From Nanobdellota archaeon (GTDB taxonomy: Archaea > Nanobdellota > Nanobdellia > Pacearchaeales > GW2011-AR1): a stretch of DNA of 56,327 nt. The stretch covers positions 1 to 56,327 of the forward strand of contig JAHJSH010000001.1 of assembly GCA_018830525.1 (NCBI GenBank). Direction: 5' to 3'. This document shows, piece after piece, positions 1-56,327 of the stretch. Under the pieces are notes generated by a model, which saw only the letters and a program-made list of their open reading frames with translations, was not told the DNA's origin and did not search any database. A program made the position numbers and the translations under genes. Within the stretch, counting starts at the first letter, position 1, and each line of letters begins with the position of its first letter.

Positions 1-64
1 CCAACTGCATGTGATAGTTAAATTCTCCAACTGCATGTGCATAGCTACGTGTTTCAAATTTCAT
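1..64 (-). CDS. Partial CDS, N-terminal 21 codons only (gene continues past the left edge); function unknown
   Basis: ATG at 64..62, GGAGG (rc of 72..76) 7 nt upstream, frame open to position 1 (MKFETRSYAHAVGEFNYHMQL); too short for the supplied ORF track. Confidence 0.25.
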   Translation of the reverse strand, partial: MKFETRSYAHAVGEFNYHMQL

Positions 65-123
65 AATTTTTCCTCCGATAAGTTTATTTAGTTTAAGAAA
101 GTTACAACTACATCTAATCTTAC

Positions 124-154
124 AAAGAAGTAGGGTCAACTTCCCTACTTTCTT
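124..154. other. Perfect 12-bp stem / 7-nt loop hairpin in a divergent intergenic region
   Basis: AAAGAAGTAGGG-tcaactt-CCCTACTTCTTT read directly from the sequence; T-rich run follows. Confidence 0.5.
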
Positions 155-284
155 TAATATTTTTTAGAATATATATTTATTGACGACAAGTTTGCCAACT
201 AGAAGCACAATTCATCTCCTCACTAAACTAAGGAGATTTCTTGATGCGGCAAACTTTTAAAAGAAGATTCCCCCTATAAATTGA

Positions 285-2108
285 ATGAGGTTTAAAGTAA
301 ATCATTTTAAAATTGCCTTAATCGCTGCCTTTCTTCTGTCGGTAGTAACAGTCATCGCAACTTATATTTGGGGCGATTGGAGCACACGAGCAATCTACAA
401 TATATTTTACGTGACTTTCCTAAATTTCACAGTTCTTTTGCTAAACGCTATTTTATTTACAAAAAGCCGTCCATTCCTAGGAATAAGAACAAGAAAGTTC
501 CTCAGAATCACATTTCTAACAGCTTACAGCACTGCATACATCTTCGCTACGGGGATATTCGTAACAACCGGCCAAGTAGCAAAAATCCAAACAATCCTAT
601 TCATATATGAAATAAATACAACACTAATAAGTGCCATGATTCTCGGAGGATTAGTCCTCAGTCTATTAATTATAACTACCCTATTTTACAAAGGAACTTC
701 AATTAACCCTGCAAAAGAGAAAGAACGAAAAAGACTAAAATTTGCATTCTACATAAGCCTAGCCCTTTTCGGACTAACAATCCTAATAAATACATACTAC
801 TTGCAAATTGAAGAGCCAATAATCACAGACAAGGAAGCTCTCGCAGAATACAAACCCGCGATACTAAATCTACAAGAAAGAGTCCTAGACATTAATTTCA
901 CAAAAGAAAAACCAAATGTAATTTTTATCTTATTAGAAGCAATAACTGCTGAAAGAGTCGGGTTCTATGGATATAAAAGAAACGTTACCCCCAACCTAGA
1001 TGCACTTGCAGCAAAAAGCACTGTGTTCATGGAAATGTATGCCACAGCGACCCACTCAGATTATGCCCAGCCAGGAATTCTCTCCTCAAGATACATGCTA
1101 ACAAGCAAGTACCGAACAATCTCTGCAACCGACAATCCGAGAGTCTTCCTCTGGGATATTCTCAAAAAAGACAATTACACTACCGGTTACCACTCTTCAC
1201 AAGACGACGAATGGCAAAACATGAACACATACATAGATTACACAAACCTCGACAATTGGACAAACTCCCGGACAGATGAAGTAACCGATTACGGAAGCGG
1301 ACGACAAAGAAAAGACTTCGATTTCCGAGCAACCGAGAGAGCGCTAAACTGGTTAAACAACACAATTGAAAAGGACCAACCCTTCTTTCTCTACATGAAT
1401 TTCCAAGGAACCCACAATCCACTGATCTACCCCGAAGAATTTTCATTTTACAAACCTGACGAAGACCACGGAATCACACGTTCAGGTGGAGAAGATACAA
1501 TAAATATTTACGACAACGCTCTAAGATATGTAGACGCCCAAGTCGGACAAATCATAGATTTCATTGAGTCCAACAACAAAACAAATAACACCATCTTTAT
1601 CATAACATCCGACCATGGTCACGACTTAGAAGACCGTCACGGAATCGGAGGACACGGAAACAGCATCTACAATGAAGAACTAATCGTCCCGGGAATATTC
1701 TTCCTCCCGGGAATAGAACCCCAAATAATTGAAGAACCTGTAAGCCATATTGACTTCATTCCAACTATAATCGACTTATTAGGATACGACATCCCGAAAG
1801 AATTCCAAGGAGAAGTTATGAAAAAAGGACGACCAATATTCTCAGTCGCCCAGACCCATAAATATCTTATAGGAATAATTCTAAACAACACAAAAATAAT
1901 TGTCGATTTAAATCGAGAACTTATAGAAATTTACAGACTAGACGAAGATCCTAAAGAACTTAACAATATTGAGTATAATGAACAATACAAAGATAAAATC
2001 TTGAGACTTCTATTATGGGACTACTGTCAAAAAGATTATTATGAAAATGAAAGATGGAAAGCAAACCTCAATGACCGGTGTAAGATAACAAATAATTTCA
2101 AATTATAA
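285..2108 (+). CDS. Membrane-anchored sulfatase/alkaline-phosphatase superfamily protein, LtaS/phosphoglycerol-transferase-like
   Basis: About 5 N-terminal TM segments then a sulfatase-fold domain (NVIFILLEAITAERVGFYGY, ITSDHGHDLEDRHGIGGHGNS). No C/S-x-P-x-R formylglycine motif; ATHSDY lies at the expected position. Confidence 0.7.
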   Translation: MRFKVNHFKIALIAAFLLSVVTVIATYIWGDWSTRAIYNIFYVTFLNFTVLLLNAILFTKSRPFLGIRTRKFLRITFLTAYSTAYIFATGIFVTTGQVAKIQTILFIYEINTTLISAMILGGLVLSLLIITTLFYKGTSINPAKEKERKRLKFAFYISLALFGLTILINTYYLQIEEPIITDKEALAEYKPAILNLQERVLDINFTKEKPNVIFILLEAITAERVGFYGYKRNVTPNLDALAAKSTVFMEMYATATHSDYAQPGILSSRYMLTSKYRTISATDNPRVFLWDILKKDNYTTGYHSSQDDEWQNMNTYIDYTNLDNWTNSRTDEVTDYGSGRQRKDFDFRATERALNWLNNTIEKDQPFFLYMNFQGTHNPLIYPEEFSFYKPDEDHGITRSGGEDTINIYDNALRYVDAQVGQIIDFIESNNKTNNTIFIITSDHGHDLEDRHGIGGHGNSIYNEELIVPGIFFLPGIEPQIIEEPVSHIDFIPTIIDLLGYDIPKEFQGEVMKKGRPIFSVAQTHKYLIGIILNNTKIIVDLNRELIEIYRLDEDPKELNNIEYNEQYKDKILRLLLWDYCQKDYYENERWKANLNDRCKITNNFKL

Positions 2109-2213
2109 CTCAATTTTAATAATATGCCTCACCCCATAGCTCTATATACCCCCATTTTCTCTTAAATTAAAGCATAAGCATGCTTATGTCAAGTACACGG
2201 AGGAAAAATATAT

Positions 2214-2531
2214 ATGGAAGATCGAGAAATGCACAAAGCAACTTGTTCTGACTGTAAGAAGGAATGCGAAGTTCCTTTCAAACCTACAGAAGGAAAACCA
2301 GTTAGATGTCAAGACTGCTTTAAGAAGAACAGACCAGAACGAAGTTTTGGTGGTAGAGACGGCGGTAACCGTAGGTTCGGTGGAAACAACAATCGATTCG
2401 GCAATGATAGACCAAGAGAAATGCATAAAGCAACTTGTTCTGATTGTGGAAAAGCTTGTGAAGTACCATTCAAGCCAACAGGAGACAAGCCAGTAAGATG
2501 CCGAGATTGTTTTCAAGCAACTAGAAACTAA
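2214..2531 (+). CDS. CxxC-x17-CxxC zinc-ribbon repeat protein (two tandem copies joined by a Gly/Arg/Asn-rich linker)
   Basis: EMHKATCSDC-x-CEVPFKPT-x-KPVRC-DCF occurs twice; GGAGG 10 nt upstream of the ATG. Confidence 0.7.
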   Translation: MEDREMHKATCSDCKKECEVPFKPTEGKPVRCQDCFKKNRPERSFGGRDGGNRRFGGNNNRFGNDRPREMHKATCSDCGKACEVPFKPTGDKPVRCRDCFQATRN

Positions 2532-2645
2532 GGTTTTTAGCTAACACAATTTATTTTTTTTATTAACTATTTTACCTCAACAGAGGTACACCAAATGAGT
2601 GTAAAAGGGTATTTTACCCTGTAGAATTTTTAAAGCAAGTATATT

Positions 2646-2807
2646 CTATCTTATCATCCCACTTATTCCCCAAGCAACCAATAAAGCTATAACAACCCCG
2701 ACAGAAATAACTACCAACATATGACTAGAACCTGACGCTGCACCAAACCCCGCACCAACTGCTCCAGAAATTCCTGCAATCAACAACCTTTTTCCTTTTT
2801 CTTCCAT
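2646..2807 (-). CDS. Small (53 aa) Gly/Ala-rich membrane protein, below the ORF-track cutoff
   Basis: ATG 2807..2805, TAG 2648..2646; MEEKGKRLLIAGISGAVGAGFGAASGSSHMLVVISVGVVIALLVAWGISGMIR contains two hydrophobic segments. Confidence 0.4.
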   Translation of the reverse strand: MEEKGKRLLIAGISGAVGAGFGAASGSSHMLVVISVGVVIALLVAWGISGMIR

Positions 2808-2893
2808 TTTCTAATTTAGAGAAATTATTTGAAAAGGGTTCTCGCCTGCTTGCAGGTTCTCGTGACCTGAAAGGTTATGCCCTTTGGGTATCA

Positions 2894-3172
2894 TTATTTT
2901 ATCTCCACTCCAAGTTCTTTTAATCGACCAACATGCGCCTGAACAATCGCCTCAACATTCCCAATCATCTTAACCAACTCATTCCGTTCGGCAACAAGAG
3001 TATTCAAAGCACCCTTATGAAATCCAATTTCCTCGTCTTTAGACATCTGCGGAACCTCCGCTTCAGCTTTCGCCTCTGGCGCAGATTCATTTTTTGCATT
3101 ATTTATCGCATCTTCCAAATCACTCGCATCCATAACAAACCCTAGAAAAATCGCTTTAAAAAGCTTGCCCAC
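2894..3172 (-). CDS. Small acidic coiled-coil protein, unknown function (GTG start at 3172; ATG at 3133 is more likely)
   Basis: ORF track; ATG 3133 lies 21 nt from an A/T box at 3155..3162. Confidence 0.45.
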   Translation of the reverse strand: MGKLFKAIFLGFVMDASDLEDAINNAKNESAPEAKAEAEVPQMSKDEEIGFHKGALNTLVAERNELVKMIGNVEAIVQAHVGRLKELGVEIK

Positions 3173-3175
3173 AAT

Positions 3176-3183
3176 TTTATAAA
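3176..3183 (+). promoter_or_regulatory. TATA box TTTATAAA, 21 nt upstream of the aspS ATG (leaderless-type geometry)
   Basis: Exact TTTATAAA at 3176..3183; ATG at 3205. Confidence 0.55.
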
Positions 3184-3204
3184 CTCAAACAAACATAATT
3201 AATT

Positions 3205-4587
3205 ATGAAAAGAATTATGATTGAAAAACTATCCTCTATGGAAGGAAAGACTGTGGAAATAGCTGGATGGGTCGACACAATCAGAGAACATGGAAAATTA
3301 ATTTTCTTAGAAATCAGAGACATTACCGGAACCGTCCAAACAATTACAACTGCAAAAGATAAGACAAACTTTGAAATAGCAAAGTCCATTTCTAAAGAAT
3401 CCTCTATAAGAATAAAAGGAGAAGTAAAATCACGACCAGAAGGAACACAAAACAAAAATTCACCTGCAGGAAATGTAGAAATAAAAATATTAGAATTAGA
3501 AATCTACACAAAATGTCCCGCATTACCTTTCGATATCGACAATGAAGAATTAAACGAAGACATTCGATTAAAATATAGATACTTGGATTTACGAAGACCC
3601 GAGATGCAAAAAAACTTAGTCCTAAGAAGTCAAATAATTAGAATCATTCGAGACACACTTTACGAAGAAGGATTCAACGAATTCGAAACACCAATCCTCG
3701 CAAAATCAACTCCGGAAGGAGCAAGAGATTATGTAGTCCCATCAAGAACACAACCTGGAAAATTCTTCGCATTACCTCAATCTCCACAATTATTCAAACA
3801 ACTTTTAATGGTCGCAGGTTTTGAGAAATATTTTCAAATCGCAAAATGTATGAGGGATGAAGACCTCCGAAGCGACCGACAACCAGAATTCACACAACTA
3901 GATATTGAAATGTCCTTCATAACACAGGACGACATAATCGCATTAACAGAAAAGCTTCTAAAGAAAATCTGGAAAGAAATTCTTAATGTAAATATCAAGA
4001 CCCCATTCCAAAGAATTACTTATGACGAATCAATGAAAAAATACGGAATTGATAGACCAGACTTAAGAAAAAATAAAGATGATCCTAAAGAATATGCATT
4101 CTGTTGGATAACTGATTTCCCCGCATTTGAACATTCTAAAGAAGAAAATAAAACAGTAGCAATTCACCACCCCTTTACACACCCAGAAATGAAATCATTC
4201 AATAAGAATCCAGAAACAGCAAAATCGATCGCATATGATATCGTACTTAACGGAACTGAAATCGGCGGAGGTTCCATCAGAATTCACGAAGAAGATGTTC
4301 AAGCAAAAGTATTTGAAGTTTTAGGAATTGGAAAAAAAGAACAGAGAGAAAAGTTCGGATTTCTTCTTGACGCACTTAAGTTCGGGGCCCCACCCCACGG
4401 CGGAATCGCATGGGGATTAGACAGATTAGTACAAATCATCTTGGGCGCAGAATCAATCCGAGAAACAATCGCATTCCCAAAGAACAAAGAAGCAAAAGAC
4501 CTAATGCTTGACGCACCGAGTTCATTATCTACGCAACAATTGAAAGACGTTCACATCAAGTTAGATGTTCCTAAGGGAAAGAAATAA
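3205..4587 (+). CDS. aspS: Aspartyl-tRNA synthetase, bacterial-type core without the GAD insertion domain
   Basis: FFALPQSPQLFKQLLMVAGFEKYFQIAKCMRDEDLRSDRQPEFTQLDIEMSF (class II motif 2, bacterial flavour), HHPFTHP, GGGSIRIH, PPHGGIAWGLDR. Only 460 aa: the sequence goes from DRPDLR straight to WITDFPAFE. Confidence 0.9.
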   Translation: MKRIMIEKLSSMEGKTVEIAGWVDTIREHGKLIFLEIRDITGTVQTITTAKDKTNFEIAKSISKESSIRIKGEVKSRPEGTQNKNSPAGNVEIKILELEIYTKCPALPFDIDNEELNEDIRLKYRYLDLRRPEMQKNLVLRSQIIRIIRDTLYEEGFNEFETPILAKSTPEGARDYVVPSRTQPGKFFALPQSPQLFKQLLMVAGFEKYFQIAKCMRDEDLRSDRQPEFTQLDIEMSFITQDDIIALTEKLLKKIWKEILNVNIKTPFQRITYDESMKKYGIDRPDLRKNKDDPKEYAFCWITDFPAFEHSKEENKTVAIHHPFTHPEMKSFNKNPETAKSIAYDIVLNGTEIGGGSIRIHEEDVQAKVFEVLGIGKKEQREKFGFLLDALKFGAPPHGGIAWGLDRLVQIILGAESIRETIAFPKNKEAKDLMLDAPSSLSTQQLKDVHIKLDVPKGKK

Positions 4588-4589
4588 TC

Positions 4590-5102
4590 TTATTCCCTTA
4601 TCTTCTTCGCCAACTCAGCCAACTTTTCATCATCAGCCCTTTCAGAATCATTAGAAGAAATATATCCTTCATATTTTTTAAAATATTTATTAATAGGAGA
4701 ATGATGCACTTTCCACGTTTCCATATCTGCAGTCCCATGCATTGGAAAAAGTTTCGCATGAATATGGTCAACTCCGAATCCTTCAAAAATCATCGCAGTT
4801 CTTCCAACATCTTCCAATTTTGAATCAATCAACTTCCCAACTTTCTTAGTCGCAATAACCAAATCCTTCAAAACATCTTCAGGCAAATCAAACGCATAAC
4901 TCGAATAATGGTCTTTGGCTATAACTACACTAAATCCTTCAGTATTCGGAAAAATAGAAAGAAAAGCCAAATGCTTCTCATCTTCCCAAATTTTATGACA
5001 AGGCATCTCACCCTTCACAATCTTACAAAATATGCATACCCGTTCAACATCGAGATTCTTCGAATCTCCTAAAGGGGGTACACCTTTGCATGACACTTCC
5101 AT
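4590..5102 (-). CDS. HIT (histidine triad) family hydrolase
   Basis: CIFCKIVKGEMPCHKIWEDEKHLAFLSIFP and GVDHIHAKLFP. The ORF track extends to 5147, but ATG 5102 sits 21 nt from TATA 5124..5131. Confidence 0.75.
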   Translation of the reverse strand: MEVSCKGVPPLGDSKNLDVERVCIFCKIVKGEMPCHKIWEDEKHLAFLSIFPNTEGFSVVIAKDHYSSYAFDLPEDVLKDLVIATKKVGKLIDSKLEDVGRTAMIFEGFGVDHIHAKLFPMHGTADMETWKVHHSPINKYFKKYEGYISSNDSERADDEKLAELAKKIRE

Positions 5103-5123
5103 AATAATCCCAATAGACCAAAC

Positions 5124-5131
5124 TTTATAAA
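5124..5131. promoter_or_regulatory. Palindromic TATA box TTTATAAA placed 21 nt from both divergent ATGs (5102 minus, 5153 plus)
   Basis: Spacers 5103..5123 and 5132..5152 are both 21 nt. Confidence 0.5.
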
Positions 5132-5152
5132 ATCTCTCAACCAACAATAATT

Positions 5153-5413
5153 ATGACAAACAATTCCCTTTGGCACGAAGTTACTGAAAAAGAAAAAGAG
5201 CAAATACGAAAGGATTCTAAGAAACTTTTAAACGAATTCGCATCAAAGCTGGATAAAATCAAGGCTCCAGAAGGACATTTCGAAAATGGAATCGGAGCAA
5301 GAGACGAAGGCGATGGCTGGACAACAGATGAAGAATTCAAAAATATAATGTTCTCAAATGCCCCATTTGTTGAAGACAATTCAATAGTCGCAGAAAAGGG
5401 GGCTTGGAAATGA
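5153..5413 (+). CDS. gatC: GatC-like small subunit of Asp/Glu-tRNA amidotransferase (tentative)
   Basis: 86 aa, helical N-half, C-terminal NAPFVEDNSIVAEKG resembling the GatC NAP..e..f.VP tail; same operon as gatA. Confidence 0.4.
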   Translation: MTNNSLWHEVTEKEKEQIRKDSKKLLNEFASKLDKIKAPEGHFENGIGARDEGDGWTTDEEFKNIMFSNAPFVEDNSIVAEKGAWK

Positions 5414-6255
5414 GTTTAATAATACCGAATCAAGAAAGATTAAAAGAGATAAAAGAAACAATTAAAAAATCTGGAAAGGAAAACTTACACATAATTGCCG
5501 ACTTTGATAGAACGCTAACCTATTCACTGACTTCTGAAGGAAAAAAGTTATCTTCAGTTATTGCAATCCTCCGAGATGGGAACTATCTCTCTAAAGGATA
5601 TTCTGAAAAGGCACATGCGTTATTCGACAAATACCATCCAATAGAGATAGACGCATCAATTCCCATAGAAGAAAAAAAGAAAGCAATGGTAAACTGGTGG
5701 ACCTCCCACTTTAATCTTTTAATTGAATCTGGATTAAGTAAAAAAGATTTAGAATCCGTAGTAGCGAGTGGAATTTCTCGACTACGAGAAGGAACAAAAG
5801 AATTATTTGACTACCTTCATAAAGAGAATATTCCAATAGTGATAATATCTGCTAACGGAATAGGTAATGTAATCCCAATGATTTTAGAAAAAGAAAAAAT
5901 CCTCTATAACAACATCTATGTAATCACAAACCTATTTGAATTTTATGAAGATGGAAAAGCCTTTTACAAACCAAAATCTTTAATCCATTCTATGAACAAA
6001 GATGAAACCGCAGTTCAAGACCACCCTGAAATCTATGAAAAAATAAAAGATAGAAAAAATGTAATACTTATTGGAGATAGTCTAGGAGATTTGGAAATGA
6101 CTGCCGGATTCGAGTATGAGAGCCTGCTCAAGATAGGATTCCTTAATCCAGGGGAAGAAGATAATTTAGAAGAATACGAAAGAAATTTTGATATCATCAT
6201 AAAGGATGATGGAGATTTTTCAGAGATAAATAAATTAATCAAAGATATCAAATGA
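5404..6255 (+). CDS. HAD-superfamily pyrimidine 5'-nucleotidase, UMPH-1 / cytosolic 5'-nucleotidase III family
   Basis: IIADFDRTLT (DxDxT), KYHPIEIDASIPIEEKKKAMVNWW, IPIVIISANGIGNVI and VILIGDSLGDLEMTAGFEYESLLKIGFLN are collinear with recalled human NT5C3 motifs. Overlaps both neighbouring genes. Confidence 0.8.
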   Translation: MEMSLIIPNQERLKEIKETIKKSGKENLHIIADFDRTLTYSLTSEGKKLSSVIAILRDGNYLSKGYSEKAHALFDKYHPIEIDASIPIEEKKKAMVNWWTSHFNLLIESGLSKKDLESVVASGISRLREGTKELFDYLHKENIPIVIISANGIGNVIPMILEKEKILYNNIYVITNLFEFYEDGKAFYKPKSLIHSMNKDETAVQDHPEIYEKIKDRKNVILIGDSLGDLEMTAGFEYESLLKIGFLNPGEEDNLEEYERNFDIIIKDDGDFSEINKLIKDIK

Positions 6256-7580
6256 ACCTAAAAATAAAACTCAAGGAAATCAAGAAAGGAAAACTAACTG
6301 CAGTAAAAAATGTAATGACCTTCTCCGAGAAAATCGCAACTTGTGAAGTAAAAGACCTAAACATCTTCTTGCACCTTAACGAAGACGCAATCGAACAGGC
6401 AAAAGAAATTGACAGGAGAATTAAAAAAGGAACGGCAGGGAAATTGGCAGGATTGTGTTTTGCAGTTAAATCAAATATTTCAGTAAAACATATGATAACA
6501 ACATGTGCCTCAAAAGTCCTTGAAGATTATGAATCCGGATACAACGCAACGGTCATTAATAAACTCCTCGCGGAAGATGCAATCATTCTCGGGATGGTAA
6601 ATATGGATGAATTCGCTTGTGGGGCATCCGGAGAAACTTCAGCATTTGGTCCAACTAAAAATCCAAGAAATCCAGAATTAATTCCTGGAGGTTCAAGCTC
6701 AGGCTCGGCAGCAGCAGTCGCAGCAGGACTTTGCGATTTCGCATTAGGCTCAGACACTGGAGGTTCAATCCGAAACCCTGCATCACATTGCGGAGTCACC
6801 GGACTAAAACCAACTTACGGCGCAGTTTCAAGATACGGACTAATCGATATGACTATGTCCTTTGATTGCATCGGTCCATTAACAAACTCCACCGAAGATG
6901 CAAAACTAATCTTCAATGTAATCAAGGGTCAAGACAATTTCGACCAAACAACAAAAGAAGAAAAACCAAAGTTAACAAAGAAAGGCGTAATCGGACTAGT
7001 AAATGTAAAAGATTTCTGTTCAAAAGAAATAGTAGAACTCATCGAAACAAAAACTAAAGAAATCGCAGAAAAAAATAACTGGAAGATAAAAAAGATAAAT
7101 CTCCCATTAGATATTGCAATTCAAACATATTATATTATTGTTTACACAGAATTCTTTTCAGCTACAAGAAAATTTGACGGACGAAGATTCGGAAAGAAGA
7201 TTGAAGAGTTTGCAGGACCTGAAGTTATTCGAAGAATCGTCGGAGGATCTGAAATTACAAAAGCTGAACACGAAGGAAAATACTATCGAGAAGCCTTGAA
7301 GGCAAGAAATTATATCAAACAACAATTTGAAAAATTGTTCAAGGAAGTGGACGCAATAATTCTCCCAACAGTTCCAAGAACCCCACACAAAATCGGAGAA
7401 AAAATTTCAGTAGAAGATATGTATGCATATGATATTTTTACAACTCCGGCAAGCATCGCCGGTCTCCCAGCAATATCCGTACCTGCAGGAAAAACAGACA
7501 ACAAGGATGTAGGCTTACAAATTATAGCTCCACATTTCCAAGAAGAATTAATCTTTAAACTAGCAAAGGATTTTGAGTAG
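6252..7580 (+). CDS. gatA: Asp-tRNA(Asn)/Glu-tRNA(Gln) amidotransferase subunit A (amidase signature family)
   Basis: GGSSSGSAAAVAAGLCDFALGSDTGGSIRNPASHCGVTGLKPTYGAVSRYGLI; ATGA overlap with the upstream gene. Confidence 0.85.
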   Translation: MNLKIKLKEIKKGKLTAVKNVMTFSEKIATCEVKDLNIFLHLNEDAIEQAKEIDRRIKKGTAGKLAGLCFAVKSNISVKHMITTCASKVLEDYESGYNATVINKLLAEDAIILGMVNMDEFACGASGETSAFGPTKNPRNPELIPGGSSSGSAAAVAAGLCDFALGSDTGGSIRNPASHCGVTGLKPTYGAVSRYGLIDMTMSFDCIGPLTNSTEDAKLIFNVIKGQDNFDQTTKEEKPKLTKKGVIGLVNVKDFCSKEIVELIETKTKEIAEKNNWKIKKINLPLDIAIQTYYIIVYTEFFSATRKFDGRRFGKKIEEFAGPEVIRRIVGGSEITKAEHEGKYYREALKARNYIKQQFEKLFKEVDAIILPTVPRTPHKIGEKISVEDMYAYDIFTTPASIAGLPAISVPAGKTDNKDVGLQIIAPHFQEELIFKLAKDFE

Positions 7581-7643
7581 CATTCAATATTTAGAAAAAA
7601 TTAAAGTTTATTTGTTAGATTTTTTGCCTCTAAGCCCGATTCC

Positions 7644-8459
7644 TTACGAAGTTTTTGATGGTATGAATCCATTAGCAATTCCCCTATAGGGCTCTAAGTA
7701 TTCTAAATTACTACTACTAATAGTAAGATTACAACCACTTCCCCCATCTATAACTCCAAATCCTGAATGATTGGATTCTGAAACCTTAAACAGATCTTCT
7801 TCACATGGAAAATCACCTTCAAACCCCACAATAGGGCCCCAGCTAAATTGAGTAGAAATTTTTGCTAATTGTTTAGCTCCAGAAATTCCATAACTTCCTA
7901 TGACAAATCCATTTTCAGCTAAATGTCTAGTAGTATTTTCTCCAAATTCACATCTTTCTCTCGGAACAAATCTTATATGCCCAGATTTACTAAATTTAAC
8001 ACCTTTAATTTCTTTTCCCCCCCTAATAGCATTTTCTAAGTTGGAGATTTTAATTAATTTTTTATCATTTGCTGTTGCTTCAAAATCTTGTTGGATATAA
8101 ACTCCATTAGATGCAAAAATATATTTATTGTATACATGAAAGAAAAGATTCTTAAGATGACAATTATTCTTTCCCTCAGATAAAATTTCCCTTATATCTT
8201 CGAATAAGGGGTTACCTTTATCTTTTTTGTCAAAATAAGCAGAATAAATCAAAGGAATAAGATCGTCTCCAGTGGGTACTTTTAATCCTTTTTTTAAAAT
8301 GTTCTTTCCAACAAATTCATAACGCAAAGGTCCTTCAGCAGGAGATTCGTAATTCAATATTCTATCTTGAGATTTTATTATAGTTTTACCATTATCTCCT
8401 ATTTGGTCAGAAGTTCTAAGACCATCTTCTATCCAACTGATTCGTGGTATTAATCCCAT
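7644..8459 (-). CDS. Hypothetical protein
   Basis: Long ORF with no recognisable motif. Confidence 0.5.
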   Translation of the reverse strand: MGLIPRISWIEDGLRTSDQIGDNGKTIIKSQDRILNYESPAEGPLRYEFVGKNILKKGLKVPTGDDLIPLIYSAYFDKKDKGNPLFEDIREILSEGKNNCHLKNLFFHVYNKYIFASNGVYIQQDFEATANDKKLIKISNLENAIRGGKEIKGVKFSKSGHIRFVPRERCEFGENTTRHLAENGFVIGSYGISGAKQLAKISTQFSWGPIVGFEGDFPCEEDLFKVSESNHSGFGVIDGGSGCNLTISSSNLEYLEPYRGIANGFIPSKTS

Positions 8460-8544
8460 AATACTTTCGAATTTTAAATATATTTAAATCTCTGTTGTAG
8501 CCTCTAACCACAACATTTTAAAAGTAAATTCCATCAGATTAATA

Positions 8545-9267
8545 ATGAAAACAGATTCACTGATTGAATTAGGATTTACAAAAAACCAAGCAAAATTATA
8601 CCTCTTGCTTTTCAAAAATCCGGGAATAAGTGCTGGTAAGATAGCCAAAGAGTTATCTATAGACAGATCTTTTACATACAATATAATTGAAAGTTTAATA
8701 AAAAAAGGGTTAGTGTATTACAGTATCAAAAATAATAATAAAATATTTTTCTCCGAAAAACCCGATAAGATTTTAGAAGAATTAGAATATCAAAAGAATA
8801 AAACAAAAAAGTTCATAAATGAATTAAAACAAATCGAAGTAAACAAATCAAAAGCACCTTTGATTGAAGTATACGAGGGGAAATCTGCACTTAAAAAATA
8901 TTTATCTGAAATAATCCAAGGAAAATCTTTTTTAACTATTGGCGGAGGAGGGAAATTAAATATTTTTGAAATATTAAAATACGAATATCCCCATTATTTT
9001 AAGGAACTTAAAAAAGCAAATATTGGAGGAAAGATAATTTGTTCAGATGAAAATAAATCATTTTGGAAGAAAAATGTGGAAGACACAAATATATCAATAA
9101 AATCCATTAAGGGGGCTGGAAAGGAAAATAGTATAACGATTTTAAAAGACAAATTAATTCTTTCAGAAGAATCCGAATCTCCCAATATAGTTATTGTAAA
9201 CAATATTAATCATGCTCACTCCATGAACCATTACTTTCAATATCTTTGGAGAATAGCCAAGAAATAA
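8545..9267 (+). CDS. TrmB-family transcriptional regulator
   Basis: N-terminal wHTH LGFTKNQAKLYLLLFKNPGISAGKIAKELSIDRSFTYNIIESLIKKGLV. Confidence 0.7.
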   Translation: MKTDSLIELGFTKNQAKLYLLLFKNPGISAGKIAKELSIDRSFTYNIIESLIKKGLVYYSIKNNNKIFFSEKPDKILEELEYQKNKTKKFINELKQIEVNKSKAPLIEVYEGKSALKKYLSEIIQGKSFLTIGGGGKLNIFEILKYEYPHYFKELKKANIGGKIICSDENKSFWKKNVEDTNISIKSIKGAGKENSITILKDKLILSEESESPNIVIVNNINHAHSMNHYFQYLWRIAKK

Positions 9268-9291
9268 AAAGCCAATTATTTATAGTATTAT

Positions 9292-9621
9292 ATGAAAACC
9301 TCAAAAATCGGAGAACTAATCCTCGGAAAATTCCGAACAGAAATCCATGCAACACAAGATGTAAAAGATTTATTCAAAAAATGGAATCTCTCTTTAGCAA
9401 CACTAATCCCCCCAGCATGGCTTTGGTATGACAATGAACTTTTAGAAGTAATTGATGAAGATGGCGACGGCAAACCTGATAAAAAATTCGGAACCGAGTT
9501 CAAATTAATTTATACATTGGAATCTAAAGATGCAAGAGATCTAGAACAAGAAGCACTATTCGTATCAAAAACTACAATCAAAAATATTAAATTAAAATAT
9601 ATCGCTCTGAAGAATGCCTAA
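9292..9621 (+). CDS. Hypothetical protein
   Basis: ORF overlapping the downstream DHH gene by 8 nt. Confidence 0.45.
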   Translation: MKTSKIGELILGKFRTEIHATQDVKDLFKKWNLSLATLIPPAWLWYDNELLEVIDEDGDGKPDKKFGTEFKLIYTLESKDARDLEQEALFVSKTTIKNIKLKYIALKNA

Positions 9622-10615
9622 AATTAATTTCAATGAAGCAAAAGAATTCTTAGACAACATCACAAAGGAAGACAACATAGTAGTTATACATCATGATGAT
9701 GGAGACGGATTTGCATCAGGGATTATATTTTATGATTGGTGCAAACAAAAAGGTGCAAAAGTCCAAAATCTTCTTTTTTCATATAGAATTGGAAACGAGA
9801 AACCAGACCTGAGCTCATTTAACAAAATAATCATAACTGATATCGCACCATCCGGAATCAAAGAGCTGCAATTACCTATAGAAAAACCAATATTTTATAC
9901 AGACCATCACCCAGAAACAAACCATATTCCTGAAGAAATTTTAAAATATCGAACCACAGACCAGGGATACATTCCCTCTGCAAGAACGGCTGGAGAACTA
10001 ACTGGGATAAAAAAATGGCTCAGCATAATAGGAACCATAACAGATGCGGGGGACTTATATCCTGAAAATCAAAAATTCATAAATGAATTACTAAATGAAA
10101 AGAAAATTACAATTCAAGAATTCAGAGAAAACTACAGCAACATATTCACAAACACTCTTATTTATTTCCATGACGAGCAACAAAAAGCATTCGAAATTAT
10201 AAAAGAGATAAAATCCTTAGAAGAATTCAAAAAACTTAACAAATATTCAGAAGCCATAGAAGAAGAACTTGGAAGGATAGTAAATGAATATAATGAGAAA
10301 AAAGAAAAAATCGGTGACATTAATTTCTTCTATTTCGAAACAAAATTCTATATCAAAAAAGCATTAGCCGCAATCATAAGTAGAAATAATCCTAAAGAAA
10401 CAATAATCTTTGTAACCCCCCAAGATAAAAAATATCTTTCGATTAGTGCAAGAGATCAAACAAGAAAAAAAGACATGGCAGAACTTCTAAAAGAAGGAAT
10501 TAAAGGACTAAAAAACTCCGGAGCAGGAGGCCACGTCCCAGCAGCAGGCGCAGAAATACAATCAAAAGACCTTGAAAAATTCAAAGAGAATATACGACGA
10601 AGTCGATCATATTAA
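9614..10615 (+). CDS. DHH/DHHA1-family phosphoesterase (NrnA/RecJ-like)
   Basis: VIHHDDGDGFASG, TDHHP, and C-terminal GAGGHVPAAGA (DHHA1 GGH motif). Confidence 0.75.
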   Translation: MPKINFNEAKEFLDNITKEDNIVVIHHDDGDGFASGIIFYDWCKQKGAKVQNLLFSYRIGNEKPDLSSFNKIIITDIAPSGIKELQLPIEKPIFYTDHHPETNHIPEEILKYRTTDQGYIPSARTAGELTGIKKWLSIIGTITDAGDLYPENQKFINELLNEKKITIQEFRENYSNIFTNTLIYFHDEQQKAFEIIKEIKSLEEFKKLNKYSEAIEEELGRIVNEYNEKKEKIGDINFFYFETKFYIKKALAAIISRNNPKETIIFVTPQDKKYLSISARDQTRKKDMAELLKEGIKGLKNSGAGGHVPAAGAEIQSKDLEKFKENIRRSRSY

Positions 10616-10737
10616 AGGAAAGTGAAGCCAGAGAAACCTTGGTTTTCTAGGCAAAACATTCGTAACTACACGACAAGCCCAAAAAATCTTAAAGTGCCCT
10701 TATAAACCTTACCGATATTTTATCAACGACAATAACC

Positions 10738-10745
10738 CTTATAAA
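10738..10745 (+). promoter_or_regulatory. TATA box CTTATAAA 21 nt upstream of ATG 10767; a second copy of CCCTTATAAACCT lies about 40 nt further upstream
   Basis: Read directly; the 13-nt block is duplicated near 10697 and 10735. Confidence 0.45.
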
Positions 10746-10766
10746 CCTCCAAAAATTTCTTAGTAT

Positions 10767-11939
10767 ATGGAAGAAGACGATGAACCGCCCAATCGGGGGG
10801 GAATTTCTACATTAGTCAGAACTGTACAAGGGGACAGAAAATCAATAATCTTACTCCCTTCTGAGTCTCTAGAAGAAATAGCGGTTTGTAATCCAGCCGT
10901 ATGTGAAAATCATTTTATCTATAGAGCCCGAGAAAAGGCAAACAACAGATACGGAGAAAAGTCAGTTGTAAGGTATCGTAAATTAATTACCCTCTATCAA
11001 CTATCTGAAGAATCGAGAAAAATTTTAGTTCCAGAATTCGAATATGAAAAAGATGGAATCGAAGATGCAAGAGTTTCAAAAGATGGACAATACAACATAG
11101 TCTATGTAGGATTTAATGAAGACCATGAAAATGGGGGAGCAAAAGTAGCTCTCGCGACTACAGAAGATTTTAAGGATATACAAAAACATGGAATCATCGG
11201 GCCCCAGGTAAGATTAGAAGAAGCAATTAGATTTGCGGGAGGACCAAACACATACTATGGGGGGATATTCGACATAGAACTCCGGGGAGAAAGAAAGAAA
11301 AATCCTGGCGTCAATCCATTCGTGATGGATAAAGATGCGACAATAGTATATGCTAAATCTGGACAACCAATATTCCTTCACAGAGTAGGAAATGCAATCC
11401 AAGCAACTCCCTTTGACTCAATCAAAGATTTACAAAACCCTGCATTCTGGGAATATAATTTTGGAAAACTAGAAGAAGATACAATTCTTTATCCTGGAAG
11501 GAGATGGGCTCCAGAAAAAGTAGGATTGGGAGGAACTCCGATAACAATCATAGACAGCGAAGGAAACGAGAGAAAAATAGGACACGTTCATGGAGTAGAG
11601 AAAAAAGAAAGTGAAAAGTTAACTGAATACATCTACAAGAGCACCATTGCAGAATTTGATCCAGAAACATTTCACATCAAGGCAATTATCAGAGATCCAA
11701 TTCTACTTCCAGACCCAAAATACATTTTTATTGAAAAGGATGGAGAATACACTATAAAAAAATATATCAATTTTGCAACAGGTATAGCAATAGACCCAAA
11801 CGACGATTCAATAATTTGTAATTATTCAGGGTTGGGAGATTATGGGATAGAATTAAGAACAAATAACCTAAAACAATGGCTACTAAAAGAACTCTCCAAC
11901 CCACATAATTCAATAGAAAACTGGCAAAGAGTAAACTAA
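10767..11939 (+). CDS. Beta-propeller glycosidase-related protein (GH130-like, tentative)
   Basis: GIEDARVSKDGQYNIVYVGFNEDHENGGAKVALATTEDFKD resembles the G-EDPR-...-Y-Y block of GH130/PH1107-related proteins. Confidence 0.35.
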   Translation: MEEDDEPPNRGGISTLVRTVQGDRKSIILLPSESLEEIAVCNPAVCENHFIYRAREKANNRYGEKSVVRYRKLITLYQLSEESRKILVPEFEYEKDGIEDARVSKDGQYNIVYVGFNEDHENGGAKVALATTEDFKDIQKHGIIGPQVRLEEAIRFAGGPNTYYGGIFDIELRGERKKNPGVNPFVMDKDATIVYAKSGQPIFLHRVGNAIQATPFDSIKDLQNPAFWEYNFGKLEEDTILYPGRRWAPEKVGLGGTPITIIDSEGNERKIGHVHGVEKKESEKLTEYIYKSTIAEFDPETFHIKAIIRDPILLPDPKYIFIEKDGEYTIKKYINFATGIAIDPNDDSIICNYSGLGDYGIELRTNNLKQWLLKELSNPHNSIENWQRVN

Positions 11940-12187
11940 CCTAGAAAGTCTTCTCTCGATAATAACCTTCAAAATCGCAGCAAGCGAAGCGCGACAGATT
12001 TTTACGCGCGACTTCACGTCGCAAGACTAACTTAAATAACATAGGTTAAACTACACATATTCTTTTAAACAAAAACAATGTTCTATTATTATCAAATTTC
12101 ATCTATTGAAAGTAACATCAAAGATGTTTCATACAACATTTTGGATTACACTCAAAAAATTGAAAGGAGGTTTAATAAAAAGAGAAT

Positions 12188-13267
12188 ATGCCATTAGATT
12201 TTGCAAAAGAAGCGATAGAAAACGCAGACAAAAACAGCATCAATTTCGATGACCTAAGAGCTGGAAAAGCTAACATTAAGGTTTTCGGTATCGGTGGATG
12301 TGGATGTAATATGGCTACCTGGCTTTTCAACAAGGGCATCAATGGAGCTACCATTTACGGAGTTAACACTGATGCACTTCATTTATCCATTACAAAGACT
12401 GATGAGAAGATCCTTATCGGTAAGGAACTAACACGAGGTCTTGGTTGTGGAGGCTACCCTAAGAGGGGACGAGAAGCTGCTAAAGAATCTCTTACTGACT
12501 TGAAAAGAGCTGTTTCGAATTCGGATATGGTTTTTGTTCTGGCCGGTATGGGAGGAGGTTCCGGAACCGGAGCCATTCCAGTAGTTGCTCAATTAGCTAA
12601 AGAAGCAGGAGCGGTAGTTATTGCAGTTGTCACAATGCCTTTCGAGGCAGAAAAAGCAAGAATCGATAAAGCAGAGTTCGGTCTTCAAGAACTAAGAGAA
12701 GTTGTCGACACAGTAATTGTACTAGACAACAATCGATTAGTAGATATAGCTGGCCAGCTACCAATGGAACAAGCCTTCGCAGTTGCGAATGAACTTGTAT
12801 CCACTATGATTAAAGGTATCGTAGAGACAATCACATTACCTTCGTTAATCAACCTAGACTACGCAGACGTTTCTGCAATTATGAAAAACGGAGATGTAGC
12901 AGTTATTGGTATTGGCGAGGACAACTCGAACGCAAGAGTAGAAGCAGCAGTTCAGCAAGCTCTAACACATCCATTATTGGATGTAGATTATCGGGGAGCA
13001 ACAGGTGCATTAGTCCATATCACATGCGGTCCAGATTTGAAACTTGAAGAGTTCGATAATATCGGACGACTCGTAACCGAAAACCTAAGCCCAGAAGCTC
13101 AGGTAATCATCGGTGCAAGAGTTAACAAAGAATTCCAAGGAAGAGTAAGAGTCATTACAATTATGACAGGTGTTAAGTCGCCATACATCCTAGGAAAAAA
13201 CACAAGTAGATTCGAAGAAGAAGACAGAATCAGTGTTAATGAACTCGGTCTAGACGATTTAAGTTAA
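12188..13267 (+). CDS. ftsZ: Cell division GTPase FtsZ
   Basis: VFGIGGCGCN, GMGGGSGTGAIPVVAQLAKEAGAVVIAVVTMPFEAE, NLDYADVSAIM. Confidence 0.9.
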   Translation: MPLDFAKEAIENADKNSINFDDLRAGKANIKVFGIGGCGCNMATWLFNKGINGATIYGVNTDALHLSITKTDEKILIGKELTRGLGCGGYPKRGREAAKESLTDLKRAVSNSDMVFVLAGMGGGSGTGAIPVVAQLAKEAGAVVIAVVTMPFEAEKARIDKAEFGLQELREVVDTVIVLDNNRLVDIAGQLPMEQAFAVANELVSTMIKGIVETITLPSLINLDYADVSAIMKNGDVAVIGIGEDNSNARVEAAVQQALTHPLLDVDYRGATGALVHITCGPDLKLEEFDNIGRLVTENLSPEAQVIIGARVNKEFQGRVRVITIMTGVKSPYILGKNTSRFEEEDRISVNELGLDDLS

Positions 13268-13280
13268 AACTAACCAAATT

Positions 13281-13321
13281 TTATTATTTTATTTTTTCTT
13301 TATCCTCCGCGAAAGCGGGGG
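13281..13321 (+). terminator. Oligo-T tract followed by a 7-bp GAAA-tetraloop hairpin downstream of ftsZ
   Basis: ttattattttattttttctttat then CCTCCGC-gaaa-GCGGGGG (13304..13321). Confidence 0.3.
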
Positions 13322-13378
13322 ATTAAAATTTATTCTATAGGAAACAAATCCTTATAAATCTTAGAAAGAAAGAATCTT

Positions 13379-13879
13379 ATGAAAAGGTGCATAATTCTAA
13401 GAGGTCCAGCAGGTTCCGGAAAAACTACCCTTTCAAAAGAGCTTGCCAAGATCTATCCATTATACCATATAGAATTAGATATCTTGAGGAAAAAAATACC
13501 AAGAGAAGAAAATGAGCCAAAATTCAGTCAAGAAGAGAAGCTAAGAACAAATAGAATACTAATTCCATTAGTCCGGGAGAAACTAAAAGCCGGACAGAAA
13601 GTTATAATCGATGAAGTATTCTACTACAAAAGCCAACTTAATGAAATAAAAAAAGAATTTTCAAAAGAGATAATCATCTTTAATTTAACTTGTCCATTAG
13701 AGCTCTGTTTATCCAGAAATAGAAGTAGAAGGTCATTGGGAGAAAGAAAGACCACTGATGAAGCAACAAAAACTATTCACTTTCTAGTCTCACAACTAAA
13801 AGAAGGTATTAAAATTGATACTTCAAATAAAACAATTCAGGAAACATTAAAAGAAATTATATCTAACCTAGAGATTTAA
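13379..13879 (+). CDS. P-loop NTPase/kinase-like protein (AAA_33-type)
   Basis: Walker A ILRGPAGSGKTTLSKEL; CTTATAAA box 20 nt upstream. Confidence 0.55.
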   Translation: MKRCIILRGPAGSGKTTLSKELAKIYPLYHIELDILRKKIPREENEPKFSQEEKLRTNRILIPLVREKLKAGQKVIIDEVFYYKSQLNEIKKEFSKEIIIFNLTCPLELCLSRNRSRRSLGERKTTDEATKTIHFLVSQLKEGIKIDTSNKTIQETLKEIISNLEI

Positions 13880-13925
13880 AATTTATCACAATAATCCTTA
13901 TATAGTTTAAACAAGAGATTAATTT

Positions 13926-14150
13926 ATGAAAAATCATGGAGGATATGGAGGACAAGGAGATTATTCATTTGAAACAGAAAAACCAATATTCCCCAATGCA
14001 CTAGATATTATAGCAAATATTGCATACATACCTATAGCAATCTATAAAACTACTAAAAAAATTCTAACTGCCCCAGCTAGGGGATTAGAAAAATTAGCCA
14101 AGAATACAATAAAAGACCTCGGTGGATTTGAAGAAGATGACCTCGATTAA
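13926..14150 (+). CDS. Small hypothetical protein
   Basis: ORF only. Confidence 0.35.
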   Translation: MKNHGGYGGQGDYSFETEKPIFPNALDIIANIAYIPIAIYKTTKKILTAPARGLEKLAKNTIKDLGGFEEDDLD

Positions 14151-14159
14151 TCAATAATT

Positions 14160-14357
14160 TCAAGAAATCTCAATACAAACATCAGCACACATTGTATAAC
14201 AAAGCCCACAACCAGTACAGTCCTTTTCAGAATCTCTAACCGGATAAAAATAACCCTTATTATTTGTCTTCGAGGACATCGATAAATAATCTACGGGACA
14301 AGCATCAACGCACAGCCCACAACCTTTACATCTCTCAATATCAATTTCTAAACTCAT
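14160..14357 (-). CDS. 2x[4Fe-4S] ferredoxin
   Basis: CKGCGLCVDACP and CTGCGLCYTMCADVC. Confidence 0.8.
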   Translation of the reverse strand: MSLEIDIERCKGCGLCVDACPVDYLSMSSKTNNKGYFYPVRDSEKDCTGCGLCYTMCADVCIEIS

Positions 14358-14926
14358 TATATCGCATCAAAACTAACCTTCTCCTGAGGGGTCATCTTCT
14401 TATTCTTCCACTTATCAAAATAAATAACATTTTCTAAATCCGGCTTAGCCCGTCGCTCAGAACCCTTAACTTTCGTCTCTTTACCAATCGGAAAAAGAGC
14501 TTCAACATGTAAATCTTCAGAAATTTCTAATGCACTCTTAACCTGGTCTTCATAAAAATGCCCCACCCAACTTGTAACCAATCCAAATTCAGTCAGGACA
14601 AGTAAAAAATTCTGAATAGCTGCCCCTGCCTGTTGAGAAGCATAACGAACTCCTTTCCCACCATAACTACGAACTAACTTAGAATCATCACTTACCGCGA
14701 CAACAACATATTTCGCAGTCCCAACATAATCTTGCTGTGCAGCCTTAGCTAACTCAGAAATCTTCTTCTCATCAGAAACTAAAATAAACTTCAATGCAAA
14801 TTGTCCTCCTGCACTCGGAGCAAAACGCGCAGCATCAATCGCTCGAATAATCTTCCTCCAATCTGGCTTCTTATCCATATATCTTCGAACACTTTTCCGT
14901 TGTTTAATCGCAGTCTTCAAATCCAT
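14357..14926 (-). CDS. Nitroreductase-family protein
   Basis: RKSVRRY...IIRAIDAARFAPSAGGQ; 1-nt overlap with the ferredoxin gene. Confidence 0.7.
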   Translation of the reverse strand: MDLKTAIKQRKSVRRYMDKKPDWRKIIRAIDAARFAPSAGGQFALKFILVSDEKKISELAKAAQQDYVGTAKYVVVAVSDDSKLVRSYGGKGVRYASQQAGAAIQNFLLVLTEFGLVTSWVGHFYEDQVKSALEISEDLHVEALFPIGKETKVKGSERRAKPDLENVIYFDKWKNKKMTPQEKVSFDAI

Positions 14927-15015
14927 AACATAAACTCGGGAAAGAACTTTATAAAACTAACCGAAGAATAACCCCTAGAAAAATATGTTATTAGAAAGTA
15001 GTTACATTAGGAAGG

Positions 15016-15023
15016 TTTATAAA
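15016..15023 (+). promoter_or_regulatory. TATA box TTTATAAA 21 nt upstream of ATG 15045
   Basis: Read directly. Confidence 0.5.
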
Positions 15024-15044
15024 TAAATTTTCCAGAATTTATCT

Positions 15045-16364
15045 ATGATTAAAAAAATAATAATTGGTAGTCACGCGACGGAAATTCCAACTAGATGCGG
15101 AATCGCAACATATACCGCGCATTTAACAAACGAAATGATAAAACACCCGCGAGTAGCAGGTCTCCAAATCAACGCATTAAACTATGGAAACCAAAAATAT
15201 GTACCGGAAAGGGAACAATATAAATGGCGAGAAACTAATATCAAAAATCCAAATATTGATGTTGCAGGACTATTAGACGATATAGAACGAGCTAGAGATT
15301 ACTGGGCCGAAGGAGGAATGGAAAGAGTTGAAGTAATCAGCCATGAATACGGAATTTTCAGAGATGGGAAAGGCAAAGATTTCCTAGTCCCTCTATTAAA
15401 GGGATTAAATCAAAGAAAAATAACTTCAGTTTTTATTCCGCACACAATTCTACTGGGCCCTGAAAAACATGATCCAGATTACCGGCAGATTATGGAAGAA
15501 GCTGTACAGTTCCCAAACCACATCTTCGCACTAACGCCCGAAGCGATAGAAATGTTAGAAGGACCATACAACGCACCAAGGATAAACGTAAGTTATGTGC
15601 CTCACGGAATCAACGACGTGAAAAACGATGATAGATTCAAAAATCGTCTCCCTAGACCGAAGATAAAATCAAAATTCGGAATCAAACAAGAAACAGACGT
15701 CTATGTTTCCGGAGGATTCTTTTCAAAAGGAAAATTAATTGACCACGCCATAAAAGCATTCGCAATAAACCGAAAAAAAGGATACGAAAATTTCCAATAT
15801 TATATAATTGGATTAGAAAAAGATAAAGAATGGAAAGACTATTGTTTCAACTTAGCAAAAAGTTTAGGCCTAAATCCATTATCTTTAGGAAATGGAGACG
15901 ATGGAGGGGGATTAGAACAATTAATCAAACACGATTTAAATCCTCACAAAATAATTTTCTTCAATACTTACCTCAACGATGGAGAATCCTACGATAGCAA
16001 AGTTATGGCAAAAGCAATAATCACCGTCAATGAAAGCGAATCACAAATTTCCAGCGGAGAAATCGCAAGAGCTTTAGAAGCAAAAAGAGTTCCAATTTCC
16101 TATGCCTCTCCAATCGTAAGAGATATGGCGAGGGAAGGTGTTGGATTTTCTGTTGAACCTAAAAACATAGAAAAGTTGGCAGAAACGATATACTTTTATG
16201 CGAAAGACGGAAACCAAAAAGAATTAGAACTTGCTTCTGCTAAGATTGGTTCTAAAGCAATTTGGGAAAAATCAACTCGAGACATGATTGATATCATAAC
16301 AACAATAGTTGACAATGATGAAGAAGACCTCGCAGAATCAAGAACAATTTTGGAAGACAAATGA
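15045..16364 (+). CDS. Glycosyltransferase (GT4/group 1-like, tentative)
   Basis: N-terminal IIIGSHATEIPTRCGIATYTAHL typical of GT-B mannosyl/glycosyltransferases; size and layout fit. Confidence 0.45.
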   Translation: MIKKIIIGSHATEIPTRCGIATYTAHLTNEMIKHPRVAGLQINALNYGNQKYVPEREQYKWRETNIKNPNIDVAGLLDDIERARDYWAEGGMERVEVISHEYGIFRDGKGKDFLVPLLKGLNQRKITSVFIPHTILLGPEKHDPDYRQIMEEAVQFPNHIFALTPEAIEMLEGPYNAPRINVSYVPHGINDVKNDDRFKNRLPRPKIKSKFGIKQETDVYVSGGFFSKGKLIDHAIKAFAINRKKGYENFQYYIIGLEKDKEWKDYCFNLAKSLGLNPLSLGNGDDGGGLEQLIKHDLNPHKIIFFNTYLNDGESYDSKVMAKAIITVNESESQISSGEIARALEAKRVPISYASPIVRDMAREGVGFSVEPKNIEKLAETIYFYAKDGNQKELELASAKIGSKAIWEKSTRDMIDIITTIVDNDEEDLAESRTILEDK

Positions 16365-16384
16365 AAGAAAAACTAGGAAAATAT

Positions 16385-17470
16385 TTAATCTGAAGAAGGA
16401 ATATATTTTTTAATCTCTTCAGCAAGAGAATTTCCAAAATCCTTAGAATCACAATCTGCAAGACGACAAATCCCATAATAAATAGCCTTAGAATTTGATG
16501 CCCCATGACCTTTAACAATTACCCCATCATATCCCAGAATAACTGCCCCACTATGCTTATCAGGATCAACTTTAGCCAAAAGATTATTTTTTATTTTCGT
16601 TAAAGGACCACTAGCTAAAAACAATTTTGTTTTATCATAAAAATTCAGTTTTGAGATTTCATCTTTAGTCAAACCAATCAGTCTACTAAAACAAGCTTCT
16701 GCAGTTTTAAGATACAAATTTCCCTCGTAACCATCAACAAGAACAACATCAACTTTCCCATCCAAACAATCACCAGGTTCAACCTTGCCCCGATAATCAA
16801 TAAGATTTCCTAAACTCCTCTCCCGAATACCTTTCGCCACAAGAACTTCAAGCGCTTTATCAATATCGCTCCCCTTATGTTCTTCTACCCCATTAGACAA
16901 AATTCCCCATCGAGGCCGCTCAATACCTCTACTCTTCATATAAAAAGTGGACATAAGAGCTTGTTTGTAAATCCCATTAGCAAATCCTCTAACAGCCTCA
17001 AGATAATTTTCCTTATCAGAATGTTGAGTAGTAAATCCTACATCAGAGCAAACATACTCCTCACCAAAAACATTAGGAAAAATTGCAACCAAGGCGGGGG
17101 CTCCACAACTCTTATTTCTTATTTTACTAGCTTCAAGCGCAACCTTCGAAGTATCTCCTATACTAAAAAAACCCTCAATATTCCCAGAACGAATTGATTC
17201 GGCCAAATTATTCAAAACCGAGCCCTTAACCCGACGATCTATCTTTTCAACTTGAGAATAAAACTGAGAAGCTTGAACAATCTTAACTCCCTTGGGAAGA
17301 GTATTCCTAAAACAATCTAATATTTTCTCCTCATCCCCATGTAAATAAATTTTAACGTCAGGACGTTTCCTAGAAAAACGTTGAACAGCAGATGTAACCC
17401 TCTTAGTTACACTTCCATTAGGAGTATAATCCCCATTCTCTACATCTATTCCGATTTTGCTTAATGCCAT
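16385..17470 (-). CDS. plsX: PlsX-family phosphate acyltransferase homolog
   Basis: Collinear with recalled bacterial PlsX blocks: PRWGILSNGVEEHKG, GKVDVVLVDGYEGNLYLKTAEA, HSGAVILGYDGVIVKGHGASNSKAIYYGI. The N-terminal GGD is replaced by ENGD. Confidence 0.7.
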   Translation of the reverse strand: MALSKIGIDVENGDYTPNGSVTKRVTSAVQRFSRKRPDVKIYLHGDEEKILDCFRNTLPKGVKIVQASQFYSQVEKIDRRVKGSVLNNLAESIRSGNIEGFFSIGDTSKVALEASKIRNKSCGAPALVAIFPNVFGEEYVCSDVGFTTQHSDKENYLEAVRGFANGIYKQALMSTFYMKSRGIERPRWGILSNGVEEHKGSDIDKALEVLVAKGIRERSLGNLIDYRGKVEPGDCLDGKVDVVLVDGYEGNLYLKTAEACFSRLIGLTKDEISKLNFYDKTKLFLASGPLTKIKNNLLAKVDPDKHSGAVILGYDGVIVKGHGASNSKAIYYGICRLADCDSKDFGNSLAEEIKKYIPSSD

Positions 17471-17518
17471 CTTACGTTATCAGAACTCTTTTTCCCTTGG
17501 GACACTTTTGAATTATCA

Positions 17519-17591
17519 CGCCCGGAAGAGGACTCGAACCTCCGACATCACGATTAACAGTCGTGCGCTCTACCTGCTGAGCTATCCGGGC
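17519..17591 (-). tRNA. tRNA-Asn (anticodon GTT), no encoded CCA
   Basis: GCCCGGATAGCTCAGCAGGTAGAGCGCACGACTGTTAATCGTGATGTCGGAGGTTCGAGTCCTCTTCCGGGCG folds as a cloverleaf: 7-bp acceptor, GCTC/GAGC D stem, CACGA/TCGTG anticodon stem, CTGTTAA loop, TTCGAGT T loop. Confidence 0.95.
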
Positions 17592-17707
17592 TTTCTACTT
17601 AGAAATTTAACCCATTTTTAAACCTTGTTTATTTATGGAATTTAACATTTGAACAACCTCATCAAGCCCTACCAAAAGATAATCTTCAATAACTCCATTT
17701 TCCTTTT

Positions 17708-18352
17708 TTATCTCTCCAAGTCCCTTTCAGCTTCAGCAAGATCGGGCTCACCAGAGGGCTCACTAGAGTCATCCTTTGAGGAGTCATGCCCGATGAGGGC
17801 GTCATCAGACAATCCACCTTCAACATCCAAATCCTTAACACTCTCTTTCAGCCCAAAATCGTCTTCATCAAATTTTCGCCGAGAAGCATTCTGTTTCTCC
17901 AAATAAGCAAACACATTCCCATGCTTCGCCCCTTGAATCAACGACTTAATCGCCTGAGTAACCGCGTCGAGATGTGCTGAATCTGCAATCAACCCAACCC
18001 GATTATCATGAATTACAATGACCGAACCAGTTAAATTCTCAATAGTTTTCCTTGCCTTTCCACCAGTCCCAATCAATCGCGCCCGAACATCTTTCAAATT
18101 CTTACGCCGAGTATGTTCCTTCACCCCAATAAACTCTAAAACAAAATCTTCATTTTTCAAAAGCAAAGCATCCTCAACATCAAAACCAAAATCTACCGCC
18201 CGAAGAATCTTTACAACTAAATACTCGTTCAACTCCGAACCCTTAACCGAAACACTCCCCCTCCCAAAACCAATCTTAACTTTAATTTTATTCTCAATCG
18301 CAGGCACAGCTTTCTTAATCTTTTTCATACTCAAAACCGGAACATTTCTCAT
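17708..18352 (-). CDS. KH-domain RNA-binding protein (archaeal Dim2/Pno1-like) with an acidic C-terminal tail
   Basis: RLIGTGGKARKTIENLTGSVIVIHDNRVGLI (KH GxxG) plus an upstream KH-like repeat. Confidence 0.7.
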   Translation of the reverse strand: MRNVPVLSMKKIKKAVPAIENKIKVKIGFGRGSVSVKGSELNEYLVVKILRAVDFGFDVEDALLLKNEDFVLEFIGVKEHTRRKNLKDVRARLIGTGGKARKTIENLTGSVIVIHDNRVGLIADSAHLDAVTQAIKSLIQGAKHGNVFAYLEKQNASRRKFDEDDFGLKESVKDLDVEGGLSDDALIGHDSSKDDSSEPSGEPDLAEAERDLER

Positions 18353-18382
18353 ATTTCTAAGAAAGAATAAGTGTTTATAAGA

Positions 18383-18976
18383 CTAATCATTAAAATATTT
18401 TAACAAAACCTCTTCTGCCTCATCCAAGGTTCTCCCAAAAAAAATAATACCTTCACGACGTCCACCCATAACAATTATCTTTTTATCAGAGACATTTGAC
18501 TCTCTAAACAATCTCTTAATTTCTTCGGCCATTTCAGGAGTACCATAAGATACATCCTCCCGAGTAGTAGGCATTTTATCCTTAAGCTTTTCCCACATCT
18601 CAAGATTATGGATATGAATAACCGCTTTTGTATCTAGCAAACATTCATAAATCATGGCATGAGATAGAGATTCTGAAGAAACATTTATCGGCCCCTTGCA
18701 AGTCAGACTATTTTTAGAAAAATCATAATCATTCACCAAAGCATAATGATTTCCATCTAATTTAGAAAAGTTACCCGTAGCCAAACCAGTAATTATAAAC
18801 TCATTATTCTCTAACTTCATACTGATATTTCCAAAACCAACCCCATCAGAAGAAGCCCCTACCAATTTAAGCCCATATAATTTATCTCTCAGGTTATTTA
18901 TTTCAATTAATCGTTGAATTTGAATAGGTTTGTCTCTTACCCTTTTACAATTAAACTTAATATAACCATCATCCAT
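18383..18976 (-). CDS. Class II aldolase/adducin-family protein
   Basis: GFGNISMKLENNEFIITGLATG, SSESLSHAMIYE, AVIHIHN. Confidence 0.55.
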   Translation of the reverse strand: MDDGYIKFNCKRVRDKPIQIQRLIEINNLRDKLYGLKLVGASSDGVGFGNISMKLENNEFIITGLATGNFSKLDGNHYALVNDYDFSKNSLTCKGPINVSSESLSHAMIYECLLDTKAVIHIHNLEMWEKLKDKMPTTREDVSYGTPEMAEEIKRLFRESNVSDKKIIVMGGRREGIIFFGRTLDEAEEVLLKYFND

Positions 18977-18981
18977 CTTAA

Positions 18982-19338
18982 TTAAAATTCGCCTTCCTCA
19001 GTCGTCAACTTCCCCATCTGCTTCAATTTCATAACCTGATTATCAGTATACTTAAACAAAACATCACCTTTATCATTATCAAACTCCCATGGCTCAACAA
19101 TTATCGCATCTCCTTCTCTCAACCAAAGTCCTCTTCTCTTTCTTCCAGGCACCCTACAGTTCCGAGTCTTCCCATCCATACATGAAACAATCATTCGCGA
19201 ACCCCCGACTCTCTGAATTATAATCCCGATTACTTCCTTCTCATTAGGCAACTTTACTCGCACCGGACCTTCATGCCCCGGAACAAAAACCTTCGCCTTA
19301 TTCTTCTTCGACTTATCTTTAAACTTACTAAATGCCAT
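18982..19338 (-). CDS. eif1a: Translation initiation factor aIF-1A
   Basis: VRVKLPNEKEVIGIIIQRVGGSRMIVSCMDGKTRNCRVPGRKRRGLWLREGDAIIV (S1-like OB fold). Confidence 0.9.
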   Translation of the reverse strand: MAFSKFKDKSKKNKAKVFVPGHEGPVRVKLPNEKEVIGIIIQRVGGSRMIVSCMDGKTRNCRVPGRKRRGLWLREGDAIIVEPWEFDNDKGDVLFKYTDNQVMKLKQMGKLTTEEGEF

Positions 19339-19373
19339 AATTAGAACAATTAAAATCTCCTTATAAATCTAAC

Positions 19374-19679
19374 TTATGAAAGAACCAAAGCAAAAGGCAC
19401 ACCTTCAACCTCAATAATACCTTCGTCCTTAATTAACCCAAGATCCTTCGCAACCCTGATAGACTTCTCGCCAACAATATTAAACGTCGCATCTTCCTTA
19501 GTGCAATCGATAATTTTCTCCTTCAATTCAACCTCATCAACTTCATCCCCTTGAAAAAAAGGCCCTGTCAAATCTAATTGTTTTATTCCTTCACTCAAAA
19601 TCCTCCCATAAACATCCTTGTCACAAATAGCAACAACCAACCGATACGACTTATGAATTTTAAATAAAATCTCCCCCAT
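19374..19679 (-). CDS. DUF424-family archaeal protein
   Basis: VVAICDKDVYGRILSEG...LDLTGPFFQGDEV. The ORF track's TTG start at 19721 would include the TATA box; ATG 19679 is 21 nt from it. Confidence 0.5.
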   Translation of the reverse strand: MGEILFKIHKSYRLVVAICDKDVYGRILSEGIKQLDLTGPFFQGDEVDEVELKEKIIDCTKEDATFNIVGEKSIRVAKDLGLIKDEGIIEVEGVPFALVLS

Positions 19680-19700
19680 ACAAAAAAATAACTTCAAAGG

Positions 19701-19708
19701 TTTATAAA
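19701..19708. promoter_or_regulatory. Palindromic TATA box TTTATAAA exactly 21 nt from both divergent ATGs (19679 minus, 19730 plus)
   Basis: Spacers 19680..19700 and 19709..19729 are both 21 nt. Confidence 0.5.
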
Positions 19709-19729
19709 TATTAGCAGACAATAAACAAG

Positions 19730-20020
19730 ATGGAAGAAGATAGACCTTTCAGAACAGAAAGTTGTGGAGATTGTTCGAACTTCCGGTGGGGACATCATAC
19801 ACTGAAAGGATTTATCATAGATTGGCAATATGGAGAAAATGCTGGATGCCACAACAGAGGACAAACATTTGAACTAGACCGAGATCCTGGAACAGAATTC
19901 TTAACTCCTGAAGAAGCCTTAGATTATTACGGCCCCGAAGGAAACTATTGCAAAAGATTCACCGGACAAAAACCTCACACATTAGAAGAAATACAAAAAT
20001 ACATCTCCGAGCATCTCTAA
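19730..20020 (+). CDS. Hypothetical protein
   Basis: ORF with promoter geometry support. Confidence 0.5.
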   Translation: MEEDRPFRTESCGDCSNFRWGHHTLKGFIIDWQYGENAGCHNRGQTFELDRDPGTEFLTPEEALDYYGPEGNYCKRFTGQKPHTLEEIQKYISEHL

Positions 20021-20024
20021 AAAA

Positions 20025-20390
20025 TTAAACAGGTTTAGGAATAGTTTCGGCATAATCCCCAACTCCGATATAAGACTTCAAGGCTTTTTCCAAGGAATTG
20101 GCATCTTCCATCATACCTGCTTCTCGAACGGTCTTAATTAAATACTCAGTCAGTTCAGGATTCTTAGAAAGTTTCTCTCCAGTATAGACAAGATTAAAGG
20201 AAACATTTTGTGTGCCGAATTCAAGACAGGAACCGTCATCCATAGCTAATCTATCAAGATAACCTCTCAAATAAATTTTCTTTTCAGAAACACCTAAATT
20301 CTCAATATTAGATCTAAAAAACTCAGTCTCAGCCCTAAACTGTGCTACCTTCATATCTTTCCTAACACTCTCAACATCCATAAAATACAC
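20025..20390 (-). CDS. Hypothetical protein
   Basis: ORF only. Confidence 0.45.
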   Translation of the reverse strand: MYFMDVESVRKDMKVAQFRAETEFFRSNIENLGVSEKKIYLRGYLDRLAMDDGSCLEFGTQNVSFNLVYTGEKLSKNPELTEYLIKTVREAGMMEDANSLEKALKSYIGVGDYAETIPKPV

Positions 20391-20469
20391 AAACCCCCAA
20401 ACTATTTAAATATTCTCTAAAAAAATAAGAAATTCCCCCTTCCCTAAAGGGGAATTATAAAAATAAAAA

Positions 20470-20664
20470 TTAAGCTGCTTTCTTAGCCTCGCCATCAGCC
20501 ACTGCCTTATCAGCATTGTCCTTTGACATAATCCTACACATTCCACATCCACAATCAGCACACTTTCCTTTAGCCATATATCCGCCTCGAGAAGTGATAG
20601 TCATCTGTGCATCCTTCATTGTTTTGTTTTCCTTACATTTCATACATCTTCCTTCAATTGTCAT
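20470..20664 (-). CDS. Small zinc-ribbon protein (DUF5679-like)
   Basis: CMKCKENKTM...KGKCADCGCGMCRI (two CxxC pairs). Confidence 0.45.
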   Translation of the reverse strand: MTIEGRCMKCKENKTMKDAQMTITSRGGYMAKGKCADCGCGMCRIMSKDNADKAVADGEAKKAA

Positions 20665-20738
20665 TTTTTCCTCCTATTAAATTTAGTTTATCTAAATTTC
20701 CATGGTTGATTTTTAATCGACCTTTCAATTTAGTTTTT

Positions 20739-21140
20739 TTAAATCCTGTATACTTCGTACTTCTCACCACACGCAAGACACCTTAAAAAAGCCTTCCCTT
20801 TGTCTTCTTCCAACTCTGTGTCCGGCTTTTTACATTTTGGACACAAAACAAACCTATTAACATACCTCTCAATCTTTTCATTCACTTCCTTAGAGGGCAG
20901 CTTCCGAGACAAAATAAGTCTATCCCCCTTCAATTCTCCGGAGCTTGCAAGCTCCTTAGTTAAAAATTTCATCACATGATCGACGTCCCGTCTAAGACAA
21001 GTAACAACCGGGACAAAATTCGTTATAATAGTCCGAGTCCCTTCATGATGCCCTTTGACCTTCAAAATCTCAAAACGTCCACATTCCCCAACAGGCTCAA
21101 TAGTCTCATACGCCTCATTCAATAAATCTTCATAATCCAT
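20739..21140 (-). CDS. eif2b: Translation initiation factor aIF-2 beta subunit
   Basis: YEDLLNEAYE, TIITNF, KFLTKELASSG, C-terminal zinc ribbon FVLCPKCKKPDTEL...LRCLACGE. Confidence 0.9.
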   Translation of the reverse strand: MDYEDLLNEAYETIEPVGECGRFEILKVKGHHEGTRTIITNFVPVVTCLRRDVDHVMKFLTKELASSGELKGDRLILSRKLPSKEVNEKIERYVNRFVLCPKCKKPDTELEEDKGKAFLRCLACGEKYEVYRI

Positions 21141-21345
21141 AAATTCAAATCTTTAGATTTTAATTTCGCAAGGGCTTTGCCATTGCATAATCTAAAATTA
21201 CCTCCACAAATTTATTAAATCTCATGAATTCCCCATGAATTTCCACTTTATAAGAGTTATTACACGTAAGCCATCACCAAAAAACTTATAAACCAAACAA
21301 TACAACAAATAATATAAATTCTAGAGATTATCTCTTGATTCTAAA

Positions 21346-22011
21346 ATGGACGCAGATTTAAAGAAGAATATTATGTCAAGCGGTACTAGCTTAGTCGGAC
21401 TGATTTGTAAGGACGGTGTAGTCATGGCCGGCGATAAGAGGTCGACAGCAGGCGGACAAATAGTAATGGACAAAAACGCCGATAAGATTATTCCTATAAA
21501 TGAATATTTAATCACTTCTGGAACAGGTATAGCCTCGGATATAGATATGCTACAAAAACTCGCCAAAGCACAGTTAAAAATAAAAGAATTACGAGATAAA
21601 AAGAGACCTACAGTTAAGGAAGCCGCAAATCTAATTGCCGCAATTAACTACAAGAGTATCCGACAACCTGCAATGATTCAATTCATCGCAGGGCTGATGG
21701 TGGGGGGAGTAAACGAAAACGGAATAACAGAACTTTACTCTGTAGAACCAGCAGGAAGTGTAATGAAAGTAACCGAATTTGATGCAAACTTTTCATCTGG
21801 AATGCCTTACATTTTAGGATTACTAGAAAAATCATACAAAAAAGACATGACTATGGAAGAAGGAGTTGAACTTGCAATTGAAGCAATTAAAGCAGCTTCC
21901 GAGAGAGATACCGCATCCGGACAAGGAGTAGATGTATTCACAATAACAAAAGACGGGATTAAACACGTATCGAAACAAAAAGTCGAGAAAGTTTACAAAG
22001 AGCATAATTAA
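21346..22011 (+). CDS. psmB: Proteasome subunit beta (with propeptide)
   Basis: GTSLVGLICKDGVVMAGDKRST (catalytic Thr after the propeptide), Ntn-hydrolase layout. Confidence 0.9.
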   Translation: MDADLKKNIMSSGTSLVGLICKDGVVMAGDKRSTAGGQIVMDKNADKIIPINEYLITSGTGIASDIDMLQKLAKAQLKIKELRDKKRPTVKEAANLIAAINYKSIRQPAMIQFIAGLMVGGVNENGITELYSVEPAGSVMKVTEFDANFSSGMPYILGLLEKSYKKDMTMEEGVELAIEAIKAASERDTASGQGVDVFTITKDGIKHVSKQKVEKVYKEHN

Positions 22012-22021
22012 TTTTAATAAA

Positions 22022-23911
22022 ATGGCCGATATTTTAAAAACAATAGAAGAGCAATTACCGCGAGGCACCGTAGGTTCAACAATCTTTGAAGGAGCAAACA
22101 TCATAGTTTATACTACTGACACCGCATTCTTCAAAAACGGGGACTCACAAATCAAAGAAGTTGTAAACAATATTAAAAAAAGAATCGAACTAAGGGCAGA
22201 CAAATCATTACTTATGCCTCAAGACGAAACCGAAAAAAAAATCCGAGAAATTCTCCCAGTAGAATCCGAAATAACCCAAATAATTTTTGACCCTCAACGA
22301 AGTACAGTAATCATCGAATCAAAGAAACCCGGATTAGCAATCGGAAAAGCAGGGAGTCTTTTAAAAGAAATCAAACAAGCAACAATGTGGACCCCACAAG
22401 TTCAACGTTCAGCAGCAATTCAATCAAAGATTACTGATAAAATCCGAGAAGTTCTATACCAGGACAATAACTATCGGAAAAAATTTCTAAACAGCATCGG
22501 GGAAAAAATCTACAAAGGATGGAACCCTGACAAAATAGAAGAATGGGTGAGGGTTACCGCACTCGGAGGGGGAAGACAAGTAGGACGAAGTTGTTTCCTT
22601 CTGCAAACTCCAATATCCAGAATATTAATCGACTGCGGAGTAGATGTATCTTCAAATGGAAAAGACAAATACCCTTATCTTGAAGCACCTGAATTAGACT
22701 TAACCGCAATTGATGCAGTCATCTTATCCCACGCACACCTAGACCACTCAGGTTTAATTCCTTACTTGTATAAAATGGGATACAAAGGCCCAGTATATAT
22801 GACCGCACCGACGAGAGACATTTCAGCACTAATGGCCTTAGACTTTATTGGCGTCGCTTACAAACAAGCCACAGCACCCTTGTTTAAATCAACAGACATT
22901 AGAAATATGGTAAAACACTCAATCGTTCTAAACTACGGAGAAGTAAGTGACATAACTCCGGATGTCCGAATAACATTATACAACGCCGGACATACACTCG
23001 GCTCATCAATGATTCATTTCAATATCGGAAACGGATTACACAACTACGTGTACTCTGGAGATATCAAATTCGGAAAATCACGTTCCCTTGAAGCTGCAAC
23101 ATCCTACTTTCCAAGAATCGAAACATTACAATTAGAGTCAACCTATGGTGGAAAAGACAACAATTTTCCTCCGAGAAAAGAATCAGAAGATGAATTACTT
23201 AATTTCGTAAATGATATTATTTCTAATGGCGGAAAAGTTCTACTTCCAGAATTAGGAACTGGCCATGCACAAGAAAAAATGTTAATATTAGAAGACGCAA
23301 TGAAAAACGGAAAAATCCCAAAAGTTCCCATTTATATCGACGGTATGATTTGGGACATCAATGCAATCCATACTGCATACCCTGATTTTTTGTCGAACGC
23401 CGTCCGTTCTGCAATTTTCGCAGATAATAATCCATTCGTTTCAGAAATCTTTCACAGGGTAGGCTCACCACAAGAAAGAAAGAATGTTATCGAAGGAGGT
23501 CCTTGTATCATTCTAGCAACTTCAGGTATGCTTGTTGGAGGTGCATCAGTCGAATATTTAAGGGAATTCGCAGATAGTTCAGTAAACGGACTTTGCCTAT
23601 CATGTTACCAACCACCCGGAGGAGTCGGTAGACAATTACAGGAAGGTGCAAGAGAAGCTACATTCGAAGTAGATGGAAGAACCGTAACCATTCCATTAAA
23701 ATTAAAGTTCCTTTCAATAGAAGGATTTTCCGGACATTCTTCAAGAAATGAATTAATGGCATTTATGAGTCATGTTAATCCGAAACCGCGAAAAGTAATC
23801 ATTAATCATGGGGAACAATCACGAGCATTAGATTTAGCTTCAAGTATTTACAAATCTAAGAGGATTGAAACAGTAGTTCCTAAGAATTTAGAGACGATTC
23901 GATTGAGATAA
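22022..23911 (+). CDS. aCPSF1 beta-CASP/metallo-beta-lactamase ribonuclease with N-terminal KH domains
   Basis: LSHAHLDHSG, beta-CASP region, 629 aa, KH-like GLAIGKAGSLLKEI. Confidence 0.9.
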   Translation: MADILKTIEEQLPRGTVGSTIFEGANIIVYTTDTAFFKNGDSQIKEVVNNIKKRIELRADKSLLMPQDETEKKIREILPVESEITQIIFDPQRSTVIIESKKPGLAIGKAGSLLKEIKQATMWTPQVQRSAAIQSKITDKIREVLYQDNNYRKKFLNSIGEKIYKGWNPDKIEEWVRVTALGGGRQVGRSCFLLQTPISRILIDCGVDVSSNGKDKYPYLEAPELDLTAIDAVILSHAHLDHSGLIPYLYKMGYKGPVYMTAPTRDISALMALDFIGVAYKQATAPLFKSTDIRNMVKHSIVLNYGEVSDITPDVRITLYNAGHTLGSSMIHFNIGNGLHNYVYSGDIKFGKSRSLEAATSYFPRIETLQLESTYGGKDNNFPPRKESEDELLNFVNDIISNGGKVLLPELGTGHAQEKMLILEDAMKNGKIPKVPIYIDGMIWDINAIHTAYPDFLSNAVRSAIFADNNPFVSEIFHRVGSPQERKNVIEGGPCIILATSGMLVGGASVEYLREFADSSVNGLCLSCYQPPGGVGRQLQEGAREATFEVDGRTVTIPLKLKFLSIEGFSGHSSRNELMAFMSHVNPKPRKVIINHGEQSRALDLASSIYKSKRIETVVPKNLETIRLR

Positions 23912-24100
23912 TCTCAGCTCTTTCAACTTCCTAATTTTCTCCATACCCCCCTTAGTTTTTTCCAACCTCTTATAAAAATCCCATGCCTTCATAATTTGAG
24001 CATCGATAAACTGTGTATGTTCCCTTTTCCAACTATTTGGATTCTCCTTAACAAACTTTCCCCACCTTTCAATTTGCTCTAAATGAGTTCTGTCTCTCAT
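23888..24100 (-). CDS. Small helical hypothetical protein, second gene of the inserted 2-gene cassette
   Basis: ATGA overlap with the upstream nucleotidyltransferase gene; its 3' end runs into the duplicated aCPSF1 segment. Confidence 0.4.
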   Translation of the reverse strand: MRDRTHLEQIERWGKFVKENPNSWKREHTQFIDAQIMKAWDFYKRLEKTKGGMEKIRKLKELRLSQSNRL

Positions 24101-24657
24101 AATCTAAACTTCCTAATCATATTTTTAATTATTTGAATTTCACTTTCATTAATTATATCAGCATAAACAATTCTCAAATGCCTTGCATCCTCAAAATCCT
24201 TATCCCCCTTCAACCATTCTTCCTTAAACGCAATATTACCTTCTATTGGAGCAAAATAAATCTGAAGTTTGGTCAATTCCATTTTTACTCTTCTCTTCAA
24301 TTGATACTTATCAATTACATCCTTAACAAAATGAAGTTCCATCTCAGGCAAGGTCTTCCCCCCCCAAGTATATCTTATACTGTCTTTTCCAATTAAATAT
24401 TTTTCAAATAAAACCTCCGGATTTTCAGACTGCATACATTCGAAATTATTTTCCACCAAATCATTGTGCATCTCAGCAAACTTCTCCCTAGACATTTCAC
24501 CAATAATCATATCTATATCCTCTGTACCTCGAGTTCTCCCACTTGAAATTGCTGCAAATCCTGACACAACCATATATTCCACATATCTACCAACGATAGC
24601 ACAAAAGTCTTCCGCAAACTTATCTAAAATATTTCTATCATCAATTTTTCTATCCAT
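24097..24657 (-). CDS. Predicted nucleotidyltransferase-fold protein (MNT-like)
   Basis: VVSGFAAISSGRTRGTEDIDMII (GS-x-DxD pattern); TATA-like box 24679..24686 lies 21 nt upstream. Confidence 0.45.
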   Translation of the reverse strand: MDRKIDDRNILDKFAEDFCAIVGRYVEYMVVSGFAAISSGRTRGTEDIDMIIGEMSREKFAEMHNDLVENNFECMQSENPEVLFEKYLIGKDSIRYTWGGKTLPEMELHFVKDVIDKYQLKRRVKMELTKLQIYFAPIEGNIAFKEEWLKGDKDFEDARHLRIVYADIINESEIQIIKNMIRKFRL

Positions 24658-24693
24658 AAAAAAACTAACAATCCTATATATAAATAATTATTG

Positions 24694-24831
24694 GTCAACC
24701 CAAAACCGCGAAAAGTAATCATTAATCATGGAGAACAATCACGAGCATTAGATTTAGCTTCAAGTATTTACAAATCTAAGAGGATTGAAACAGTAGTTCC
24801 TAAGAATTTAGAGACGATTCGATTGAGATAA
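24694..24831 (+). pseudogene. Orphan duplicate of the last 45 codons plus stop of aCPSF1 (copy of 23774..23911)
   Basis: 138 nt at a 920-nt offset; 4 mismatches, all synonymous third-position changes (GTT/GTC, AAT/AAC, CCG/CCA, GGG/GGA); the same TAA stop. Confidence 0.85.
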
Positions 24832-25037
24832 ATTTTTCCATTTAACATACTCGAGGAAGATATTATCATGAATTAATTTATGTTATGATCATGTTCAACA
24901 TAATTTTATTTTTGCCTTCCAGCGTCGCTGTTCAGTTCCCAATTTTTCTAAACGAATCAACTTAGCATACCGCTCAATCTAAAATTAAAATTTCAGATAA
25001 CATCGCTGACTATGCCACTCGCTTCACCCCCAAAATT

Positions 25038-25087
25038 TATTAGGATGTCCCACGACCCACCGACTCAGAGATTTTAACTAATACTAC
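25038..25087 (+). repeat. Imperfect direct repeat flanking the RelE module (partner at 25931..25978)
   Basis: Collinear blocks TATTRGGATG, CCCACC, AGAGATTTT, TAATACTAC. Confidence 0.3.
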
Positions 25088-25106
25088 TAAAGAATTTTCT
25101 TAATCT

Positions 25107-25385
25107 TTATCTTTTATATGCTTCATCATGATGACCAAAGAAGAAAAAGATAATTGTTTTTCTAGTCTTATTTATTTCATACTTAAGAACAAATGATTTC
25201 ATAATATGGACTCTCCTTTCCCCCACTAAATCATACTTTAATGATTTATAATGTTGAGGATTTTGAATAATCTCCTCAATTTTTTTCATAACTTGTTTAT
25301 ACATTATTTTATTCTTTTTAAAAAGTTTGTTGAGAGTTCTTTTTAAATCAGGCATCACCTCATAATTATACATTTTATTCCTCAA
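25107..25385 (-). CDS. relE: RelE/ParE-superfamily toxin (mRNA interferase-like)
   Basis: 92 aa, basic, KKIEEIIQNPQHYKSLKYDLVGERRVHI...FGHHDEAY; 11-nt overlap with the upstream small gene. Confidence 0.6.
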   Translation of the reverse strand: MRNKMYNYEVMPDLKRTLNKLFKKNKIMYKQVMKKIEEIIQNPQHYKSLKYDLVGERRVHIMKSFVLKYEINKTRKTIIFFFFGHHDEAYKR

Positions 25386-25674
25386 TAATCTTTCTTAATT
25401 CAGACATATTTTTAAATTTTATCCCTTTTTCTTTCTTTATCTTGGAAATTTTTTCTATAAATTCTTTTTTTAAGGGAAGTTCATCAACAGGATGCCAATC
25501 GATTCTTTCACAAAATTCCCACTCTTTATCTGAGATCTCCCCAGTTTTTAAATACCTTTCAAAAATTAATTTTTTAATAGTTTCTTCCCTTGCGATTTCA
25601 GACCAATTTACCCATAAAAGTTGTTTTAATTGATCTTTAAATTTTTCCTCAACAGATAATGTTATAGATACCAT
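25375..25674 (-). CDS. Putative antitoxin of the RelE module
   Basis: Position and overlap. Its N-terminus MVSITLSVEEKFKDQLKQL..VNWSEI is paralogous to the 51-aa ORF upstream. Confidence 0.5.
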   Translation of the reverse strand: MVSITLSVEEKFKDQLKQLLWVNWSEIAREETIKKLIFERYLKTGEISDKEWEFCERIDWHPVDELPLKKEFIEKISKIKKEKGIKFKNMSELRKIIEE

Positions 25675-25830
25675 CTATATTTTTCCAGAGTTTTTTAATT
25701 CTTCAAATTTCTTAAATTCTTTTATTCTTACTTCAAATCTTTTTTTTAAATATTCTGCCCAATTTATTTCGGGATACTCATCTATCTCTTTTTTTAAGTT
25801 TTCAGGTATTGATATAGTGAATGTAGCCAT
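25675..25830 (-). CDS. 51-aa antitoxin-like small protein, below the ORF-track cutoff
   Basis: ATG 25830, TAG 25677..25675 abutting the next ATG (25674); MATFTISIPENLKKEIDEYPEINWAEYLKKRFEVRIKEFKKFEELKNSGKI. Confidence 0.45.
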   Translation of the reverse strand: MATFTISIPENLKKEIDEYPEINWAEYLKKRFEVRIKEFKKFEELKNSGKI

Positions 25831-25930
25831 TTTGTTTATATACTAGATTTAGTTTAAATATTATAATTAGTTTATGTATTTAAATCTTACTATTTCGAAA
25901 TTGCAAAAACCTTCGCGCACCTTCTTAATC

Positions 25931-25978
25931 TATTGGGATGGCTTCAACTTCCCACCAAGAGAGATTTTGTAATACTAC
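25931..25978 (+). repeat. Imperfect direct repeat, partner of 25038..25087
   Basis: See partner feature. Confidence 0.3.
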
Positions 25979-26304
25979 GGGGTTTTCTCAACTTCTTCAC
26001 TTCGCTCGACCTTTCAGAAGATATAACAGCGATTAAAAAGTTCATAAATATACTTTTATTCACCCATATTTTTCTTTCAGAAAAACACTCGAGGTCGCTT
26101 TCAGCTCCACCCGATCCCTAAATGGTTTCTTAATCGCAAACGTTAATCCTAATCTTTATATACCACTCAACCTTTCTCAAATCAAGAGGAATCGAAAAAA
26201 GATCAAATCGCAGATTTGGAAAATAAGTTTTTCTACTTTGCCTCAACAGAGGTACGCCAATTGGGTGGAAGAAAAATTTCTTTTTTCTAAAAAGAAAGAA
26301 ATCA

Positions 26305-27270
26305 ATGAAACACAAATTAACTATCACATTACTTTTGCTGAGCATGTTCTTAGTAACACAATTCATCGGACTCTTCGTAGTAAACGCTTACACTCCAGAA
26401 ACGGTTTTCAATCAAACCACAGGGATGATAACCATCTCGCCAGAAAACCAGCTTCCCTTCGGAATAGAAACCCCTGAGACAAACTTCCTTGCAATCATAT
26501 TCTATTTTATTCTAGCCTTCGCAATCGTCGCAATACTGATGAAGTACAAATGGAAACTAGTAATCAAACTTTGGTTCCTCCTTGTAATAATCCTCGCACT
26601 AGGAATCACACTAAACGCATTCCTAAAATATTCAACTCTTACAAACATTTCAATAATCGCATTAGTAATCGCAATCCCCCTAGCACTCTTAAAACTTTTC
26701 AGACCAAACGTCTTCGTTCATAACATTACCGAACTTTTTATCTATCCCGGAATCGCAGCAGTCTTCGTCGCAATCTTACAACCATTAACCGCAGTCCTAC
26801 TACTTGTCTTAATTTCAATCTACGACATGTGGGCAGTTTGGAAAGCAAAGTTCATGCAAAAAATGGCAAAGTTTGAAATGGAAGAATTACATATCTTCGG
26901 AGGATTTTTAATCCCGACGATTTCAAAGAAAGTCAAAGCCCAAATAGAAAGGATAAAACAAAAATACCAAAACAAAAAAATGCCGGCAAAAGTAAAAAAG
27001 AAAAAATTCAAAGTTAGACTCGCAATCCTTGGAGGAGGCGACGTCATCTTCCCGATAATAACGGCCGGAGTTTTCATGCGAGCATTCCCTAAACAAGCCT
27101 TATTTGGAATCATGGGACTAATCCCCGCACTTTTTATAATATTTGGAGCATTAGCCGGATTAACATATCTCATGTTAATAACAAAGAAAGACAAAGCCTA
27201 TCCCGCAATGCCCTATATTTCTACAGGAATTTTCGCAGCACTTATTCTTTGGAAGTTTATAATTTTGTAA
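26305..27270 (+). CDS. Presenilin/signal-peptide-peptidase-like intramembrane aspartyl protease (A22 family)
   Basis: Polytopic membrane protein with SIYDMWAVW (YD), LGGGDVIFP (GxGD) and LIPALFIIFG (PAL). Confidence 0.7.
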   Translation: MKHKLTITLLLLSMFLVTQFIGLFVVNAYTPETVFNQTTGMITISPENQLPFGIETPETNFLAIIFYFILAFAIVAILMKYKWKLVIKLWFLLVIILALGITLNAFLKYSTLTNISIIALVIAIPLALLKLFRPNVFVHNITELFIYPGIAAVFVAILQPLTAVLLLVLISIYDMWAVWKAKFMQKMAKFEMEELHIFGGFLIPTISKKVKAQIERIKQKYQNKKMPAKVKKKKFKVRLAILGGGDVIFPIITAGVFMRAFPKQALFGIMGLIPALFIIFGALAGLTYLMLITKKDKAYPAMPYISTGIFAALILWKFIIL

Positions 27271-27355
27271 ATCACTAAATAAAATTTTAGACTAAATAAT
27301 TATTACTTAGTTAAACAACCGTCACTAGCAAATTCTTTCCATCTCTTTGGAATCT

Positions 27356-28060
27356 CTAAAAGAATTTGCGAACCATGTTTTGCAATCGCCCCCCAATTCT
27401 TTTTTTACCATCACTATACACTTTTAGCAAATCAGTCATCTTTTTAGTTCCAACAGGATAAAAATCTTCAAAATGACAATCAGCACAATAAGTAGCAAAG
27501 CCTTCAAACCATTTTCTACCCTCGCCAAAATACCCCCCCTCATCCCTCCCCAAAATCTTTTTCCATAACACATGAGACAATTCATGCACAACCCCATAGT
27601 CCAATCTCTTAGCCCTTTCTTCAAAGCCAACATCCATAATCCTATTCGCCAAATTAAAAGGCGTATAAATAATATTATTATGTTGCCTAAAATCAGCGCC
27701 ACGCACCACATTAAACAATCCTATCGGACCAATCATCAAAGCTTCAAGAATAGAAAAGGTCGCGAAACTTCCATAAAAATCTTTTTTTGTAGGAATTCTT
27801 CCTTCATCCCATGCAACTTCAATAGCCTGATTCCAAGCCCTGTCATATACATGATCAGACAACCAAATTTTATTATCCTTGACTTTCACATTTCCTAAAC
27901 TCACCCTACATCTCTCTTCAATTCTCGGCTTATAATAATCAACTCTTTCCCGAACCTTCTCTAAAAAATTCTCTTTCTTTCTCCTTGATGTAGGTAAAAG
28001 AGCCCTGCAATTATCTCTATGAAATCTATAAATTTCCTGCATCAATCCTACATCCCCCAT
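27356..28060 (-). CDS. Putative zinc metallopeptidase (HExxH)
   Basis: VVHELSHVLW. ATG 28060 shares 1 nt with the TGA of the signal peptidase gene; the ORF-track start at 28066 is TTG. Confidence 0.4.
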   Translation of the reverse strand: MGDVGLMQEIYRFHRDNCRALLPTSRRKKENFLEKVRERVDYYKPRIEERCRVSLGNVKVKDNKIWLSDHVYDRAWNQAIEVAWDEGRIPTKKDFYGSFATFSILEALMIGPIGLFNVVRGADFRQHNNIIYTPFNLANRIMDVGFEERAKRLDYGVVHELSHVLWKKILGRDEGGYFGEGRKWFEGFATYCADCHFEDFYPVGTKKMTDLLKVYSDGKKRIGGRLQNMVRKFF

Positions 28061-28602
28061 CACCAAATAACCCCTACAGTCACATACTCAATGTCTTCAA
28101 AACGAATTTTATCATCAGAAAAAATATTATTATCCCCTTGAGTAATAAAATAAACTCCTTCATCATCAATTCCTTTTTCAACAACTCGATGAACAATTAA
28201 AATTCCTCCAAATCTAAAACTCACAATATCACCACCTTCAATTTGATCAGAATTCCTTGGAACAATACGTATACCATTCGCCCCCTTATCCAAAACTGGC
28301 TTCATACTTCCACTAGATGCGTAACTTGAAATCGTTGCATTAGCAATCCTCAAGAGAATATAATCATCAAACACCACAATATCTTCATCCATAACCCAAT
28401 TGGAAGGCGAACTCGCATCAAAACTCCCCAGACCAGTAGCAAAAGGCACCTCAAGACCTGAATTAGAAAACATATAAAATAGAAATACGCAACTAAAGAA
28501 ACCTGCCAAAAAAACCCAACTATACCGAGCGTAGCGGACTTTCTTAAAGGAGTTGAAGCCTGAAGAACCTTGGGTCTTAGGCCAGGTATACCTGTAATTC
28601 AT
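28060..28602 (-). CDS. Signal peptidase I, archaeal/Sec11 type (S26B)
   Basis: N-terminal TM, SGSMKPVLDKG (catalytic Ser box), GDIVSF, IVHRVVE. Confidence 0.7.
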   Translation of the reverse strand: MNYRYTWPKTQGSSGFNSFKKVRYARYSWVFLAGFFSCVFLFYMFSNSGLEVPFATGLGSFDASSPSNWVMDEDIVVFDDYILLRIANATISSYASSGSMKPVLDKGANGIRIVPRNSDQIEGGDIVSFRFGGILIVHRVVEKGIDDEGVYFITQGDNNIFSDDKIRFEDIEYVTVGVIW

Positions 28603-28701
28603 AACAAATACTCATAACGACATTATTTAAAACTTCCTAATTGTAACTCCTATTAAAAGACAACATCAGAAAGGTTTATAAATAGTCCCTCTGTCCTAGT
28701 A

Positions 28702-29508
28702 GTGAAAATGATAGCAAGACAAGAGTTAATTAAGAAATTGAAAGGTTATTTTGACCTAAATATTTACGAAACTAAAGTATGGTTAGCCTTGCTTTCAAAA
28801 GGAATTTCTTCAGCAGGAGAAATCGCAGAGATTTCTGGAGTTCCTCGAAGCCGAACATATGACGTTCTTGAATCCCTAGAAAAGCGAGGATTCGTTATTC
28901 AAAAATTAGGAAAACCTGTTAAATACATCGCAGTAAAACCCGCAACAGTTATCGAGAAATTAAAAAACAACACAACAACATATGCAGAAGAAAAAGTAAA
29001 AACTCTTTCAAACTTAAAAGAAACTACTGAATATAAAGAACTACAAGAACTTCACAAAACTGGAATCGAACCAATCAAGAATCACGAACTTTCCACATCC
29101 ATCAAAGGACGAAGCAACCTTTATTTACAAATGAGGGCAATAATGGAAGACGCAGAAAAAACGGTATACCTCACATCTTCAGCTTACGAACTTTTATCTA
29201 AACAAAAAATATTCAAAGATACTTTTGCAAAATTAAAGAAAAGGAAAGTAGATATTAAAGTAATGATTGCAGATGATGAAGAGGAAGCAAAGAAACTATC
29301 AAAGAAACTCGGAGTAGAAATCAAATCAAGACCAATCAATGCACGTTTCGTAATCGTAGATAAAACAGAACTTATTTTCACAATCAAACCAACAAACGTC
29401 CACGAAGATTTCGATTATGGTGTTTGGATTAATTCACCCTTCTTCACAAGTTCTCTAGCCTATATGTTCGACTTAGCTTGGGCGAGCGATTCGCTTCGAG
29501 ACAAATAA
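28702..29508 (+). CDS. TrmB-family transcriptional regulator (likely ATG start at 28708)
   Basis: LNIYETKVWLALLSKGISSAGEIAEISGVPRSRTYDVLESLEKRGFV; TTTATAAA at 28675..28682. Confidence 0.75.
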   Translation: MKMIARQELIKKLKGYFDLNIYETKVWLALLSKGISSAGEIAEISGVPRSRTYDVLESLEKRGFVIQKLGKPVKYIAVKPATVIEKLKNNTTTYAEEKVKTLSNLKETTEYKELQELHKTGIEPIKNHELSTSIKGRSNLYLQMRAIMEDAEKTVYLTSSAYELLSKQKIFKDTFAKLKKRKVDIKVMIADDEEEAKKLSKKLGVEIKSRPINARFVIVDKTELIFTIKPTNVHEDFDYGVWINSPFFTSSLAYMFDLAWASDSLRDK

Positions 29509-29522
29509 AATGAATAAACGAA

Positions 29523-29873
29523 ATGCAAATTGCGAGGAAGATTAAAATGGAAAGAGCAGATACATTCTCCCCAAAGATTGCAACAGGATATGAAAAATTA
29601 GCGATTAATTTAGAACACCACATAAGAAATTATACCCCCACAACATGGACCGCAACAATTAGCAATGTTGCCTATATCCCTATGGTTCTCAAAGAAGAAG
29701 CAAAAGTGTTTATGGCCCTTCACAAAATGGGCAAACTAGAAAGCGGATTAGAAAAATTAGGCAAGAGTAAAAATTCTCACTTTAAACAATTCAAGGAACG
29801 ATACTATCAGGCAGCAATAAAAGATTTCTTTGATAAAGAATCCTACAAGCCATACGAAGCAGAGTTAAACTAA
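29523..29873 (+). CDS. Hypothetical protein
   Basis: ORF only. Confidence 0.4.
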   Translation: MQIARKIKMERADTFSPKIATGYEKLAINLEHHIRNYTPTTWTATISNVAYIPMVLKEEAKVFMALHKMGKLESGLEKLGKSKNSHFKQFKERYYQAAIKDFFDKESYKPYEAELN

Positions 29874-31085
29874 CTTCGCACTAGCACCCATTTCCTTTTC
29901 AACCTTCCTAACCGACTTAAAAACTTCAGCAACACCACTCTTTTCTTTATACCAATAATAACCTTTTTTCTTGACAACATCTTTTCCTTTAGCCTTAACA
30001 AACGCTTTAACAGCGTCATCTAAACCCTCTGAAGGTCCTCTAAGCTCGATTTCAGGCTTCTCAACAACAACTAGATACCCTCGCGCATTTTGACCGCCAG
30101 CATAATCAAATTCCTTTTTCAGAACCTTCTGTTGTTTCCTAACAAGCTCCCTAACAAAAAAATCCAACAACTTTTTCATCTTCGTCCCAGCAATATCCCC
30201 CTCTTGCCTATCGGTTTTCAAATTAATCTCTACAAAAGTCCCTGCTAGTTTCCTCAAACCTTCAACATCAATCGACTTCCTCTCAAAGTATTCCAATGAG
30301 GGAGATTTCAAAAAATTCCTAGCCACAACCTTAAACTTCTCAAAAGTTTCTTCACCAAGCCCCGCACAAACATTCCGATACTTGTAAGTAGGATCAACTA
30401 GAACAACTGGCCCTTGCGTCTTTGAAGAATTAATCTCACTCAAAACATCACGCTCGCCCTTAAAATATTTGATTGGGTCAATAACTCGAATTTTAGAAAT
30501 CCCTTTCAAGAACTTTACAAATCCTCCAAAATAAATTACCAACACTTCTAAAGAATAACCGCTAAAACCTTTAACATAACTCTCCGCCCCATAGCACCTA
30601 TTCGCCCAACAAAATGCCTTAGCCAGTTTAATCTCGTCGGCAATTTTAGGGTTTTTGGTTACCTCTTCGCTGATATACTTAACATGACTTAACGAAACAT
30701 CTGTCACATTCTCCGCCAACTCGGGGTCCTTATTCTTCACAACCGGAATAATTTCAAGCAAAACAGAATCACAATCAATCTGAAAATAATCTCGTGAACC
30801 ATGAACCTTTTTCAGCTTGCCAGGAAGTTTAATCTTTTTCAAAACACCCTCCAACTTCAAAATATCCTCGCTATAATCAAAAACGACAAAAATATCAATA
30901 TCTTGAGACCTCTCTTTCTTAATCAAGGTCCCCTTCGCCAAGCTACCGCCAACATAAGCCTTGATTCCTTTAGCTTTAAAAGAAGTAATAAAACTCTTAG
31001 CAACTTTCTCTAATTTCAAAATCTCTTCACGAGAAAGTGAAATAGCTTCAAGCTCTGCTTTCAAAATAGAATTAATATTCACCAT
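29865..31085 (-). CDS. cca: Archaeal class I CCA-adding enzyme (tRNA nucleotidyltransferase)
   Basis: YVGGSLAKGTLIKKERSQDIDIFVVF, AKAFCWANRCYGAESYVKGFSGYSLEVLVIYFGGF and VLVDPTYKYRNVCAGL are collinear with the recalled A. fulgidus enzyme. Confidence 0.85.
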   Translation of the reverse strand: MVNINSILKAELEAISLSREEILKLEKVAKSFITSFKAKGIKAYVGGSLAKGTLIKKERSQDIDIFVVFDYSEDILKLEGVLKKIKLPGKLKKVHGSRDYFQIDCDSVLLEIIPVVKNKDPELAENVTDVSLSHVKYISEEVTKNPKIADEIKLAKAFCWANRCYGAESYVKGFSGYSLEVLVIYFGGFVKFLKGISKIRVIDPIKYFKGERDVLSEINSSKTQGPVVLVDPTYKYRNVCAGLGEETFEKFKVVARNFLKSPSLEYFERKSIDVEGLRKLAGTFVEINLKTDRQEGDIAGTKMKKLLDFFVRELVRKQQKVLKKEFDYAGGQNARGYLVVVEKPEIELRGPSEGLDDAVKAFVKAKGKDVVKKKGYYWYKEKSGVAEVFKSVRKVEKEMGASAKLV

Positions 31086-31451
31086 AAGTAATTAAAGAAA
31101 AAACCATATAAAAACATATCTTTTACTTTTTATTATGTAACTTAATGGCTTATGTTCTCCTCCCAAAATAACTTACTAAAACCACTGAAAACCCTGCGAA
31201 AATCCTCCTCATAATTTGCATTTGCCAATTAAAGAAAAGATAGGGCAAAAGCGAATTACTCGTTCGCAAGCTCACTTTCCCATTTTCGCACTCTTATTTT
31301 ATAAATCTCCTTAACTTTTTACATCACAATTAAAATTTTATCAGGATTATTAAACAAATTTCAAAAACCGAGAGCCGACAAGGCAGAGGTTTTTGAGGAG
31401 CAGATAACTTCGTTTTAAGTTAGCTATTAAACATAAATCATTAACTTAGAT

Positions 31452-31841
31452 TTATTCTTTCTTATGATGCGGAAGAGAACTTTCAATATCAATAATATAT
31501 TTACCTTCTTCAAGCTTAAAAACAATCGAGCGTCGGTTAATCAAACTAACTAAATCAATTTCAAATTTTCCAGGTTCAAGAACACGAACACTTTCTAAAT
31601 TAAGTATAACTGGTTTTTCATCATCCTCTATATTCAAAATCTCTCTAACATCTTTTTCAACTTGCTTTTTATCAACTTTATCAAATTCAGGAATTGGCAA
31701 TTCTTGTGATTCTTTTATCTTAGAAACCTGTTCATCACGAATATAAAAAAAGAATTTCCCATGACAACTAGCACAACCTTCAAGAATCTCTTTTGAAGCA
31801 ACTTCAATAATTTTCCCGCAGTGAACACATTGGTGTGGCAT
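31452..31841 (-). CDS. Zn-ribbon-containing protein (COG3364/DUF2072-like)
   Basis: MPHQCVHCGKIIEVASKEILEGCASCHGKFFFYIRDE. Confidence 0.5.
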   Translation of the reverse strand: MPHQCVHCGKIIEVASKEILEGCASCHGKFFFYIRDEQVSKIKESQELPIPEFDKVDKKQVEKDVREILNIEDDEKPVILNLESVRVLEPGKFEIDLVSLINRRSIVFKLEEGKYIIDIESSLPHHKKE

Positions 31842-31884
31842 TTTTTGAATTTTCCTATTTTTTTGTTTTATTTACCTGAACTTT

Positions 31885-32024
31885 TGAAAAATGGCATCAG
31901 ACATTTTTGCAAATTAACTAATTTTAGTTTCTCTATGTTTAATTTGTGAAAATGACATTAGCATTTTATGATTTTGACTATTTAATTACCTACAAATCCA
32001 AAATTAGGAAATGGCATTAGCATG
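31885..32024. repeat. Three copies of a GAAA(A)ATGRCATYAGMCAT motif spaced 59-61 bp apart
   Basis: ATGGCATCAGACAT at 31891, ATGACATTAGCAT at 31952, ATGGCATTAGCAT at 32011; AATGACATT is near-palindromic. Confidence 0.55.
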
Positions 32025-32057
32025 ACGACTGAAAGAAAACAGAATTAATAAAAGTTT

Positions 32058-33419
32058 CTAAGAAAGAATCGTTACGTCCACATCATCAATATACCATCCC
32101 TCTTCAAGGCCACAACAATCATCCCATGTATCATACCTAAACCTTATTTTTATTTCCTGCCCAGTATAATCATTTAAATTATAAGTGAATGTCCTCAAGG
32201 TTGTGTCATAAGAATTATGAAGTAAATCCTCTGGACATCCTGAAATTGTTGTCCATGTATCCCCACCATCATTTGATACTTCAATATATTCTGTATCAAA
32301 AGAAGGACAACCACCCTCATCATTTGTCCACGAATTAAAAGTCAGAGTGGTAGTAGTGGCATCTATTAAATTAATCAATGGAGATTTGATATAACTGCTC
32401 TCGCACTCCCTATTTAACTGTCCAGGAACTCCTGCCCAATTTGAACCAAAATTAATTGAACCTCCGCTTGAAGAAGAAAAAATCGCCCAAGAATCTAATT
32501 TCTCCCCACAGTATACACCACCAATATCAGCAACATTATGCTCCCAAATCTGACCTAACTCAAAGTCCTCGAAAAAAACTGTGCAGGGAAAACTATTTTG
32601 ATAAACACACTCATTAGATTCACAACTCTTTGACTTACAATTAATATCAGCACAATCACTTACATAATTACATTCCCCGCAGTTTCCATTTCCATCGCAA
32701 AATCCTGCTGAGCAAGAAGTGTCTATTGGCGAGGGAACATTTTCGCAAACCAAATTATTGCAATTTTCTTCAAAACATTCTGGGGCAGAAGGACAATTGT
32801 TATCAATCCCGCACTCGCCGTAATCTCCCTTGCCGTCACAGTAATAATTCCCACTCCTCGATGCAATACCTATCGCCCAATAACTATAACTTCCTGTTTC
32901 AGAATCCCAATCCTTGCATTCTAAATCTTCTGTTCTTCCATCACTTTCTTTAATAGATTTCCCTGCAGAGTCTATCTTTCCTTTAGACAAAACTCCTTTA
33001 GAAATTATTTCTCCTACTTTTTTTTCTCTTTCTGAATAAGTTATTGGGGCGACTTTTACTTCTTCTGGCTTTTCTGATAACCTATAATAATATGTTTTTG
33101 CTTGATTGGGGTTTGGGGCTGTCTCATAAAAGGTATCAGATTTGCCATTACTAACAAAAATTATTTGGGCTTGTGAAACATTCACATCATCCGCCCCACG
33201 CCTAACCTGCACACTTGCCAGATTATTTTCGGCATCCCAAACAGTATAACCGCTTGCAGTCTCAATATTCAACCTAACATCAAACTGTTCTGTTGAAGCC
33301 AAGTTATCCTGAATCATAGGAATGATAGCAGCCCAGATAATTGTTACAGCAGCAACCGTGATTAGAATTATTAAAACTGTTGCAACGATTGCAGAAATAC
33401 CTGACTTATTATTCACCAT
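32058..33419 (-). CDS. Secreted Cys-rich surface protein with an archaeal type IV pilin-like (class III) signal peptide
   Basis: MVNNKSGISAIVATVLIILITVAAVTIIW. The central region has many Cys. The C-terminal beta-sandwich-like block is EVSNDGGDTWTTI...IKIRFRYDT...EGWYIDDVDV. Confidence 0.6.
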   Translation of the reverse strand: MVNNKSGISAIVATVLIILITVAAVTIIWAAIIPMIQDNLASTEQFDVRLNIETASGYTVWDAENNLASVQVRRGADDVNVSQAQIIFVSNGKSDTFYETAPNPNQAKTYYYRLSEKPEEVKVAPITYSEREKKVGEIISKGVLSKGKIDSAGKSIKESDGRTEDLECKDWDSETGSYSYWAIGIASRSGNYYCDGKGDYGECGIDNNCPSAPECFEENCNNLVCENVPSPIDTSCSAGFCDGNGNCGECNYVSDCADINCKSKSCESNECVYQNSFPCTVFFEDFELGQIWEHNVADIGGVYCGEKLDSWAIFSSSSGGSINFGSNWAGVPGQLNRECESSYIKSPLINLIDATTTTLTFNSWTNDEGGCPSFDTEYIEVSNDGGDTWTTISGCPEDLLHNSYDTTLRTFTYNLNDYTGQEIKIRFRYDTWDDCCGLEEGWYIDDVDVTILS

Positions 33420-33452
33420 CTCATATTTACTAGAAAAAGGATTATTTAAAGC

Positions 33453-33890
33453 TTATTTTCTTCTAAGCATCATCTCAATCTTCTTTGGGTCCCGAGTAAT
33501 ATCCTTAACAACTGAAGCGGGGCCAATAATTGTAATGGCATCCTGCTCTCCGACGAGAATCCTCGCAATATTATACCGAACCTTATTGAACAAACCTTCA
33601 TTCTCACTATCTCCACTAATCGCTGCAATTTCAATCCCCTGAAAACCTTTAATATTCCCAATGAGAGTCATAGAATTTTCTATCAATCTAGCTTCCTCAT
33701 CCGGCTTTAATCTCCCCTGCAAGATAATAATTTTATTTTGGAGAACAACACCCATAATCTTCTTTATCCTTCCAATCGCATCTTCCCGAGCTATCTCGCT
33801 ATAAGGCATAAAATGGATTGTTAAATCCCTTGACCCAATCTTCTTAGAAATCTTAATCTTTCTCATCACCTTCTTTTTCTTTGCTACCAT
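33453..33890 (-). CDS. DUF2073-like archaeal protein
   Basis: IIILQGRLKPDEEARLIENSMTLIGNIKGFQGIEIA; its ATG shares 1 nt with the TAA of the upstream MNT gene. Confidence 0.45.
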   Translation of the reverse strand: MVAKKKKVMRKIKISKKIGSRDLTIHFMPYSEIAREDAIGRIKKIMGVVLQNKIIILQGRLKPDEEARLIENSMTLIGNIKGFQGIEIAAISGDSENEGLFNKVRYNIARILVGEQDAITIIGPASVVKDITRDPKKIEMMLRRK

Positions 33891-34204
33891 TAAACTTCAA
33901 TCCCCCCCTCACTAGCCAATTTAACAACTGTCGGACGATTTTTCATTTTTTCAAACTCTTCAGAAGTCAAACAAACAAAATCCACAGAATAATCAACATC
34001 CCATGCCCTATACATCTTTATAGCTCTCTGATAACTTTTAACTCCTTCAAATTCATCACTAACAATAATTAAATCAAAATCGCTTTCATTCTTGAAATCC
34101 CTCCCAGCACGACTTCCAAATAAAATCATCTTCCTAATATCAATTTTCTTAGAAATAATTCTCTTAAAAGCTTCAACTATCATCAAATTTTTTTTATTAA
34201 CCAT
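33890..34204 (-). CDS. Minimal nucleotidyltransferase (MNT), antitoxin-type partner of HEPN
   Basis: ILFGSRAGRDFKNESDFDLIIV (GS-x-DxD). Confidence 0.75.
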   Translation of the reverse strand: MVNKKNLMIVEAFKRIISKKIDIRKMILFGSRAGRDFKNESDFDLIIVSDEFEGVKSYQRAIKMYRAWDVDYSVDFVCLTSEEFEKMKNRPTVVKLASEGGIEV

Positions 34205-34545
34205 TCTAACACCTCCTCAGCAAACTTAATAAAACTATCCACCTCAATTTTTTCAAAATCCTTAACTGGAACATACCTTACCTCAGTATACAAACTAGAC
34301 AATTCCGCTAACTTATCAAAAAATTTCTCAGGCAAATTAACTTTTTTACCTAATCTCACTAAATCATGGGTCTTAATTAGTTCATTACTCTTTTTAATTA
34401 TTAAAGCCTTCAAACCTTTCTCAACAGTCTGCTCACACAGAAAAACCGCAACAGAATATTTTTCTCCATCGAAATTATATTTGGCACTCGATAAATCCAC
34501 CCCCGCCTGCTCAAACCATTTTTCAAACTCCTCTTTTTCAACCAT
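34183..34545 (-). CDS. HEPN-domain protein
   Basis: AGVDLSSAKYNFDGEKYSVAVFLCEQTVEKGLKALI...KTHDL...EVRYVP; 22-nt overlap with MNT. Confidence 0.75.
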   Translation of the reverse strand: MVEKEEFEKWFEQAGVDLSSAKYNFDGEKYSVAVFLCEQTVEKGLKALIIKKSNELIKTHDLVRLGKKVNLPEKFFDKLAELSSLYTEVRYVPVKDFEKIEVDSFIKFAEEVLEWLIKKI

Positions 34546-34573
34546 CTTAACTAGATTATTATCTTATTTTTTA

Positions 34574-34798
34574 CCATTTATTTTTTCCTTATGTATCAAT
34601 GGTACTCTTTGAGCGCCATTTATCTTTTATCCGATATATTTATGATACTTTTCGAACACCATTTTATCTTTTATCCGATATATTTATGATACTTTTCGAA
34701 CACCATTTATTTTTTCCTTATGTATCAATGGTACTCTTTGAGCGCCATTTATCTTTTATCCGATATATTTATGATACTTTTCGAACACCATTTTATCT
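34574..34798. repeat. Tandem array of about 5.25 copies of a 42-44-bp unit in two subtypes (A B B A B b), i.e. a 129-bp higher-order unit repeated about 1.75 times
   Basis: A = CCATTTATTTTTTCCTTATGTATCAATGGTACTCTTTGAGCG (34574, 34703). B = CCATTT(T)ATCTTTTATCCGATATATTTATGATACTTTTCGAACA (34616, 34659, 34745). A partial B at 34788 overlaps the GTPase stop codon. Confidence 0.9.
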
Positions 34799-35434
34799 CG
34801 TCTTCTTAACTAACTTGAAAAGCGCTTCATAAAACTCTTCAATGTTATCACCATTTTTTGCGGAAATCCCTACAACTTCATATTCTGGAAAAGCTCCTTG
34901 TACTTTCTTAATGTCTGCTTTTTTTAAATCTATCTTATTTGCAACAATCAACACTGGAATTTTTCGAGCCACTAAATTTCCAATAATTGTAATGTTAACT
35001 TGTGAATAAGGATTGATAGTAGCGTCGATAAGAACAATAACTGCATCCATATCATCTAGCCACTTGATCGATTCAATAATTCCTTGCGTAGCTTCTTTCG
35101 CCCGAGTCTGCGCGGCTTTTTTCTTCAAACCAAATTTCATAAAATCTTCAAAATCAATCTTCGTTGCAATTCCTGGAGTATCAATCAATTTAAATTCTAC
35201 CTTCCTACCATCTCGCTCAAGAATAACTTTTTCCTTAAACTGAATTTTTCGGGTTTCATGCGGCACCTTACTTACAGCCCCCAAATCCTCACCGAGCCAA
35301 TCCTGACAAATTTTATTAGCCAAACTAGTCTTTCCAGCATTTGGAGAACCATAAAATCCTAACCGAATCTCTCCCTTTTTCCTAAAGATCCCAGAAAAAA
35401 GTCTCCGAGCAAAATTTTTAATTATTTTTATCAC
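34793..35434 (-). CDS. Small GTP-binding protein (Era/EngB-like P-loop GTPase), GTG start
   Basis: GSPNAGKTSLANKI (G1), DTPGI (G3), NKIDL (G4). Confidence 0.75.
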   Translation of the reverse strand: MIKIIKNFARRLFSGIFRKKGEIRLGFYGSPNAGKTSLANKICQDWLGEDLGAVSKVPHETRKIQFKEKVILERDGRKVEFKLIDTPGIATKIDFEDFMKFGLKKKAAQTRAKEATQGIIESIKWLDDMDAVIVLIDATINPYSQVNITIIGNLVARKIPVLIVANKIDLKKADIKKVQGAFPEYEVVGISAKNGDNIEEFYEALFKLVKKTR

Positions 35435-35440
35435 TTTAAA

Positions 35441-38131
35441 CTACCTTCTTATAAGTCTTCTTTGAAACCCAGATTTATTAATGTTTCCACTAATTTGTTG
35501 TTGAGATGAAGTAGCAAATTTCTTTCTAGCTGCACGATTCCTCATATAAGCCACAATTTTATCAAAAGGAATAATCTCAATCATCCCAGTTCTTTGACCA
35601 CGAGATTTCCTAAATACATAAATAAGTCTTTCCAAAGACCACCCTTGCTTACTCAATTCCCTTCGAATCTCTCCATCCTCCTTTCCTCTCGCCCGAGCAT
35701 TTGCAATATACATCAAAAGATTATATAGTTGTCGTCGATCACCAAACAAATGACTCTCATAATTCCTTTTATACCAAATTTGAAGAAGAGTGTAAAAAAT
35801 AAATATGAAAACTACTATTAAAATAATATAAAAGATAACTTTACTCGCAGGTTGTTTACAATCACTAGGACAGGTTGAAGAATCTTCTCCGAAATCCTTT
35901 TCACAAACTAAATTAAAATTACAAGTCTCATCAATATTCGCCTCAATAACAAGCTTACCCAATTTCGGAGACACAAAAAAAGGAGTTTCCCCAGCATTCT
36001 TATAATAAAACTCAAAAATCTTGTTCTCCCCCCCATCAAAAACAATCACTGTGTCATCATCTCCAGCCTTCCTTGCACCAGGATCCTTAGTTTTTTCAAA
36101 AAACAATTCTAAGAAAGGTCGCTTAATAATCAAATAACTTTCATCGTCGCTATAAGAGGTAATATTATAAAGATAGGTCCGGAATATGGCCTCAGTACTT
36201 CCATCCAACCAAGCGACCGAAATTTTCTTCGTTGAAACATCAGATCGAACCGTCTGTGTCTGCCATCTTAAAATCGGATCTATATATTCATCCAAATCAG
36301 GATAACTTGATCCTCCCGCGAAATCCAAAATAATTTGGGGATCAATATCTCCCATCCCAGTCAAAGTTTCAAATCCCATCTCCTCTATAACAAAAACATT
36401 AGTCGGAATATTCAAAGAAAATAAATCGGCGGCAATTTCTAAAAGATCTGAATCATCAAAAGAAAGATTATAAGCCCTCTCCAATCGAGTCAACTCCCCC
36501 TCATAATATGAATAATTAATAATCTCTCCCAATTCAGAACGATACCATTCGGGAAAACTACTCAACTTCGATTTAACTCCATCTAAAGATCCTCTTAGAT
36601 TAACAAGAGTTACACTCACCGCCTCGGCCGGGCTAATAGCCTCGACAACAAAACCTTTCTTAGAAGTCAAATTCCCTCCAGCACTTACTTCAATAATAAC
36701 AGAATAATTTTTTATCTGAGCAAAAGTATGAACGATAAAGTTTTCGGGAGTAGTCTGTGCACTACTATTTTCAAATTTCCAAGTATAAGTTAGAGAAGCA
36801 TTCGGAACATCGAAATCAACACCAACATAAAACGTAACAGGAACTCCGGCAGGAGGATTCTTTGGAGAAAGAGAAGTAATAATCGGAGCAGGAATTTGTT
36901 CAACCTCTTCTTCAAAAAGAGTTTCTCCACCTAAAAAAAGACTATAATCTCCAGAACCCAAAATGTTAAATCCGGTTAAACCTAAATCAAGAACTCCTTC
37001 AAAATCAACAGAGGAAGGTATAATGTCTAAGTCCGAAATCTCATTTGATTGATAAAACTCTCCATCCACAGTATAATCCAAACCTATGTTAGAAATTCTA
37101 ACGGATTGTGGAATCCCAGAAAATTCTATCGGTAAAACACAAGTGTCAGAACAATCTCGTTCGTATCTCCTAACCAAAAGGTCATCAGCAGCGCTCACCA
37201 AAGCCGCAAAATCTAAATCAGATGAACTGAAAGACGCCGCACCAGAATATAACGAAGTTCTCGCAGAAATAGAATAATCCTTTACACTGCTCTCCGGACC
37301 GTTACTAAAAACAAAACCACACGGAGTTCCAGAGGTCTCGGTATAGATTTTATAATTTGTAGCAATAGAAGCCTTAACGCAAACCTGATAATTTCCTTCC
37401 TCAAAAACTTCCCCTAGATTAGCATCAATCCGACATCCTTCAAAATCATTAGGATTAAACTTACATGTCCCAAGATAACCTCCTCCATTCTCGGGGTAAA
37501 GAGTCATAGTCAAATTTTTAGTATCTCCGAGGAGAACCTCGGCCCCAACATAAACCGCACCAGTCTCAGTTATTCCAATCATCTCACAATAACTCGAAGT
37601 TCCAATAAGCGGTCCAGTTTCCCCAAGGCTCGGATTATAACATCCCCAATCCCTCGATGAAAAATTATCAGAAAACTCATTAAACCCCCATTTCTCCCCC
37701 TCAAAAAAATTCAAAGACAAAGGCCTCTTAAGACTCTGCCCAAAATTACTCACAATATTAAAACTAAGCCCTGTCAAGATAACATTTTCTCCATTTAAAA
37801 CAAATCCCCCATAACTCTTGGCTGCCATCACACTGAAGTTCTTATCGCTCGAGCTAGAAAGGACAGTATAACCATTAGAACAATCCGGCGGAGAACAATC
37901 AAAATCAGCCCCGTTATCTACCAAAAATTTCCCAAGATCTATAGAATCATTTTCACTCGAAGTCAACTCCGAATTGTACTCTTCCCCCAAGATGGAAAGA
38001 TTAATCCATCCAGAAATCATCTCAAACGGAAAGTAAGCATCCTTAAAACTATAATTATAAACCTCAACAGATGCCGAAGCCATCGCAGTCATGAGACACA
38101 CTAATAACAAAATCACCCCAAATCTTTTCAT
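35441..38131 (-). CDS. Large secreted/membrane-anchored surface protein (signal peptide, PKD-like domain, C-terminal TM plus basic cytoplasmic tail)
   Basis: MKRFGVILLLVCLMTAMASA; VPVTFYVGVDFDVPNASLTYTWKF...; TM VIFYIILIVVFIFIFYTLL. ATG 38131 is 21 nt from TATA 38153..38160; the ORF-track TTG start is 38146. Confidence 0.6.
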   Translation of the reverse strand: MKRFGVILLLVCLMTAMASASVEVYNYSFKDAYFPFEMISGWINLSILGEEYNSELTSSENDSIDLGKFLVDNGADFDCSPPDCSNGYTVLSSSSDKNFSVMAAKSYGGFVLNGENVILTGLSFNIVSNFGQSLKRPLSLNFFEGEKWGFNEFSDNFSSRDWGCYNPSLGETGPLIGTSSYCEMIGITETGAVYVGAEVLLGDTKNLTMTLYPENGGGYLGTCKFNPNDFEGCRIDANLGEVFEEGNYQVCVKASIATNYKIYTETSGTPCGFVFSNGPESSVKDYSISARTSLYSGAASFSSSDLDFAALVSAADDLLVRRYERDCSDTCVLPIEFSGIPQSVRISNIGLDYTVDGEFYQSNEISDLDIIPSSVDFEGVLDLGLTGFNILGSGDYSLFLGGETLFEEEVEQIPAPIITSLSPKNPPAGVPVTFYVGVDFDVPNASLTYTWKFENSSAQTTPENFIVHTFAQIKNYSVIIEVSAGGNLTSKKGFVVEAISPAEAVSVTLVNLRGSLDGVKSKLSSFPEWYRSELGEIINYSYYEGELTRLERAYNLSFDDSDLLEIAADLFSLNIPTNVFVIEEMGFETLTGMGDIDPQIILDFAGGSSYPDLDEYIDPILRWQTQTVRSDVSTKKISVAWLDGSTEAIFRTYLYNITSYSDDESYLIIKRPFLELFFEKTKDPGARKAGDDDTVIVFDGGENKIFEFYYKNAGETPFFVSPKLGKLVIEANIDETCNFNLVCEKDFGEDSSTCPSDCKQPASKVIFYIILIVVFIFIFYTLLQIWYKRNYESHLFGDRRQLYNLLMYIANARARGKEDGEIRRELSKQGWSLERLIYVFRKSRGQRTGMIEIIPFDKIVAYMRNRAARKKFATSSQQQISGNINKSGFQRRLIRR

Positions 38132-38152
38132 AGAATACCTTAGCAAATAGAG

Positions 38153-38160
38153 TTTATAAA
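38153..38160 (-). promoter_or_regulatory. TATA box TTTATAAA 21 nt upstream of ATG 38131
   Basis: Read directly. Confidence 0.5.
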
Positions 38161-38250
38161 TAATACGAAGAGATCGACTAATTTAAGGGAAGTTGATGAC
38201 ACAAAAAACCTTAGATCCCCAGATCACCTACAGGTAGTTTCTTATGCTAA

Positions 38251-38565
38251 TTATTTCTTACGTCGACTTCGCTTAGCCTTTCGTTTCGTTCTCGGCTTAG
38301 CTTTTGCCCCTGTGCTCACCATCGGTAAAACCCGGATAAGAATCGCAACAAGGATAATAATTAAAGCTAAATAAATAACCTTCGAAAGCCACTCCGATTG
38401 TTGAAAATCAGAACCGCCAACGACAACGTTAGCATCTTCTTCGTATCCCCCCGTCGTTACCTCATCCTGAATATAAAAATCAGTCCGAATAGAAGAACTA
38501 CTTCCAGCGATAGCAAAGCTAAACATCATAATGAAAATAAACAAACTTGCAATCACACCTTTCAT
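38251..38565 (-). CDS. Small secreted/membrane protein with a C-terminal TM and poly-basic tail
   Basis: Signal peptide MKGVIASLFIFIMMFSFAIAG, TM VIYLALIIILVAILIRVL, tail KAKPRTKRKAKRSRRKK; A/T box 21 nt upstream. Confidence 0.5.
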   Translation of the reverse strand: MKGVIASLFIFIMMFSFAIAGSSSSIRTDFYIQDEVTTGGYEEDANVVVGGSDFQQSEWLSKVIYLALIIILVAILIRVLPMVSTGAKAKPRTKRKAKRSRRKK

Positions 38566-38672
38566 GAAATAACAAGGAATAAAGATATTATAAATGTTAT
38601 TATTCCCTCTTGAACAGCAGATTAAAACCTAAGTATAATAATCCTTAAATAGTATCTTTAACATAAAAAAAT

Positions 38673-38846
38673 ATGGCAGAAGATTTAATCTCTCTTGCAG
38701 GTGGTATCGGCCTTTCTGGCGGAAATGTTTCTGGAAGATCTTATATTCCCCTGGGCATAAATGGTGACTGCGCTGATGGCAATGACAATTGTGATTGCTT
38801 CCAAGGCGATTGCTACTGTACCGACTGTAATGAAGGTTCTGATTGA
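38673..38846 (+). CDS. 57-aa Cys/Asp-rich peptide, candidate RiPP precursor (not in the ORF track)
   Basis: ATG 38673, TGA 38844..38846; MAEDLISLAGGIGLSGGNVSGRSYIPLGINGDCADGNDNCDCFQGDCYCTDCNEGSD. CTTAAATA box 21 nt upstream; the radical SAM gene starts 25 nt downstream. Confidence 0.6.
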   Translation: MAEDLISLAGGIGLSGGNVSGRSYIPLGINGDCADGNDNCDCFQGDCYCTDCNEGSD

Positions 38847-38871
38847 GTAGATTTCTAATCCCTCAAAGAAA

Positions 38872-39927
38872 ATGGTAAACAAATTTAGCGTAGCTTGGTT
38901 ATCCCTAACATATAAATGTAATAATCAATGCGGCTGGTGCTATGCCTCTTCTAATTCTCCCCAAGAAAATAAAGAACTTCCAAGAGATAAAATATCTCCA
39001 ATTCTTCACCTCCTTAAAGACCTGAAAATAAAAAGAACAATCCTAATCGGGGGAGAACCTACAGTTTATCCCTACCTAAAAGAAGTTTTAGAAGAACACC
39101 AGATCCAAGATATAAACACTGGGATGGTAACTAATGGCAGGAAATTAGCTAAAAGAGAATTTTCTAAAATATTAAAAGACCATGGGGTCAATTCATTAAC
39201 AGTTTCAATTGAAGGATATGATCCTTCAAGCCACGATGAGGTTACTCAAGTTTCGGGTAGTTACGAAGAGTCAATTAATGGAATTTATACTGCGGCGAAT
39301 GAAGGAATAAAAGTTTCCACAAACACTGTAATTACCCGGAGGAATTATTCCAATTTAGAAAAAATCTCGAAATCCCTCATGGATTTACCAATTGAACATT
39401 TAGGTTTTAACATCTGCGGCCCATGTTTTGGAAGTACAGATAACAGCAGTATTATAAATCCCAAACTAGCAGCAAGGGCCTTCCAAGATACCTATGATTA
39501 TATAAAATTAAATTCAAATAAAAGAATAAAATTAGTGACTCCTATGCCCTTATGTTTCTTTAATGAAGAACATCGAGAAGAATTTAAAAATCAAAGAATC
39601 ATCCGGGGAGGACCTTGTCAACTAGCTAGTGGGTCAAATTTTGTAATCGATTATAATGGAGATATTATTCCGTGTACACATCTTACAGGTTATCCATTAT
39701 TTAATATTTACAAAGAAAATGGAGAGTTATATTCTAGGGATAAATTTTTAGAAAGTGTAAATAATCCTGATGGAATTCCTTATCGATTTAGAGAAATTAT
39801 GAGTAAAAATGCTTCAGAAAAATGCGATGATGGAAACTGTGATGAGCCTTGCTCTGGAGGATGTCCTCTTGTTTGGAGTGTATTCGATCCAGCCAAAGAA
39901 ATAAAAGGTATTGATGCTTCAATATAA
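38872..39927 (+). CDS. Radical SAM enzyme with a C-terminal SPASM-type auxiliary cluster domain
   Basis: LTYKCNNQCGWCYA (CX3CX2C), GGEPT, PCQLASGSNFVIDYNGDIIPCTHL, CDDGNCDEPCSGGCP. Confidence 0.85.
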   Translation: MVNKFSVAWLSLTYKCNNQCGWCYASSNSPQENKELPRDKISPILHLLKDLKIKRTILIGGEPTVYPYLKEVLEEHQIQDINTGMVTNGRKLAKREFSKILKDHGVNSLTVSIEGYDPSSHDEVTQVSGSYEESINGIYTAANEGIKVSTNTVITRRNYSNLEKISKSLMDLPIEHLGFNICGPCFGSTDNSSIINPKLAARAFQDTYDYIKLNSNKRIKLVTPMPLCFFNEEHREEFKNQRIIRGGPCQLASGSNFVIDYNGDIIPCTHLTGYPLFNIYKENGELYSRDKFLESVNNPDGIPYRFREIMSKNASEKCDDGNCDEPCSGGCPLVWSVFDPAKEIKGIDASI

Positions 39928-39928
39928 T

Positions 39929-40597
39929 ATGGCTAAAGTAACCTTCATTTCAGATATCGAAAAAGACATGGAAAATATTTGGAATAAATGTAATAAAAAA
40001 CCTAAATTTGGAAATTTCAAAATAAATCCCAGTTTAGAAAAAATATGTATTGGAAAGAAATTCGAAGAGGCGAAACCAGAATTAGAAAAATATCTAAAAG
40101 CAACGTATGACTCTCCCTATATCGAGACCTTCCGAAAAGTAATGCAAGAATTATGGGATAAAATTGAAGTACAATTTTTTGATAGGATGAACTCTTTAAT
40201 GAAAAAAGAATACAAAAAAGAAATCAAATCTTACATCACGACATTAAACATTTGCCCATACAATCCGCTAGAGCCTTCATTCATAGTTTCTTTATTTTAT
40301 CCCCTTCAAAGGGCTATTTTAACTTGCGGGCATGAAATCATGCATCTTTACTTCCACGAATTTTATTGGAATGAGGTAGAAAAGAGGATTGGTCCTAAGA
40401 AAACTGGAGATTTAAAAGAAGCACTAACAATTTTATTGAATCTAGAATTTATTGATCTTTGGTTAACACGAGATGGGGGTTATAACGAACATAAAGAACT
40501 CAGAGAATTTATTTCAAAAACTTGGAAAGAAGAAAAAGACATTGAAAAGTTGTTAGAAAAATGTATTATCTTTTTAAATAATTCTACAGAATCTTAA
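39929..40597 (+). CDS. HExxH-motif protein (putative metallopeptidase), third gene of the radical SAM cassette
   Basis: CGHEIMHLYFHEF. ATG 39929 is 2 nt after the radical SAM stop; the ORF track starts at TTG 39911. Confidence 0.45.
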   Translation: MAKVTFISDIEKDMENIWNKCNKKPKFGNFKINPSLEKICIGKKFEEAKPELEKYLKATYDSPYIETFRKVMQELWDKIEVQFFDRMNSLMKKEYKKEIKSYITTLNICPYNPLEPSFIVSLFYPLQRAILTCGHEIMHLYFHEFYWNEVEKRIGPKKTGDLKEALTILLNLEFIDLWLTRDGGYNEHKELREFISKTWKEEKDIEKLLEKCIIFLNNSTES

Positions 40598-40613
40598 ATA
40601 TCAATCAACCTTA

Positions 40614-42212
40614 TTATTCCCTCTTAAAGAAATAAACTAACCCAATAATCCCCAGCGAAGACATTAATGCGAACAAACTAAATCCGGGCAACTTAACAAT
40701 GGGCTCACCACAATCTCTTTGGATTCCTATAAGATCAGTAGTACATCCTGCCGCCAATAAGACTGCCGCATATTTTGTTTCATCAGTCAAAAAGTCTCCA
40801 GTAGGATTAACTCCTCCAGCAGTCCAATTAACATGCTGTTTACCATCTATACAATCTCCAGAACTAAAGTCCTTCTGACATCTGAATGTACTCGGATTAT
40901 CTCCATAAATATCCGGCATAACATCATATCCTAACATACAATAATTTCCTTCGGTTAAGGTATCATGGGTCCAATCACACTTACAAGAATCTTGAGGAAT
41001 GACATACCCTTGATTATCTACAACGAAATAAGTTCCACAAACCGCAGTCCCCATTCCTGCTGAACCGACATTCCAAACATCTAACTGGCACGAAGCATTA
41101 GACCGATAAATACTACAACTATAATCTGAAGGATTACCCACACAACCAACCGTATCATCTACCCAGAAACATCCAGCCGCATCACAAAGACCCTGCTCAA
41201 GAATAGTTCCACACTCAACAGTTCTCAAGTTACACACTGGAAGTTCTCCCTCCTCATCATCAGGATCATCCTTACATAAATATCCAGAAGGGCAACATTG
41301 AGGATTCCCATTTACATAAGTTGAAGCCCCAAACGAACATCCCGTACCATCATAAAAAGTTTCATATAATTCTAAACTCACTTCCTCACAATAGTACATT
41401 CCGTTACGCGAGCAAGACCCCGCACTAATACTGCCTCCCCCTGCTGACTCCGGCAACTGACATCCCGCCAAGGTAAACTCCGTCTTTGTCGTCGAGACAT
41501 CTCCCGAACCCCCTAAATAACAATAATCTCTTCCACCACCAGAAGTCTGCCAATGGAATTTCACATCCGCCGCACTAAACGCACGACTATAAAGCGCAAC
41601 CTCATCAATCAAACCAACAAAATCCTCACCAATCTCCAAAGGCAATGTGGAAGTATCCGGATTATCTAATATAGTACTATTTTCCAATATATTATTAATA
41701 TAAAGGCTCAAATTCTGCGCAGCCGGAAGCCATGTTAGGACGACGTGATAACCTACCTCGGCATTCAACGAAGACAAGGCAGAAGAGATAGTAACCGGAC
41801 CATTAGTTCCAACAGTTGCTTCAATATGTCCTGTAAAACCCCCATCATCATCAACCCACCTAATCTGATAATTTCCTTTATTCAACAAATAAGCATTAGG
41901 AGAACTGGCACTTCTAAACCAAAACTCAATTGCAAATCCTCCACCACCTGCAAGTGATAAAGCATTATCAGAATCATCAATCTCAATCATCTGAGTTCCA
42001 TCAAAACCTGCGGCCTTCCCAACAAAAACATCTGACGCAGTAACACTTGGATAACTACTCGGATCCCCATGATGAGTTCCAAAACTATCCATAGCATTTC
42101 CTTCCATCTGCCAATACGCGACCATACTTGCATCACAATCATCAATAGCAGAAATAGCACTAGCAAAACCAGCTAAGAGCAAAACACCAAGAGCAAATAT
42201 CGTCCACCTCAT
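40614..42212 (-). CDS. Secreted LamG/concanavalin-like plus Cys-rich surface protein with a PGF-CTERM-like sorting tail
   Basis: Signal peptide MRWTIFALGVLLLAGFASAISA; LamG-like FAIEFWFR...LSLYIN...GLIDEVALYSRAFSAADV; C-terminus KLPGFSLFALMSSLGIIGLVYFFKRE. ATG 42212 is 21 nt from TTTATAAA 42234..42241. Confidence 0.6.
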   Translation of the reverse strand: MRWTIFALGVLLLAGFASAISAIDDCDASMVAYWQMEGNAMDSFGTHHGDPSSYPSVTASDVFVGKAAGFDGTQMIEIDDSDNALSLAGGGGFAIEFWFRSASSPNAYLLNKGNYQIRWVDDDGGFTGHIEATVGTNGPVTISSALSSLNAEVGYHVVLTWLPAAQNLSLYINNILENSTILDNPDTSTLPLEIGEDFVGLIDEVALYSRAFSAADVKFHWQTSGGGRDYCYLGGSGDVSTTKTEFTLAGCQLPESAGGGSISAGSCSRNGMYYCEEVSLELYETFYDGTGCSFGASTYVNGNPQCCPSGYLCKDDPDDEEGELPVCNLRTVECGTILEQGLCDAAGCFWVDDTVGCVGNPSDYSCSIYRSNASCQLDVWNVGSAGMGTAVCGTYFVVDNQGYVIPQDSCKCDWTHDTLTEGNYCMLGYDVMPDIYGDNPSTFRCQKDFSSGDCIDGKQHVNWTAGGVNPTGDFLTDETKYAAVLLAAGCTTDLIGIQRDCGEPIVKLPGFSLFALMSSLGIIGLVYFFKRE

Positions 42213-42321
42213 AGACATAATAGAAATAAGAAGTTTATAAAGATTTTGAAGCTAATTTTTAATCATTTACTACCACAAAATTCTAAGATAGATTTTTATA
42301 GGAATAAGACTATAAGTAGAT

Positions 42322-43179
42322 ATGGGAGATGATAAAAAGATAATTGTATTTAATGATAAGAAAATAAGGAAGGTTTGGAATGATGATGACTGGTGGTTTT
42401 CTGTCGTGGATATTGTTGGAGTTTTGACTGAAAGTGTAAATTCCCGAGATTATTGGTATAGATTAAAGGTTAGGGAAGAAGAATCTTCAGGGGTTGAACT
42501 GTCGACATTTTGTCGACAGTTGAAATTAGAAGCTGAAGATGGTAAACTTCGGGAGACAGACTGTGCAGATAAAAAAGGAATTTTTCGTATTATCCAATCG
42601 ATTCCTTCCAAGAAGGCAGAGCCGTTTAAATTATGGTTAGCGAAAGTTGGTTCAGATAGAATTGATGAAATAGAAAATCCTGAATTGGCTCAGGAGCGGA
42701 TGAAGAAACTTTATGAATTAAAAGGGTATTCTAAGGATTGGGTTGATAAGAGAATTCGTGGAATCGCAGTTAGACAAAATTTAACTGAGGAGTGGAAGGA
42801 CAGAGATGTTGATGAAAATATTGAATATGCTATTTTAACTAATGAGATAAGTAAGGCAACTTTTGGAAAGACAATTCAGGAATATAAGGAACTGAAAAAT
42901 TTAGATAAGGAAAATCTTCGGGACCATATGGATGATTGGGAATTAATCTTAACTATGATCGGGGAGAAAGCGACTACAGAGATAACTCAAAAAGAAGATT
43001 CATTGGGTTTTGGAGAATGTAAGGATTCTGCAGTCAAGGGTGGAGAAATAGCCGGAAAGACGCGAATGGAATTGGAAAAGTCATTAGGGAAACGATTAGT
43101 TTCAGATGAAAATTATTTGAAAAAAGAAGAGAGAAAAACCAAAAAGAAAAAACGTATACTTCATGCAATAAATAAATAA
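42322..43179 (+). CDS. Bro-N domain / DinD-like protein, paralog 1
   Basis: IRKVWNDDDWWFSVVDIVGVLTES (Bro-N-like), ENPELAQERMKKLYELKGYSKDW, KENLRDHMDDWELI. Roughly two-thirds identical, by eye, to the ORF at 44948..45820. Confidence 0.55.
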   Translation: MGDDKKIIVFNDKKIRKVWNDDDWWFSVVDIVGVLTESVNSRDYWYRLKVREEESSGVELSTFCRQLKLEAEDGKLRETDCADKKGIFRIIQSIPSKKAEPFKLWLAKVGSDRIDEIENPELAQERMKKLYELKGYSKDWVDKRIRGIAVRQNLTEEWKDRDVDENIEYAILTNEISKATFGKTIQEYKELKNLDKENLRDHMDDWELILTMIGEKATTEITQKEDSLGFGECKDSAVKGGEIAGKTRMELEKSLGKRLVSDENYLKKEERKTKKKKRILHAINK

Positions 43180-43243
43180 AACAATTTCCTCTGAAGATTA
43201 CGCGAAAATTAAAATCAGTTTAATCTACAACCTTAAACTCAAC

Positions 43244-44002
43244 TTACTTTCTCTTCCTTCGCCCAATCGCTAAAGCAGCTGTACCCAACCCCAAAAGCGC
43301 AACCGTCGCTGGTTCCGGAATCTGGTCAATAGTCATCTGTGGAAGAATCTTCATCTCACCATAATTAAAAGGACCTAGCTCACTAATGCCTCCTTGAACT
43401 CCATTGAATTCAATATCTTCCGTCCAATATACAACATCATCAGCCCCAAGAGTCCAAGCACCACCATCAAGAGTTCCAATACCATCGCCTAATTGGTCAT
43501 GGATAATCATTACATCGTCCGCACTTTCTCCATCGGCAAAAACATGATTGTAAAAACGACCCTGACACCATCCCCCAAGTGTACCTGGATAACTATTACT
43601 AGGATTATTATCATTATTCGCATAACCTCCAAACTTTATAGTTCCGTCATAATCTTTAGCGAATCCAATTCTCCAAACATCTGTCCCATTCTTAGAAACA
43701 AGATTCGCAATACCATTAGAATCACGAATCATAAGATTCTCTCCAGTCTTAGAAGGAATGTCAAGATAATTTTGAACATACTGAAAACCCCCAGCATCAC
43801 CAACTAAATCCTTAAATCCTGTTAATGTAGTCGCTTCAGCATTCCTAACTCCGCCAGTCAAAAGAGCAGCACCAACAACACCATAAACAGCCAACTTCTT
43901 AGTATCCTGTCCTAAATCATTAACAACATAATTAACACACTTACCGACGCCACCAGCAAGGCTCGTAACACCGCTTTCTATCTTATCAAGTAATGTTTTC
44001 AT
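43244..44002 (-). CDS. Secreted protein with a PEP-CTERM-like C-terminal sorting signal
   Basis: C-terminus IPEPATVALLGLGTAALAIGRRKRK (PEP, TM helix, Arg/Lys cluster). Confidence 0.6.
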   Translation of the reverse strand: MKTLLDKIESGVTSLAGGVGKCVNYVVNDLGQDTKKLAVYGVVGAALLTGGVRNAEATTLTGFKDLVGDAGGFQYVQNYLDIPSKTGENLMIRDSNGIANLVSKNGTDVWRIGFAKDYDGTIKFGGYANNDNNPSNSYPGTLGGWCQGRFYNHVFADGESADDVMIIHDQLGDGIGTLDGGAWTLGADDVVYWTEDIEFNGVQGGISELGPFNYGEMKILPQMTIDQIPEPATVALLGLGTAALAIGRRKRK

Positions 44003-44071
44003 AAAATAATAAGATATATATTCTTTTTAAATCTTTCTATTCGTGTAATTGTACAGGGGTAACAAAGACAG

Positions 44072-44150
44072 ACTATTTACCCTTTGTAAAAATATACTGC
44101 AAACTTGCCTTTGGATAAATCTCCCTCAACTGATTTAACCCGAAACTAGA
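44072..44150 (-). pseudogene. Orphan 3' fragment of a GNAT-fusion gene paralog (copy of 47163..47243)
   Basis: Encodes ...LNQLREIYPKASLQYIFTKGK* versus intact ...LNRLRKIYSKASLQYIFTKGK*; 42 nt identical at the end. Confidence 0.7.
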
Positions 44151-44194
44151 ATTCTCCACCCAAGAGAAAACATTTAAATACTATTGGTTCATAA

Positions 44195-44758
44195 ATGATA
44201 CATATGGTTCAAAATAAAAACAACATAGAATTAGACATAATATTAACATTAATCAAAAATAAATCTCATTTAAGAGAAATAGCAAGAACCCTAAACAAAT
44301 CACATTCAACAATTTTAAGAAAAATTAATGAACTTGTAAAAGAAAATGTATTAGATTTTAAACAAGAAGGTAAAAACAAAGTATTTTTTATAAAAAACAA
44401 CCTTAAAGCAAAAAATTACGTTTATTCTGCAGAAATTTATAAGCTATCTAACTTATTAAGAAAACACCCCGGATTATCAATAATTCTTGAAAATACAAAA
44501 AAAAATACAAAAAAAGAAATGGTTATTTTATTTGGAAGTTATGCAAAAGGAAATCCTAAACCAAATAGTGACATTGATATTTATATAGAAACCATAAACA
44601 AAAACTTAAAAAAAGAAATAGAAAATATCAACAGCAAAATAAATATTAAAATAGGAAATTTTGATTTATCTTCATTATTAATAAAGGAAATTATCAAAAA
44701 CCACATCATAATTAGGGGTGTTGAAGAATTTTATGAAAAAACTTTGTTTTTTGAATAA
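44195..44758 (+). CDS. wHTH plus nucleotidyltransferase-domain protein (MNT-like, solo)
   Basis: HLREIARTLNKSHSTILRKINELVKENVL and ILFGSYAKGNPKPNSDIDIYI. Confidence 0.6.
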   Translation: MIHMVQNKNNIELDIILTLIKNKSHLREIARTLNKSHSTILRKINELVKENVLDFKQEGKNKVFFIKNNLKAKNYVYSAEIYKLSNLLRKHPGLSIILENTKKNTKKEMVILFGSYAKGNPKPNSDIDIYIETINKNLKKEIENINSKINIKIGNFDLSSLLIKEIIKNHIIIRGVEEFYEKTLFFE

Positions 44759-44947
44759 ATTAAGCCTAAGACCCGTAACAAAACACCCACTCCTTAAACT
44801 CAACTAAAATTATTTTTTTAATTAAACATTAATTAATAACCATTAAAATTATTTATTAATAGAAAATATTCTTAATGCTCTCGAGATGATAATCAAATCT
44901 TGAGCAACAAAGCAAATAATTAAAAAGTTGAGATTATATAAATAATC

Positions 44948-45820
44948 ATGTCTGAAGAAAAAGAAAACATTGATACACATATTGTTATTTTTAGGGGCAA
45001 AACGATAAGAAGAAAACTTGTTAAAGATAAATGGTTCTTTTCTGTGGTTGATATAATTAGAGTTTTAACTGATAGTGAAAACCCGCGAAAATATTGGAAT
45101 AAACTAAGTCAAAGATTACGAAAAGAGGGAAGCGAGGTGGTGACATTTTGTCACCAACTGAAATTACTTTCTAGAGATGGTAAAGAATATGAGACAGATT
45201 GTGCAGATACGGAAGGTATATTTAGAATAATTCAGTCAATTCCTTCAAAAAAAACAGAACCATTTAAGAGATGGCTTGCAAGAGTTGGCTATGAACGAAT
45301 CCAAGAAATAGAAAATCCTGAGTTGGCACAAGAAAGGATGAAAAAACTCTATAAATTAAAAGGGTATTCTAAAGATTGGATTGATAAAAGAACTCGGGGG
45401 ATTGCAATAAGGCAAAATCTTACCGATGAATGGAAAAACAGGGGAATACAGCAAGAGATAGAATTTGCAATACTAACAAATGAGATAAGCCAGGCAACTT
45501 TTGGAAAAACGGTTGAAGAATACAAAAAATTTAAGGGACTGAAAAGGGAAAATCTTAGAGACCACATGGATGATTTAGAATTAATATTTAATATGCTTGG
45601 AGAAGCAGCCACAGCAAGAATAACAAAAACAAAAGATGTTCAAGGTTTAGAAGAAAATAAAATCGCTGCAACACAGGGCGGTGAAGTTGCAGGTAATGCA
45701 AGAAGAGAATTAGAAGAGAAAACAGGGGAAAGTGTTTTAACAGATGAAAACTTTTTGAACATTCCAGAAAAGCTAAAGAAAAAAAGAAAGAAGATGATTG
45801 AAAATGTAGAGGTTGTATAA
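44948..45820 (+). CDS. Bro-N domain / DinD-like protein, paralog 2
   Basis: KDKWFFSVVDIIRVLTDS, ENPELAQERMKKLYKLKGYSKDW, RENLRDHMDDLELI. Confidence 0.55.
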   Translation: MSEEKENIDTHIVIFRGKTIRRKLVKDKWFFSVVDIIRVLTDSENPRKYWNKLSQRLRKEGSEVVTFCHQLKLLSRDGKEYETDCADTEGIFRIIQSIPSKKTEPFKRWLARVGYERIQEIENPELAQERMKKLYKLKGYSKDWIDKRTRGIAIRQNLTDEWKNRGIQQEIEFAILTNEISQATFGKTVEEYKKFKGLKRENLRDHMDDLELIFNMLGEAATARITKTKDVQGLEENKIAATQGGEVAGNARRELEEKTGESVLTDENFLNIPEKLKKKRKKMIENVEVV

Positions 45821-45823
45821 AAC

Positions 45824-45955
45824 TTATTTCATCTCAACATCTAACTCAGCCCAATTCCTTCCTGCCTGTATGAAATTCTTGAAGAATTTATAAGACTTTG
45901 GCTCAGTCCCAACATGATTAAAGTTAATCAACCCGTCGCTGAACCTCCAAGAAAA
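45824..45955 (-). pseudogene. Orphan 3' fragment of a paralog of the 791-aa surface protein gene (copy of 49301..49425)
   Basis: Encodes ...FSWRFSDGLINFNHVGTEPKSYKFFKNFIQAGRNWAELDVEMK*. Nucleotide differences from the intact gene in the shared part are synonymous. No start codon; an in-frame stop lies about 65 codons upstream. Confidence 0.75.
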
Positions 45956-46021
45956 CCTTAGCTCATTCGTCCTAACAGATAGTAGTGCGGGTGTTTGGAG
46001 TTTAGTAGAGAATATGGATAA

Positions 46022-46282
46022 TTACGAAGCTCCTTCTATATCCTTCTTTAATTTTTCTAGTTTTTCCTTATAAGTCCTAAGAGAAGTATCGTCTTTTATC
46101 CCTAAAATCTTGATTTTTATTTCTAAGGCGTTTAATAAGCTCTTGTCTATTTCTTTAAGATGATATCTTCCCCGATCAATATTATTTTCTTGGATATCTC
46201 TATCAATTTTATTAAAATGTTCTTCTATCTCTCGTTTTAGGCTTTCAATTCCCTTTTCTACTCTTTTAATTCTTTTAGCCAT
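46022..46282 (-). CDS. Small coiled-coil protein downstream of the AbrB-NTase gene
   Basis: ORF overlapping the upstream gene by 25 nt. Confidence 0.4.
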   Translation of the reverse strand: MAKRIKRVEKGIESLKREIEEHFNKIDRDIQENNIDRGRYHLKEIDKSLLNALEIKIKILGIKDDTSLRTYKEKLEKLKKDIEGAS

Positions 46283-47007
46283 TTTTTTGATAAATCTATG
46301 ACCCTTATTAACTCATCGGGGGGGAGATTATCTAACTCTTTCTCATCCCTTTTTATTCTAAGATAAGCTGAATAAACTTTTTCTCCAACAAGTTCTAAAA
46401 AATACTTTTTATGATAAACTTTATTAGAAATAAGACACTTTATTAGATACAGTTCTCTTAATCTTAGGACAACAGAATAAACAATACCATCAGGGATATT
46501 CAGGTTATTCTCTTTGCACATTCTTAAAGAATCTTGATTTATTTTAAAAACTCCTTCAATTTCTGACAAATTTTTCTTTATATTCAACTTGCATTCCTTG
46601 CCCCGATATTTATCAATTAAATCTTTATTTAAAATAACTTTCATTTCTTTCAAAAGGCTAAGATAATTCAAGTTTTTTGACAGATTTTTTGAAAAAGAAC
46701 TCTCTGAAACTAGAAGAAGTTCATAATTATTATAAATGATCAGTTTATTTGTATTCTGTGTGATGATTAAAATATCTATATCGCTATTAAAATCAAAATC
46801 TCCCCTTGCATAGCTCCCATAAAGATAAATCCCCTTTACTTCTTCGTTTAATCCCTTTTCAAATAAGCAAGTTATAATATCTTGAAGGATTTTCTCGCTT
46901 GAAGGCTCAAAAAGAGTTACAATTACCTGCTTGTTCAGCCAACTTCTAGGCAATAAAACCCCTGCCGATGTTCCAACTTCCCTAGTTTGTTTAGTTATAG
47001 TTTCCAT
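46258..47007 (-). CDS. AbrB/SpoVT-like N-terminal domain fused to a nucleotidyltransferase domain
   Basis: EVGTSAGVLLPRSWLNKQVIVTLFE and IYLYGSYARGDFDFNSDIDILII. Confidence 0.55.
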   Translation of the reverse strand: METITKQTREVGTSAGVLLPRSWLNKQVIVTLFEPSSEKILQDIITCLFEKGLNEEVKGIYLYGSYARGDFDFNSDIDILIITQNTNKLIIYNNYELLLVSESSFSKNLSKNLNYLSLLKEMKVILNKDLIDKYRGKECKLNIKKNLSEIEGVFKINQDSLRMCKENNLNIPDGIVYSVVLRLRELYLIKCLISNKVYHKKYFLELVGEKVYSAYLRIKRDEKELDNLPPDELIRVIDLSKKWLKELKE

Positions 47008-47078
47008 GTTATATTATAATATATTATAATGTTAAACTATTTAAATATTTCTATTTGCAGTAGCTTTGTGTAAGGTCA

Positions 47079-47090
47079 TGACATATGTCA
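47079..47090. promoter_or_regulatory. Perfect 12-bp palindrome TGACATATGTCA about 72 nt upstream of the AbrB-NTase ATG (candidate operator)
   Basis: Read directly; overlaps a second palindrome, GTCATGAC. Confidence 0.35.
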
Positions 47091-47163
47091 CCAGGCCATA
47101 CACTAGAAGACCAAATAATACAAATAGTATAAAGATTAGTCTTGGTTCTAAGAATGATTACAA

Positions 47164-47919
47164 CTATTTACCCTTTGTAAAAATATACTGCAAACTTGCC
47201 TTTGAATAAATCTTTCTCAACCGATTTAACTCTCTCAAACTACAATCTTTTATTCCAATTTCCACACTTCTCTGACAAAATCTCAAAATCTCAAAATCAG
47301 AAAAATCTTCTCGCCCATAAACTTCTTTTTCAAACTGAATAAGCAAAAAAGGTTTGTAATCAAGTGATTTATAGAACTCAATCGAACTATCCAATGCCCC
47401 AACATTAATCTTGTCATACTTTTCAAACCCAATTTCCTCGAACTTTCCCATTAACATTTCCCCAAACTTTCTTCGCTGAAATCTACAATCCACAGCAATC
47501 TCGCTTATTAACAAATAGCCATCTCGAGGAAATCCGCAAATAACTCCAATAAGCTCATTATCCAAATAAATACCAATAAAAAACTCTGGAAATTCTTTAA
47601 ACTTCTCTTTCAAAAATTCAGAATCCCTAACCCTTTTAGCACCCAACTCTTCATCCAAAATTTTCATAGCTAAATAGAAATCCCTAAAAGGAATATTCCT
47701 AATCTCTAGACTTGTCAAAAAACCGACCTTCTTGAATTCCAAAAAAATTGCCTTCTCCACCTCATTCAATTCGTTCTCATTCACCCCACAAGAAAGCTTC
47801 TTCAGAAAAGGCTTATGTTCAAGAGCAAGTTTCAAATCAATTGACCTTTTACAATCCCGAACAAAAAAAGCCTTTCTATCCTTTCTCCACTTAACTTGTT
47901 TCTTCAAAGTTTCTATCAT
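47164..47919 (-). CDS. GNAT acetyltransferase domain fused to an uncharacterised roughly 100-aa N-terminal domain (possible peptide-binding/RRE-like)
   Basis: IGVICGFPRDGYLLISEIAVDCRFQRRKFGEMLM (GNAT motif A); ATGA overlap with the radical SAM gene. Confidence 0.6.
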   Translation of the reverse strand: MIETLKKQVKWRKDRKAFFVRDCKRSIDLKLALEHKPFLKKLSCGVNENELNEVEKAIFLEFKKVGFLTSLEIRNIPFRDFYLAMKILDEELGAKRVRDSEFLKEKFKEFPEFFIGIYLDNELIGVICGFPRDGYLLISEIAVDCRFQRRKFGEMLMGKFEEIGFEKYDKINVGALDSSIEFYKSLDYKPFLLIQFEKEVYGREDFSDFEILRFCQRSVEIGIKDCSLRELNRLRKIYSKASLQYIFTKGK

Positions 47920-49022
47920 TTTATATTAAGGTCGAACTCATTCTTTAATTTATCCCCATACTCTTTTAGTCTATCAAGTCCCAAAGCCCGTCCATTCCTT
48001 ATACAAAAAGGAGTTGGAGATTTTCCATCTCCAAAATATCTAAAACTTTGAGCCACACATTTATTACATTTTGACAACATCTTACAGCCGTCGCAACCTA
48101 CATTCATATACCCTCTAAATTTTTCAAAAACCTTGCCATCCCAAATTTCCTGAAGAGATTTATCTCGAATATTTTCAAATTTCATAAATTTTTCAGGAAT
48201 AATTACTCTCGATAAAGTACATGGAGAAACGGTTCCATCAGAATGAATCTCACAAAAATTAATCGCCGCCGCACAACTATAGGCAGATAATCCCTTTTGC
48301 CCCATCTCAACAGGCATATCGATTATCCTAATATTTATTTTGTTTTTTTTACCTTCATCACTAACGGATTCCCAAAAAGCATTATCATAATATTCATAAA
48401 ATTCTGAAATAAATTTATTAGCTTTTCCCCTCCCAATCGGAATAATTGGAGAAATAAACCAATCAATAGGGTTTATTTCTTTTATTAATTTTTGAAACTC
48501 TTCCATTTTCCGAATATTTTCCTTATGCAAGACAGTAGCAATAGAAATGGAAATATTCATTTTCTTAAAATAATAGATATTATTCATAGTAATATCAAAC
48601 ATAGTAGGATTATATTTCCTTTGGGAATCCAGTCTTATAAATCCATGAGATTCTCTGTCTGGACCATCCAAACTAATTTTTACACTAATTAAATATTCCT
48701 TATTGTCAACGATAAAATCCCGCATATCATCAGAAAATACTCCATTTGTAGTCAAAATAAAATACATTCCTTTCTTAGTAAGATAATCTATTAATTCCTT
48801 AAAGATTGGACTTTGAGTAACCTCTCCCCCCGAAAGTACCACATAAAAAACATTACACCTAATTAAATCATCAATAACCTCTTTCCATTCATCAATATTC
48901 AGTTCATCATCCCCCCTCCCCGAATAATCTCCAAAACAATGTTTACATCTAAGATTACATTTACTTGTTAGGTTTATGTAACAAGAATAGGGAGAAACAT
49001 AAACTTCGTTAGTGATATCCAT
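47916..49022 (-). CDS. Radical SAM enzyme with a SPASM domain
   Basis: LTSKCNLRCKHCFG (CX3CX2C), SGGEVT, CAAAINFCEIHSDGTVSPCTL, CDGCKMLSKCNKCVAQS. Confidence 0.85.
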   Translation of the reverse strand: MDITNEVYVSPYSCYINLTSKCNLRCKHCFGDYSGRGDDELNIDEWKEVIDDLIRCNVFYVVLSGGEVTQSPIFKELIDYLTKKGMYFILTTNGVFSDDMRDFIVDNKEYLISVKISLDGPDRESHGFIRLDSQRKYNPTMFDITMNNIYYFKKMNISISIATVLHKENIRKMEEFQKLIKEINPIDWFISPIIPIGRGKANKFISEFYEYYDNAFWESVSDEGKKNKINIRIIDMPVEMGQKGLSAYSCAAAINFCEIHSDGTVSPCTLSRVIIPEKFMKFENIRDKSLQEIWDGKVFEKFRGYMNVGCDGCKMLSKCNKCVAQSFRYFGDGKSPTPFCIRNGRALGLDRLKEYGDKLKNEFDLNIK

Positions 49023-49042
49023 TTTAGATTAATAAATTACAA

Positions 49043-49219
49043 CTAGTATTGATTCTGTCCACAAGGCATAATATCATTCTTTGTCAAGTAAACAAGTCCA
49101 CCGGACTCATTTCCAAAACCTGCTTCTCCACGGAGATAATCCTCGAAGATTCTTTGAGAAACCCCAATTGTCCCTGGAGAAATAGTGCTATAACCTATGT
49201 TCTTAGTCCTATCAACCAT
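49043..49219 (-). CDS. 58-aa peptide, candidate RiPP precursor for the adjacent radical SAM/SPASM enzyme
   Basis: MVDRTKNIGYSTISPGTIGVSQRIFEDYLRGEAGFGNESGGLVYLTKNDIMPCGQNQY. ATG 49219 is exactly 21 nt from TTTATAAA (49241..49248); the stop is 20 nt before the radical SAM ATG. The ORF-track version uses an upstream TTG. Confidence 0.5.
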   Translation of the reverse strand: MVDRTKNIGYSTISPGTIGVSQRIFEDYLRGEAGFGNESGGLVYLTKNDIMPCGQNQY

Positions 49220-49240
49220 AATAATATCACAAAACCATAT

Positions 49241-49248
49241 TTTATAAA
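49241..49248 (-). promoter_or_regulatory. TATA box TTTATAAA 21 nt upstream of ATG 49219
   Basis: Read directly. Confidence 0.5.
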
Positions 49249-49290
49249 TATTATGGCAATCCCATAAATTTTTTAAGACCCGTAACAAAT

Positions 49291-51666
49291 CTAAGGCATG
49301 AACTCTACATCCAACTCAGCCCAATTCCTTCCTGCCTGTATGAAATTCTTGAAGAACTTATAAGACTTTGGCTCAGTCCCAACATGGTTAAAGTTAATCA
49401 ACCCGTCGCTGAATCTCCAAGAGAAATACAATCCAGTAACACCAACCGGAGTACAACCCACATTAGCAACACATATCAATCCACTCGAAGTGCTCGCATC
49501 AAACTCAACATTACTCCACGGAATATTCGATAAATCCTCGGGCTTAGTAATACATGCCGCAGCATAATTCGCCGTAATTGTCGGATCAACAACCATAACA
49601 TTCGCACGCTTCTTCAAAGAACCCCCCCGCAGGTCCTCTACATAAACAATAATCTGATAGTTCCCGGGTACAGAATACAAGTGGAGATATCGATTCGTCT
49701 CACTAGCAAGAGTCGTAGAATTAGTCCCATCCCCGAAATCAACATAGCCTCGAACCAGTCCGTCGTTGTGACCCACCGAAACATTAAACCCGAAACTATC
49801 TGTTATATTAAAGAAATTCCCACACCCAATATCCGTAACATCAATATCTGGAAAATGTGGGTCACAATCAAATTCGAAATCCAAATTCAATAGCTGTGTT
49901 TTTGTTTGGGGGAGCACCGTAACAAAATTATAACCATCATCATATTTCAAAAACACATCAGTAGAAAAATCAAAAGTAATCCTTCCAGTATCCTCACATT
50001 CATCAGCAAAAGGAAGTTCAGAGAAAGGAACATGTGAAAGGACCTCTGTCGTATTCATCAGACCATTAATAGTTACTTGTCGCATTTCCCCCTCCTCAAT
50101 CCTTACCGGACAATTAGCACAACTACCACTAAAATTAAGAGAATTCGCGATTCCAGCATCCGTAATATTCACCGCCCCAATCCCAGTATTAGTAACATCA
50201 TAATCCGCAGTAAAAGAAATCCCATCCTGAACTAACCCAGACCTTACAAAACTAATATCCGGGCTAACAACCTTAATATCATAATCTTCTAAAGGAACCC
50301 AGCCATCTCTCCTTTGCCAAGGATTACTGCCACCCATACTACCAAGACTACACAAGGTAGATCTATCCTGATTACTCTCTGTCAAATCTGGACAAATATA
50401 ATCGGGAGAATCACAAATCGCATTAACCATATCCATCTTAACATTATTACTTCCCGGAACAACAAAGTCTCCCAACTTAAGCCAGTCAGCCTGACTTGCA
50501 GTTAACGCAAGATTACAACCCGCAGGCAAATACCCAACATCACTCACTCCAGGACCATCCCCCACATAAGAATCCCGATCCACAGTCGTACCAATATCAC
50601 AACTAGGCATACTATCATAATTAGCATTTATACCACCAGCCGAACCCCATGCAACAAATCCCTGACGAATCCCATAAGGAACTCCATTACTACATTGAAC
50701 ACTAATTGCGTTAATTCCAGTAATCCTCACCTCAGTTCCGGGAGCGACGACATAACCTCCTAAGGGATTAGATTTTAATTCTCCGGGCGCAATCGCCGTA
50801 GGACTATTATAATAGACAGTAGTAATCGCACCCGCAGCATCTACCTGTGCAGCCCCTGCATGACTGCAGGGGGTATTAGTACTACAAGAAGGTTCAACGA
50901 CAAAAGCTGGAGAGATCTCCACATTATAGAAATCTCCATCAATAGTATATTTAGCTCTCAAGGAATAAGTTCCAGTTCCAACATCCACATTCGCACCACA
51001 CCGAGTCTTTCCAGGTAAATCCCATCCCGTAACTCCATTTTCAACAGTACATTCATCACCTAGAATAGCATTATTCGGAGTAAGTTTAGTAGCTCCCAAA
51101 TAAAATTCAATATCTATATTTTTATAATCCGGATCATCCCGGTCTCCACAATTCATAATTGTCTCTATAGGAATAGAAGAAAGCGGACATGAACTAGTAA
51201 CCGGCGCTACAAAGCCAATTGGACTACTACCAGGACTAACAGAACTACAACACTCATCAAAAATACAATCTCCACTACAATCCTTATCCCTCCTACAGTA
51301 CTCCCCCTCATCGCCATCTATATCTCCCGTATTATAGGTTAAGGTAAAGTTATCGATATCACCAGTAAAAGTTATCTGATTATCTCCCCGCCAATACCAA
51401 CTAGGCCAACTAAATGCCCAACTGTCCCTAAAATCTCCTACAGATAAAGAACTCGTTGAATTACAAAATCCCTGGTCGTTACCATTTAAACTTACTCGAC
51501 ATCCAAGACTTGCATTCTCAATCACAATTGAATTACTATTAACATTCTCACTCTCCTCAACATCAAAATTTGTATTCCCAGTTCCGAAAACAGTGTAAGT
51601 CGCAGCAACAACCGCCGGAGCTAACAACAAAACTGCAAGAACCACAACAATTATTTTTTTATCCAT
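49291..51666 (-). CDS. Large secreted Cys-rich surface protein with a PKD-like domain
   Basis: Signal peptide MDKKIIVVVLAVLLLAPAVVAA; GYVDFGDGTNSTT...YSVPGNYQIIVYVEDLRG (PKD-like); 8-nt overlap with the upstream gene. Confidence 0.6.
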   Translation of the reverse strand: MDKKIIVVVLAVLLLAPAVVAATYTVFGTGNTNFDVEESENVNSNSIVIENASLGCRVSLNGNDQGFCNSTSSLSVGDFRDSWAFSWPSWYWRGDNQITFTGDIDNFTLTYNTGDIDGDEGEYCRRDKDCSGDCIFDECCSSVSPGSSPIGFVAPVTSSCPLSSIPIETIMNCGDRDDPDYKNIDIEFYLGATKLTPNNAILGDECTVENGVTGWDLPGKTRCGANVDVGTGTYSLRAKYTIDGDFYNVEISPAFVVEPSCSTNTPCSHAGAAQVDAAGAITTVYYNSPTAIAPGELKSNPLGGYVVAPGTEVRITGINAISVQCSNGVPYGIRQGFVAWGSAGGINANYDSMPSCDIGTTVDRDSYVGDGPGVSDVGYLPAGCNLALTASQADWLKLGDFVVPGSNNVKMDMVNAICDSPDYICPDLTESNQDRSTLCSLGSMGGSNPWQRRDGWVPLEDYDIKVVSPDISFVRSGLVQDGISFTADYDVTNTGIGAVNITDAGIANSLNFSGSCANCPVRIEEGEMRQVTINGLMNTTEVLSHVPFSELPFADECEDTGRITFDFSTDVFLKYDDGYNFVTVLPQTKTQLLNLDFEFDCDPHFPDIDVTDIGCGNFFNITDSFGFNVSVGHNDGLVRGYVDFGDGTNSTTLASETNRYLHLYSVPGNYQIIVYVEDLRGGSLKKRANVMVVDPTITANYAAACITKPEDLSNIPWSNVEFDASTSSGLICVANVGCTPVGVTGLYFSWRFSDGLINFNHVGTEPKSYKFFKNFIQAGRNWAELDVEFMP

Positions 51667-53245
51667 ATTGTTTTAGCTTCCTCCGATTTTTAGCGGCGAC
51701 GACGATTATCACAATAGTGACCACAACAATTATAATTCCAGCCAAGATAACATATAACCAAATATCCCTCGAGACACCGAAAAGAATCATATCACTATTG
51801 ACCTCGAAATTAAAATCTTGATTCGTCCCCATATCCTGCACCAAGATATCATATTTTTTCCCATTCCCGACGTCAAATACTAAATCTAAACAATTATCCA
51901 CCACCTGCCTTTTCTGCACAACTATCAAAGTACCTTGTTTTACTGAAATAAATAACTCTGATTCAAGAGGCTCATCAGTAATACCATCATAAACACAAAC
52001 AGTACCTTCAAACTTCTCCCCCATCGAGGACTCTTCTAATTTAACATCATGAATCGAACTAGGAAAATTATTTGCATCAGTAACATAACAATATTCCTCG
52101 TATAACTCATTTGTTTTAGAATTTATTAGCTTCGCACAAGTTTCAAATTTATATAACTTTCCAGCTACGGCCAATTTAAAATCAATCTCCTCAAAGAAAT
52201 TATTAACATCCATATTTCCAATAATTTGGGTCTTTGTTCCAACAACCTTGTCTCCGACTAAATCAGTAACAGTCACTGTTAGAAAAATATCCTCAGTAAC
52301 CGGAAAAGTATAATGGTCTGGAGAACCACCGACTAAAATACTAACTGTCATTTCCTCATCGTTATAATAATAATTGTCTGTAGAAAGTTGTCTCACTTTA
52401 GCCATTGCCCCTTGAGAAACAACCCTACTCCTATATAAAGAAACTAGACCATCAAAATCTATTAACTCAATTCTAATCGCATAAGCATCCGGACTATCTG
52501 GAACTTTCAACCCGACCAGAATCAATTGTTCTCCGGCAACCAAACTCACACTTTTAGTTTTACTCGAAATTAAATCACAAATACTATCTTGCCAATCACA
52601 AATGCTAACTTCCAATGTAGCGCCCTGAGCTTTCTCAGAATCAACATAAACATCTAAAGTAAAATCCTCGCCAGGATTTATTCCAACCCCAATAGGACCC
52701 GTTTGATTATTAATACTTGTCTTTGTCCTTACAATGTTCGCATACGGAAAACTTCCCGCACCAGTTACTTCAAAAGTTTGATACTTACTTGAAACTAAAA
52801 TATGAGGCATTCCGATAATCGGAGTTTTCTTAGTTCTAAACGCAAAATCCATTCGATAAGTTCCCGAGCCCAAGTCTTCCCTCAAAGCATAAGAAAAAGG
52901 CACATCAACATTAGAATTCGCCGGAACATTAATCCCCCCAATCACTACTTCTCCAAAAATATTATCACAATCGGAAAATTGAGAGGGATAAGTTGGTGCT
53001 TCACATCCCTTCAAAACTTCAATAACCAAAAACCCATCGACAATTGGAAAATCTTCTCGATTATAAATCGTAATCACTTCATCAATAACATCTCCCACAT
53101 TATAAGTTTCCAGAAGATCAACATCGATATCTGCCTTATAAAAAATACTTATTTCCTCATCAGATACGGCAGCAAAAACACTCACACTAATTAAATTTAC
53201 AAATAAGAAACACAGAACAAACATCCCAACCACTCCCTTTTTCAT
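51659..53245 (-). CDS. Secreted surface protein with a C-terminal TM anchor
   Basis: Signal peptide MKKGVVGMFVLCFLFVNLISVSVFA; C-terminal IWLYVILAGIIIVVVTIVIIVVAAKNRRK; TTTATAAA 53267..53274 lies 21 nt upstream. Confidence 0.6.
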   Translation of the reverse strand: MKKGVVGMFVLCFLFVNLISVSVFAAVSDEEISIFYKADIDVDLLETYNVGDVIDEVITIYNREDFPIVDGFLVIEVLKGCEAPTYPSQFSDCDNIFGEVVIGGINVPANSNVDVPFSYALREDLGSGTYRMDFAFRTKKTPIIGMPHILVSSKYQTFEVTGAGSFPYANIVRTKTSINNQTGPIGVGINPGEDFTLDVYVDSEKAQGATLEVSICDWQDSICDLISSKTKSVSLVAGEQLILVGLKVPDSPDAYAIRIELIDFDGLVSLYRSRVVSQGAMAKVRQLSTDNYYYNDEEMTVSILVGGSPDHYTFPVTEDIFLTVTVTDLVGDKVVGTKTQIIGNMDVNNFFEEIDFKLAVAGKLYKFETCAKLINSKTNELYEEYCYVTDANNFPSSIHDVKLEESSMGEKFEGTVCVYDGITDEPLESELFISVKQGTLIVVQKRQVVDNCLDLVFDVGNGKKYDILVQDMGTNQDFNFEVNSDMILFGVSRDIWLYVILAGIIIVVVTIVIIVVAAKNRRKLKQYG

Positions 53246-53266
53246 ATCTACTTTAGAAAAAACAAC

Positions 53267-53274
53267 TTTATAAA
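53267..53274 (-). promoter_or_regulatory. TATA box TTTATAAA 21 nt upstream of ATG 53245
   Basis: Read directly. Confidence 0.5.
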
Positions 53275-53342
53275 ATTACCCATAACCCTACTCTGTATAA
53301 TTAACGGGTGCTATTTTTAAAAAATTATAATGGAGGTTAAAA

Positions 53343-53450
53343 ATGAACTTAAATAAAAAAACTTGTTATACTAAGAAGGAAGAAATATTAATGTTAATAG
53401 CAATGGTGTTAATTTTTATAGGGGGAATATTGATAGGTTCAGGATTTTGA
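53343..53450 (+). CDS. Possible 35-aa membrane peptide
   Basis: GGAGG 5 nt upstream; MNLNKKTCYTKKEEILMLIAMVLIFIGGILIGSGF; its 3' end converges on the 72-aa ORF. Confidence 0.2.
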   Translation: MNLNKKTCYTKKEEILMLIAMVLIFIGGILIGSGF

Positions 53451-53657
53451 TTTTAATATAACAGCACCTATAATAGCTATTATAGAACCCAACATTATCT
53501 TAACTAAAAAAGACAATGAAAAAATACATTTATTTATTCCTACAATATCATATGGAGCTCCACCATTACCTATACAGGATAAAAACGGATATGTAGCAAT
53601 AATTAATCCTACAATAAAAACACCAAATCCAAATAAAGAAAACCCTTTTTTATTCAT
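53439..53657 (-). CDS. Small (72 aa) two-TM membrane protein
   Basis: ORF with hydrophobic segments. Confidence 0.35.
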   Translation of the reverse strand: MNKKGFSLFGFGVFIVGLIIATYPFLSCIGNGGAPYDIVGINKCIFSLSFLVKIMLGSIIAIIGAVILKSKS

Positions 53658-53676
53658 ATAGTTACATTATTTTTAA

Positions 53677-54408
53677 CTATTTAATACTTGCTAATCCTAT
53701 TAAGTCCATCCATCTATTAGGATTCTTTAATTTAATATCTGTTGCCAATTCAAAAGGAGAACAATTAATCCCTTGATGTTTTCTAATGAAGTTATAATAA
53801 ACAACAAATCCTTTTAAGATAGCGTCGGCACTTTCTACACTTCCGTAAAAGCCACGCATTATTTTAGTCCTATCTCTTACGTTGTTATGGAATCTCTCAA
53901 TAGGGACGTTAAAGCCCTGTCCTTTTGAAGCATTAACAATATTATGAAAAACATTAAACTTTCTTTCTTTATTATTCCAACCAAATATTTTTTTAACACA
54001 CCGAGGATATACACGATGACCATCGGAAGTTATCGTTGTTATGCTTCCTTTTGTTTTGTATTTTGCTAAACTCAAAACTTCTTTTATTTCTTCTTGTCCT
54101 CTTGAAACTCTAAAACTTGAAGCTACAACAAAACGAGTTTTACTATCAATAGAATCAATTAACCAATTTTGATTTCCCAACCTATTATGAGATTGTTCAT
54201 CAATTTGTAATTCTGCTCCGACTTCTAATTTTAATCCATCTGCAAATTTGCTTATCTTCTTAGAGTATTTGATAACCCAATTATACACCGTCATATTTGT
54301 GCAGTTGTGAGGGAAGAACGCTTTAAGATGTGCTTGGACTTTTCTTGTGCTTAGTCCACCGAAGAATAAATCTATACTTGCGGTTATCTTCTTTGGGTGG
54401 TTTCTCAT
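53677..54408 (-). CDS. IS6-family-like DDE transposase, catalytic portion
   Basis: HTH-like ITASIDLFFGGLSTRKVQAHL...TVYNWVIKY; DDE candidates QIDEQ, ITSDGHRVY, PIERFHNNVRDRTKIMRGF. Confidence 0.7.
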   Translation of the reverse strand: MRNHPKKITASIDLFFGGLSTRKVQAHLKAFFPHNCTNMTVYNWVIKYSKKISKFADGLKLEVGAELQIDEQSHNRLGNQNWLIDSIDSKTRFVVASSFRVSRGQEEIKEVLSLAKYKTKGSITTITSDGHRVYPRCVKKIFGWNNKERKFNVFHNIVNASKGQGFNVPIERFHNNVRDRTKIMRGFYGSVESADAILKGFVVYYNFIRKHQGINCSPFELATDIKLKNPNRWMDLIGLASIK

Positions 54409-54566
54409 TCTAAAGAAGCCATCATCCTTTGTAAATCGCTTATTACAAGAATTGCATTTATATCTCTGAATTTTTCCCCTATTCTGTGTTTGACGAGAGC
54501 CATTTTTTTTTTGATGTTCTCGGTCTTACAATTAGGGCATATTGTTTTCTTATTAACGTTTATCAT
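54405..54566 (-). CDS. N-terminal zinc-finger segment of the same transposase, in a different frame after an A10 run
   Basis: MINVNKKTICPNCKTENIKKK. ATG 54566 is 21 nt from the TATA-like box 54588..54595. A -1 shift in the A10 run (plus-strand T10 at 54503..54512) gives NGSRQTQNRGKIQRYKCNSCNKRFTKDDGFFRMRNHPKK, continuous with the 243-aa ORF. Confidence 0.6.
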   Translation of the reverse strand: MINVNKKTICPNCKTENIKKKMALVKHRIGEKFRDINAILVISDLQRMMASLE

Positions 54567-54771
54567 ATAATATATTAATAAACAGACTATATAAAGCTTT
54601 CTATTCATAATAACATAATTTAATAAATACGTTAATATGTATAAATATATAGTATGTATGTGTTACATATTTATTCTGATATTAACACATTATTAATTAT
54701 GTGATAGCTAAACTTTGTCTAATATCGCAAAAACCAAAAGATATAAATACTAAGTTTTATAACAACATATT

Positions 54772-55965
54772 ATGGATACTTCAAAGTTTAATGGTGAAGC
54801 TGGAAAATTAATTAGAAGATGGGCGACGTTTGGAAGAGAATCTATAGAATTTGATTACTTCTTTCCAAACAAACTTCCAAATATGAAAGACTTCTGCAAC
54901 GACCTTTCAATTATAGAGAAATCAAACGAAGCGAACAGGGCTATTGGAGAATTGCAAGGGTTAACAAAAAATATTGGAAATATAGAACTCTTCACTGACC
55001 CATATCTAAGAAAAGAGGCGGTTGATAGTTCAGAGATAGAAGGAACTTTTGTTTCCTTAACTGATGTTTTTTTAAGTGAAGCTGGAAGTAAGAAGCCAGA
55101 ATTTTCAAATCCGAATGTTAAGGAGGTAGTTAATTTTGTACATTCAATAAGTTATGCTCTTGAGCAATTAAAATCAAATAAAGAGATGGATAAAGAATTA
55201 CTTAATACAATGCATAAAACTCTTTTAGATAGTGTTCGTGGTAGAGATAAATTAATTGGAGAATTTAGAAAACAGCAAAACTGGATTAAAAGTAAGGGTG
55301 CTACAAAAGATGTTTTAGATGCAGATTTTGTTCCACCATCAGAAGAGAAAGTTGAAGAATTAATGACCTATCTTTTTGATTATATTAATGAAAAAGATGG
55401 ATATATGAGATTAATTAAAGCAAGTCTAATCCATTATTTATTTGAAACGATACATCCTTACGAAGATGGAAATGGAAGAGTTGGAAGAACATTAATTCTA
55501 TTATATTTAATTAAATCAAAAGTTTTAGAAGAACCAATTTTATACCTAAGTCCTTATTTTAAAAAATATAAAGAAGTTTATTACAATCTTCTAATGGAAG
55601 TAAGGCAAACTGGAAATTATAATAAGTGGGTTAAATTCTTTTTAGATGGAATAACCGAAATGGCAATTAATACATCAAAGAAAGTAAAGAGACTTATTGA
55701 TTTATATAATGACTATAAAAAGAAATTATCAGACATCCATGCTACCCCATTATCTTTTAAAATTTTAGACAAATTTTTTGAAAGTCCTTACTGGTTTATT
55801 TCATTGATACAGGAAGAATTAGGAGGAGAAAATTATCCTAAAACAAAAAGGGCTATGAGGTACTTAGTTGAGGGGGGGATTATAAAAGAATTTACTAAAT
55901 ACCAAAGAAATAAAATATTTGTATCCCCAGAAATTCTAAAAGTTTTAGAAGAAGATTTAATTTAA
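54772..55965 (+). CDS. fic: Fic/DOC (Fido) family protein with an N-terminal inhibitory-helix motif and C-terminal wHTH
   Basis: HPYEDGNGRVGR (Fic motif HxFx[DE]GNGRxxR with Y for F); SSEIEG matches [ST]xxxE[GN]. Confidence 0.85.
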   Translation: MDTSKFNGEAGKLIRRWATFGRESIEFDYFFPNKLPNMKDFCNDLSIIEKSNEANRAIGELQGLTKNIGNIELFTDPYLRKEAVDSSEIEGTFVSLTDVFLSEAGSKKPEFSNPNVKEVVNFVHSISYALEQLKSNKEMDKELLNTMHKTLLDSVRGRDKLIGEFRKQQNWIKSKGATKDVLDADFVPPSEEKVEELMTYLFDYINEKDGYMRLIKASLIHYLFETIHPYEDGNGRVGRTLILLYLIKSKVLEEPILYLSPYFKKYKEVYYNLLMEVRQTGNYNKWVKFFLDGITEMAINTSKKVKRLIDLYNDYKKKLSDIHATPLSFKILDKFFESPYWFISLIQEELGGENYPKTKRAMRYLVEGGIIKEFTKYQRNKIFVSPEILKVLEEDLI

Positions 55966-56147
55966 TCTTTAATATTAACTGGGACTCTAACTCCCTGTAT
56001 CTTAATATAAACTCCTTTAGGATTTTTCTTTAAATCAATTTTCCAAACCTTTGCTTCTTCTTTTGTTAATATTATCTCGGGCTTTGGTGGAACTCTAAAT
56101 AAATCTTTTAAGCTCGGAAAAAGTTTTGTTTTTCCAAATATTGTCAA
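55962..56147 (-). CDS. Doubtful 61-aa ORF (TTG start only, no ATG)
   Basis: ORF track only; abuts the IS200-type hairpin. Confidence 0.15.
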   Translation of the reverse strand: MTIFGKTKLFPSLKDLFRVPPKPEIILTKEEAKVWKIDLKKNPKGVYIKIQGVRVPVNIKD

Positions 56148-56150
56148 CTA

Positions 56151-56170
56151 CTCCGGACTAAAGTCCGGAG
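56151..56170. other. Perfect 8-bp stem / 4-nt loop hairpin, candidate subterminal hairpin of an IS200/IS605 element
   Basis: CTCCGGAC-taaa-GTCCGGAG, 23 nt beyond the tnpA stop codon. Confidence 0.5.
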
Positions 56171-56193
56171 CGTGACCTGCCAATTTCCAAAAC

Positions 56194-56327
56194 CTAATTC
56201 CAATGTTTACTTTGCGATTCCTCTATGTAATATCTAATCCTCTCCGTTGTGACACATCCTATACTTCGAGCGAAATATCCTTCACTCCAAAATTTCTTGC
56301 CCCATAGAAAACTTTTGAAAAGTTCCA
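56194..56327 (-). CDS. tnpA: IS200/IS605-family TnpA (Y1 transposase), C-terminal 43 codons only (gene continues past the right edge)
   Basis: ELFKSFLWGKKFWSEGYFARSIGCVTTERIRYYIEESQSKHWN*, matching the conserved LWG..FWS.GYFA.(S/T)VG....E.I..YI tail; TAG at 56196..56194. Confidence 0.65.
   Translation of the reverse strand, partial: ELFKSFLWGKKFWSEGYFARSIGCVTTERIRYYIEESQSKHWN

What the first reader, a model, noticed from the sequence alone, without database searches (positions are those of the whole stretch)
38644..40597. Unannotated 57-aa peptide with six Cys and six Asp, upstream of a radical SAM/SPASM enzyme and an HExxH protein: candidate archaeal ranthipeptide/SCIFF-like RiPP locus
A + strand ORF below the 60-aa cutoff of the supplied track (ATG 38673, TGA 38844..38846) encodes MAEDLISLAGGIGLSGGNVSGRSYIPLGINGDCADGNDNCDCFQGDCYCTDCNEGSD. 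The N-half is Gly-rich and leader-like. The 25-residue C-terminal core has exactly six Cys interleaved with six Asp and three Asn. An A/T box (CTTAAATA, 38644..38651) sits 21 nt upstream of the ATG, the spacing seen at many genes in this window. A 351-aa CX3CX2C radical SAM protein with a SPASM-type C-terminus starts 25 nt downstream. A 222-aa HExxH protein starts 2 nt after that gene's stop. Small Cys-rich precursor, rSAM/SPASM maturase and putative peptidase is the layout of thioether RiPPs such as sactipeptides and ranthipeptides (SCIFF, and freyrasin with its Cys-Asp links). Those are known essentially from bacteria. Here the host carries archaeal informational genes and looks like a reduced DPANN-type genome. 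The track shows only an antisense 65-aa ORF at this position, so automated annotation would probably miss the peptide.
Basis: partly seen in the sequence, partly recalled or inferred. Interest (0 to 1): 0.82.

Follow-up and report, generated by a model that had tools for sequence, protein, structure and literature searches.

The report
Mobile Cys/Asp-rich peptide cassette in archaea
A real, conserved but unannotated 57-residue peptide gene sits with a radical-SAM enzyme and a previously undescribed zinc-protease-like protein in a 2-kb three-gene cassette found in many tiny (DPANN) archaea; it most likely makes a cross-linked peptide natural product of a kind not yet characterised in archaea.

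Summary
The 57-aa ORF (38673..38846) is a real gene. Related peptides lie directly upstream of the orthologous radical SAM gene in more than 20 other DPANN contigs, and a profile finds 32 peptide clusters. Five Cys and one Asp (D46) are invariant, D41 and D51 nearly so. Third codon positions vary while the amino acids stay fixed. A TATA-like box sits at the window's modal 21-nt spacing.

The enzyme is a radical SAM protein with a SPASM-like C-terminal domain, nine conserved extra Cys and no N-terminal leader-recognition (RRE) domain. The HExxH protein belongs to a family with no Pfam or NCBIfam model and looks like a gluzincin. It follows the enzyme in 23 of 28 cassette-type loci.

Across the family, 70% of core Cys are preceded by Asp, and Cys and Asp occur about 1:1 (median 7 each). 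This fits Cys-Asp thioether chemistry of the ranthipeptide type, but that is untested. The locus fails the sequence tests for SCIFF, PapB and sactipeptide families.

New findings: locus-specific 15-35-nt direct repeats bracket the 2-kb cassette in 5 of 20 loci, which suggests mobility. Distant bacterial relatives encode similar Asp/Cys-rich peptides. The window also holds a second radical SAM peptide cassette.

The parts
38597..38611 (.). Left copy of a 15-nt exact direct repeat, TTATTATTCCCTCTT (25 nt at 84% identity, 38590-38614), that brackets the cassette
   Evidence: There are only two copies in the 56-kb window. None of 300 random pairs of 200-nt segments shares a repeat this long.
38644..38651 (+). 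TATA-like box CTTAAATA, 21 nt upstream of the peptide ATG. This is an archaeal promoter for a leaderless transcript.
   Evidence: The spacing equals the window's modal spacing (10 of 41 long ORFs). The same box and spacing precede the peptide ORF in most of the 22 other loci inspected, and in the 83%-identical relative L062.
38673..38846 (+). Precursor peptide gene, 57 aa. It has a conserved N-terminal leader (L5, L14, G16), a variable linker, and a C-terminal Asp/Cys-rich core, NDNCDCFQGDCYCTDCNEGSD.
   Evidence: Invariant residues in 33 sequences are L14, G16, C40, C42, D46, C47, C49 and C52. In the 10-codon core, 9 of 10 third positions vary against 3 of 20 first and second positions.
38872..39927 (+). 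Radical SAM enzyme with a SPASM-like C-terminal domain, 351 aa, without an N-terminal RRE domain. This is the presumed maturase.
   Evidence: PF04055 scores 80 bits. CX3CX2C is at C16/20/23. Nine further conserved Cys are at 182, 185, 228, 249, 268, 318, 323, 327 and 331. The predicted fold is closest to SuiB, anSME, BlsE, CteB and SkfB.
39929..40597 (+). HExxH protein, 222 aa, from an uncurated family. It is a presumed gluzincin-type metallopeptidase and candidate leader peptidase.
   Evidence: H135, E136, H139 and E164 are invariant. The AF2 model has pLDDT 95. No Pfam, NCBIfam or PDB sequence match was found. The weak fold hits are nearly all zincins. The gene lies directly downstream of the radical SAM gene in 23 of 28 cassette-type loci.
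40611..40625 (.). Right copy of the 15-nt direct repeat. It overlaps the stop codon and last four codons of the convergent LamG surface-protein gene (40614..42218, minus strand).

Best explanation
The region is a self-contained three-gene cassette of about 2 kb for a ribosomally made, post-translationally modified peptide (RiPP). A leaderless transcript starts about 21-25 nt downstream of the TATA-like box and encodes the 57-aa precursor.

The conserved N-terminal segment of the precursor (MxxxLxxxAxxIxLxGG) serves as the recognition leader. The C-terminal part of about 20 residues is the core. The core is built from Asp-Cys units, with consensus DDCDC-x(2-7)-DC[YVI]C[TMI]DCNE.

The radical SAM enzyme binds SAM at its CX3CX2C cluster and carries auxiliary Fe-S cluster(s) on nine further conserved Cys. 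It abstracts hydrogen atoms from core residues and joins Cys sulfur to carbon, forming several intramolecular thioether rings. The most likely acceptor is the beta-carbon of Asp, as in PapB and freyrasin. The window core offers C42-x3-D46 and C47-x3-D51.

The HExxH protein, a zincin with Glu164 as the likely third zinc ligand, then removes the leader.

Shown here: the gene is real; peptide, enzyme and HExxH protein are conserved and linked; the enzyme class and the lack of an RRE; the Asp-Cys signature. Inferred: thioether chemistry, Asp as acceptor, peptidase activity and its substrate, and the biological role. No transporter or immunity gene is part of the cassette, so the product's site of action is unknown. 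The confidence of 0.6 is for the whole statement: about 0.9 that this is a RiPP cassette, and roughly even odds for the specific Cys-Asp thioether chemistry.
For: 1. Real gene. Nine homologous small proteins were found, several on contigs of the same length as radical SAM homologues. A profile search of 1.84 billion representatives finds 32 clusters, all 53-79 aa. The core is under purifying selection in the + frame, and the antisense frames are closed in other loci. The promoter box and its spacing are conserved.

2. Linkage. A Cys/Asp-rich ORF lies directly upstream of the radical SAM gene in about 20 of the 27 closest genome loci (L001-L019, L021, L026) and in L062-L064 and L071. The HExxH gene lies directly downstream in 23 of 28 loci (27 genome loci plus the window), and no other flanking gene family recurs in four or more loci. 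In L063 the downstream HExxH gene is missing, but a divergent homologue (hhalign probability 92%, E 5e-7) sits upstream of the peptide.

3. Enzyme class. Pfam Radical_SAM scores 2e-22. Full-length alignments exist to the WgkB, StsB and PapB peptide-maturase models. The best PDB sequence hit is the sactipeptide maturase SkfB, and SuiB is covered end to end. The AF2 model (pLDDT 88) matches SuiB (TM 0.69-0.74), anSME (0.70) and CteB (0.64).

4. Chemistry hint. Of 262 core Cys in 38 family peptides, 184 are preceded by Asp. The medians are 7 Cys and 7 Asp per core. At least one C-x3-D/E motif occurs in 37 of 38 peptides. PapB links Cys sulfur to Asp C-beta in CX3D motifs and tolerates CXnD with n = 0-6 (PMC9413430).

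5. Zincin. H135, E136, H139 and E164 are invariant. The model shows a small sheet of three short strands followed by the HExxH helix and the Glu-bearing helix. The top weak fold hits are M61, M1, thermolysin-like, IrrE, SprT and minigluzincin peptidases.
Against: No chemistry has been measured. The enzyme falls below the cut-off of every curated family. Its N-terminal half scores equally with heme and cofactor enzymes (NirJ, AhbD, MoaA). The window protein's SPASM hit (17.7 bits) is below Pfam's gathering score of 21.5. The spacing of the C-terminal Cys (CX4CX3CX3C, with no trailing Cys) departs from the textbook SPASM motif as I recall it.

No RRE is present anywhere in the cassette. The dominant motif is Asp immediately before Cys. 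That is not the Cys-then-Asp order of freyrasin, and it would also suit metal binding.

Fold matches for the HExxH protein are not significant (best E 0.19). More divergent members of the HExxH family stand alone among housekeeping genes with no radical SAM neighbour.

One abundant lineage carries the peptide and the HExxH gene next to a radical SAM gene with a premature TAA stop and loss of the invariant Cys249. The cassette has no exporter.
Confidence: 0.6

Rival explanations
1. The modification is thioether formation but of the sactipeptide type (Cys sulfur to an alpha-carbon), or uses acceptors other than Asp. In this reading the abundant Asp serves solubility, charge or metal binding rather than cross-linking.
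For: The best PDB sequence hit is SkfB, a sactionine-forming enzyme. The StsB sactipeptide maturase model aligns over the full length. Asp mostly precedes Cys, unlike the Cys-x3-Asp order of freyrasin.
Against: The near 1:1 Cys:Asp ratio, the invariant D46 and the nearly invariant D41 and D51 point to Asp having a specific role. There is no bipartite arrangement of Cys-rich N-terminal half and acceptor-rich C-terminal half. That arrangement is typical of sactipeptides as I recall them.
Confidence: 0.2
2. The peptide is not a secreted natural product. It is an intracellular metal- or Fe-S-binding peptide, or the precursor of a peptide-derived cofactor as in PQQ or mycofactocin. In those systems a radical SAM/SPASM enzyme and a peptidase also accompany a small peptide.
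For: No transporter or immunity gene is conserved with the cassette. Asp-Cys and CxC repeats are good metal ligands. Peptide plus radical SAM/SPASM enzyme plus peptidase is also the PQQ and mycofactocin layout (PMC10114670 and established knowledge). The cassette persists in very small genomes.
Against: Core length and Cys number vary widely (6-9 in most members; 3 in the truncated L011) and whole units are gained or lost. That is typical of structural or bioactive RiPPs and not of a single cofactor-forming residue pair. The cassette appears to be mobile and patchily distributed, with one pseudogenised copy, so it is not a core metabolic function.
Confidence: 0.2
3. The HExxH protein is not the leader peptidase. 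It could be a general DPANN zincin recruited for another role, such as immunity, regulation in the manner of ImmA/IrrE, or a leader-binding partner that substitutes for the missing RRE.
For: Stand-alone family members lie next to tRNA synthetase, GTPase and ribosomal protein genes. IrrE/PprI and SprT/Wss1 are among the weak fold hits. The enzyme lacks an RRE.
Against: The catalytic triad H, E, H plus E164 is invariant even in cassette-linked members. Gene order is tight, with 1 nt between the genes, in 23 loci. When the gene is lost downstream, a paralogue appears upstream.
Confidence: 0.25
4. The small ORF is a chance ORF, and the radical SAM gene encodes a housekeeping enzyme such as a sulfatase maturase or a cofactor enzyme.
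For: The ORF is below usual gene-calling length. An antisense ORF of similar size overlaps it. A sulfatase-domain gene is present in the window (285..2108). anSME is among the best fold matches.
Against: The peptide is conserved in more than 30 clusters with synonymous-site variation only in the core. The antisense frames are closed elsewhere. It has its own conserved promoter. The sulfatase gene lies 37 kb away and is not linked in other loci.
Confidence: 0.02

Closest known systems
Ranthipeptides of the freyrasin type (PapA precursor, PapB maturase; NCBIfam NF047865)
   Same: Both have a small precursor with equal numbers of Cys and Asp in the core, C-x3-D motifs, and a radical SAM/SPASM-type maturase encoded next to it. 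Multiple small rings are expected. PapB tolerates Cys-Asp spacings of 0-6 residues, which would cover the spacings seen here (PMC9413430).
   Different: The enzyme scores 54 bits against a 340-bit cut-off. It has no N-terminal RRE, whereas PapB has one at residues 1-86 (PMC12715619). The dominant unit here is Asp-Cys (Asp at position -1 of 70% of Cys), not Cys-x3-Asp. The host is archaeal, and a new zincin family accompanies the enzyme. The chemistry is untested.
SCIFF (six Cys in forty-five residues; TIGR03973 peptide, TIGR03974 maturase, CteB structure)
   Same: Both have a short Cys-rich precursor next to a radical SAM/SPASM thioether synthase, in a compact locus without a transporter.
   Different: The peptide has no NCBIfam hit. 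CteB matches only the N-terminal half by sequence (3e-7). By established knowledge SCIFF cores are Gly/Cys/Ser/Thr-rich rather than Asp-rich, SCIFF maturases carry an RRE, and SCIFF loci have no HExxH gene.
Streptide maturase SuiB and anaerobic sulfatase-maturing enzyme (anSME)
   Same: These are the best overall structural matches to the predicted enzyme (TM 0.69-0.74). Like anSME, the enzyme here has the radical SAM barrel starting at the N-terminus with no RRE.
   Different: Sequence identity is only 17-20%. By established knowledge SuiB makes a Lys-Trp C-C bond and anSME oxidises one Cys or Ser of a sulfatase. Neither acts on Asp/Cys-repeat peptides.
Uncharacterised bacterial radical SAM plus Asp/Cys-rich peptide pairs (Clostridia, Bacilli, Gammaproteobacteria, Patescibacteria; loci L035, L039, L040, L044-L050, L059)
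   Same: The enzymes are 25-30% identical over their full length. The adjacent small ORFs have very similar cores, for example FDCDCGPDDCRDCYNCDCGSDDCRDCYDCHCGSDDC in L046 and LACDCDGDCGQGDCDCPSDCDDY in L050.
   Different: In bacteria the peptide is downstream of the enzyme, the leaders are unrelated (for example LLxxYKGTxIxAPIAxGV), and there is no HExxH gene. None of these enzymes or peptides is in NCBIfam either.

Membership tests
Radical SAM superfamily (PF04055) | CX3CX2C cluster motif and a Pfam score above the gathering threshold | tested here: met
   C16, C20 and C23 are invariant in 27 homologues. PF04055 scores 80.4 bits against a cut-off of 29.5. The GGE motif at residues 60-62 is invariant.
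SPASM subfamily (PF13186) | Pfam SPASM domain above the gathering threshold | tested here: not met
   The window protein scores 17.7 bits against a cut-off of 21.5. Several family members (for example P0040, P0049, P0054) do carry a precomputed PF13186 hit.
SPASM subfamily (PF13186) | C-terminal Cys set able to bind two auxiliary Fe-S clusters, with a SPASM-like fold | tested here: met
   Nine conserved extra Cys are present. They include C249-x13-G263-x4-C268 and C318-x4-C323-x3-C327-x3-C331. The model superposes on SuiB, anSME and CteB over its full length. The spacing differs from the canonical CX2CX5CX3C motif (recalled from established knowledge), and there is no trailing Cys.
SCIFF system (TIGR03973 / TIGR03974) | The precursor matches the SCIFF peptide model and the maturase matches the SCIFF maturase model | tested here: not met
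   The peptide has 0 NCBIfam hits at E <= 1. No maturase family reaches its cut-off.
PapB-type ranthipeptide maturase (NF047865) | Model score above the cut-off | tested here: not met
   54 bits against a cut-off of 340, although the alignment is full-length (residues 9-334).
PapB-type ranthipeptide maturase (NF047865) | N-terminal RRE domain (PapB residues 1-86, PMC12715619) | tested here: not met
   The radical SAM motif starts at residue 16. The first strand of the model is residues 7-11, and there is no N-terminal domain. The cassette has no room for a separate RRE gene, because the intergenic gaps are 25 nt and 1 nt.
Ranthipeptides (chemical class) | Cys and Asp/Glu in the core at cross-linkable spacing (CXnD/E) | tested here: met
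   The window core has two C-x3-D motifs. At least one occurs in 37 of 38 family peptides. The median is 7 Cys and 7 Asp per core.
Ranthipeptides (chemical class) | Thioether from Cys sulfur to a non-alpha carbon | not testable with these tools
   This requires MS/MS and NMR of the modified peptide.
Sactipeptide maturases (StsB NF045574, SkfB) | Model score above the cut-off | tested here: not met
   StsB scores 63.6 bits against a cut-off of 625. SkfB matches only residues 10-172.
RiPP precursor (general) | Small ORF adjacent to the modifying enzyme, with a conserved leader and a more variable core | tested here: met
   Leader residues L5, L14 and G16 are conserved. The linker is hypervariable. 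The core is built of a variable number of Asp-Cys units.
Zincin / gluzincin metallopeptidases (clan MA) | HExxH plus a downstream Glu ligand on the next helix | tested here: met
   H135, E136, H139 and E164 are invariant in 33 sequences. They lie on consecutive helices, residues 126-145 and 147-166.
Zincin / gluzincin metallopeptidases (clan MA) | Significant sequence or fold match to a known peptidase family | tested here: inconclusive
   No Pfam or NCBIfam hit. No PDB sequence hit. The best Foldseek E-value is 0.19, yet the hit list is dominated by zincins. The L063 paralogue has a weak Peptidase_MA_2 hit, E 0.028.
Double-glycine leader / PCAT export systems | C39 peptidase-ABC transporter encoded in the cluster | tested here: not met
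   Only the radical SAM and HExxH genes recur in four or more of the 28 loci. G17 of the 'GG' is not conserved.

The most novel reading that the evidence does not exclude
The trio is a mobile 2-kb gene cassette that spreads among DPANN archaea and leaves long (15-35 nt, up to 51 nt imperfect) locus-specific target duplications, without encoding its own recombinase. It would produce a new class of Asp-Cys-repeat peptide. The chemistry could be adjacent or short-range Cys-Asp thioethers, or a metal-binding cage. The maturase recognises its substrate without an RRE, and a new zincin family processes the product. This would be the first archaeal radical-SAM RiPP class, with distant counterparts in Clostridia, Gammaproteobacteria and Patescibacteria, and it might act on the host cells these episymbionts depend on.
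Probability: 0.3. Interest if true: 0.85.

Novelty: new variant of a known kind. Interest (0 to 1): 0.68.

Why it matters
No radical-SAM-modified peptide from archaea appears to have been characterised. Surveys only list antiSMASH-predicted clusters (PMC12144867). This cassette offers a compact target of three genes and 2 kb that can be tested directly. It comes with a natural series of more than 30 core variants, an RRE-less maturase that may be useful as a leader-tolerant cross-linking catalyst (compare the engineering interest in PapB, PMC9413430 and PMC12715619), and a zincin family without any annotation. DPANN archaea have minimal genomes and depend on hosts. A conserved and apparently mobile peptide-making module in them is therefore a candidate mediator of symbiont-host or symbiont-competitor interaction. 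The case also shows that gene callers miss or leave unnamed the key gene.

Tried and rejected
- Pfam and NCBIfam scans of the peptide and the HExxH protein gave no family.
- A profile of the HExxH family against PDB sequences gave only noise.
- A fold search of the high-confidence HExxH model gave no significant match.
- NCBIfam scans of the distant bacterial enzymes and their peptides named no family.
- An all-against-all comparison of flanking ORFs in 28 loci (27 genome loci plus the window) looked for a transporter, immunity gene, RRE or recombinase and found none recurring.
- Viral contig scans with the radical SAM and HExxH profiles found no relatives.
- Five literature searches for this family (radical SAM/RiPP with DPANN, Nanoarchaeota, Pacearchaeota, Patescibacteria, Cys/Asp-rich) found no description.
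- The sigma-70 promoter and intrinsic terminator scan was uninformative for an archaeon and at background level.
- GC content across the cassette (0.30-0.37) is not distinct from its surroundings.
- I looked for conserved termini or inverted repeats just inside the flanking direct repeats and saw none.
- I considered that the in-frame stop in the L005/L071 radical SAM gene might be selenocysteine. It is TAA, next to a Cys-to-Tyr change, so it is read as a pseudogene.
- I considered that the family spans Patescibacteria (labels of L013, L018, P0074). Those loci carry the same archaeal TATA box at the same spacing as the Woesearchaeota loci, so the labels may reflect binning. This is unresolved.
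Full report
**1. Observation**

The + strand ORF runs from ATG 38673 to TGA 38844-38846. It encodes MAEDLISLAGGIGLSGGNVSGRSYIPLGINGDCADGNDNCDCFQGDCYCTDCNEGSD. Cys are at residues 33, 40, 42, 47, 49 and 52, and the last 25 residues hold 6 Cys, 6 Asp and 3 Asn.

Among 182 ORFs of 40-100 aa in the window, only this one and a 2x[4Fe-4S] ferredoxin reach six Cys within 26 residues.

CTTAAATA lies at 38644-38651, 21 nt before the ATG. A TATA-like octamer ends exactly 21 nt before the start of 10 of 41 long ORFs in the window. Of 36 motif hits in the 100 nt upstream of those ORFs, 16 end 17-25 nt before the start, against a background density of 0.0018 per nt. The peptide ORF therefore has the window's standard promoter geometry for leaderless archaeal transcripts.

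The radical SAM gene (38872..39927, 351 aa) follows after 25 nt. The HExxH gene starts at 39929, one nucleotide after the TAA stop. Homologue N-termini support this ATG rather than the TTG at 39911.

The window is archaeal. It encodes FttA/aCPSF1 and the archaeal CCA-adding enzyme. The closest homologues of the cassette proteins come from Pacearchaeota, Woesearchaeota and Nanoarchaeota MAGs.

**2. The small ORF is a gene**

A word-indexed search found nine related small proteins of 53-72 aa. Several lie on contigs whose lengths match those of radical SAM homologues. A profile of these, run against 1.84 billion cluster representatives, found 32 proteins with E <= 0.001, all 53-79 aa.

In the 33-sequence alignment, L14, G16, C40, C42, D46, C47, C49 and C52 are invariant. 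L5, D41 and D51 are nearly invariant. The first Cys (C33) is not conserved.

In eight distinct DNA versions of the ten-codon block DC[YV]CTDCNE[GC], 9 of 10 third positions vary. Only 3 of 20 first and second positions vary. That is purifying selection on the + frame.

The antisense 65-aa ORF seen in the track is open only in this window and one other locus. In 12 of 13 homologous loci all three antisense frames have stop codons.

The promoter box and its 21-nt spacing are conserved in the 83%-identical relative L062. They also precede the peptide ORF in most of the 22 other loci inspected.

**3. The trio is a unit**

A scan of one genome per species returned 61 loci encoding relatives of the enzyme. 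For the 27 closest loci (33-70% identity) I ran tblastn and an all-against-all comparison of flanking ORFs, adding the window as a 28th locus.
- The HExxH gene lies directly downstream of the enzyme gene in 23 of the 28 loci.
- No other flanking gene family recurs in four or more loci.
- A Cys/Asp-rich ORF with the shared leader lies directly upstream of the enzyme gene in L001-L019, L021 and L026.
- There is no transporter, immunity gene, RRE protein or recombinase.

In L063/L064 (enzyme 68% identical) the downstream HExxH gene is missing. A 206-aa HEIIH protein sits upstream of the peptide instead. It is a divergent homologue (hhalign probability 92%, E 5e-7) and has a weak Peptidase_MA_2 hit.

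Seen from the HExxH side, the link is not absolute. More divergent members (P0215, P0235, P0236, P0238, P0239; 38-46% identity) stand alone among housekeeping genes.

**4. The enzyme**

- Pfam Radical_SAM scores 80 bits. SPASM scores 17.7 bits, just below the 21.5-bit threshold, although several homologues carry a SPASM hit.
- No NCBIfam model comes near its cut-off. The N-terminal half scores alike with NirJ, AhbD, MoaA and HxsC. The full-length alignments are to peptide maturase models: WgkB, StsB and PapB.
- Twenty-seven homologues share the invariant C16/C20/C23 motif and the GGE motif. Nine further Cys are conserved, at 182, 185, 228, 249, 268, 318, 323, 327 and 331. Six of these are invariant; C182, C185 and C323 are at least 90% conserved. 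They include C249-x13-G-x4-C268 and C318-x4-C-x3-C-x3-C331. That is enough ligands for two auxiliary clusters.
- The profile's best PDB sequence hit is the sactipeptide maturase SkfB. SuiB is covered from residue 15 to 338.
- The AF2 model (pLDDT 87.7) matches BlsE, SuiB (TM 0.69-0.74), anSME (0.70), CteB (0.64) and SkfB.
- The barrel begins at residue 7, so there is no N-terminal RRE. PapB has one at residues 1-86 (PMC12715619).

The enzyme is therefore a peptide-type radical SAM enzyme with a SPASM-like domain, belonging to an uncurated clade.

**5. The HExxH protein**

There are 115 clusters of homologues, all unnamed and without Pfam domains. H135, E136, H139 and E164 are invariant. H143 and H188 are nearly invariant.

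The AF2 model is confident (pLDDT 95.1). It has a small sheet of three short strands followed by the HExxH helix (residues 126-145) and the helix that carries E164 (residues 147-166).

Foldseek against the PDB gives no significant match (best E 0.19). Nearly all of the top weak hits are zincins: M61, M1 aminopeptidases, aureolysin, IrrE/PprI, SprT/Wss1, minigluzincins and the lanthipeptide peptidase EryP.

I read it as a new gluzincin-like family. Leader removal is the most economical role, but that is an inference.

**6. The core signature and the likely chemistry**

I tabulated 38 archaeal family peptides.
- 184 of 262 core Cys (70%) are immediately preceded by Asp.
- The medians are 7 Cys and 7 Asp per core.
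- 37 of 38 peptides have at least one C-x3-D/E motif.

The window core has C42-FQG-D46 and C47-YCT-D51. The second spacing is fixed across the family. The first varies from 2 to 7 residues.

PapB makes six links from Cys sulfur to Asp C-beta in CX3D motifs. It accepts spacings of 0-6 residues, in-line or nested (PMC9413430). Equal numbers of Cys and Asp, an invariant Asp (D46) and two nearly invariant ones (D41, D51), and a SPASM-type enzyme make Cys-Asp thioethers the leading hypothesis.

The Asp-before-Cys order is not the freyrasin pattern, and it would also suit metal binding. I therefore put the specific chemistry at roughly even odds, and the RiPP-cassette reading at about 0.9.

**7. Wider family**

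More distant relatives of the enzyme (25-30% identity) occur in Clostridia, Bacilli, Gammaproteobacteria and Patescibacteria. They have small ORFs directly downstream with strikingly similar cores, for example L046 FDCDCGPDDCRDCYNCDCGSDDCRDCYDCHCGSDDCVSY, L050 LACDCDGDCGQGDCDCPSDCDDY and L039 CDCEGDCDGDCVD. Their leaders are unrelated and there is no HExxH gene. None of these enzymes or peptides is in NCBIfam.

Other archaeal relatives (L028, L029, L036, L052) pair with different peptides, carrying SCLSLG repeats or SESCLGLCVE.

The Asp/Cys-repeat peptide class thus seems broader than the archaeal clade. The archaeal clade is distinguished by gene order and by the zincin.

Contigs labelled Patescibacteria (L013) or 'bacterium' (L018) carry the same archaeal TATA box at the same spacing as the Woesearchaeota loci. 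Those labels may be binning errors.

**8. Evidence of mobility (unexplained)**

In the window, the exact 15-mer TTATTATTCCCTCTT occurs only twice in 56 kb, at 38597 and 40611. These positions bracket the cassette. The right copy overlaps the stop codon and last four codons of the convergent LamG gene.

Locus-specific exact repeats bracket the cassette in the same way in four other loci:
- L001: 22 nt exact, 51 nt imperfect.
- L008: 19 nt.
- L018: 17 nt.
- L026: 35 nt.

The start-to-start distance is 2014-2088 nt. No random pair of segments from the same loci reaches these lengths.

At least one copy of the repeat overlaps or abuts the 3' end of a neighbouring gene in the window, L001, L018 and L026. 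I saw no conserved termini or inverted repeats inside them.

This looks like insertion with target duplication of promoter plus three genes as one unit. The mechanism is unknown, and no recombinase is encoded inside the unit. No relatives were found on viral contigs.

**9. Comparison with known systems and novelty**

The cassette works like a thioether RiPP system, with ranthipeptides or sactipeptides as the nearest models. It is not a member of the SCIFF, PapB, StsB or any other curated family by sequence. It differs in lacking an RRE, in the Asp-Cys unit, in the associated zincin and in its host.

An antiSMASH survey reports ranthipeptide- and sactipeptide-type clusters in archaea including DPANN, without characterising any (PMC12144867). 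I found no paper describing this family.

I rate it a new variant of a known kind, with moderately high interest. The chemistry, the role of the zincin and the mobility are all directly testable.

**10. Other observations**

The window contains a second, unrelated radical SAM cassette on the minus strand. It has a 58-aa peptide (49043..49219, C-terminus MPCGQNQY) whose TATA box ends 21 nt before its ATG, a radical SAM/SPASM enzyme (47916..49022) and a GNAT protein (47164..47919). The arrangement is conserved in related metagenome contigs, with the peptide C-terminus [MV]M[PS]CGQNQ[YF] retained.

One abundant Woesearchaeota-type lineage (L005/L071) has the main cassette with a premature TAA stop and a Cys249-to-Tyr change in the enzyme, while the peptide and zincin genes remain intact.

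Noticed in passing
window 47164..49219 (minus strand): A second radical SAM peptide cassette. It has a 58-aa ORF at 49043..49219 (MVDRTKNIGYSTISPGTIGVSQRIF...NDIMPCGQNQY) with TTTATAAA ending 21 nt before its ATG. Next come a radical SAM/SPASM gene at 47916..49022 (SPASM 8e-11) and a GNAT acetyltransferase at 47164..47919 that overlaps the enzyme's stop codon. The peptide (conserved C-terminus [MV]M[PS]CGQNQ[YF]) and the enzyme recur together in L077, L079 and L080; the GNAT gene recurs in L077, L079 and L081.
   Followed up: partly
window 38597-38611 and 40611-40625; L001 4652/6740; L008 4685/6709; L018 4672/6696; L026 4685/6759: Locus-specific exact direct repeats of 15-35 nt bracket the ~2-kb cassette in 5 of 20 loci, usually overlapping or abutting the 3' end of a neighbouring gene. 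They look like target-site duplications. No recombinase and no conserved termini are found inside.
   Followed up: partly
L005 4735-4740; L071 2700-2705: In an abundant lineage (its HExxH protein P0135 is indexed in 117 blocks of the collection), the cassette's radical SAM gene has Cys249 changed to Tyr and the next codon changed to a TAA stop. The peptide and HExxH genes are intact. This is an apparent maturase pseudogene.
   Followed up: yes
L065-L070, L073-L076: Divergent members of the HExxH family (38-46% identity) stand alone next to housekeeping genes (LeuRS, HIT, GTPases, ribosomal proteins) with no radical SAM gene nearby. The family is therefore wider than the cassette.
   Followed up: partly
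L035, L039, L040, L041, L044-L050, L059: Bacterial relatives of the enzyme (25-30% identity) are each followed by a small ORF with an Asp/Cys-repeat core and an unrelated leader. They form an apparently undescribed two-gene RiPP family in Clostridia, Bacilli, Gammaproteobacteria and Patescibacteria.
   Followed up: partly
L013, L018 (peptide promoters at about 4290 and 4785): Contigs labelled Patescibacteria or 'bacterium' carry the cassette with the same archaeal TATA box and spacing as the Woesearchaeota loci. This suggests mis-binning rather than a bacterial host. L018 also encodes a protein with a Por_Secre_tail domain.
   Followed up: partly
window 14160..14357 (minus strand): A 65-aa 2x[4Fe-4S] ferredoxin, which could be an electron donor for the two radical SAM enzymes in the window.
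   Followed up: no
window 35441..38146, 40614..42218, 49291..51666 (all minus strand); 42322..43179 (+): The cassette lies among large secreted or anchored Cys-rich surface proteins (LamG and PKD domains) and next to a BRO-N domain gene. This neighbourhood looks variable and possibly prone to horizontal transfer.
   Followed up: no
L004 and L006, upstream of the peptide ATG: Two loci have a Shine-Dalgarno-like GGAGG 6-9 nt before the peptide start instead of the leaderless TATA spacing. The L004 core is also atypical, being Pro-rich with no C-x3-D motif.
   Followed up: no

Follow-up and report, generated by a model that had tools for sequence, protein, structure and literature searches.

The described systems closest to the locus reported here are those of mycofactocin, PQQ and the radical thioether RiPPs. 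The mycofactocin precursor MftA ends in ...CGVY, and mycofactocin is methylated by MftM. The pathway belongs to Actinobacteria and combines a SPASM enzyme of ~360 residues without a fused RRE (MftC), a separate small RRE-fold partner (MftB) and the products of mftD, mftE and mftF; MftF is reported to glycosylate mycofactocin (10.1101/821413). PQQ biosynthesis relies on a discrete RRE (PqqD) and a short SPASM enzyme (PqqE) that act on a small, strongly conserved, Tyr-containing precursor with a Glu-x-x-x-Tyr core, alongside PqqB, PqqC and PqqF. The enzymes of the radical thioether RiPPs (NxxcB; PapB and CteB; SkfB, AlbA and StsB) carry a full set of auxiliary-cluster cysteines and recognize their leaders in an RRE-dependent manner. 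Among them, NxxcB makes the N-x-x-C beta-thioether, a radical link from Cys to Asn across a two-residue spacer (PMC9389541). In SPASM enzymes generally, full-length similarity predicts the reaction poorly: StsB resembles MftC yet makes sactionines (PMC10288494).

Here we describe a three-gene cassette at 47164-49248 on the minus strand of a 56,327-nucleotide stretch of DNA from a Nanobdellota archaeon (GCA_018830525.1, JAHJSH010000001.1:1-56327; hereafter, the window). In order, the cassette encodes a short peptide, a radical SAM (rSAM)/SPASM enzyme and a protein in which an RRE-like domain is fused to a GNAT acetyltransferase. It is an rSAM RiPP- or cofactor-like system and thus of a kind already known, but this version is apparently undescribed. 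We found no prior description of it in the literature searched, which left out most subscription journals, so that absence is unproven, and for none of the peptide, the RRE domain and the enzyme is there a family-level model in the curated Pfam and NCBIfam collections.

Cassette organization and promoter

The cassette opens with a TATA box (TTTATAAA, 49241..49248, minus strand) at -29..-22 relative to the peptide's ATG, leaving 21 nt between the box and this codon at 49219. The ATG begins an ORF of 58 codons plus stop (49043..49219, minus strand; MVDRTKNIGYSTISPGTIGVSQRIFEDYLRGEAGFGNESGGLVYLTKNDIMPCGQNQY), followed after 20 nt by the 368-residue rSAM/SPASM gene (47916..49022, minus strand), the end of which overlaps (ATGA) the start of the 251-residue RRE-GNAT gene (47164..47919, minus strand). 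All of these coordinates and sequence features were recovered as given in a preliminary description of this DNA and are confirmed.

That description had also preferred the 58-residue peptide over a longer ORF beginning at an upstream TTG (81 residues), and comparison with orthologous loci agrees. A TATA-like box begins exactly at -29 from the peptide ATG in 19 of these loci; several others have it at -27, -28 or -30. Outside this range no position has more than three such starts. The recurrence of the box at -29 argues that the 58-residue start is correct, and the Met position common to the homologs favours it as well. The placement of the box further implies a leaderless or near-leaderless mRNA. 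In distant relatives, an SD sequence, GGAGG, lies 6-9 nt 5' of the start in place of the TATA box.

Two copies of a 123-nt direct repeat (95% identity, sharp boundaries, 3470-nt spacing) bracket the cassette together with an NTase/86-aa pair. The proximal copy (49303..49425) is the true 3' end of a 791-residue gene, and the distal copy (45833..45955) is an orphan duplicate of this end. We asked whether the distal copy might belong to a paralogous gene for a surface protein and rejected this, as the tail occurs only twice and a stop lies just upstream. No flanking repeats were found in three close relatives (L089, L104 and L130) within the sequence compared. We treat the distal copy as context, with no functional place in the cassette.

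Recurrence across archaea and CPR bacteria

The preliminary description had proposed that the three genes form one peptide-modifying system and had called for a search for their co-occurrence in other archaeal genomes. We defined orthologs as distinct loci with an rSAM at least 51% identical to that of the window. A small ORF lies directly 5' of the rSAM gene in 46 of 47 such loci, with a median gap of 22 nt, and a gene combining the N-terminal domain with GNAT lies directly 3' in 43 of 45. The absence of the small ORF beside orthologous rSAM genes, which had been named beforehand as an argument against the proposal, is thus not what the genomes display. The linkage of the ORF to the rSAM far exceeds chance, and the orthologous cassettes sit in unrelated, differing neighbourhoods. 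This is a real, conserved three-gene module in dozens of small archaea: the hosts are tiny symbionts with Woese-, Pace- and Nanoarchaeota-type genomes. No further gene family recurs beside the GNAT-type loci, whether leader peptidase, transporter, immunity gene or other, and a 211-residue HExxH protein lies near only two distinct cassettes.

The core trio of peptide, rSAM and RRE recurs in modified form in CPR bacteria of the Dojkabacteria/WS6 type. There, and in other distant relatives, a free-standing RRE is kept and the GNAT is replaced by glycosyltransferase, deacetylase and methyltransferase genes, which in the CPR operon are of the GT4, PIG-L/LmbE and FtsJ-like types. We looked for a peptide immediately 5' of the CPR rSAM and found none; an HMM instead placed it ~4.4 kb downstream, at the end of the operon. 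The CPR peptides read MKVNPGTSGLAQNISSR...C-x-x-N-E-Y. Another operon (L139) combines the rSAM with GT4, LmbE and GNAT, the last as a separate gene. In the window, tblastn detected no FtsJ-like, TehB-like, GT4 or LmbE genes.

A precursor peptide with a conserved leader and tail

We read the conservation of the peptide from this locus-based census, which was far more informative than homology searches with the peptide itself: a word-index search recovered the query alone, and an exhaustive single-sequence search yielded 10 matches at E <=0.001, three of them long unrelated proteins. The census supplied 45 distinct homologous peptides that can be aligned over their full length and share a layout of leader, variable linker and core. 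The leader holds a box, SPGTIGVSQRI (residues 14-24; 49148..49180, minus strand), predicted to be the RRE-binding site. Its family consensus is [G/S]PGT[A/I]G[LIV][A/S]QRI, the Thr and Gly being invariant in 47 of 47 genes while all four of their codons occur, and CPR peptides retain it as NPGTSGLAQN. The linker that follows is hydrophilic in the window peptide.

The predicted site of rSAM modification is the core tail CGQNQY, which runs up to the stop codon (residues 53-58; 49046..49063, minus strand) and has the consensus C-x-x-N-Q-[Y/F]-stop. All 47 genes have C(-6), N(-3) and Q(-2), each encoded by both of its synonymous codons, and the last residue is Tyr in 36, Phe in 10 and His in one. 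Invariant Cys, Asn and Gln with varying codons point to selection at the protein level. There are exceptions at the margins of the family: a divergent relative (L006) ends in ...GCLSGM without the Asn, and another (L109) has C-x-x-x-N. The gene occurs in tandem copies in L004/L154 and L121 and as a single copy in the window.

A short leader-and-core precursor thus accompanies its modifying enzyme across taxa, as in a RiPP cluster, and the features of the peptide support its reading as a RiPP-type precursor. The leader peptidase or exporter that such a cluster would include was not found among the neighbours of GNAT-type loci, and the peptide shows neither a signal peptide nor a double-glycine-type cleavage motif.

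The radical SAM/SPASM enzyme

Pfam matches well above the cut-offs assign the 368-residue enzyme to the radical SAM superfamily (PF04055, 69.2 bits, cut-off 29.5) and identify a SPASM domain at residues 250-322 (PF13186, 42.5 bits, cut-off 21.5). The CX3CX2C motif, CNLRCKHC (residues 22-29 with C22, C26 and C29; 48936..48959, minus strand), and G65-G66-E67 are invariant over 12 homologs, down to 41% identity. The same holds in this alignment for eight Cys of the SPASM region (C250, C257, C268, C310, C313, C319, C322 and C340; 48003..48275, minus strand), which probably suffice for two auxiliary Fe-S clusters.

The database search returned 265 homologs, and none of the curated NCBIfam cut-offs was reached in the search that the preliminary description had suggested with MftC, PqqE and other SPASM families. 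The best matches were the haem synthase AhbD (TIGR04545, 126.6 bits against a cut-off of 500) and NirJ2 (110.1 bits); MftC (TIGR03962, 107.4 against 265) and PqqE (TIGR02109, 92.9 against 381) also scored comparatively well. The sacti- and ranthipeptide maturases scored lower still: PapB 66.6 against 340, SkfB 65.8 against 300, StsB 65 against 625 and AlbA 51.3 against 850. The CPR enzyme gave a similar picture, with 99 bits to MftC and 97 to PqqE. By structure, the nearest solved proteins are peptide maturases, SkfB (E 1.7e-23) and then PqqE (E 1.5e-22), and the next-best genome matches, at no more than 31% identity, lie in methanogens and other archaea. With these cut-offs missed and these structures nearest, the enzyme does not group with those that act on proteins or non-peptide substrates, an outcome that had been put forward as counter-evidence. 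It is also distinct from the enzyme of the 38.7-kb cassette, as had been proposed: the two are 25.6% identical over 180 residues, and their peptides are unrelated.

An RRE-like domain fused to an acetyltransferase

The preliminary description had divided the 251-residue protein into a C-terminal GNAT domain and an N-terminal domain of about 100 residues that could serve as an RRE. The GNAT assignment stands, but the N-terminal domain is shorter, at ~66 residues (~1-66; 47722..47919, minus strand), the alignment to a free-standing GNAT paralog starting at residue 65. GNAT matches swamped the Foldseek list of the full-length fusion, and we therefore modelled the N-terminal domain alone. The AF2 model (pLDDT 92.5) has four short strands and then helices, and includes a beta-beta-beta-alpha-alpha-alpha core (strands 9-13, 17-22 and 27-32; helices 33-44, ~47-50 and 53-65). 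Almost all of its top ~30 Foldseek matches in the PDB are RREs, at TM scores of 0.55-0.68 and modest E values of 0.03-0.5, including TbiB1, lasso B1, ThcOx, TigE (TM 0.68, 2.4 A), SuiB, MccB, PbtF and CteB; several of the matched structures were solved with a leader peptide bound.

The link to RREs runs through fold comparison only, as every sequence method was null. PqqD (PF05402) gave no match at E <=10 when first five and then 27 members of the domain were searched, a PDB profile search with the domain returned no RRE, and hhalign gave 1.1% probability against a genuine PqqD (L168). The lack of an RRE-like fold had been named beforehand as counter-evidence; judging by its model, the domain has the RRE fold, and it falls outside the PqqD sequence family.

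This domain is the only universal partner domain of the rSAM. Free-standing homologs of 68-97 residues lie 3' of the rSAM in 12 of 14 distant loci, and in L139 the domain is fused to a second rSAM (HMM E 3e-25). Its predicted fold, together with its strict co-occurrence with the leader box, suggests that it binds the leader of the cognate peptide, and that the box would be its binding site.

The remainder of the protein is the GNAT unit (~residues 67-251 plus stop; 47164..47721, minus strand), with a Pfam match at residues 99-187 (Acetyltransf_1, PF00583, 38.4 bits, cut-off 20.7). In the full-length AF2 model (pLDDT 95.5) it resembles protein N-alpha-acetyltransferases: Foldseek returned 383 PDB matches at E <=0.001, the best being Ard1 of Thermoplasma and Sulfolobus, Naa50 and NatC. 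The acetyl-CoA-binding motif A (consensus Q/R-x-x-G-x-G/A) is Q-x-R-G-F-G in most family members and QRRKFG, with Lys at the fourth position, in the protein of the window and those most closely related to it. The cassette GNAT carries a family-specific GFPR[E/D]DY motif, and its C-terminus is extended, ending in QYIFTK. The cassette GNAT is 55% identical to a free-standing GNAT encoded between EF-2 and EF-1alpha. We examined GNAT homologs of ~185 residues as possible split cassettes and rejected them; one is part of an S7/EF-2/EF-1alpha operon, and the other lies near a different rSAM and PqqD cluster.

Microviridin and goadsporin are N-terminally acetylated. GNAT acylation of RiPPs is also described for lasso-peptide acetyltransferases (10.1101/2024.12.31.630886). 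The cassette GNAT shares its fold with these RiPP enzymes and with Ard1, Naa50 and NatC, but differs from all of them in being covalently fused to an RRE. We found no description of such a fusion in the literature searched, and it appears not to have been described before.

Proposed mechanism

We consider it likely that the cassette is a self-contained RiPP-type system for peptide maturation, in which a precursor is presented by the RRE, modified in its tail by the rSAM and acetylated by the GNAT. None of the three outcomes that the preliminary description had named as counter-evidence was observed, and its interpretation is supported. In this DPANN archaeon, the cassette would be expressed as a leaderless mRNA starting from a TATA promoter of its own, yielding a 58-residue precursor with its leader box, hydrophilic linker and a core, ...MPCGQNQY, at the free carboxyl end. 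The divergent RRE would bind the leader box and present the peptide to the enzyme, which, with its SAM cluster and probably two auxiliary Fe-S clusters, would carry out a radical modification within C-x-x-N-Q-[Y/F]. The fused GNAT, as a recruited copy of an N-alpha-acetyltransferase-like enzyme, would acetylate an amine of the RRE-bound peptide. The peptides have no conserved Lys, so the acceptor is a guess, most simply the N-terminus, and the Lys in motif A of the window's subclade is a point against the proposal. The analysis shows that the genes are real, conserved and co-occurring, how the promoter is laid out, which folds the domains have and that the catalytic motifs are kept; we infer the binding of the leader by the RRE, the site and type of the rSAM reaction, the acetylation and its acceptor, and the biological role.

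Our best guess for the radical step is an intramolecular crosslink in which the invariant Cys would act as thioether donor, most economically with the invariant Asn three residues downstream as acceptor or, alternatively, with the C-terminal aromatic residue. A Cys conserved in 47 of 47 genes hints at sacti- or ranthipeptide chemistry, and the cassette shares with the radical thioether systems the full complement of auxiliary-cluster Cys and, by prediction, RRE-dependent leader recognition. NxxcB provides the closest analogy, joining the same residue pair over the same two-residue spacer and with the same ring size (PMC9389541), although in the reverse order, N-x-x-C rather than C-x-x-N. Unlike the Cys-rich cores of radical thioether RiPPs, the cassette peptide has a single Cys, and its tail is fixed at the C-terminus; unlike in CteB and SuiB, in which the RRE is fused N-terminally, the RRE here is not part of the rSAM chain. 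The fixed Gln(-2) and terminal aromatic residue are not accounted for by a Cys-Asn link. Leader removal and export are likewise unaccounted for, as genes for a protease, a transporter or immunity are all missing from the cassette. The near-invariance of the core across archaea and CPR bacteria suggests that the product probably serves one conserved cellular role and is not a hypervariable toxin.

Alternative interpretations

It is possible, though rather doubtful, that the peptide follows the logic of mycofactocin and PQQ and is sacrificed to make a small cofactor or a metabolite of low molecular weight. In this scheme the rSAM would target the aromatic residue at the C-terminus, for instance through oxidative decarboxylation and crosslinking of the MftC kind, and a peptidase encoded elsewhere would clip off the modified tail. 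Tailoring would follow, by acetylation in DPANN archaea and by glycosylation, de-N-acetylation and methylation in CPR bacteria. The architecture matches that of PqqE/PqqD and MftC/MftB, with a short SPASM enzyme lacking a fused RRE and a small RRE partner, here joined to the GNAT. As in MftA, a short precursor ends in a conserved aromatic residue at its free C-terminus, with a Cys shortly before; near-invariance of the core in both archaea and bacteria is a usual trait of cofactor precursors, and the system is retained in very small genomes. In NCBIfam, both the window and the CPR enzymes score comparatively well against MftC and PqqE, and the CPR tailoring genes recall the glycosylation and methylation of mycofactocin.

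These scores, however, fall far below the cut-offs, and resemblance to MftC has proved misleading elsewhere (PMC10288494). Counterparts of MftD, MftE and MftF, or of PqqB, PqqC and PqqF, are absent from the cassettes, those of MftD, MftE, MftF, PqqB and PqqC also from their vicinity, and we saw no linked cofactor-dependent dehydrogenases. The peptide has no Val-Tyr pair, Gly-Val-Tyr end or Glu-x-x-x-Tyr motif, and the tolerance of Phe and His at its last position sits uneasily with chemistry that depends on a phenol or with glycosylation of one. The RRE outside the PqqD family, the presence of a GNAT domain, and hosts that are DPANN archaea and CPR bacteria rather than Actinobacteria separate the cassette further from mycofactocin. 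The resemblance of the tail to MftA and PqqA, remarked on in the preliminary description, thus holds as an analogy of architecture, while membership in either family fails on both cut-offs and motifs.

We entertain, tentatively and as an unlikely case, a broader reading in which the product is a peptide-derived small molecule or a permanently modified mini-protein with a conserved housekeeping role, shared specifically by DPANN and CPR lineages, exchanged across the domain boundary and served by interchangeable tailoring sets. GNAT on the one hand, or GT4, LmbE and FtsJ-like enzymes on the other, would decorate the same rSAM-made core; the product could, for example, be a redox cofactor or a protective thiol based on Cys. 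For the latter, the parallel is with bacillithiol and mycothiol synthesis (BshA/MshA, BshB/MshB and MshD). Among the CPR accessory genes, the closest matches are to BshA, at 59 bits, and BshB1, at 86 bits; L139 combines GT4, LmbE and GNAT, and Cys is the one invariant reactive residue of the peptide. The scores are well under the cut-offs (273.7 for BshA, 182.5 for BshB1), and a BshC/MshC Cys ligase is lacking. As the window cassette has neither GT4 nor deacetylase, the comparison concerns the CPR and L139 variants only, and a link to thiol biosynthesis would be pure analogy.

A secreted antimicrobial or signalling RiPP, such as a sactipeptide- or ranthipeptide-like bacteriocin or pheromone acting between host and symbiont or among competitors, appears improbable. 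Such clusters do usually consist of an rSAM/SPASM enzyme, an RRE and a short precursor; SkfB, of the sporulation killing factor, is the nearest solved enzyme; the peptide gene is duplicated in tandem in some loci; and the window cassette lies between direct repeats in a mobile, defence-rich region. Yet a core near-invariant over 47 genes and across domains is unlike that of toxins in an arms race, genes for transport, proteolysis or immunity do not recur beside the cassette, and the peptide lacks the export and cleavage signals sought above. That the rSAM is a non-peptide enzyme, for instance an AhbD/NirJ-like tetrapyrrole decarboxylase, with the small ORF and GNAT as mere neighbours or an accessory subunit, is very improbable: AhbD and NirJ2 do lead the NCBIfam matches, and the next-best genome matches fall where AhbD-type enzymes are expected, but the scores are four-fold under the AhbD cut-off, no haem or sirohaem genes lie nearby, and strict linkage with a selected peptide and an RRE-fold domain serves no tetrapyrrole chemistry.

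Discussion

Our analysis favours a peptide-maturation cassette whose RRE is probably missed by current sequence-based RRE detectors. The conservation of its peptide core is far above that usual for RiPP natural products and points to a fixed cellular function. The hosts make this of wider interest: the genomes of DPANN archaea and CPR bacteria are tiny, encode very few biosynthetic pathways and, to our knowledge, lack most conventional cofactor and thiol pathways. If the product is merely another thioether peptide, the cassette would still add a RiPP family to those known, and one found in an unusual range of hosts; if it is a cofactor or a thiol, the metabolic reconstructions of DPANN and CPR lineages would change.

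A three-gene module conserved across DPANN archaea

The cassette lies on the minus strand. A TATA box (TTTATAAA, 49241-49248) stands 21 nt ahead of the ATG at 49219, which opens a 58-aa peptide ORF with its stop at 49043. A 20-nt spacer leads to a 368-aa radical SAM (rSAM) gene (47916-49022) carrying CNLRCKHC, which is joined by an ATGA overlap to a 251-aa gene (47164-47919). This layout agrees in every coordinate, spacing and overlap with the preliminary description, whose rSAM/SPASM and GNAT assignments were recovered by Pfam: Radical_SAM (69.2 bits) and SPASM (42.5 bits) in the 368-aa protein, and GNAT (38.4 bits, residues 99-187) in the 251-aa protein. Neither the peptide nor residues 1 to ~95 of the 251-aa protein matched a Pfam or NCBIfam model, and the window holds no second copy of the peptide gene.

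Database searches returned 265 homologs of the rSAM enzyme; the named members of the roughly 110 homolog clusters at 50% identity or more are from metagenome-assembled genomes of Nanoarchaeota/Woesearchaeota. Four long contigs (rSAM 45-76% identical) preserve the gene layout, with a 57-aa gene ahead of the rSAM gene (doubled in one contig) and a GNAT protein of about 250 aa after it, in unrelated surroundings: seryl-tRNA synthetase and RNA polymerase, surface proteins, or a TrmB regulator. Genome and metagenome scans added about 75 orthologous loci, and duplicates were removed before counting; loci outside the window are denoted here by L-numbers. We limited linkage counts to rSAM genes at least 51% identical to that of the window. 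The peptide gene was present upstream in 46 of 47 distinct loci with at least 200 nt of upstream sequence, its stop 9-55 nt (median 22) from the rSAM start, so the small ORF is indeed conserved beside orthologous rSAM genes; the 47th locus, L090, has the reading frame and lacks a canonical start within the contig. The gene for the N-terminal domain (N-domain) plus GNAT followed immediately downstream in 43 of 45 distinct loci with at least 300 nt of downstream sequence. In one of the two exceptions this gene lies on the upstream side; the other rests on a fragmentary match to the rSAM. When all remaining flanking ORFs were clustered, no other gene family recurred in more than four loci. Given this and the conserved linkage, the three genes form a self-contained module.

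The alignment of homologs also settles the start of the peptide. Their initial Met corresponds to ATG 49219. Among relatives with rSAM identity of at least 62%, 19 loci have a TATA-like box whose first base lies exactly at -29 relative to the ATG, and in several others it begins at -27, -28 or -30; outside this range, no single position accounts for more than three loci. This spacing is in keeping with a leaderless archaeal mRNA. More distant archaeal relatives have GGAGG 6-9 nt ahead of the same ATG and a TATA-like box near -53. Since an 81-aa product begun at the upstream TTG would run through the promoter, the 58-aa reading, already preferred in the preliminary description, is the right one.

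The precursor peptide

We aligned 45 distinct peptides of 43-61 aa end to end. After Met and a short variable stretch comes a leader box, [G/S]-P-[G/N]-T-[A/I]-G-[L/I/V]-[A/S]-Q-R-[I/M], followed by a hydrophilic linker of variable length and a C-terminal part, L-x-x-[L/V]-x-x-N-x-[V/I/L]-x-x-C-x-x-N-Q-[Y/F], with the stop codon directly after it. Across 47 distinct genes, and counting from the last residue as -1, Cys at -6 (TGT 25, TGC 22), Asn at -3 (AAT 31, AAC 16) and Gln at -2 (CAA 34, CAG 13) are invariant, as are the Thr and Gly of the leader box, each encoded by four different codons; position -1 is Tyr in 36, Phe in 10 and His in one. Fixed residues with varying synonymous codons argue for a translated gene under purifying selection, and the predicted leader/core layout is typical of modified-peptide precursors. 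No Lys is conserved in the family.

Several loci depart from the common tail and offer natural tests of substrate tolerance. Two tandem precursor copies occur at L004/L154 (CDVNQF and CVVNQF) and at L121 (CGQNQF and CGQNQH, the latter ending in His); L109 has one residue inserted between Cys and Asn (CNGHNQY), and the divergent tail at L006 (GCLSGM) is without the Asn, Gln and aromatic residue.

The radical SAM enzyme

Homologs down to 41% identity all retain the CX3CX2C motif, the GGE motif and eight C-terminal cysteines, so the enzyme is probably active and probably carries two auxiliary clusters. It belongs to no curated NCBIfam family, as every score fell below its cut-off: AhbD (126.6 bits, cut-off 500), NirJ2 (110, cut-off 500), MftC (107, cut-off 265), PqqE (93, cut-off 381), PapB (67, cut-off 340) and SkfB (66, cut-off 300). 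The nearest solved structures are the peptide maturases SkfB and PqqE, followed by SuiB, BlsE and CteB. A grouping with enzymes acting on protein or non-peptide substrates, which had been named as a possible objection, was thus not found. Full-length similarity among such enzymes is no guide to chemistry: StsB most resembles MftC, yet it makes sactionines (PMC10288494).

A recognition element fused to an acetyltransferase

The 251-aa protein was modelled by AlphaFold2 from a 39-sequence alignment with high confidence (pLDDT 95.5, pTM 0.89), and its residues 1-80 alone gave a pLDDT of 92.5. The modelled N-domain has four short strands followed by helices and contains a beta-beta-beta-alpha-alpha-alpha core. 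Almost all of its top ~30 PDB matches are RiPP recognition elements (RREs). They include the PbtF RRE and the RRE domains of ThcOx, TigE (TM 0.68, 2.4 A), SuiB, MccB and CteB, together with TbiB1 and a lasso-peptide B1 protein, whose structures were both determined in complex with leader peptides. Structure-search E-values of 0.03-0.5 are modest, as expected at 80 residues; the match list is highly specific. None of the sequence methods we used linked the domain to PqqD. Judged by its model, the N-domain is an RRE outside the PqqD sequence family, and its predicted fold agrees with the RRE role proposed earlier.

The GNAT domain has its best structural matches in archaeal Ard1, Naa50, NatC and a bacterial protein acetyltransferase. 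A free-standing 187-aa GNAT (L170 4001-4564, also L171), 55% identical to fusion residues 65-249, is encoded on a DPANN contig between EF-2 and EF-1alpha, just after ribosomal protein S7. Judging from this homolog within a translation-factor operon, the fusion appears to have recruited a housekeeping, translation-associated acetyltransferase. The L170/L171 EF-2 carries an intein, and a GNAT insertion in this conserved operon is unusual. Another free-standing GNAT homolog has a RiPP-like cluster of a different kind nearby (L168 1-2164), which comprises an rSAM/SPASM gene and the genes for a prenyltransferase/squalene-hopene-cyclase-like protein and a true Pfam-PqqD protein of 85 aa.

An invariant core with interchangeable tailoring genes

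The RRE-GNAT fusion accompanies rSAM orthologs of at least 51% identity. At 48% identity or less, 14 distinct loci extend far enough downstream; 12 of them encode a free-standing RRE homolog of 68-97 aa, and none of the 14 has a fused GNAT. Orthologs at 43-46% identity occur in CPR bacteria (WS6/Dojkabacteria and a bin labelled Saccharibacteria), where the operon runs from the rSAM and RRE genes through a GT4 glycosyltransferase, matching BshA best, a PIG-L/LmbE deacetylase, matching BshB1 best, and an FtsJ/RlmM-like methyltransferase to a 41-43-aa peptide. This peptide reads MK[V/I]NPGTSGLAQN[I/V]SSR...C-x-x-N-E-Y-stop; leader box and tail have thus been preserved in both archaea and bacteria.

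Other loci combine these parts differently. L139 (11-4821) and L145 have a bacterial-type operon in which a GNAT of this family (158 aa) is encoded separately, alongside a second rSAM/SPASM protein (502 aa) whose C-terminus is an RRE (HMM E 3e-25), GT4, the orthologous rSAM and LmbE; an RpsB-like gene follows the deacetylase. No precursor peptide gene occurs within the available sequence of this operon. At L006 and L149 the peptide and the rSAM are accompanied by an RRE of 68-73 aa and an FtsJ-like gene. An extra FtsJ-like or TehB-like methyltransferase is encoded at some archaeal loci of the fusion type, and the homolog P0232 (422 aa) is an RRE-GNAT-methyltransferase triple fusion with a TehB-like part. 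The FtsJ/RlmM-like gene lies beside the cassette in CPR loci L010-L012, L142 and L146-L148 and in archaeal loci L004/L154, L006 and L149, a TehB-like one taking the corresponding place at L003 and L123/L124. The best NCBIfam match of the FtsJ/RlmM-like protein is RlmM (83.5 bits, under the cut-off of 176), and this fold is usually assigned to rRNA methylation; its position suggests a role in peptide or sugar O-methylation. Around an invariant core of peptide, rSAM and RRE, the tailoring modules (GNAT, glycosyltransferase, deacetylase and methyltransferase) can be exchanged for one another. The window, which has none of the last three, represents the minimal GNAT form.

Genomic surroundings

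The region is rich in mobile and defence-type genes, with two paralogous Bro-N proteins, two nucleotidyltransferases, a DDE transposase and Fic (42322-43179, 44195-44758, 44948-45820, 46022-47007, 53677-54408 and 54772-55965). The gene for a 249-aa nucleotidyltransferase with a DUF2080-like N-terminus overlaps an 86-aa ORF, and the two may form a toxin-antitoxin pair. This nucleotidyltransferase also comes after the cassette at L130 (rSAM 80% identical). Two copies of a 123-nt direct repeat, 95% identical and 3470 nt apart, bracket the genes for the peptide, rSAM, RRE-GNAT, nucleotidyltransferase and 86-aa protein and no others. The proximal copy (49303-49425) is the true 3' end of a 791-aa PKD-domain gene, and the distal copy (45833-45955) is a sharply bounded orphan fragment, closely preceded by a stop. 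The repeats have the look of a scar left when an insertion or recombination event brought in a module of about 3.35 kb. No integrase lies inside it, and the close relatives L089, L104 and L130 show no flanking repeat within the sequence examined.

The 791-aa protein and a 528-aa protein, both of the large secreted/surface type, flank the cassette (49291-53245, minus strand), as do surface proteins of 542 aa and 1153 aa (the latter with a weak DUF4215 match) at L001 (6967-11107). The two sets are non-homologous, so the association is probably coincidental.

The window's other rSAM peptide cassette (38673-40597, plus strand) encodes a 57-aa Cys/Asp/Gly-rich peptide, a 351-aa rSAM and a 228-aa H-E-x-x-H protein. 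With rSAMs only 25.6% identical, the two are distinct systems, as had been proposed. A weak similarity (23% over 96 aa, pairwise E 6e-4) links the 228-aa protein to an HExxH protein of 211 aa near the GNAT-type cassette at L003 and L001; this could be a leader peptidase common to both types.

Proposed mechanism and relation to known systems

The genes are real and linked, the leader box and tail of the peptide are conserved, the rSAM keeps its catalytic motifs, and its partner has RRE and GNAT folds. We propose that the RRE would bind the PGT-G--QRI box and present the peptide to the rSAM, which would modify the C-x-x-N-Q-[Y/F] tail, and that the GNAT would acetylate an amine of the bound peptide; as no Lys is conserved, the peptides have no amine in common other than the N-terminus. 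We consider this general model likely to be correct.

Any specific bond formed in the radical step can be named only tentatively. We favour a Cys-centred thioether, because the Cys is kept even in the most divergent tail (L006). The Cys-to-Asn beta-thioether with a two-residue spacer made by NxxcB offers a direct precedent, in the opposite orientation (PMC9389541). Such a bond would account neither for the Gln, which is just as invariant, nor for the fixed aromatic residue at the free C-terminus, so that MftC-type C-terminal chemistry, or a second crosslink, stays a live alternative.

In its short SPASM enzyme, small RRE partner and strongly conserved precursor ending near Tyr, the cassette resembles PqqA/D/E and MftA/B/C, and in chemistry possibly the radical thioether RiPPs. 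Nevertheless, all family-level tests failed, which places it outside each of these systems. The literature we searched, with incomplete coverage, held no published account of the family, and the main text of a compendium of about 15,000 RiPP rSAM enzymes mentions neither archaea nor GNAT (PMC10288494). The interpretation first offered, a peptide-modification cassette with an RRE-role domain fused to GNAT, is supported. The cassette represents an rSAM peptide-maturation family, not annotated before, that is widely conserved in DPANN archaea and has relatives in CPR bacteria. The family features a predicted RRE that is cryptic at the sequence level and fused to a GNAT; its interest lies in its host range, its near-invariant core and the ease with which it can be tested.
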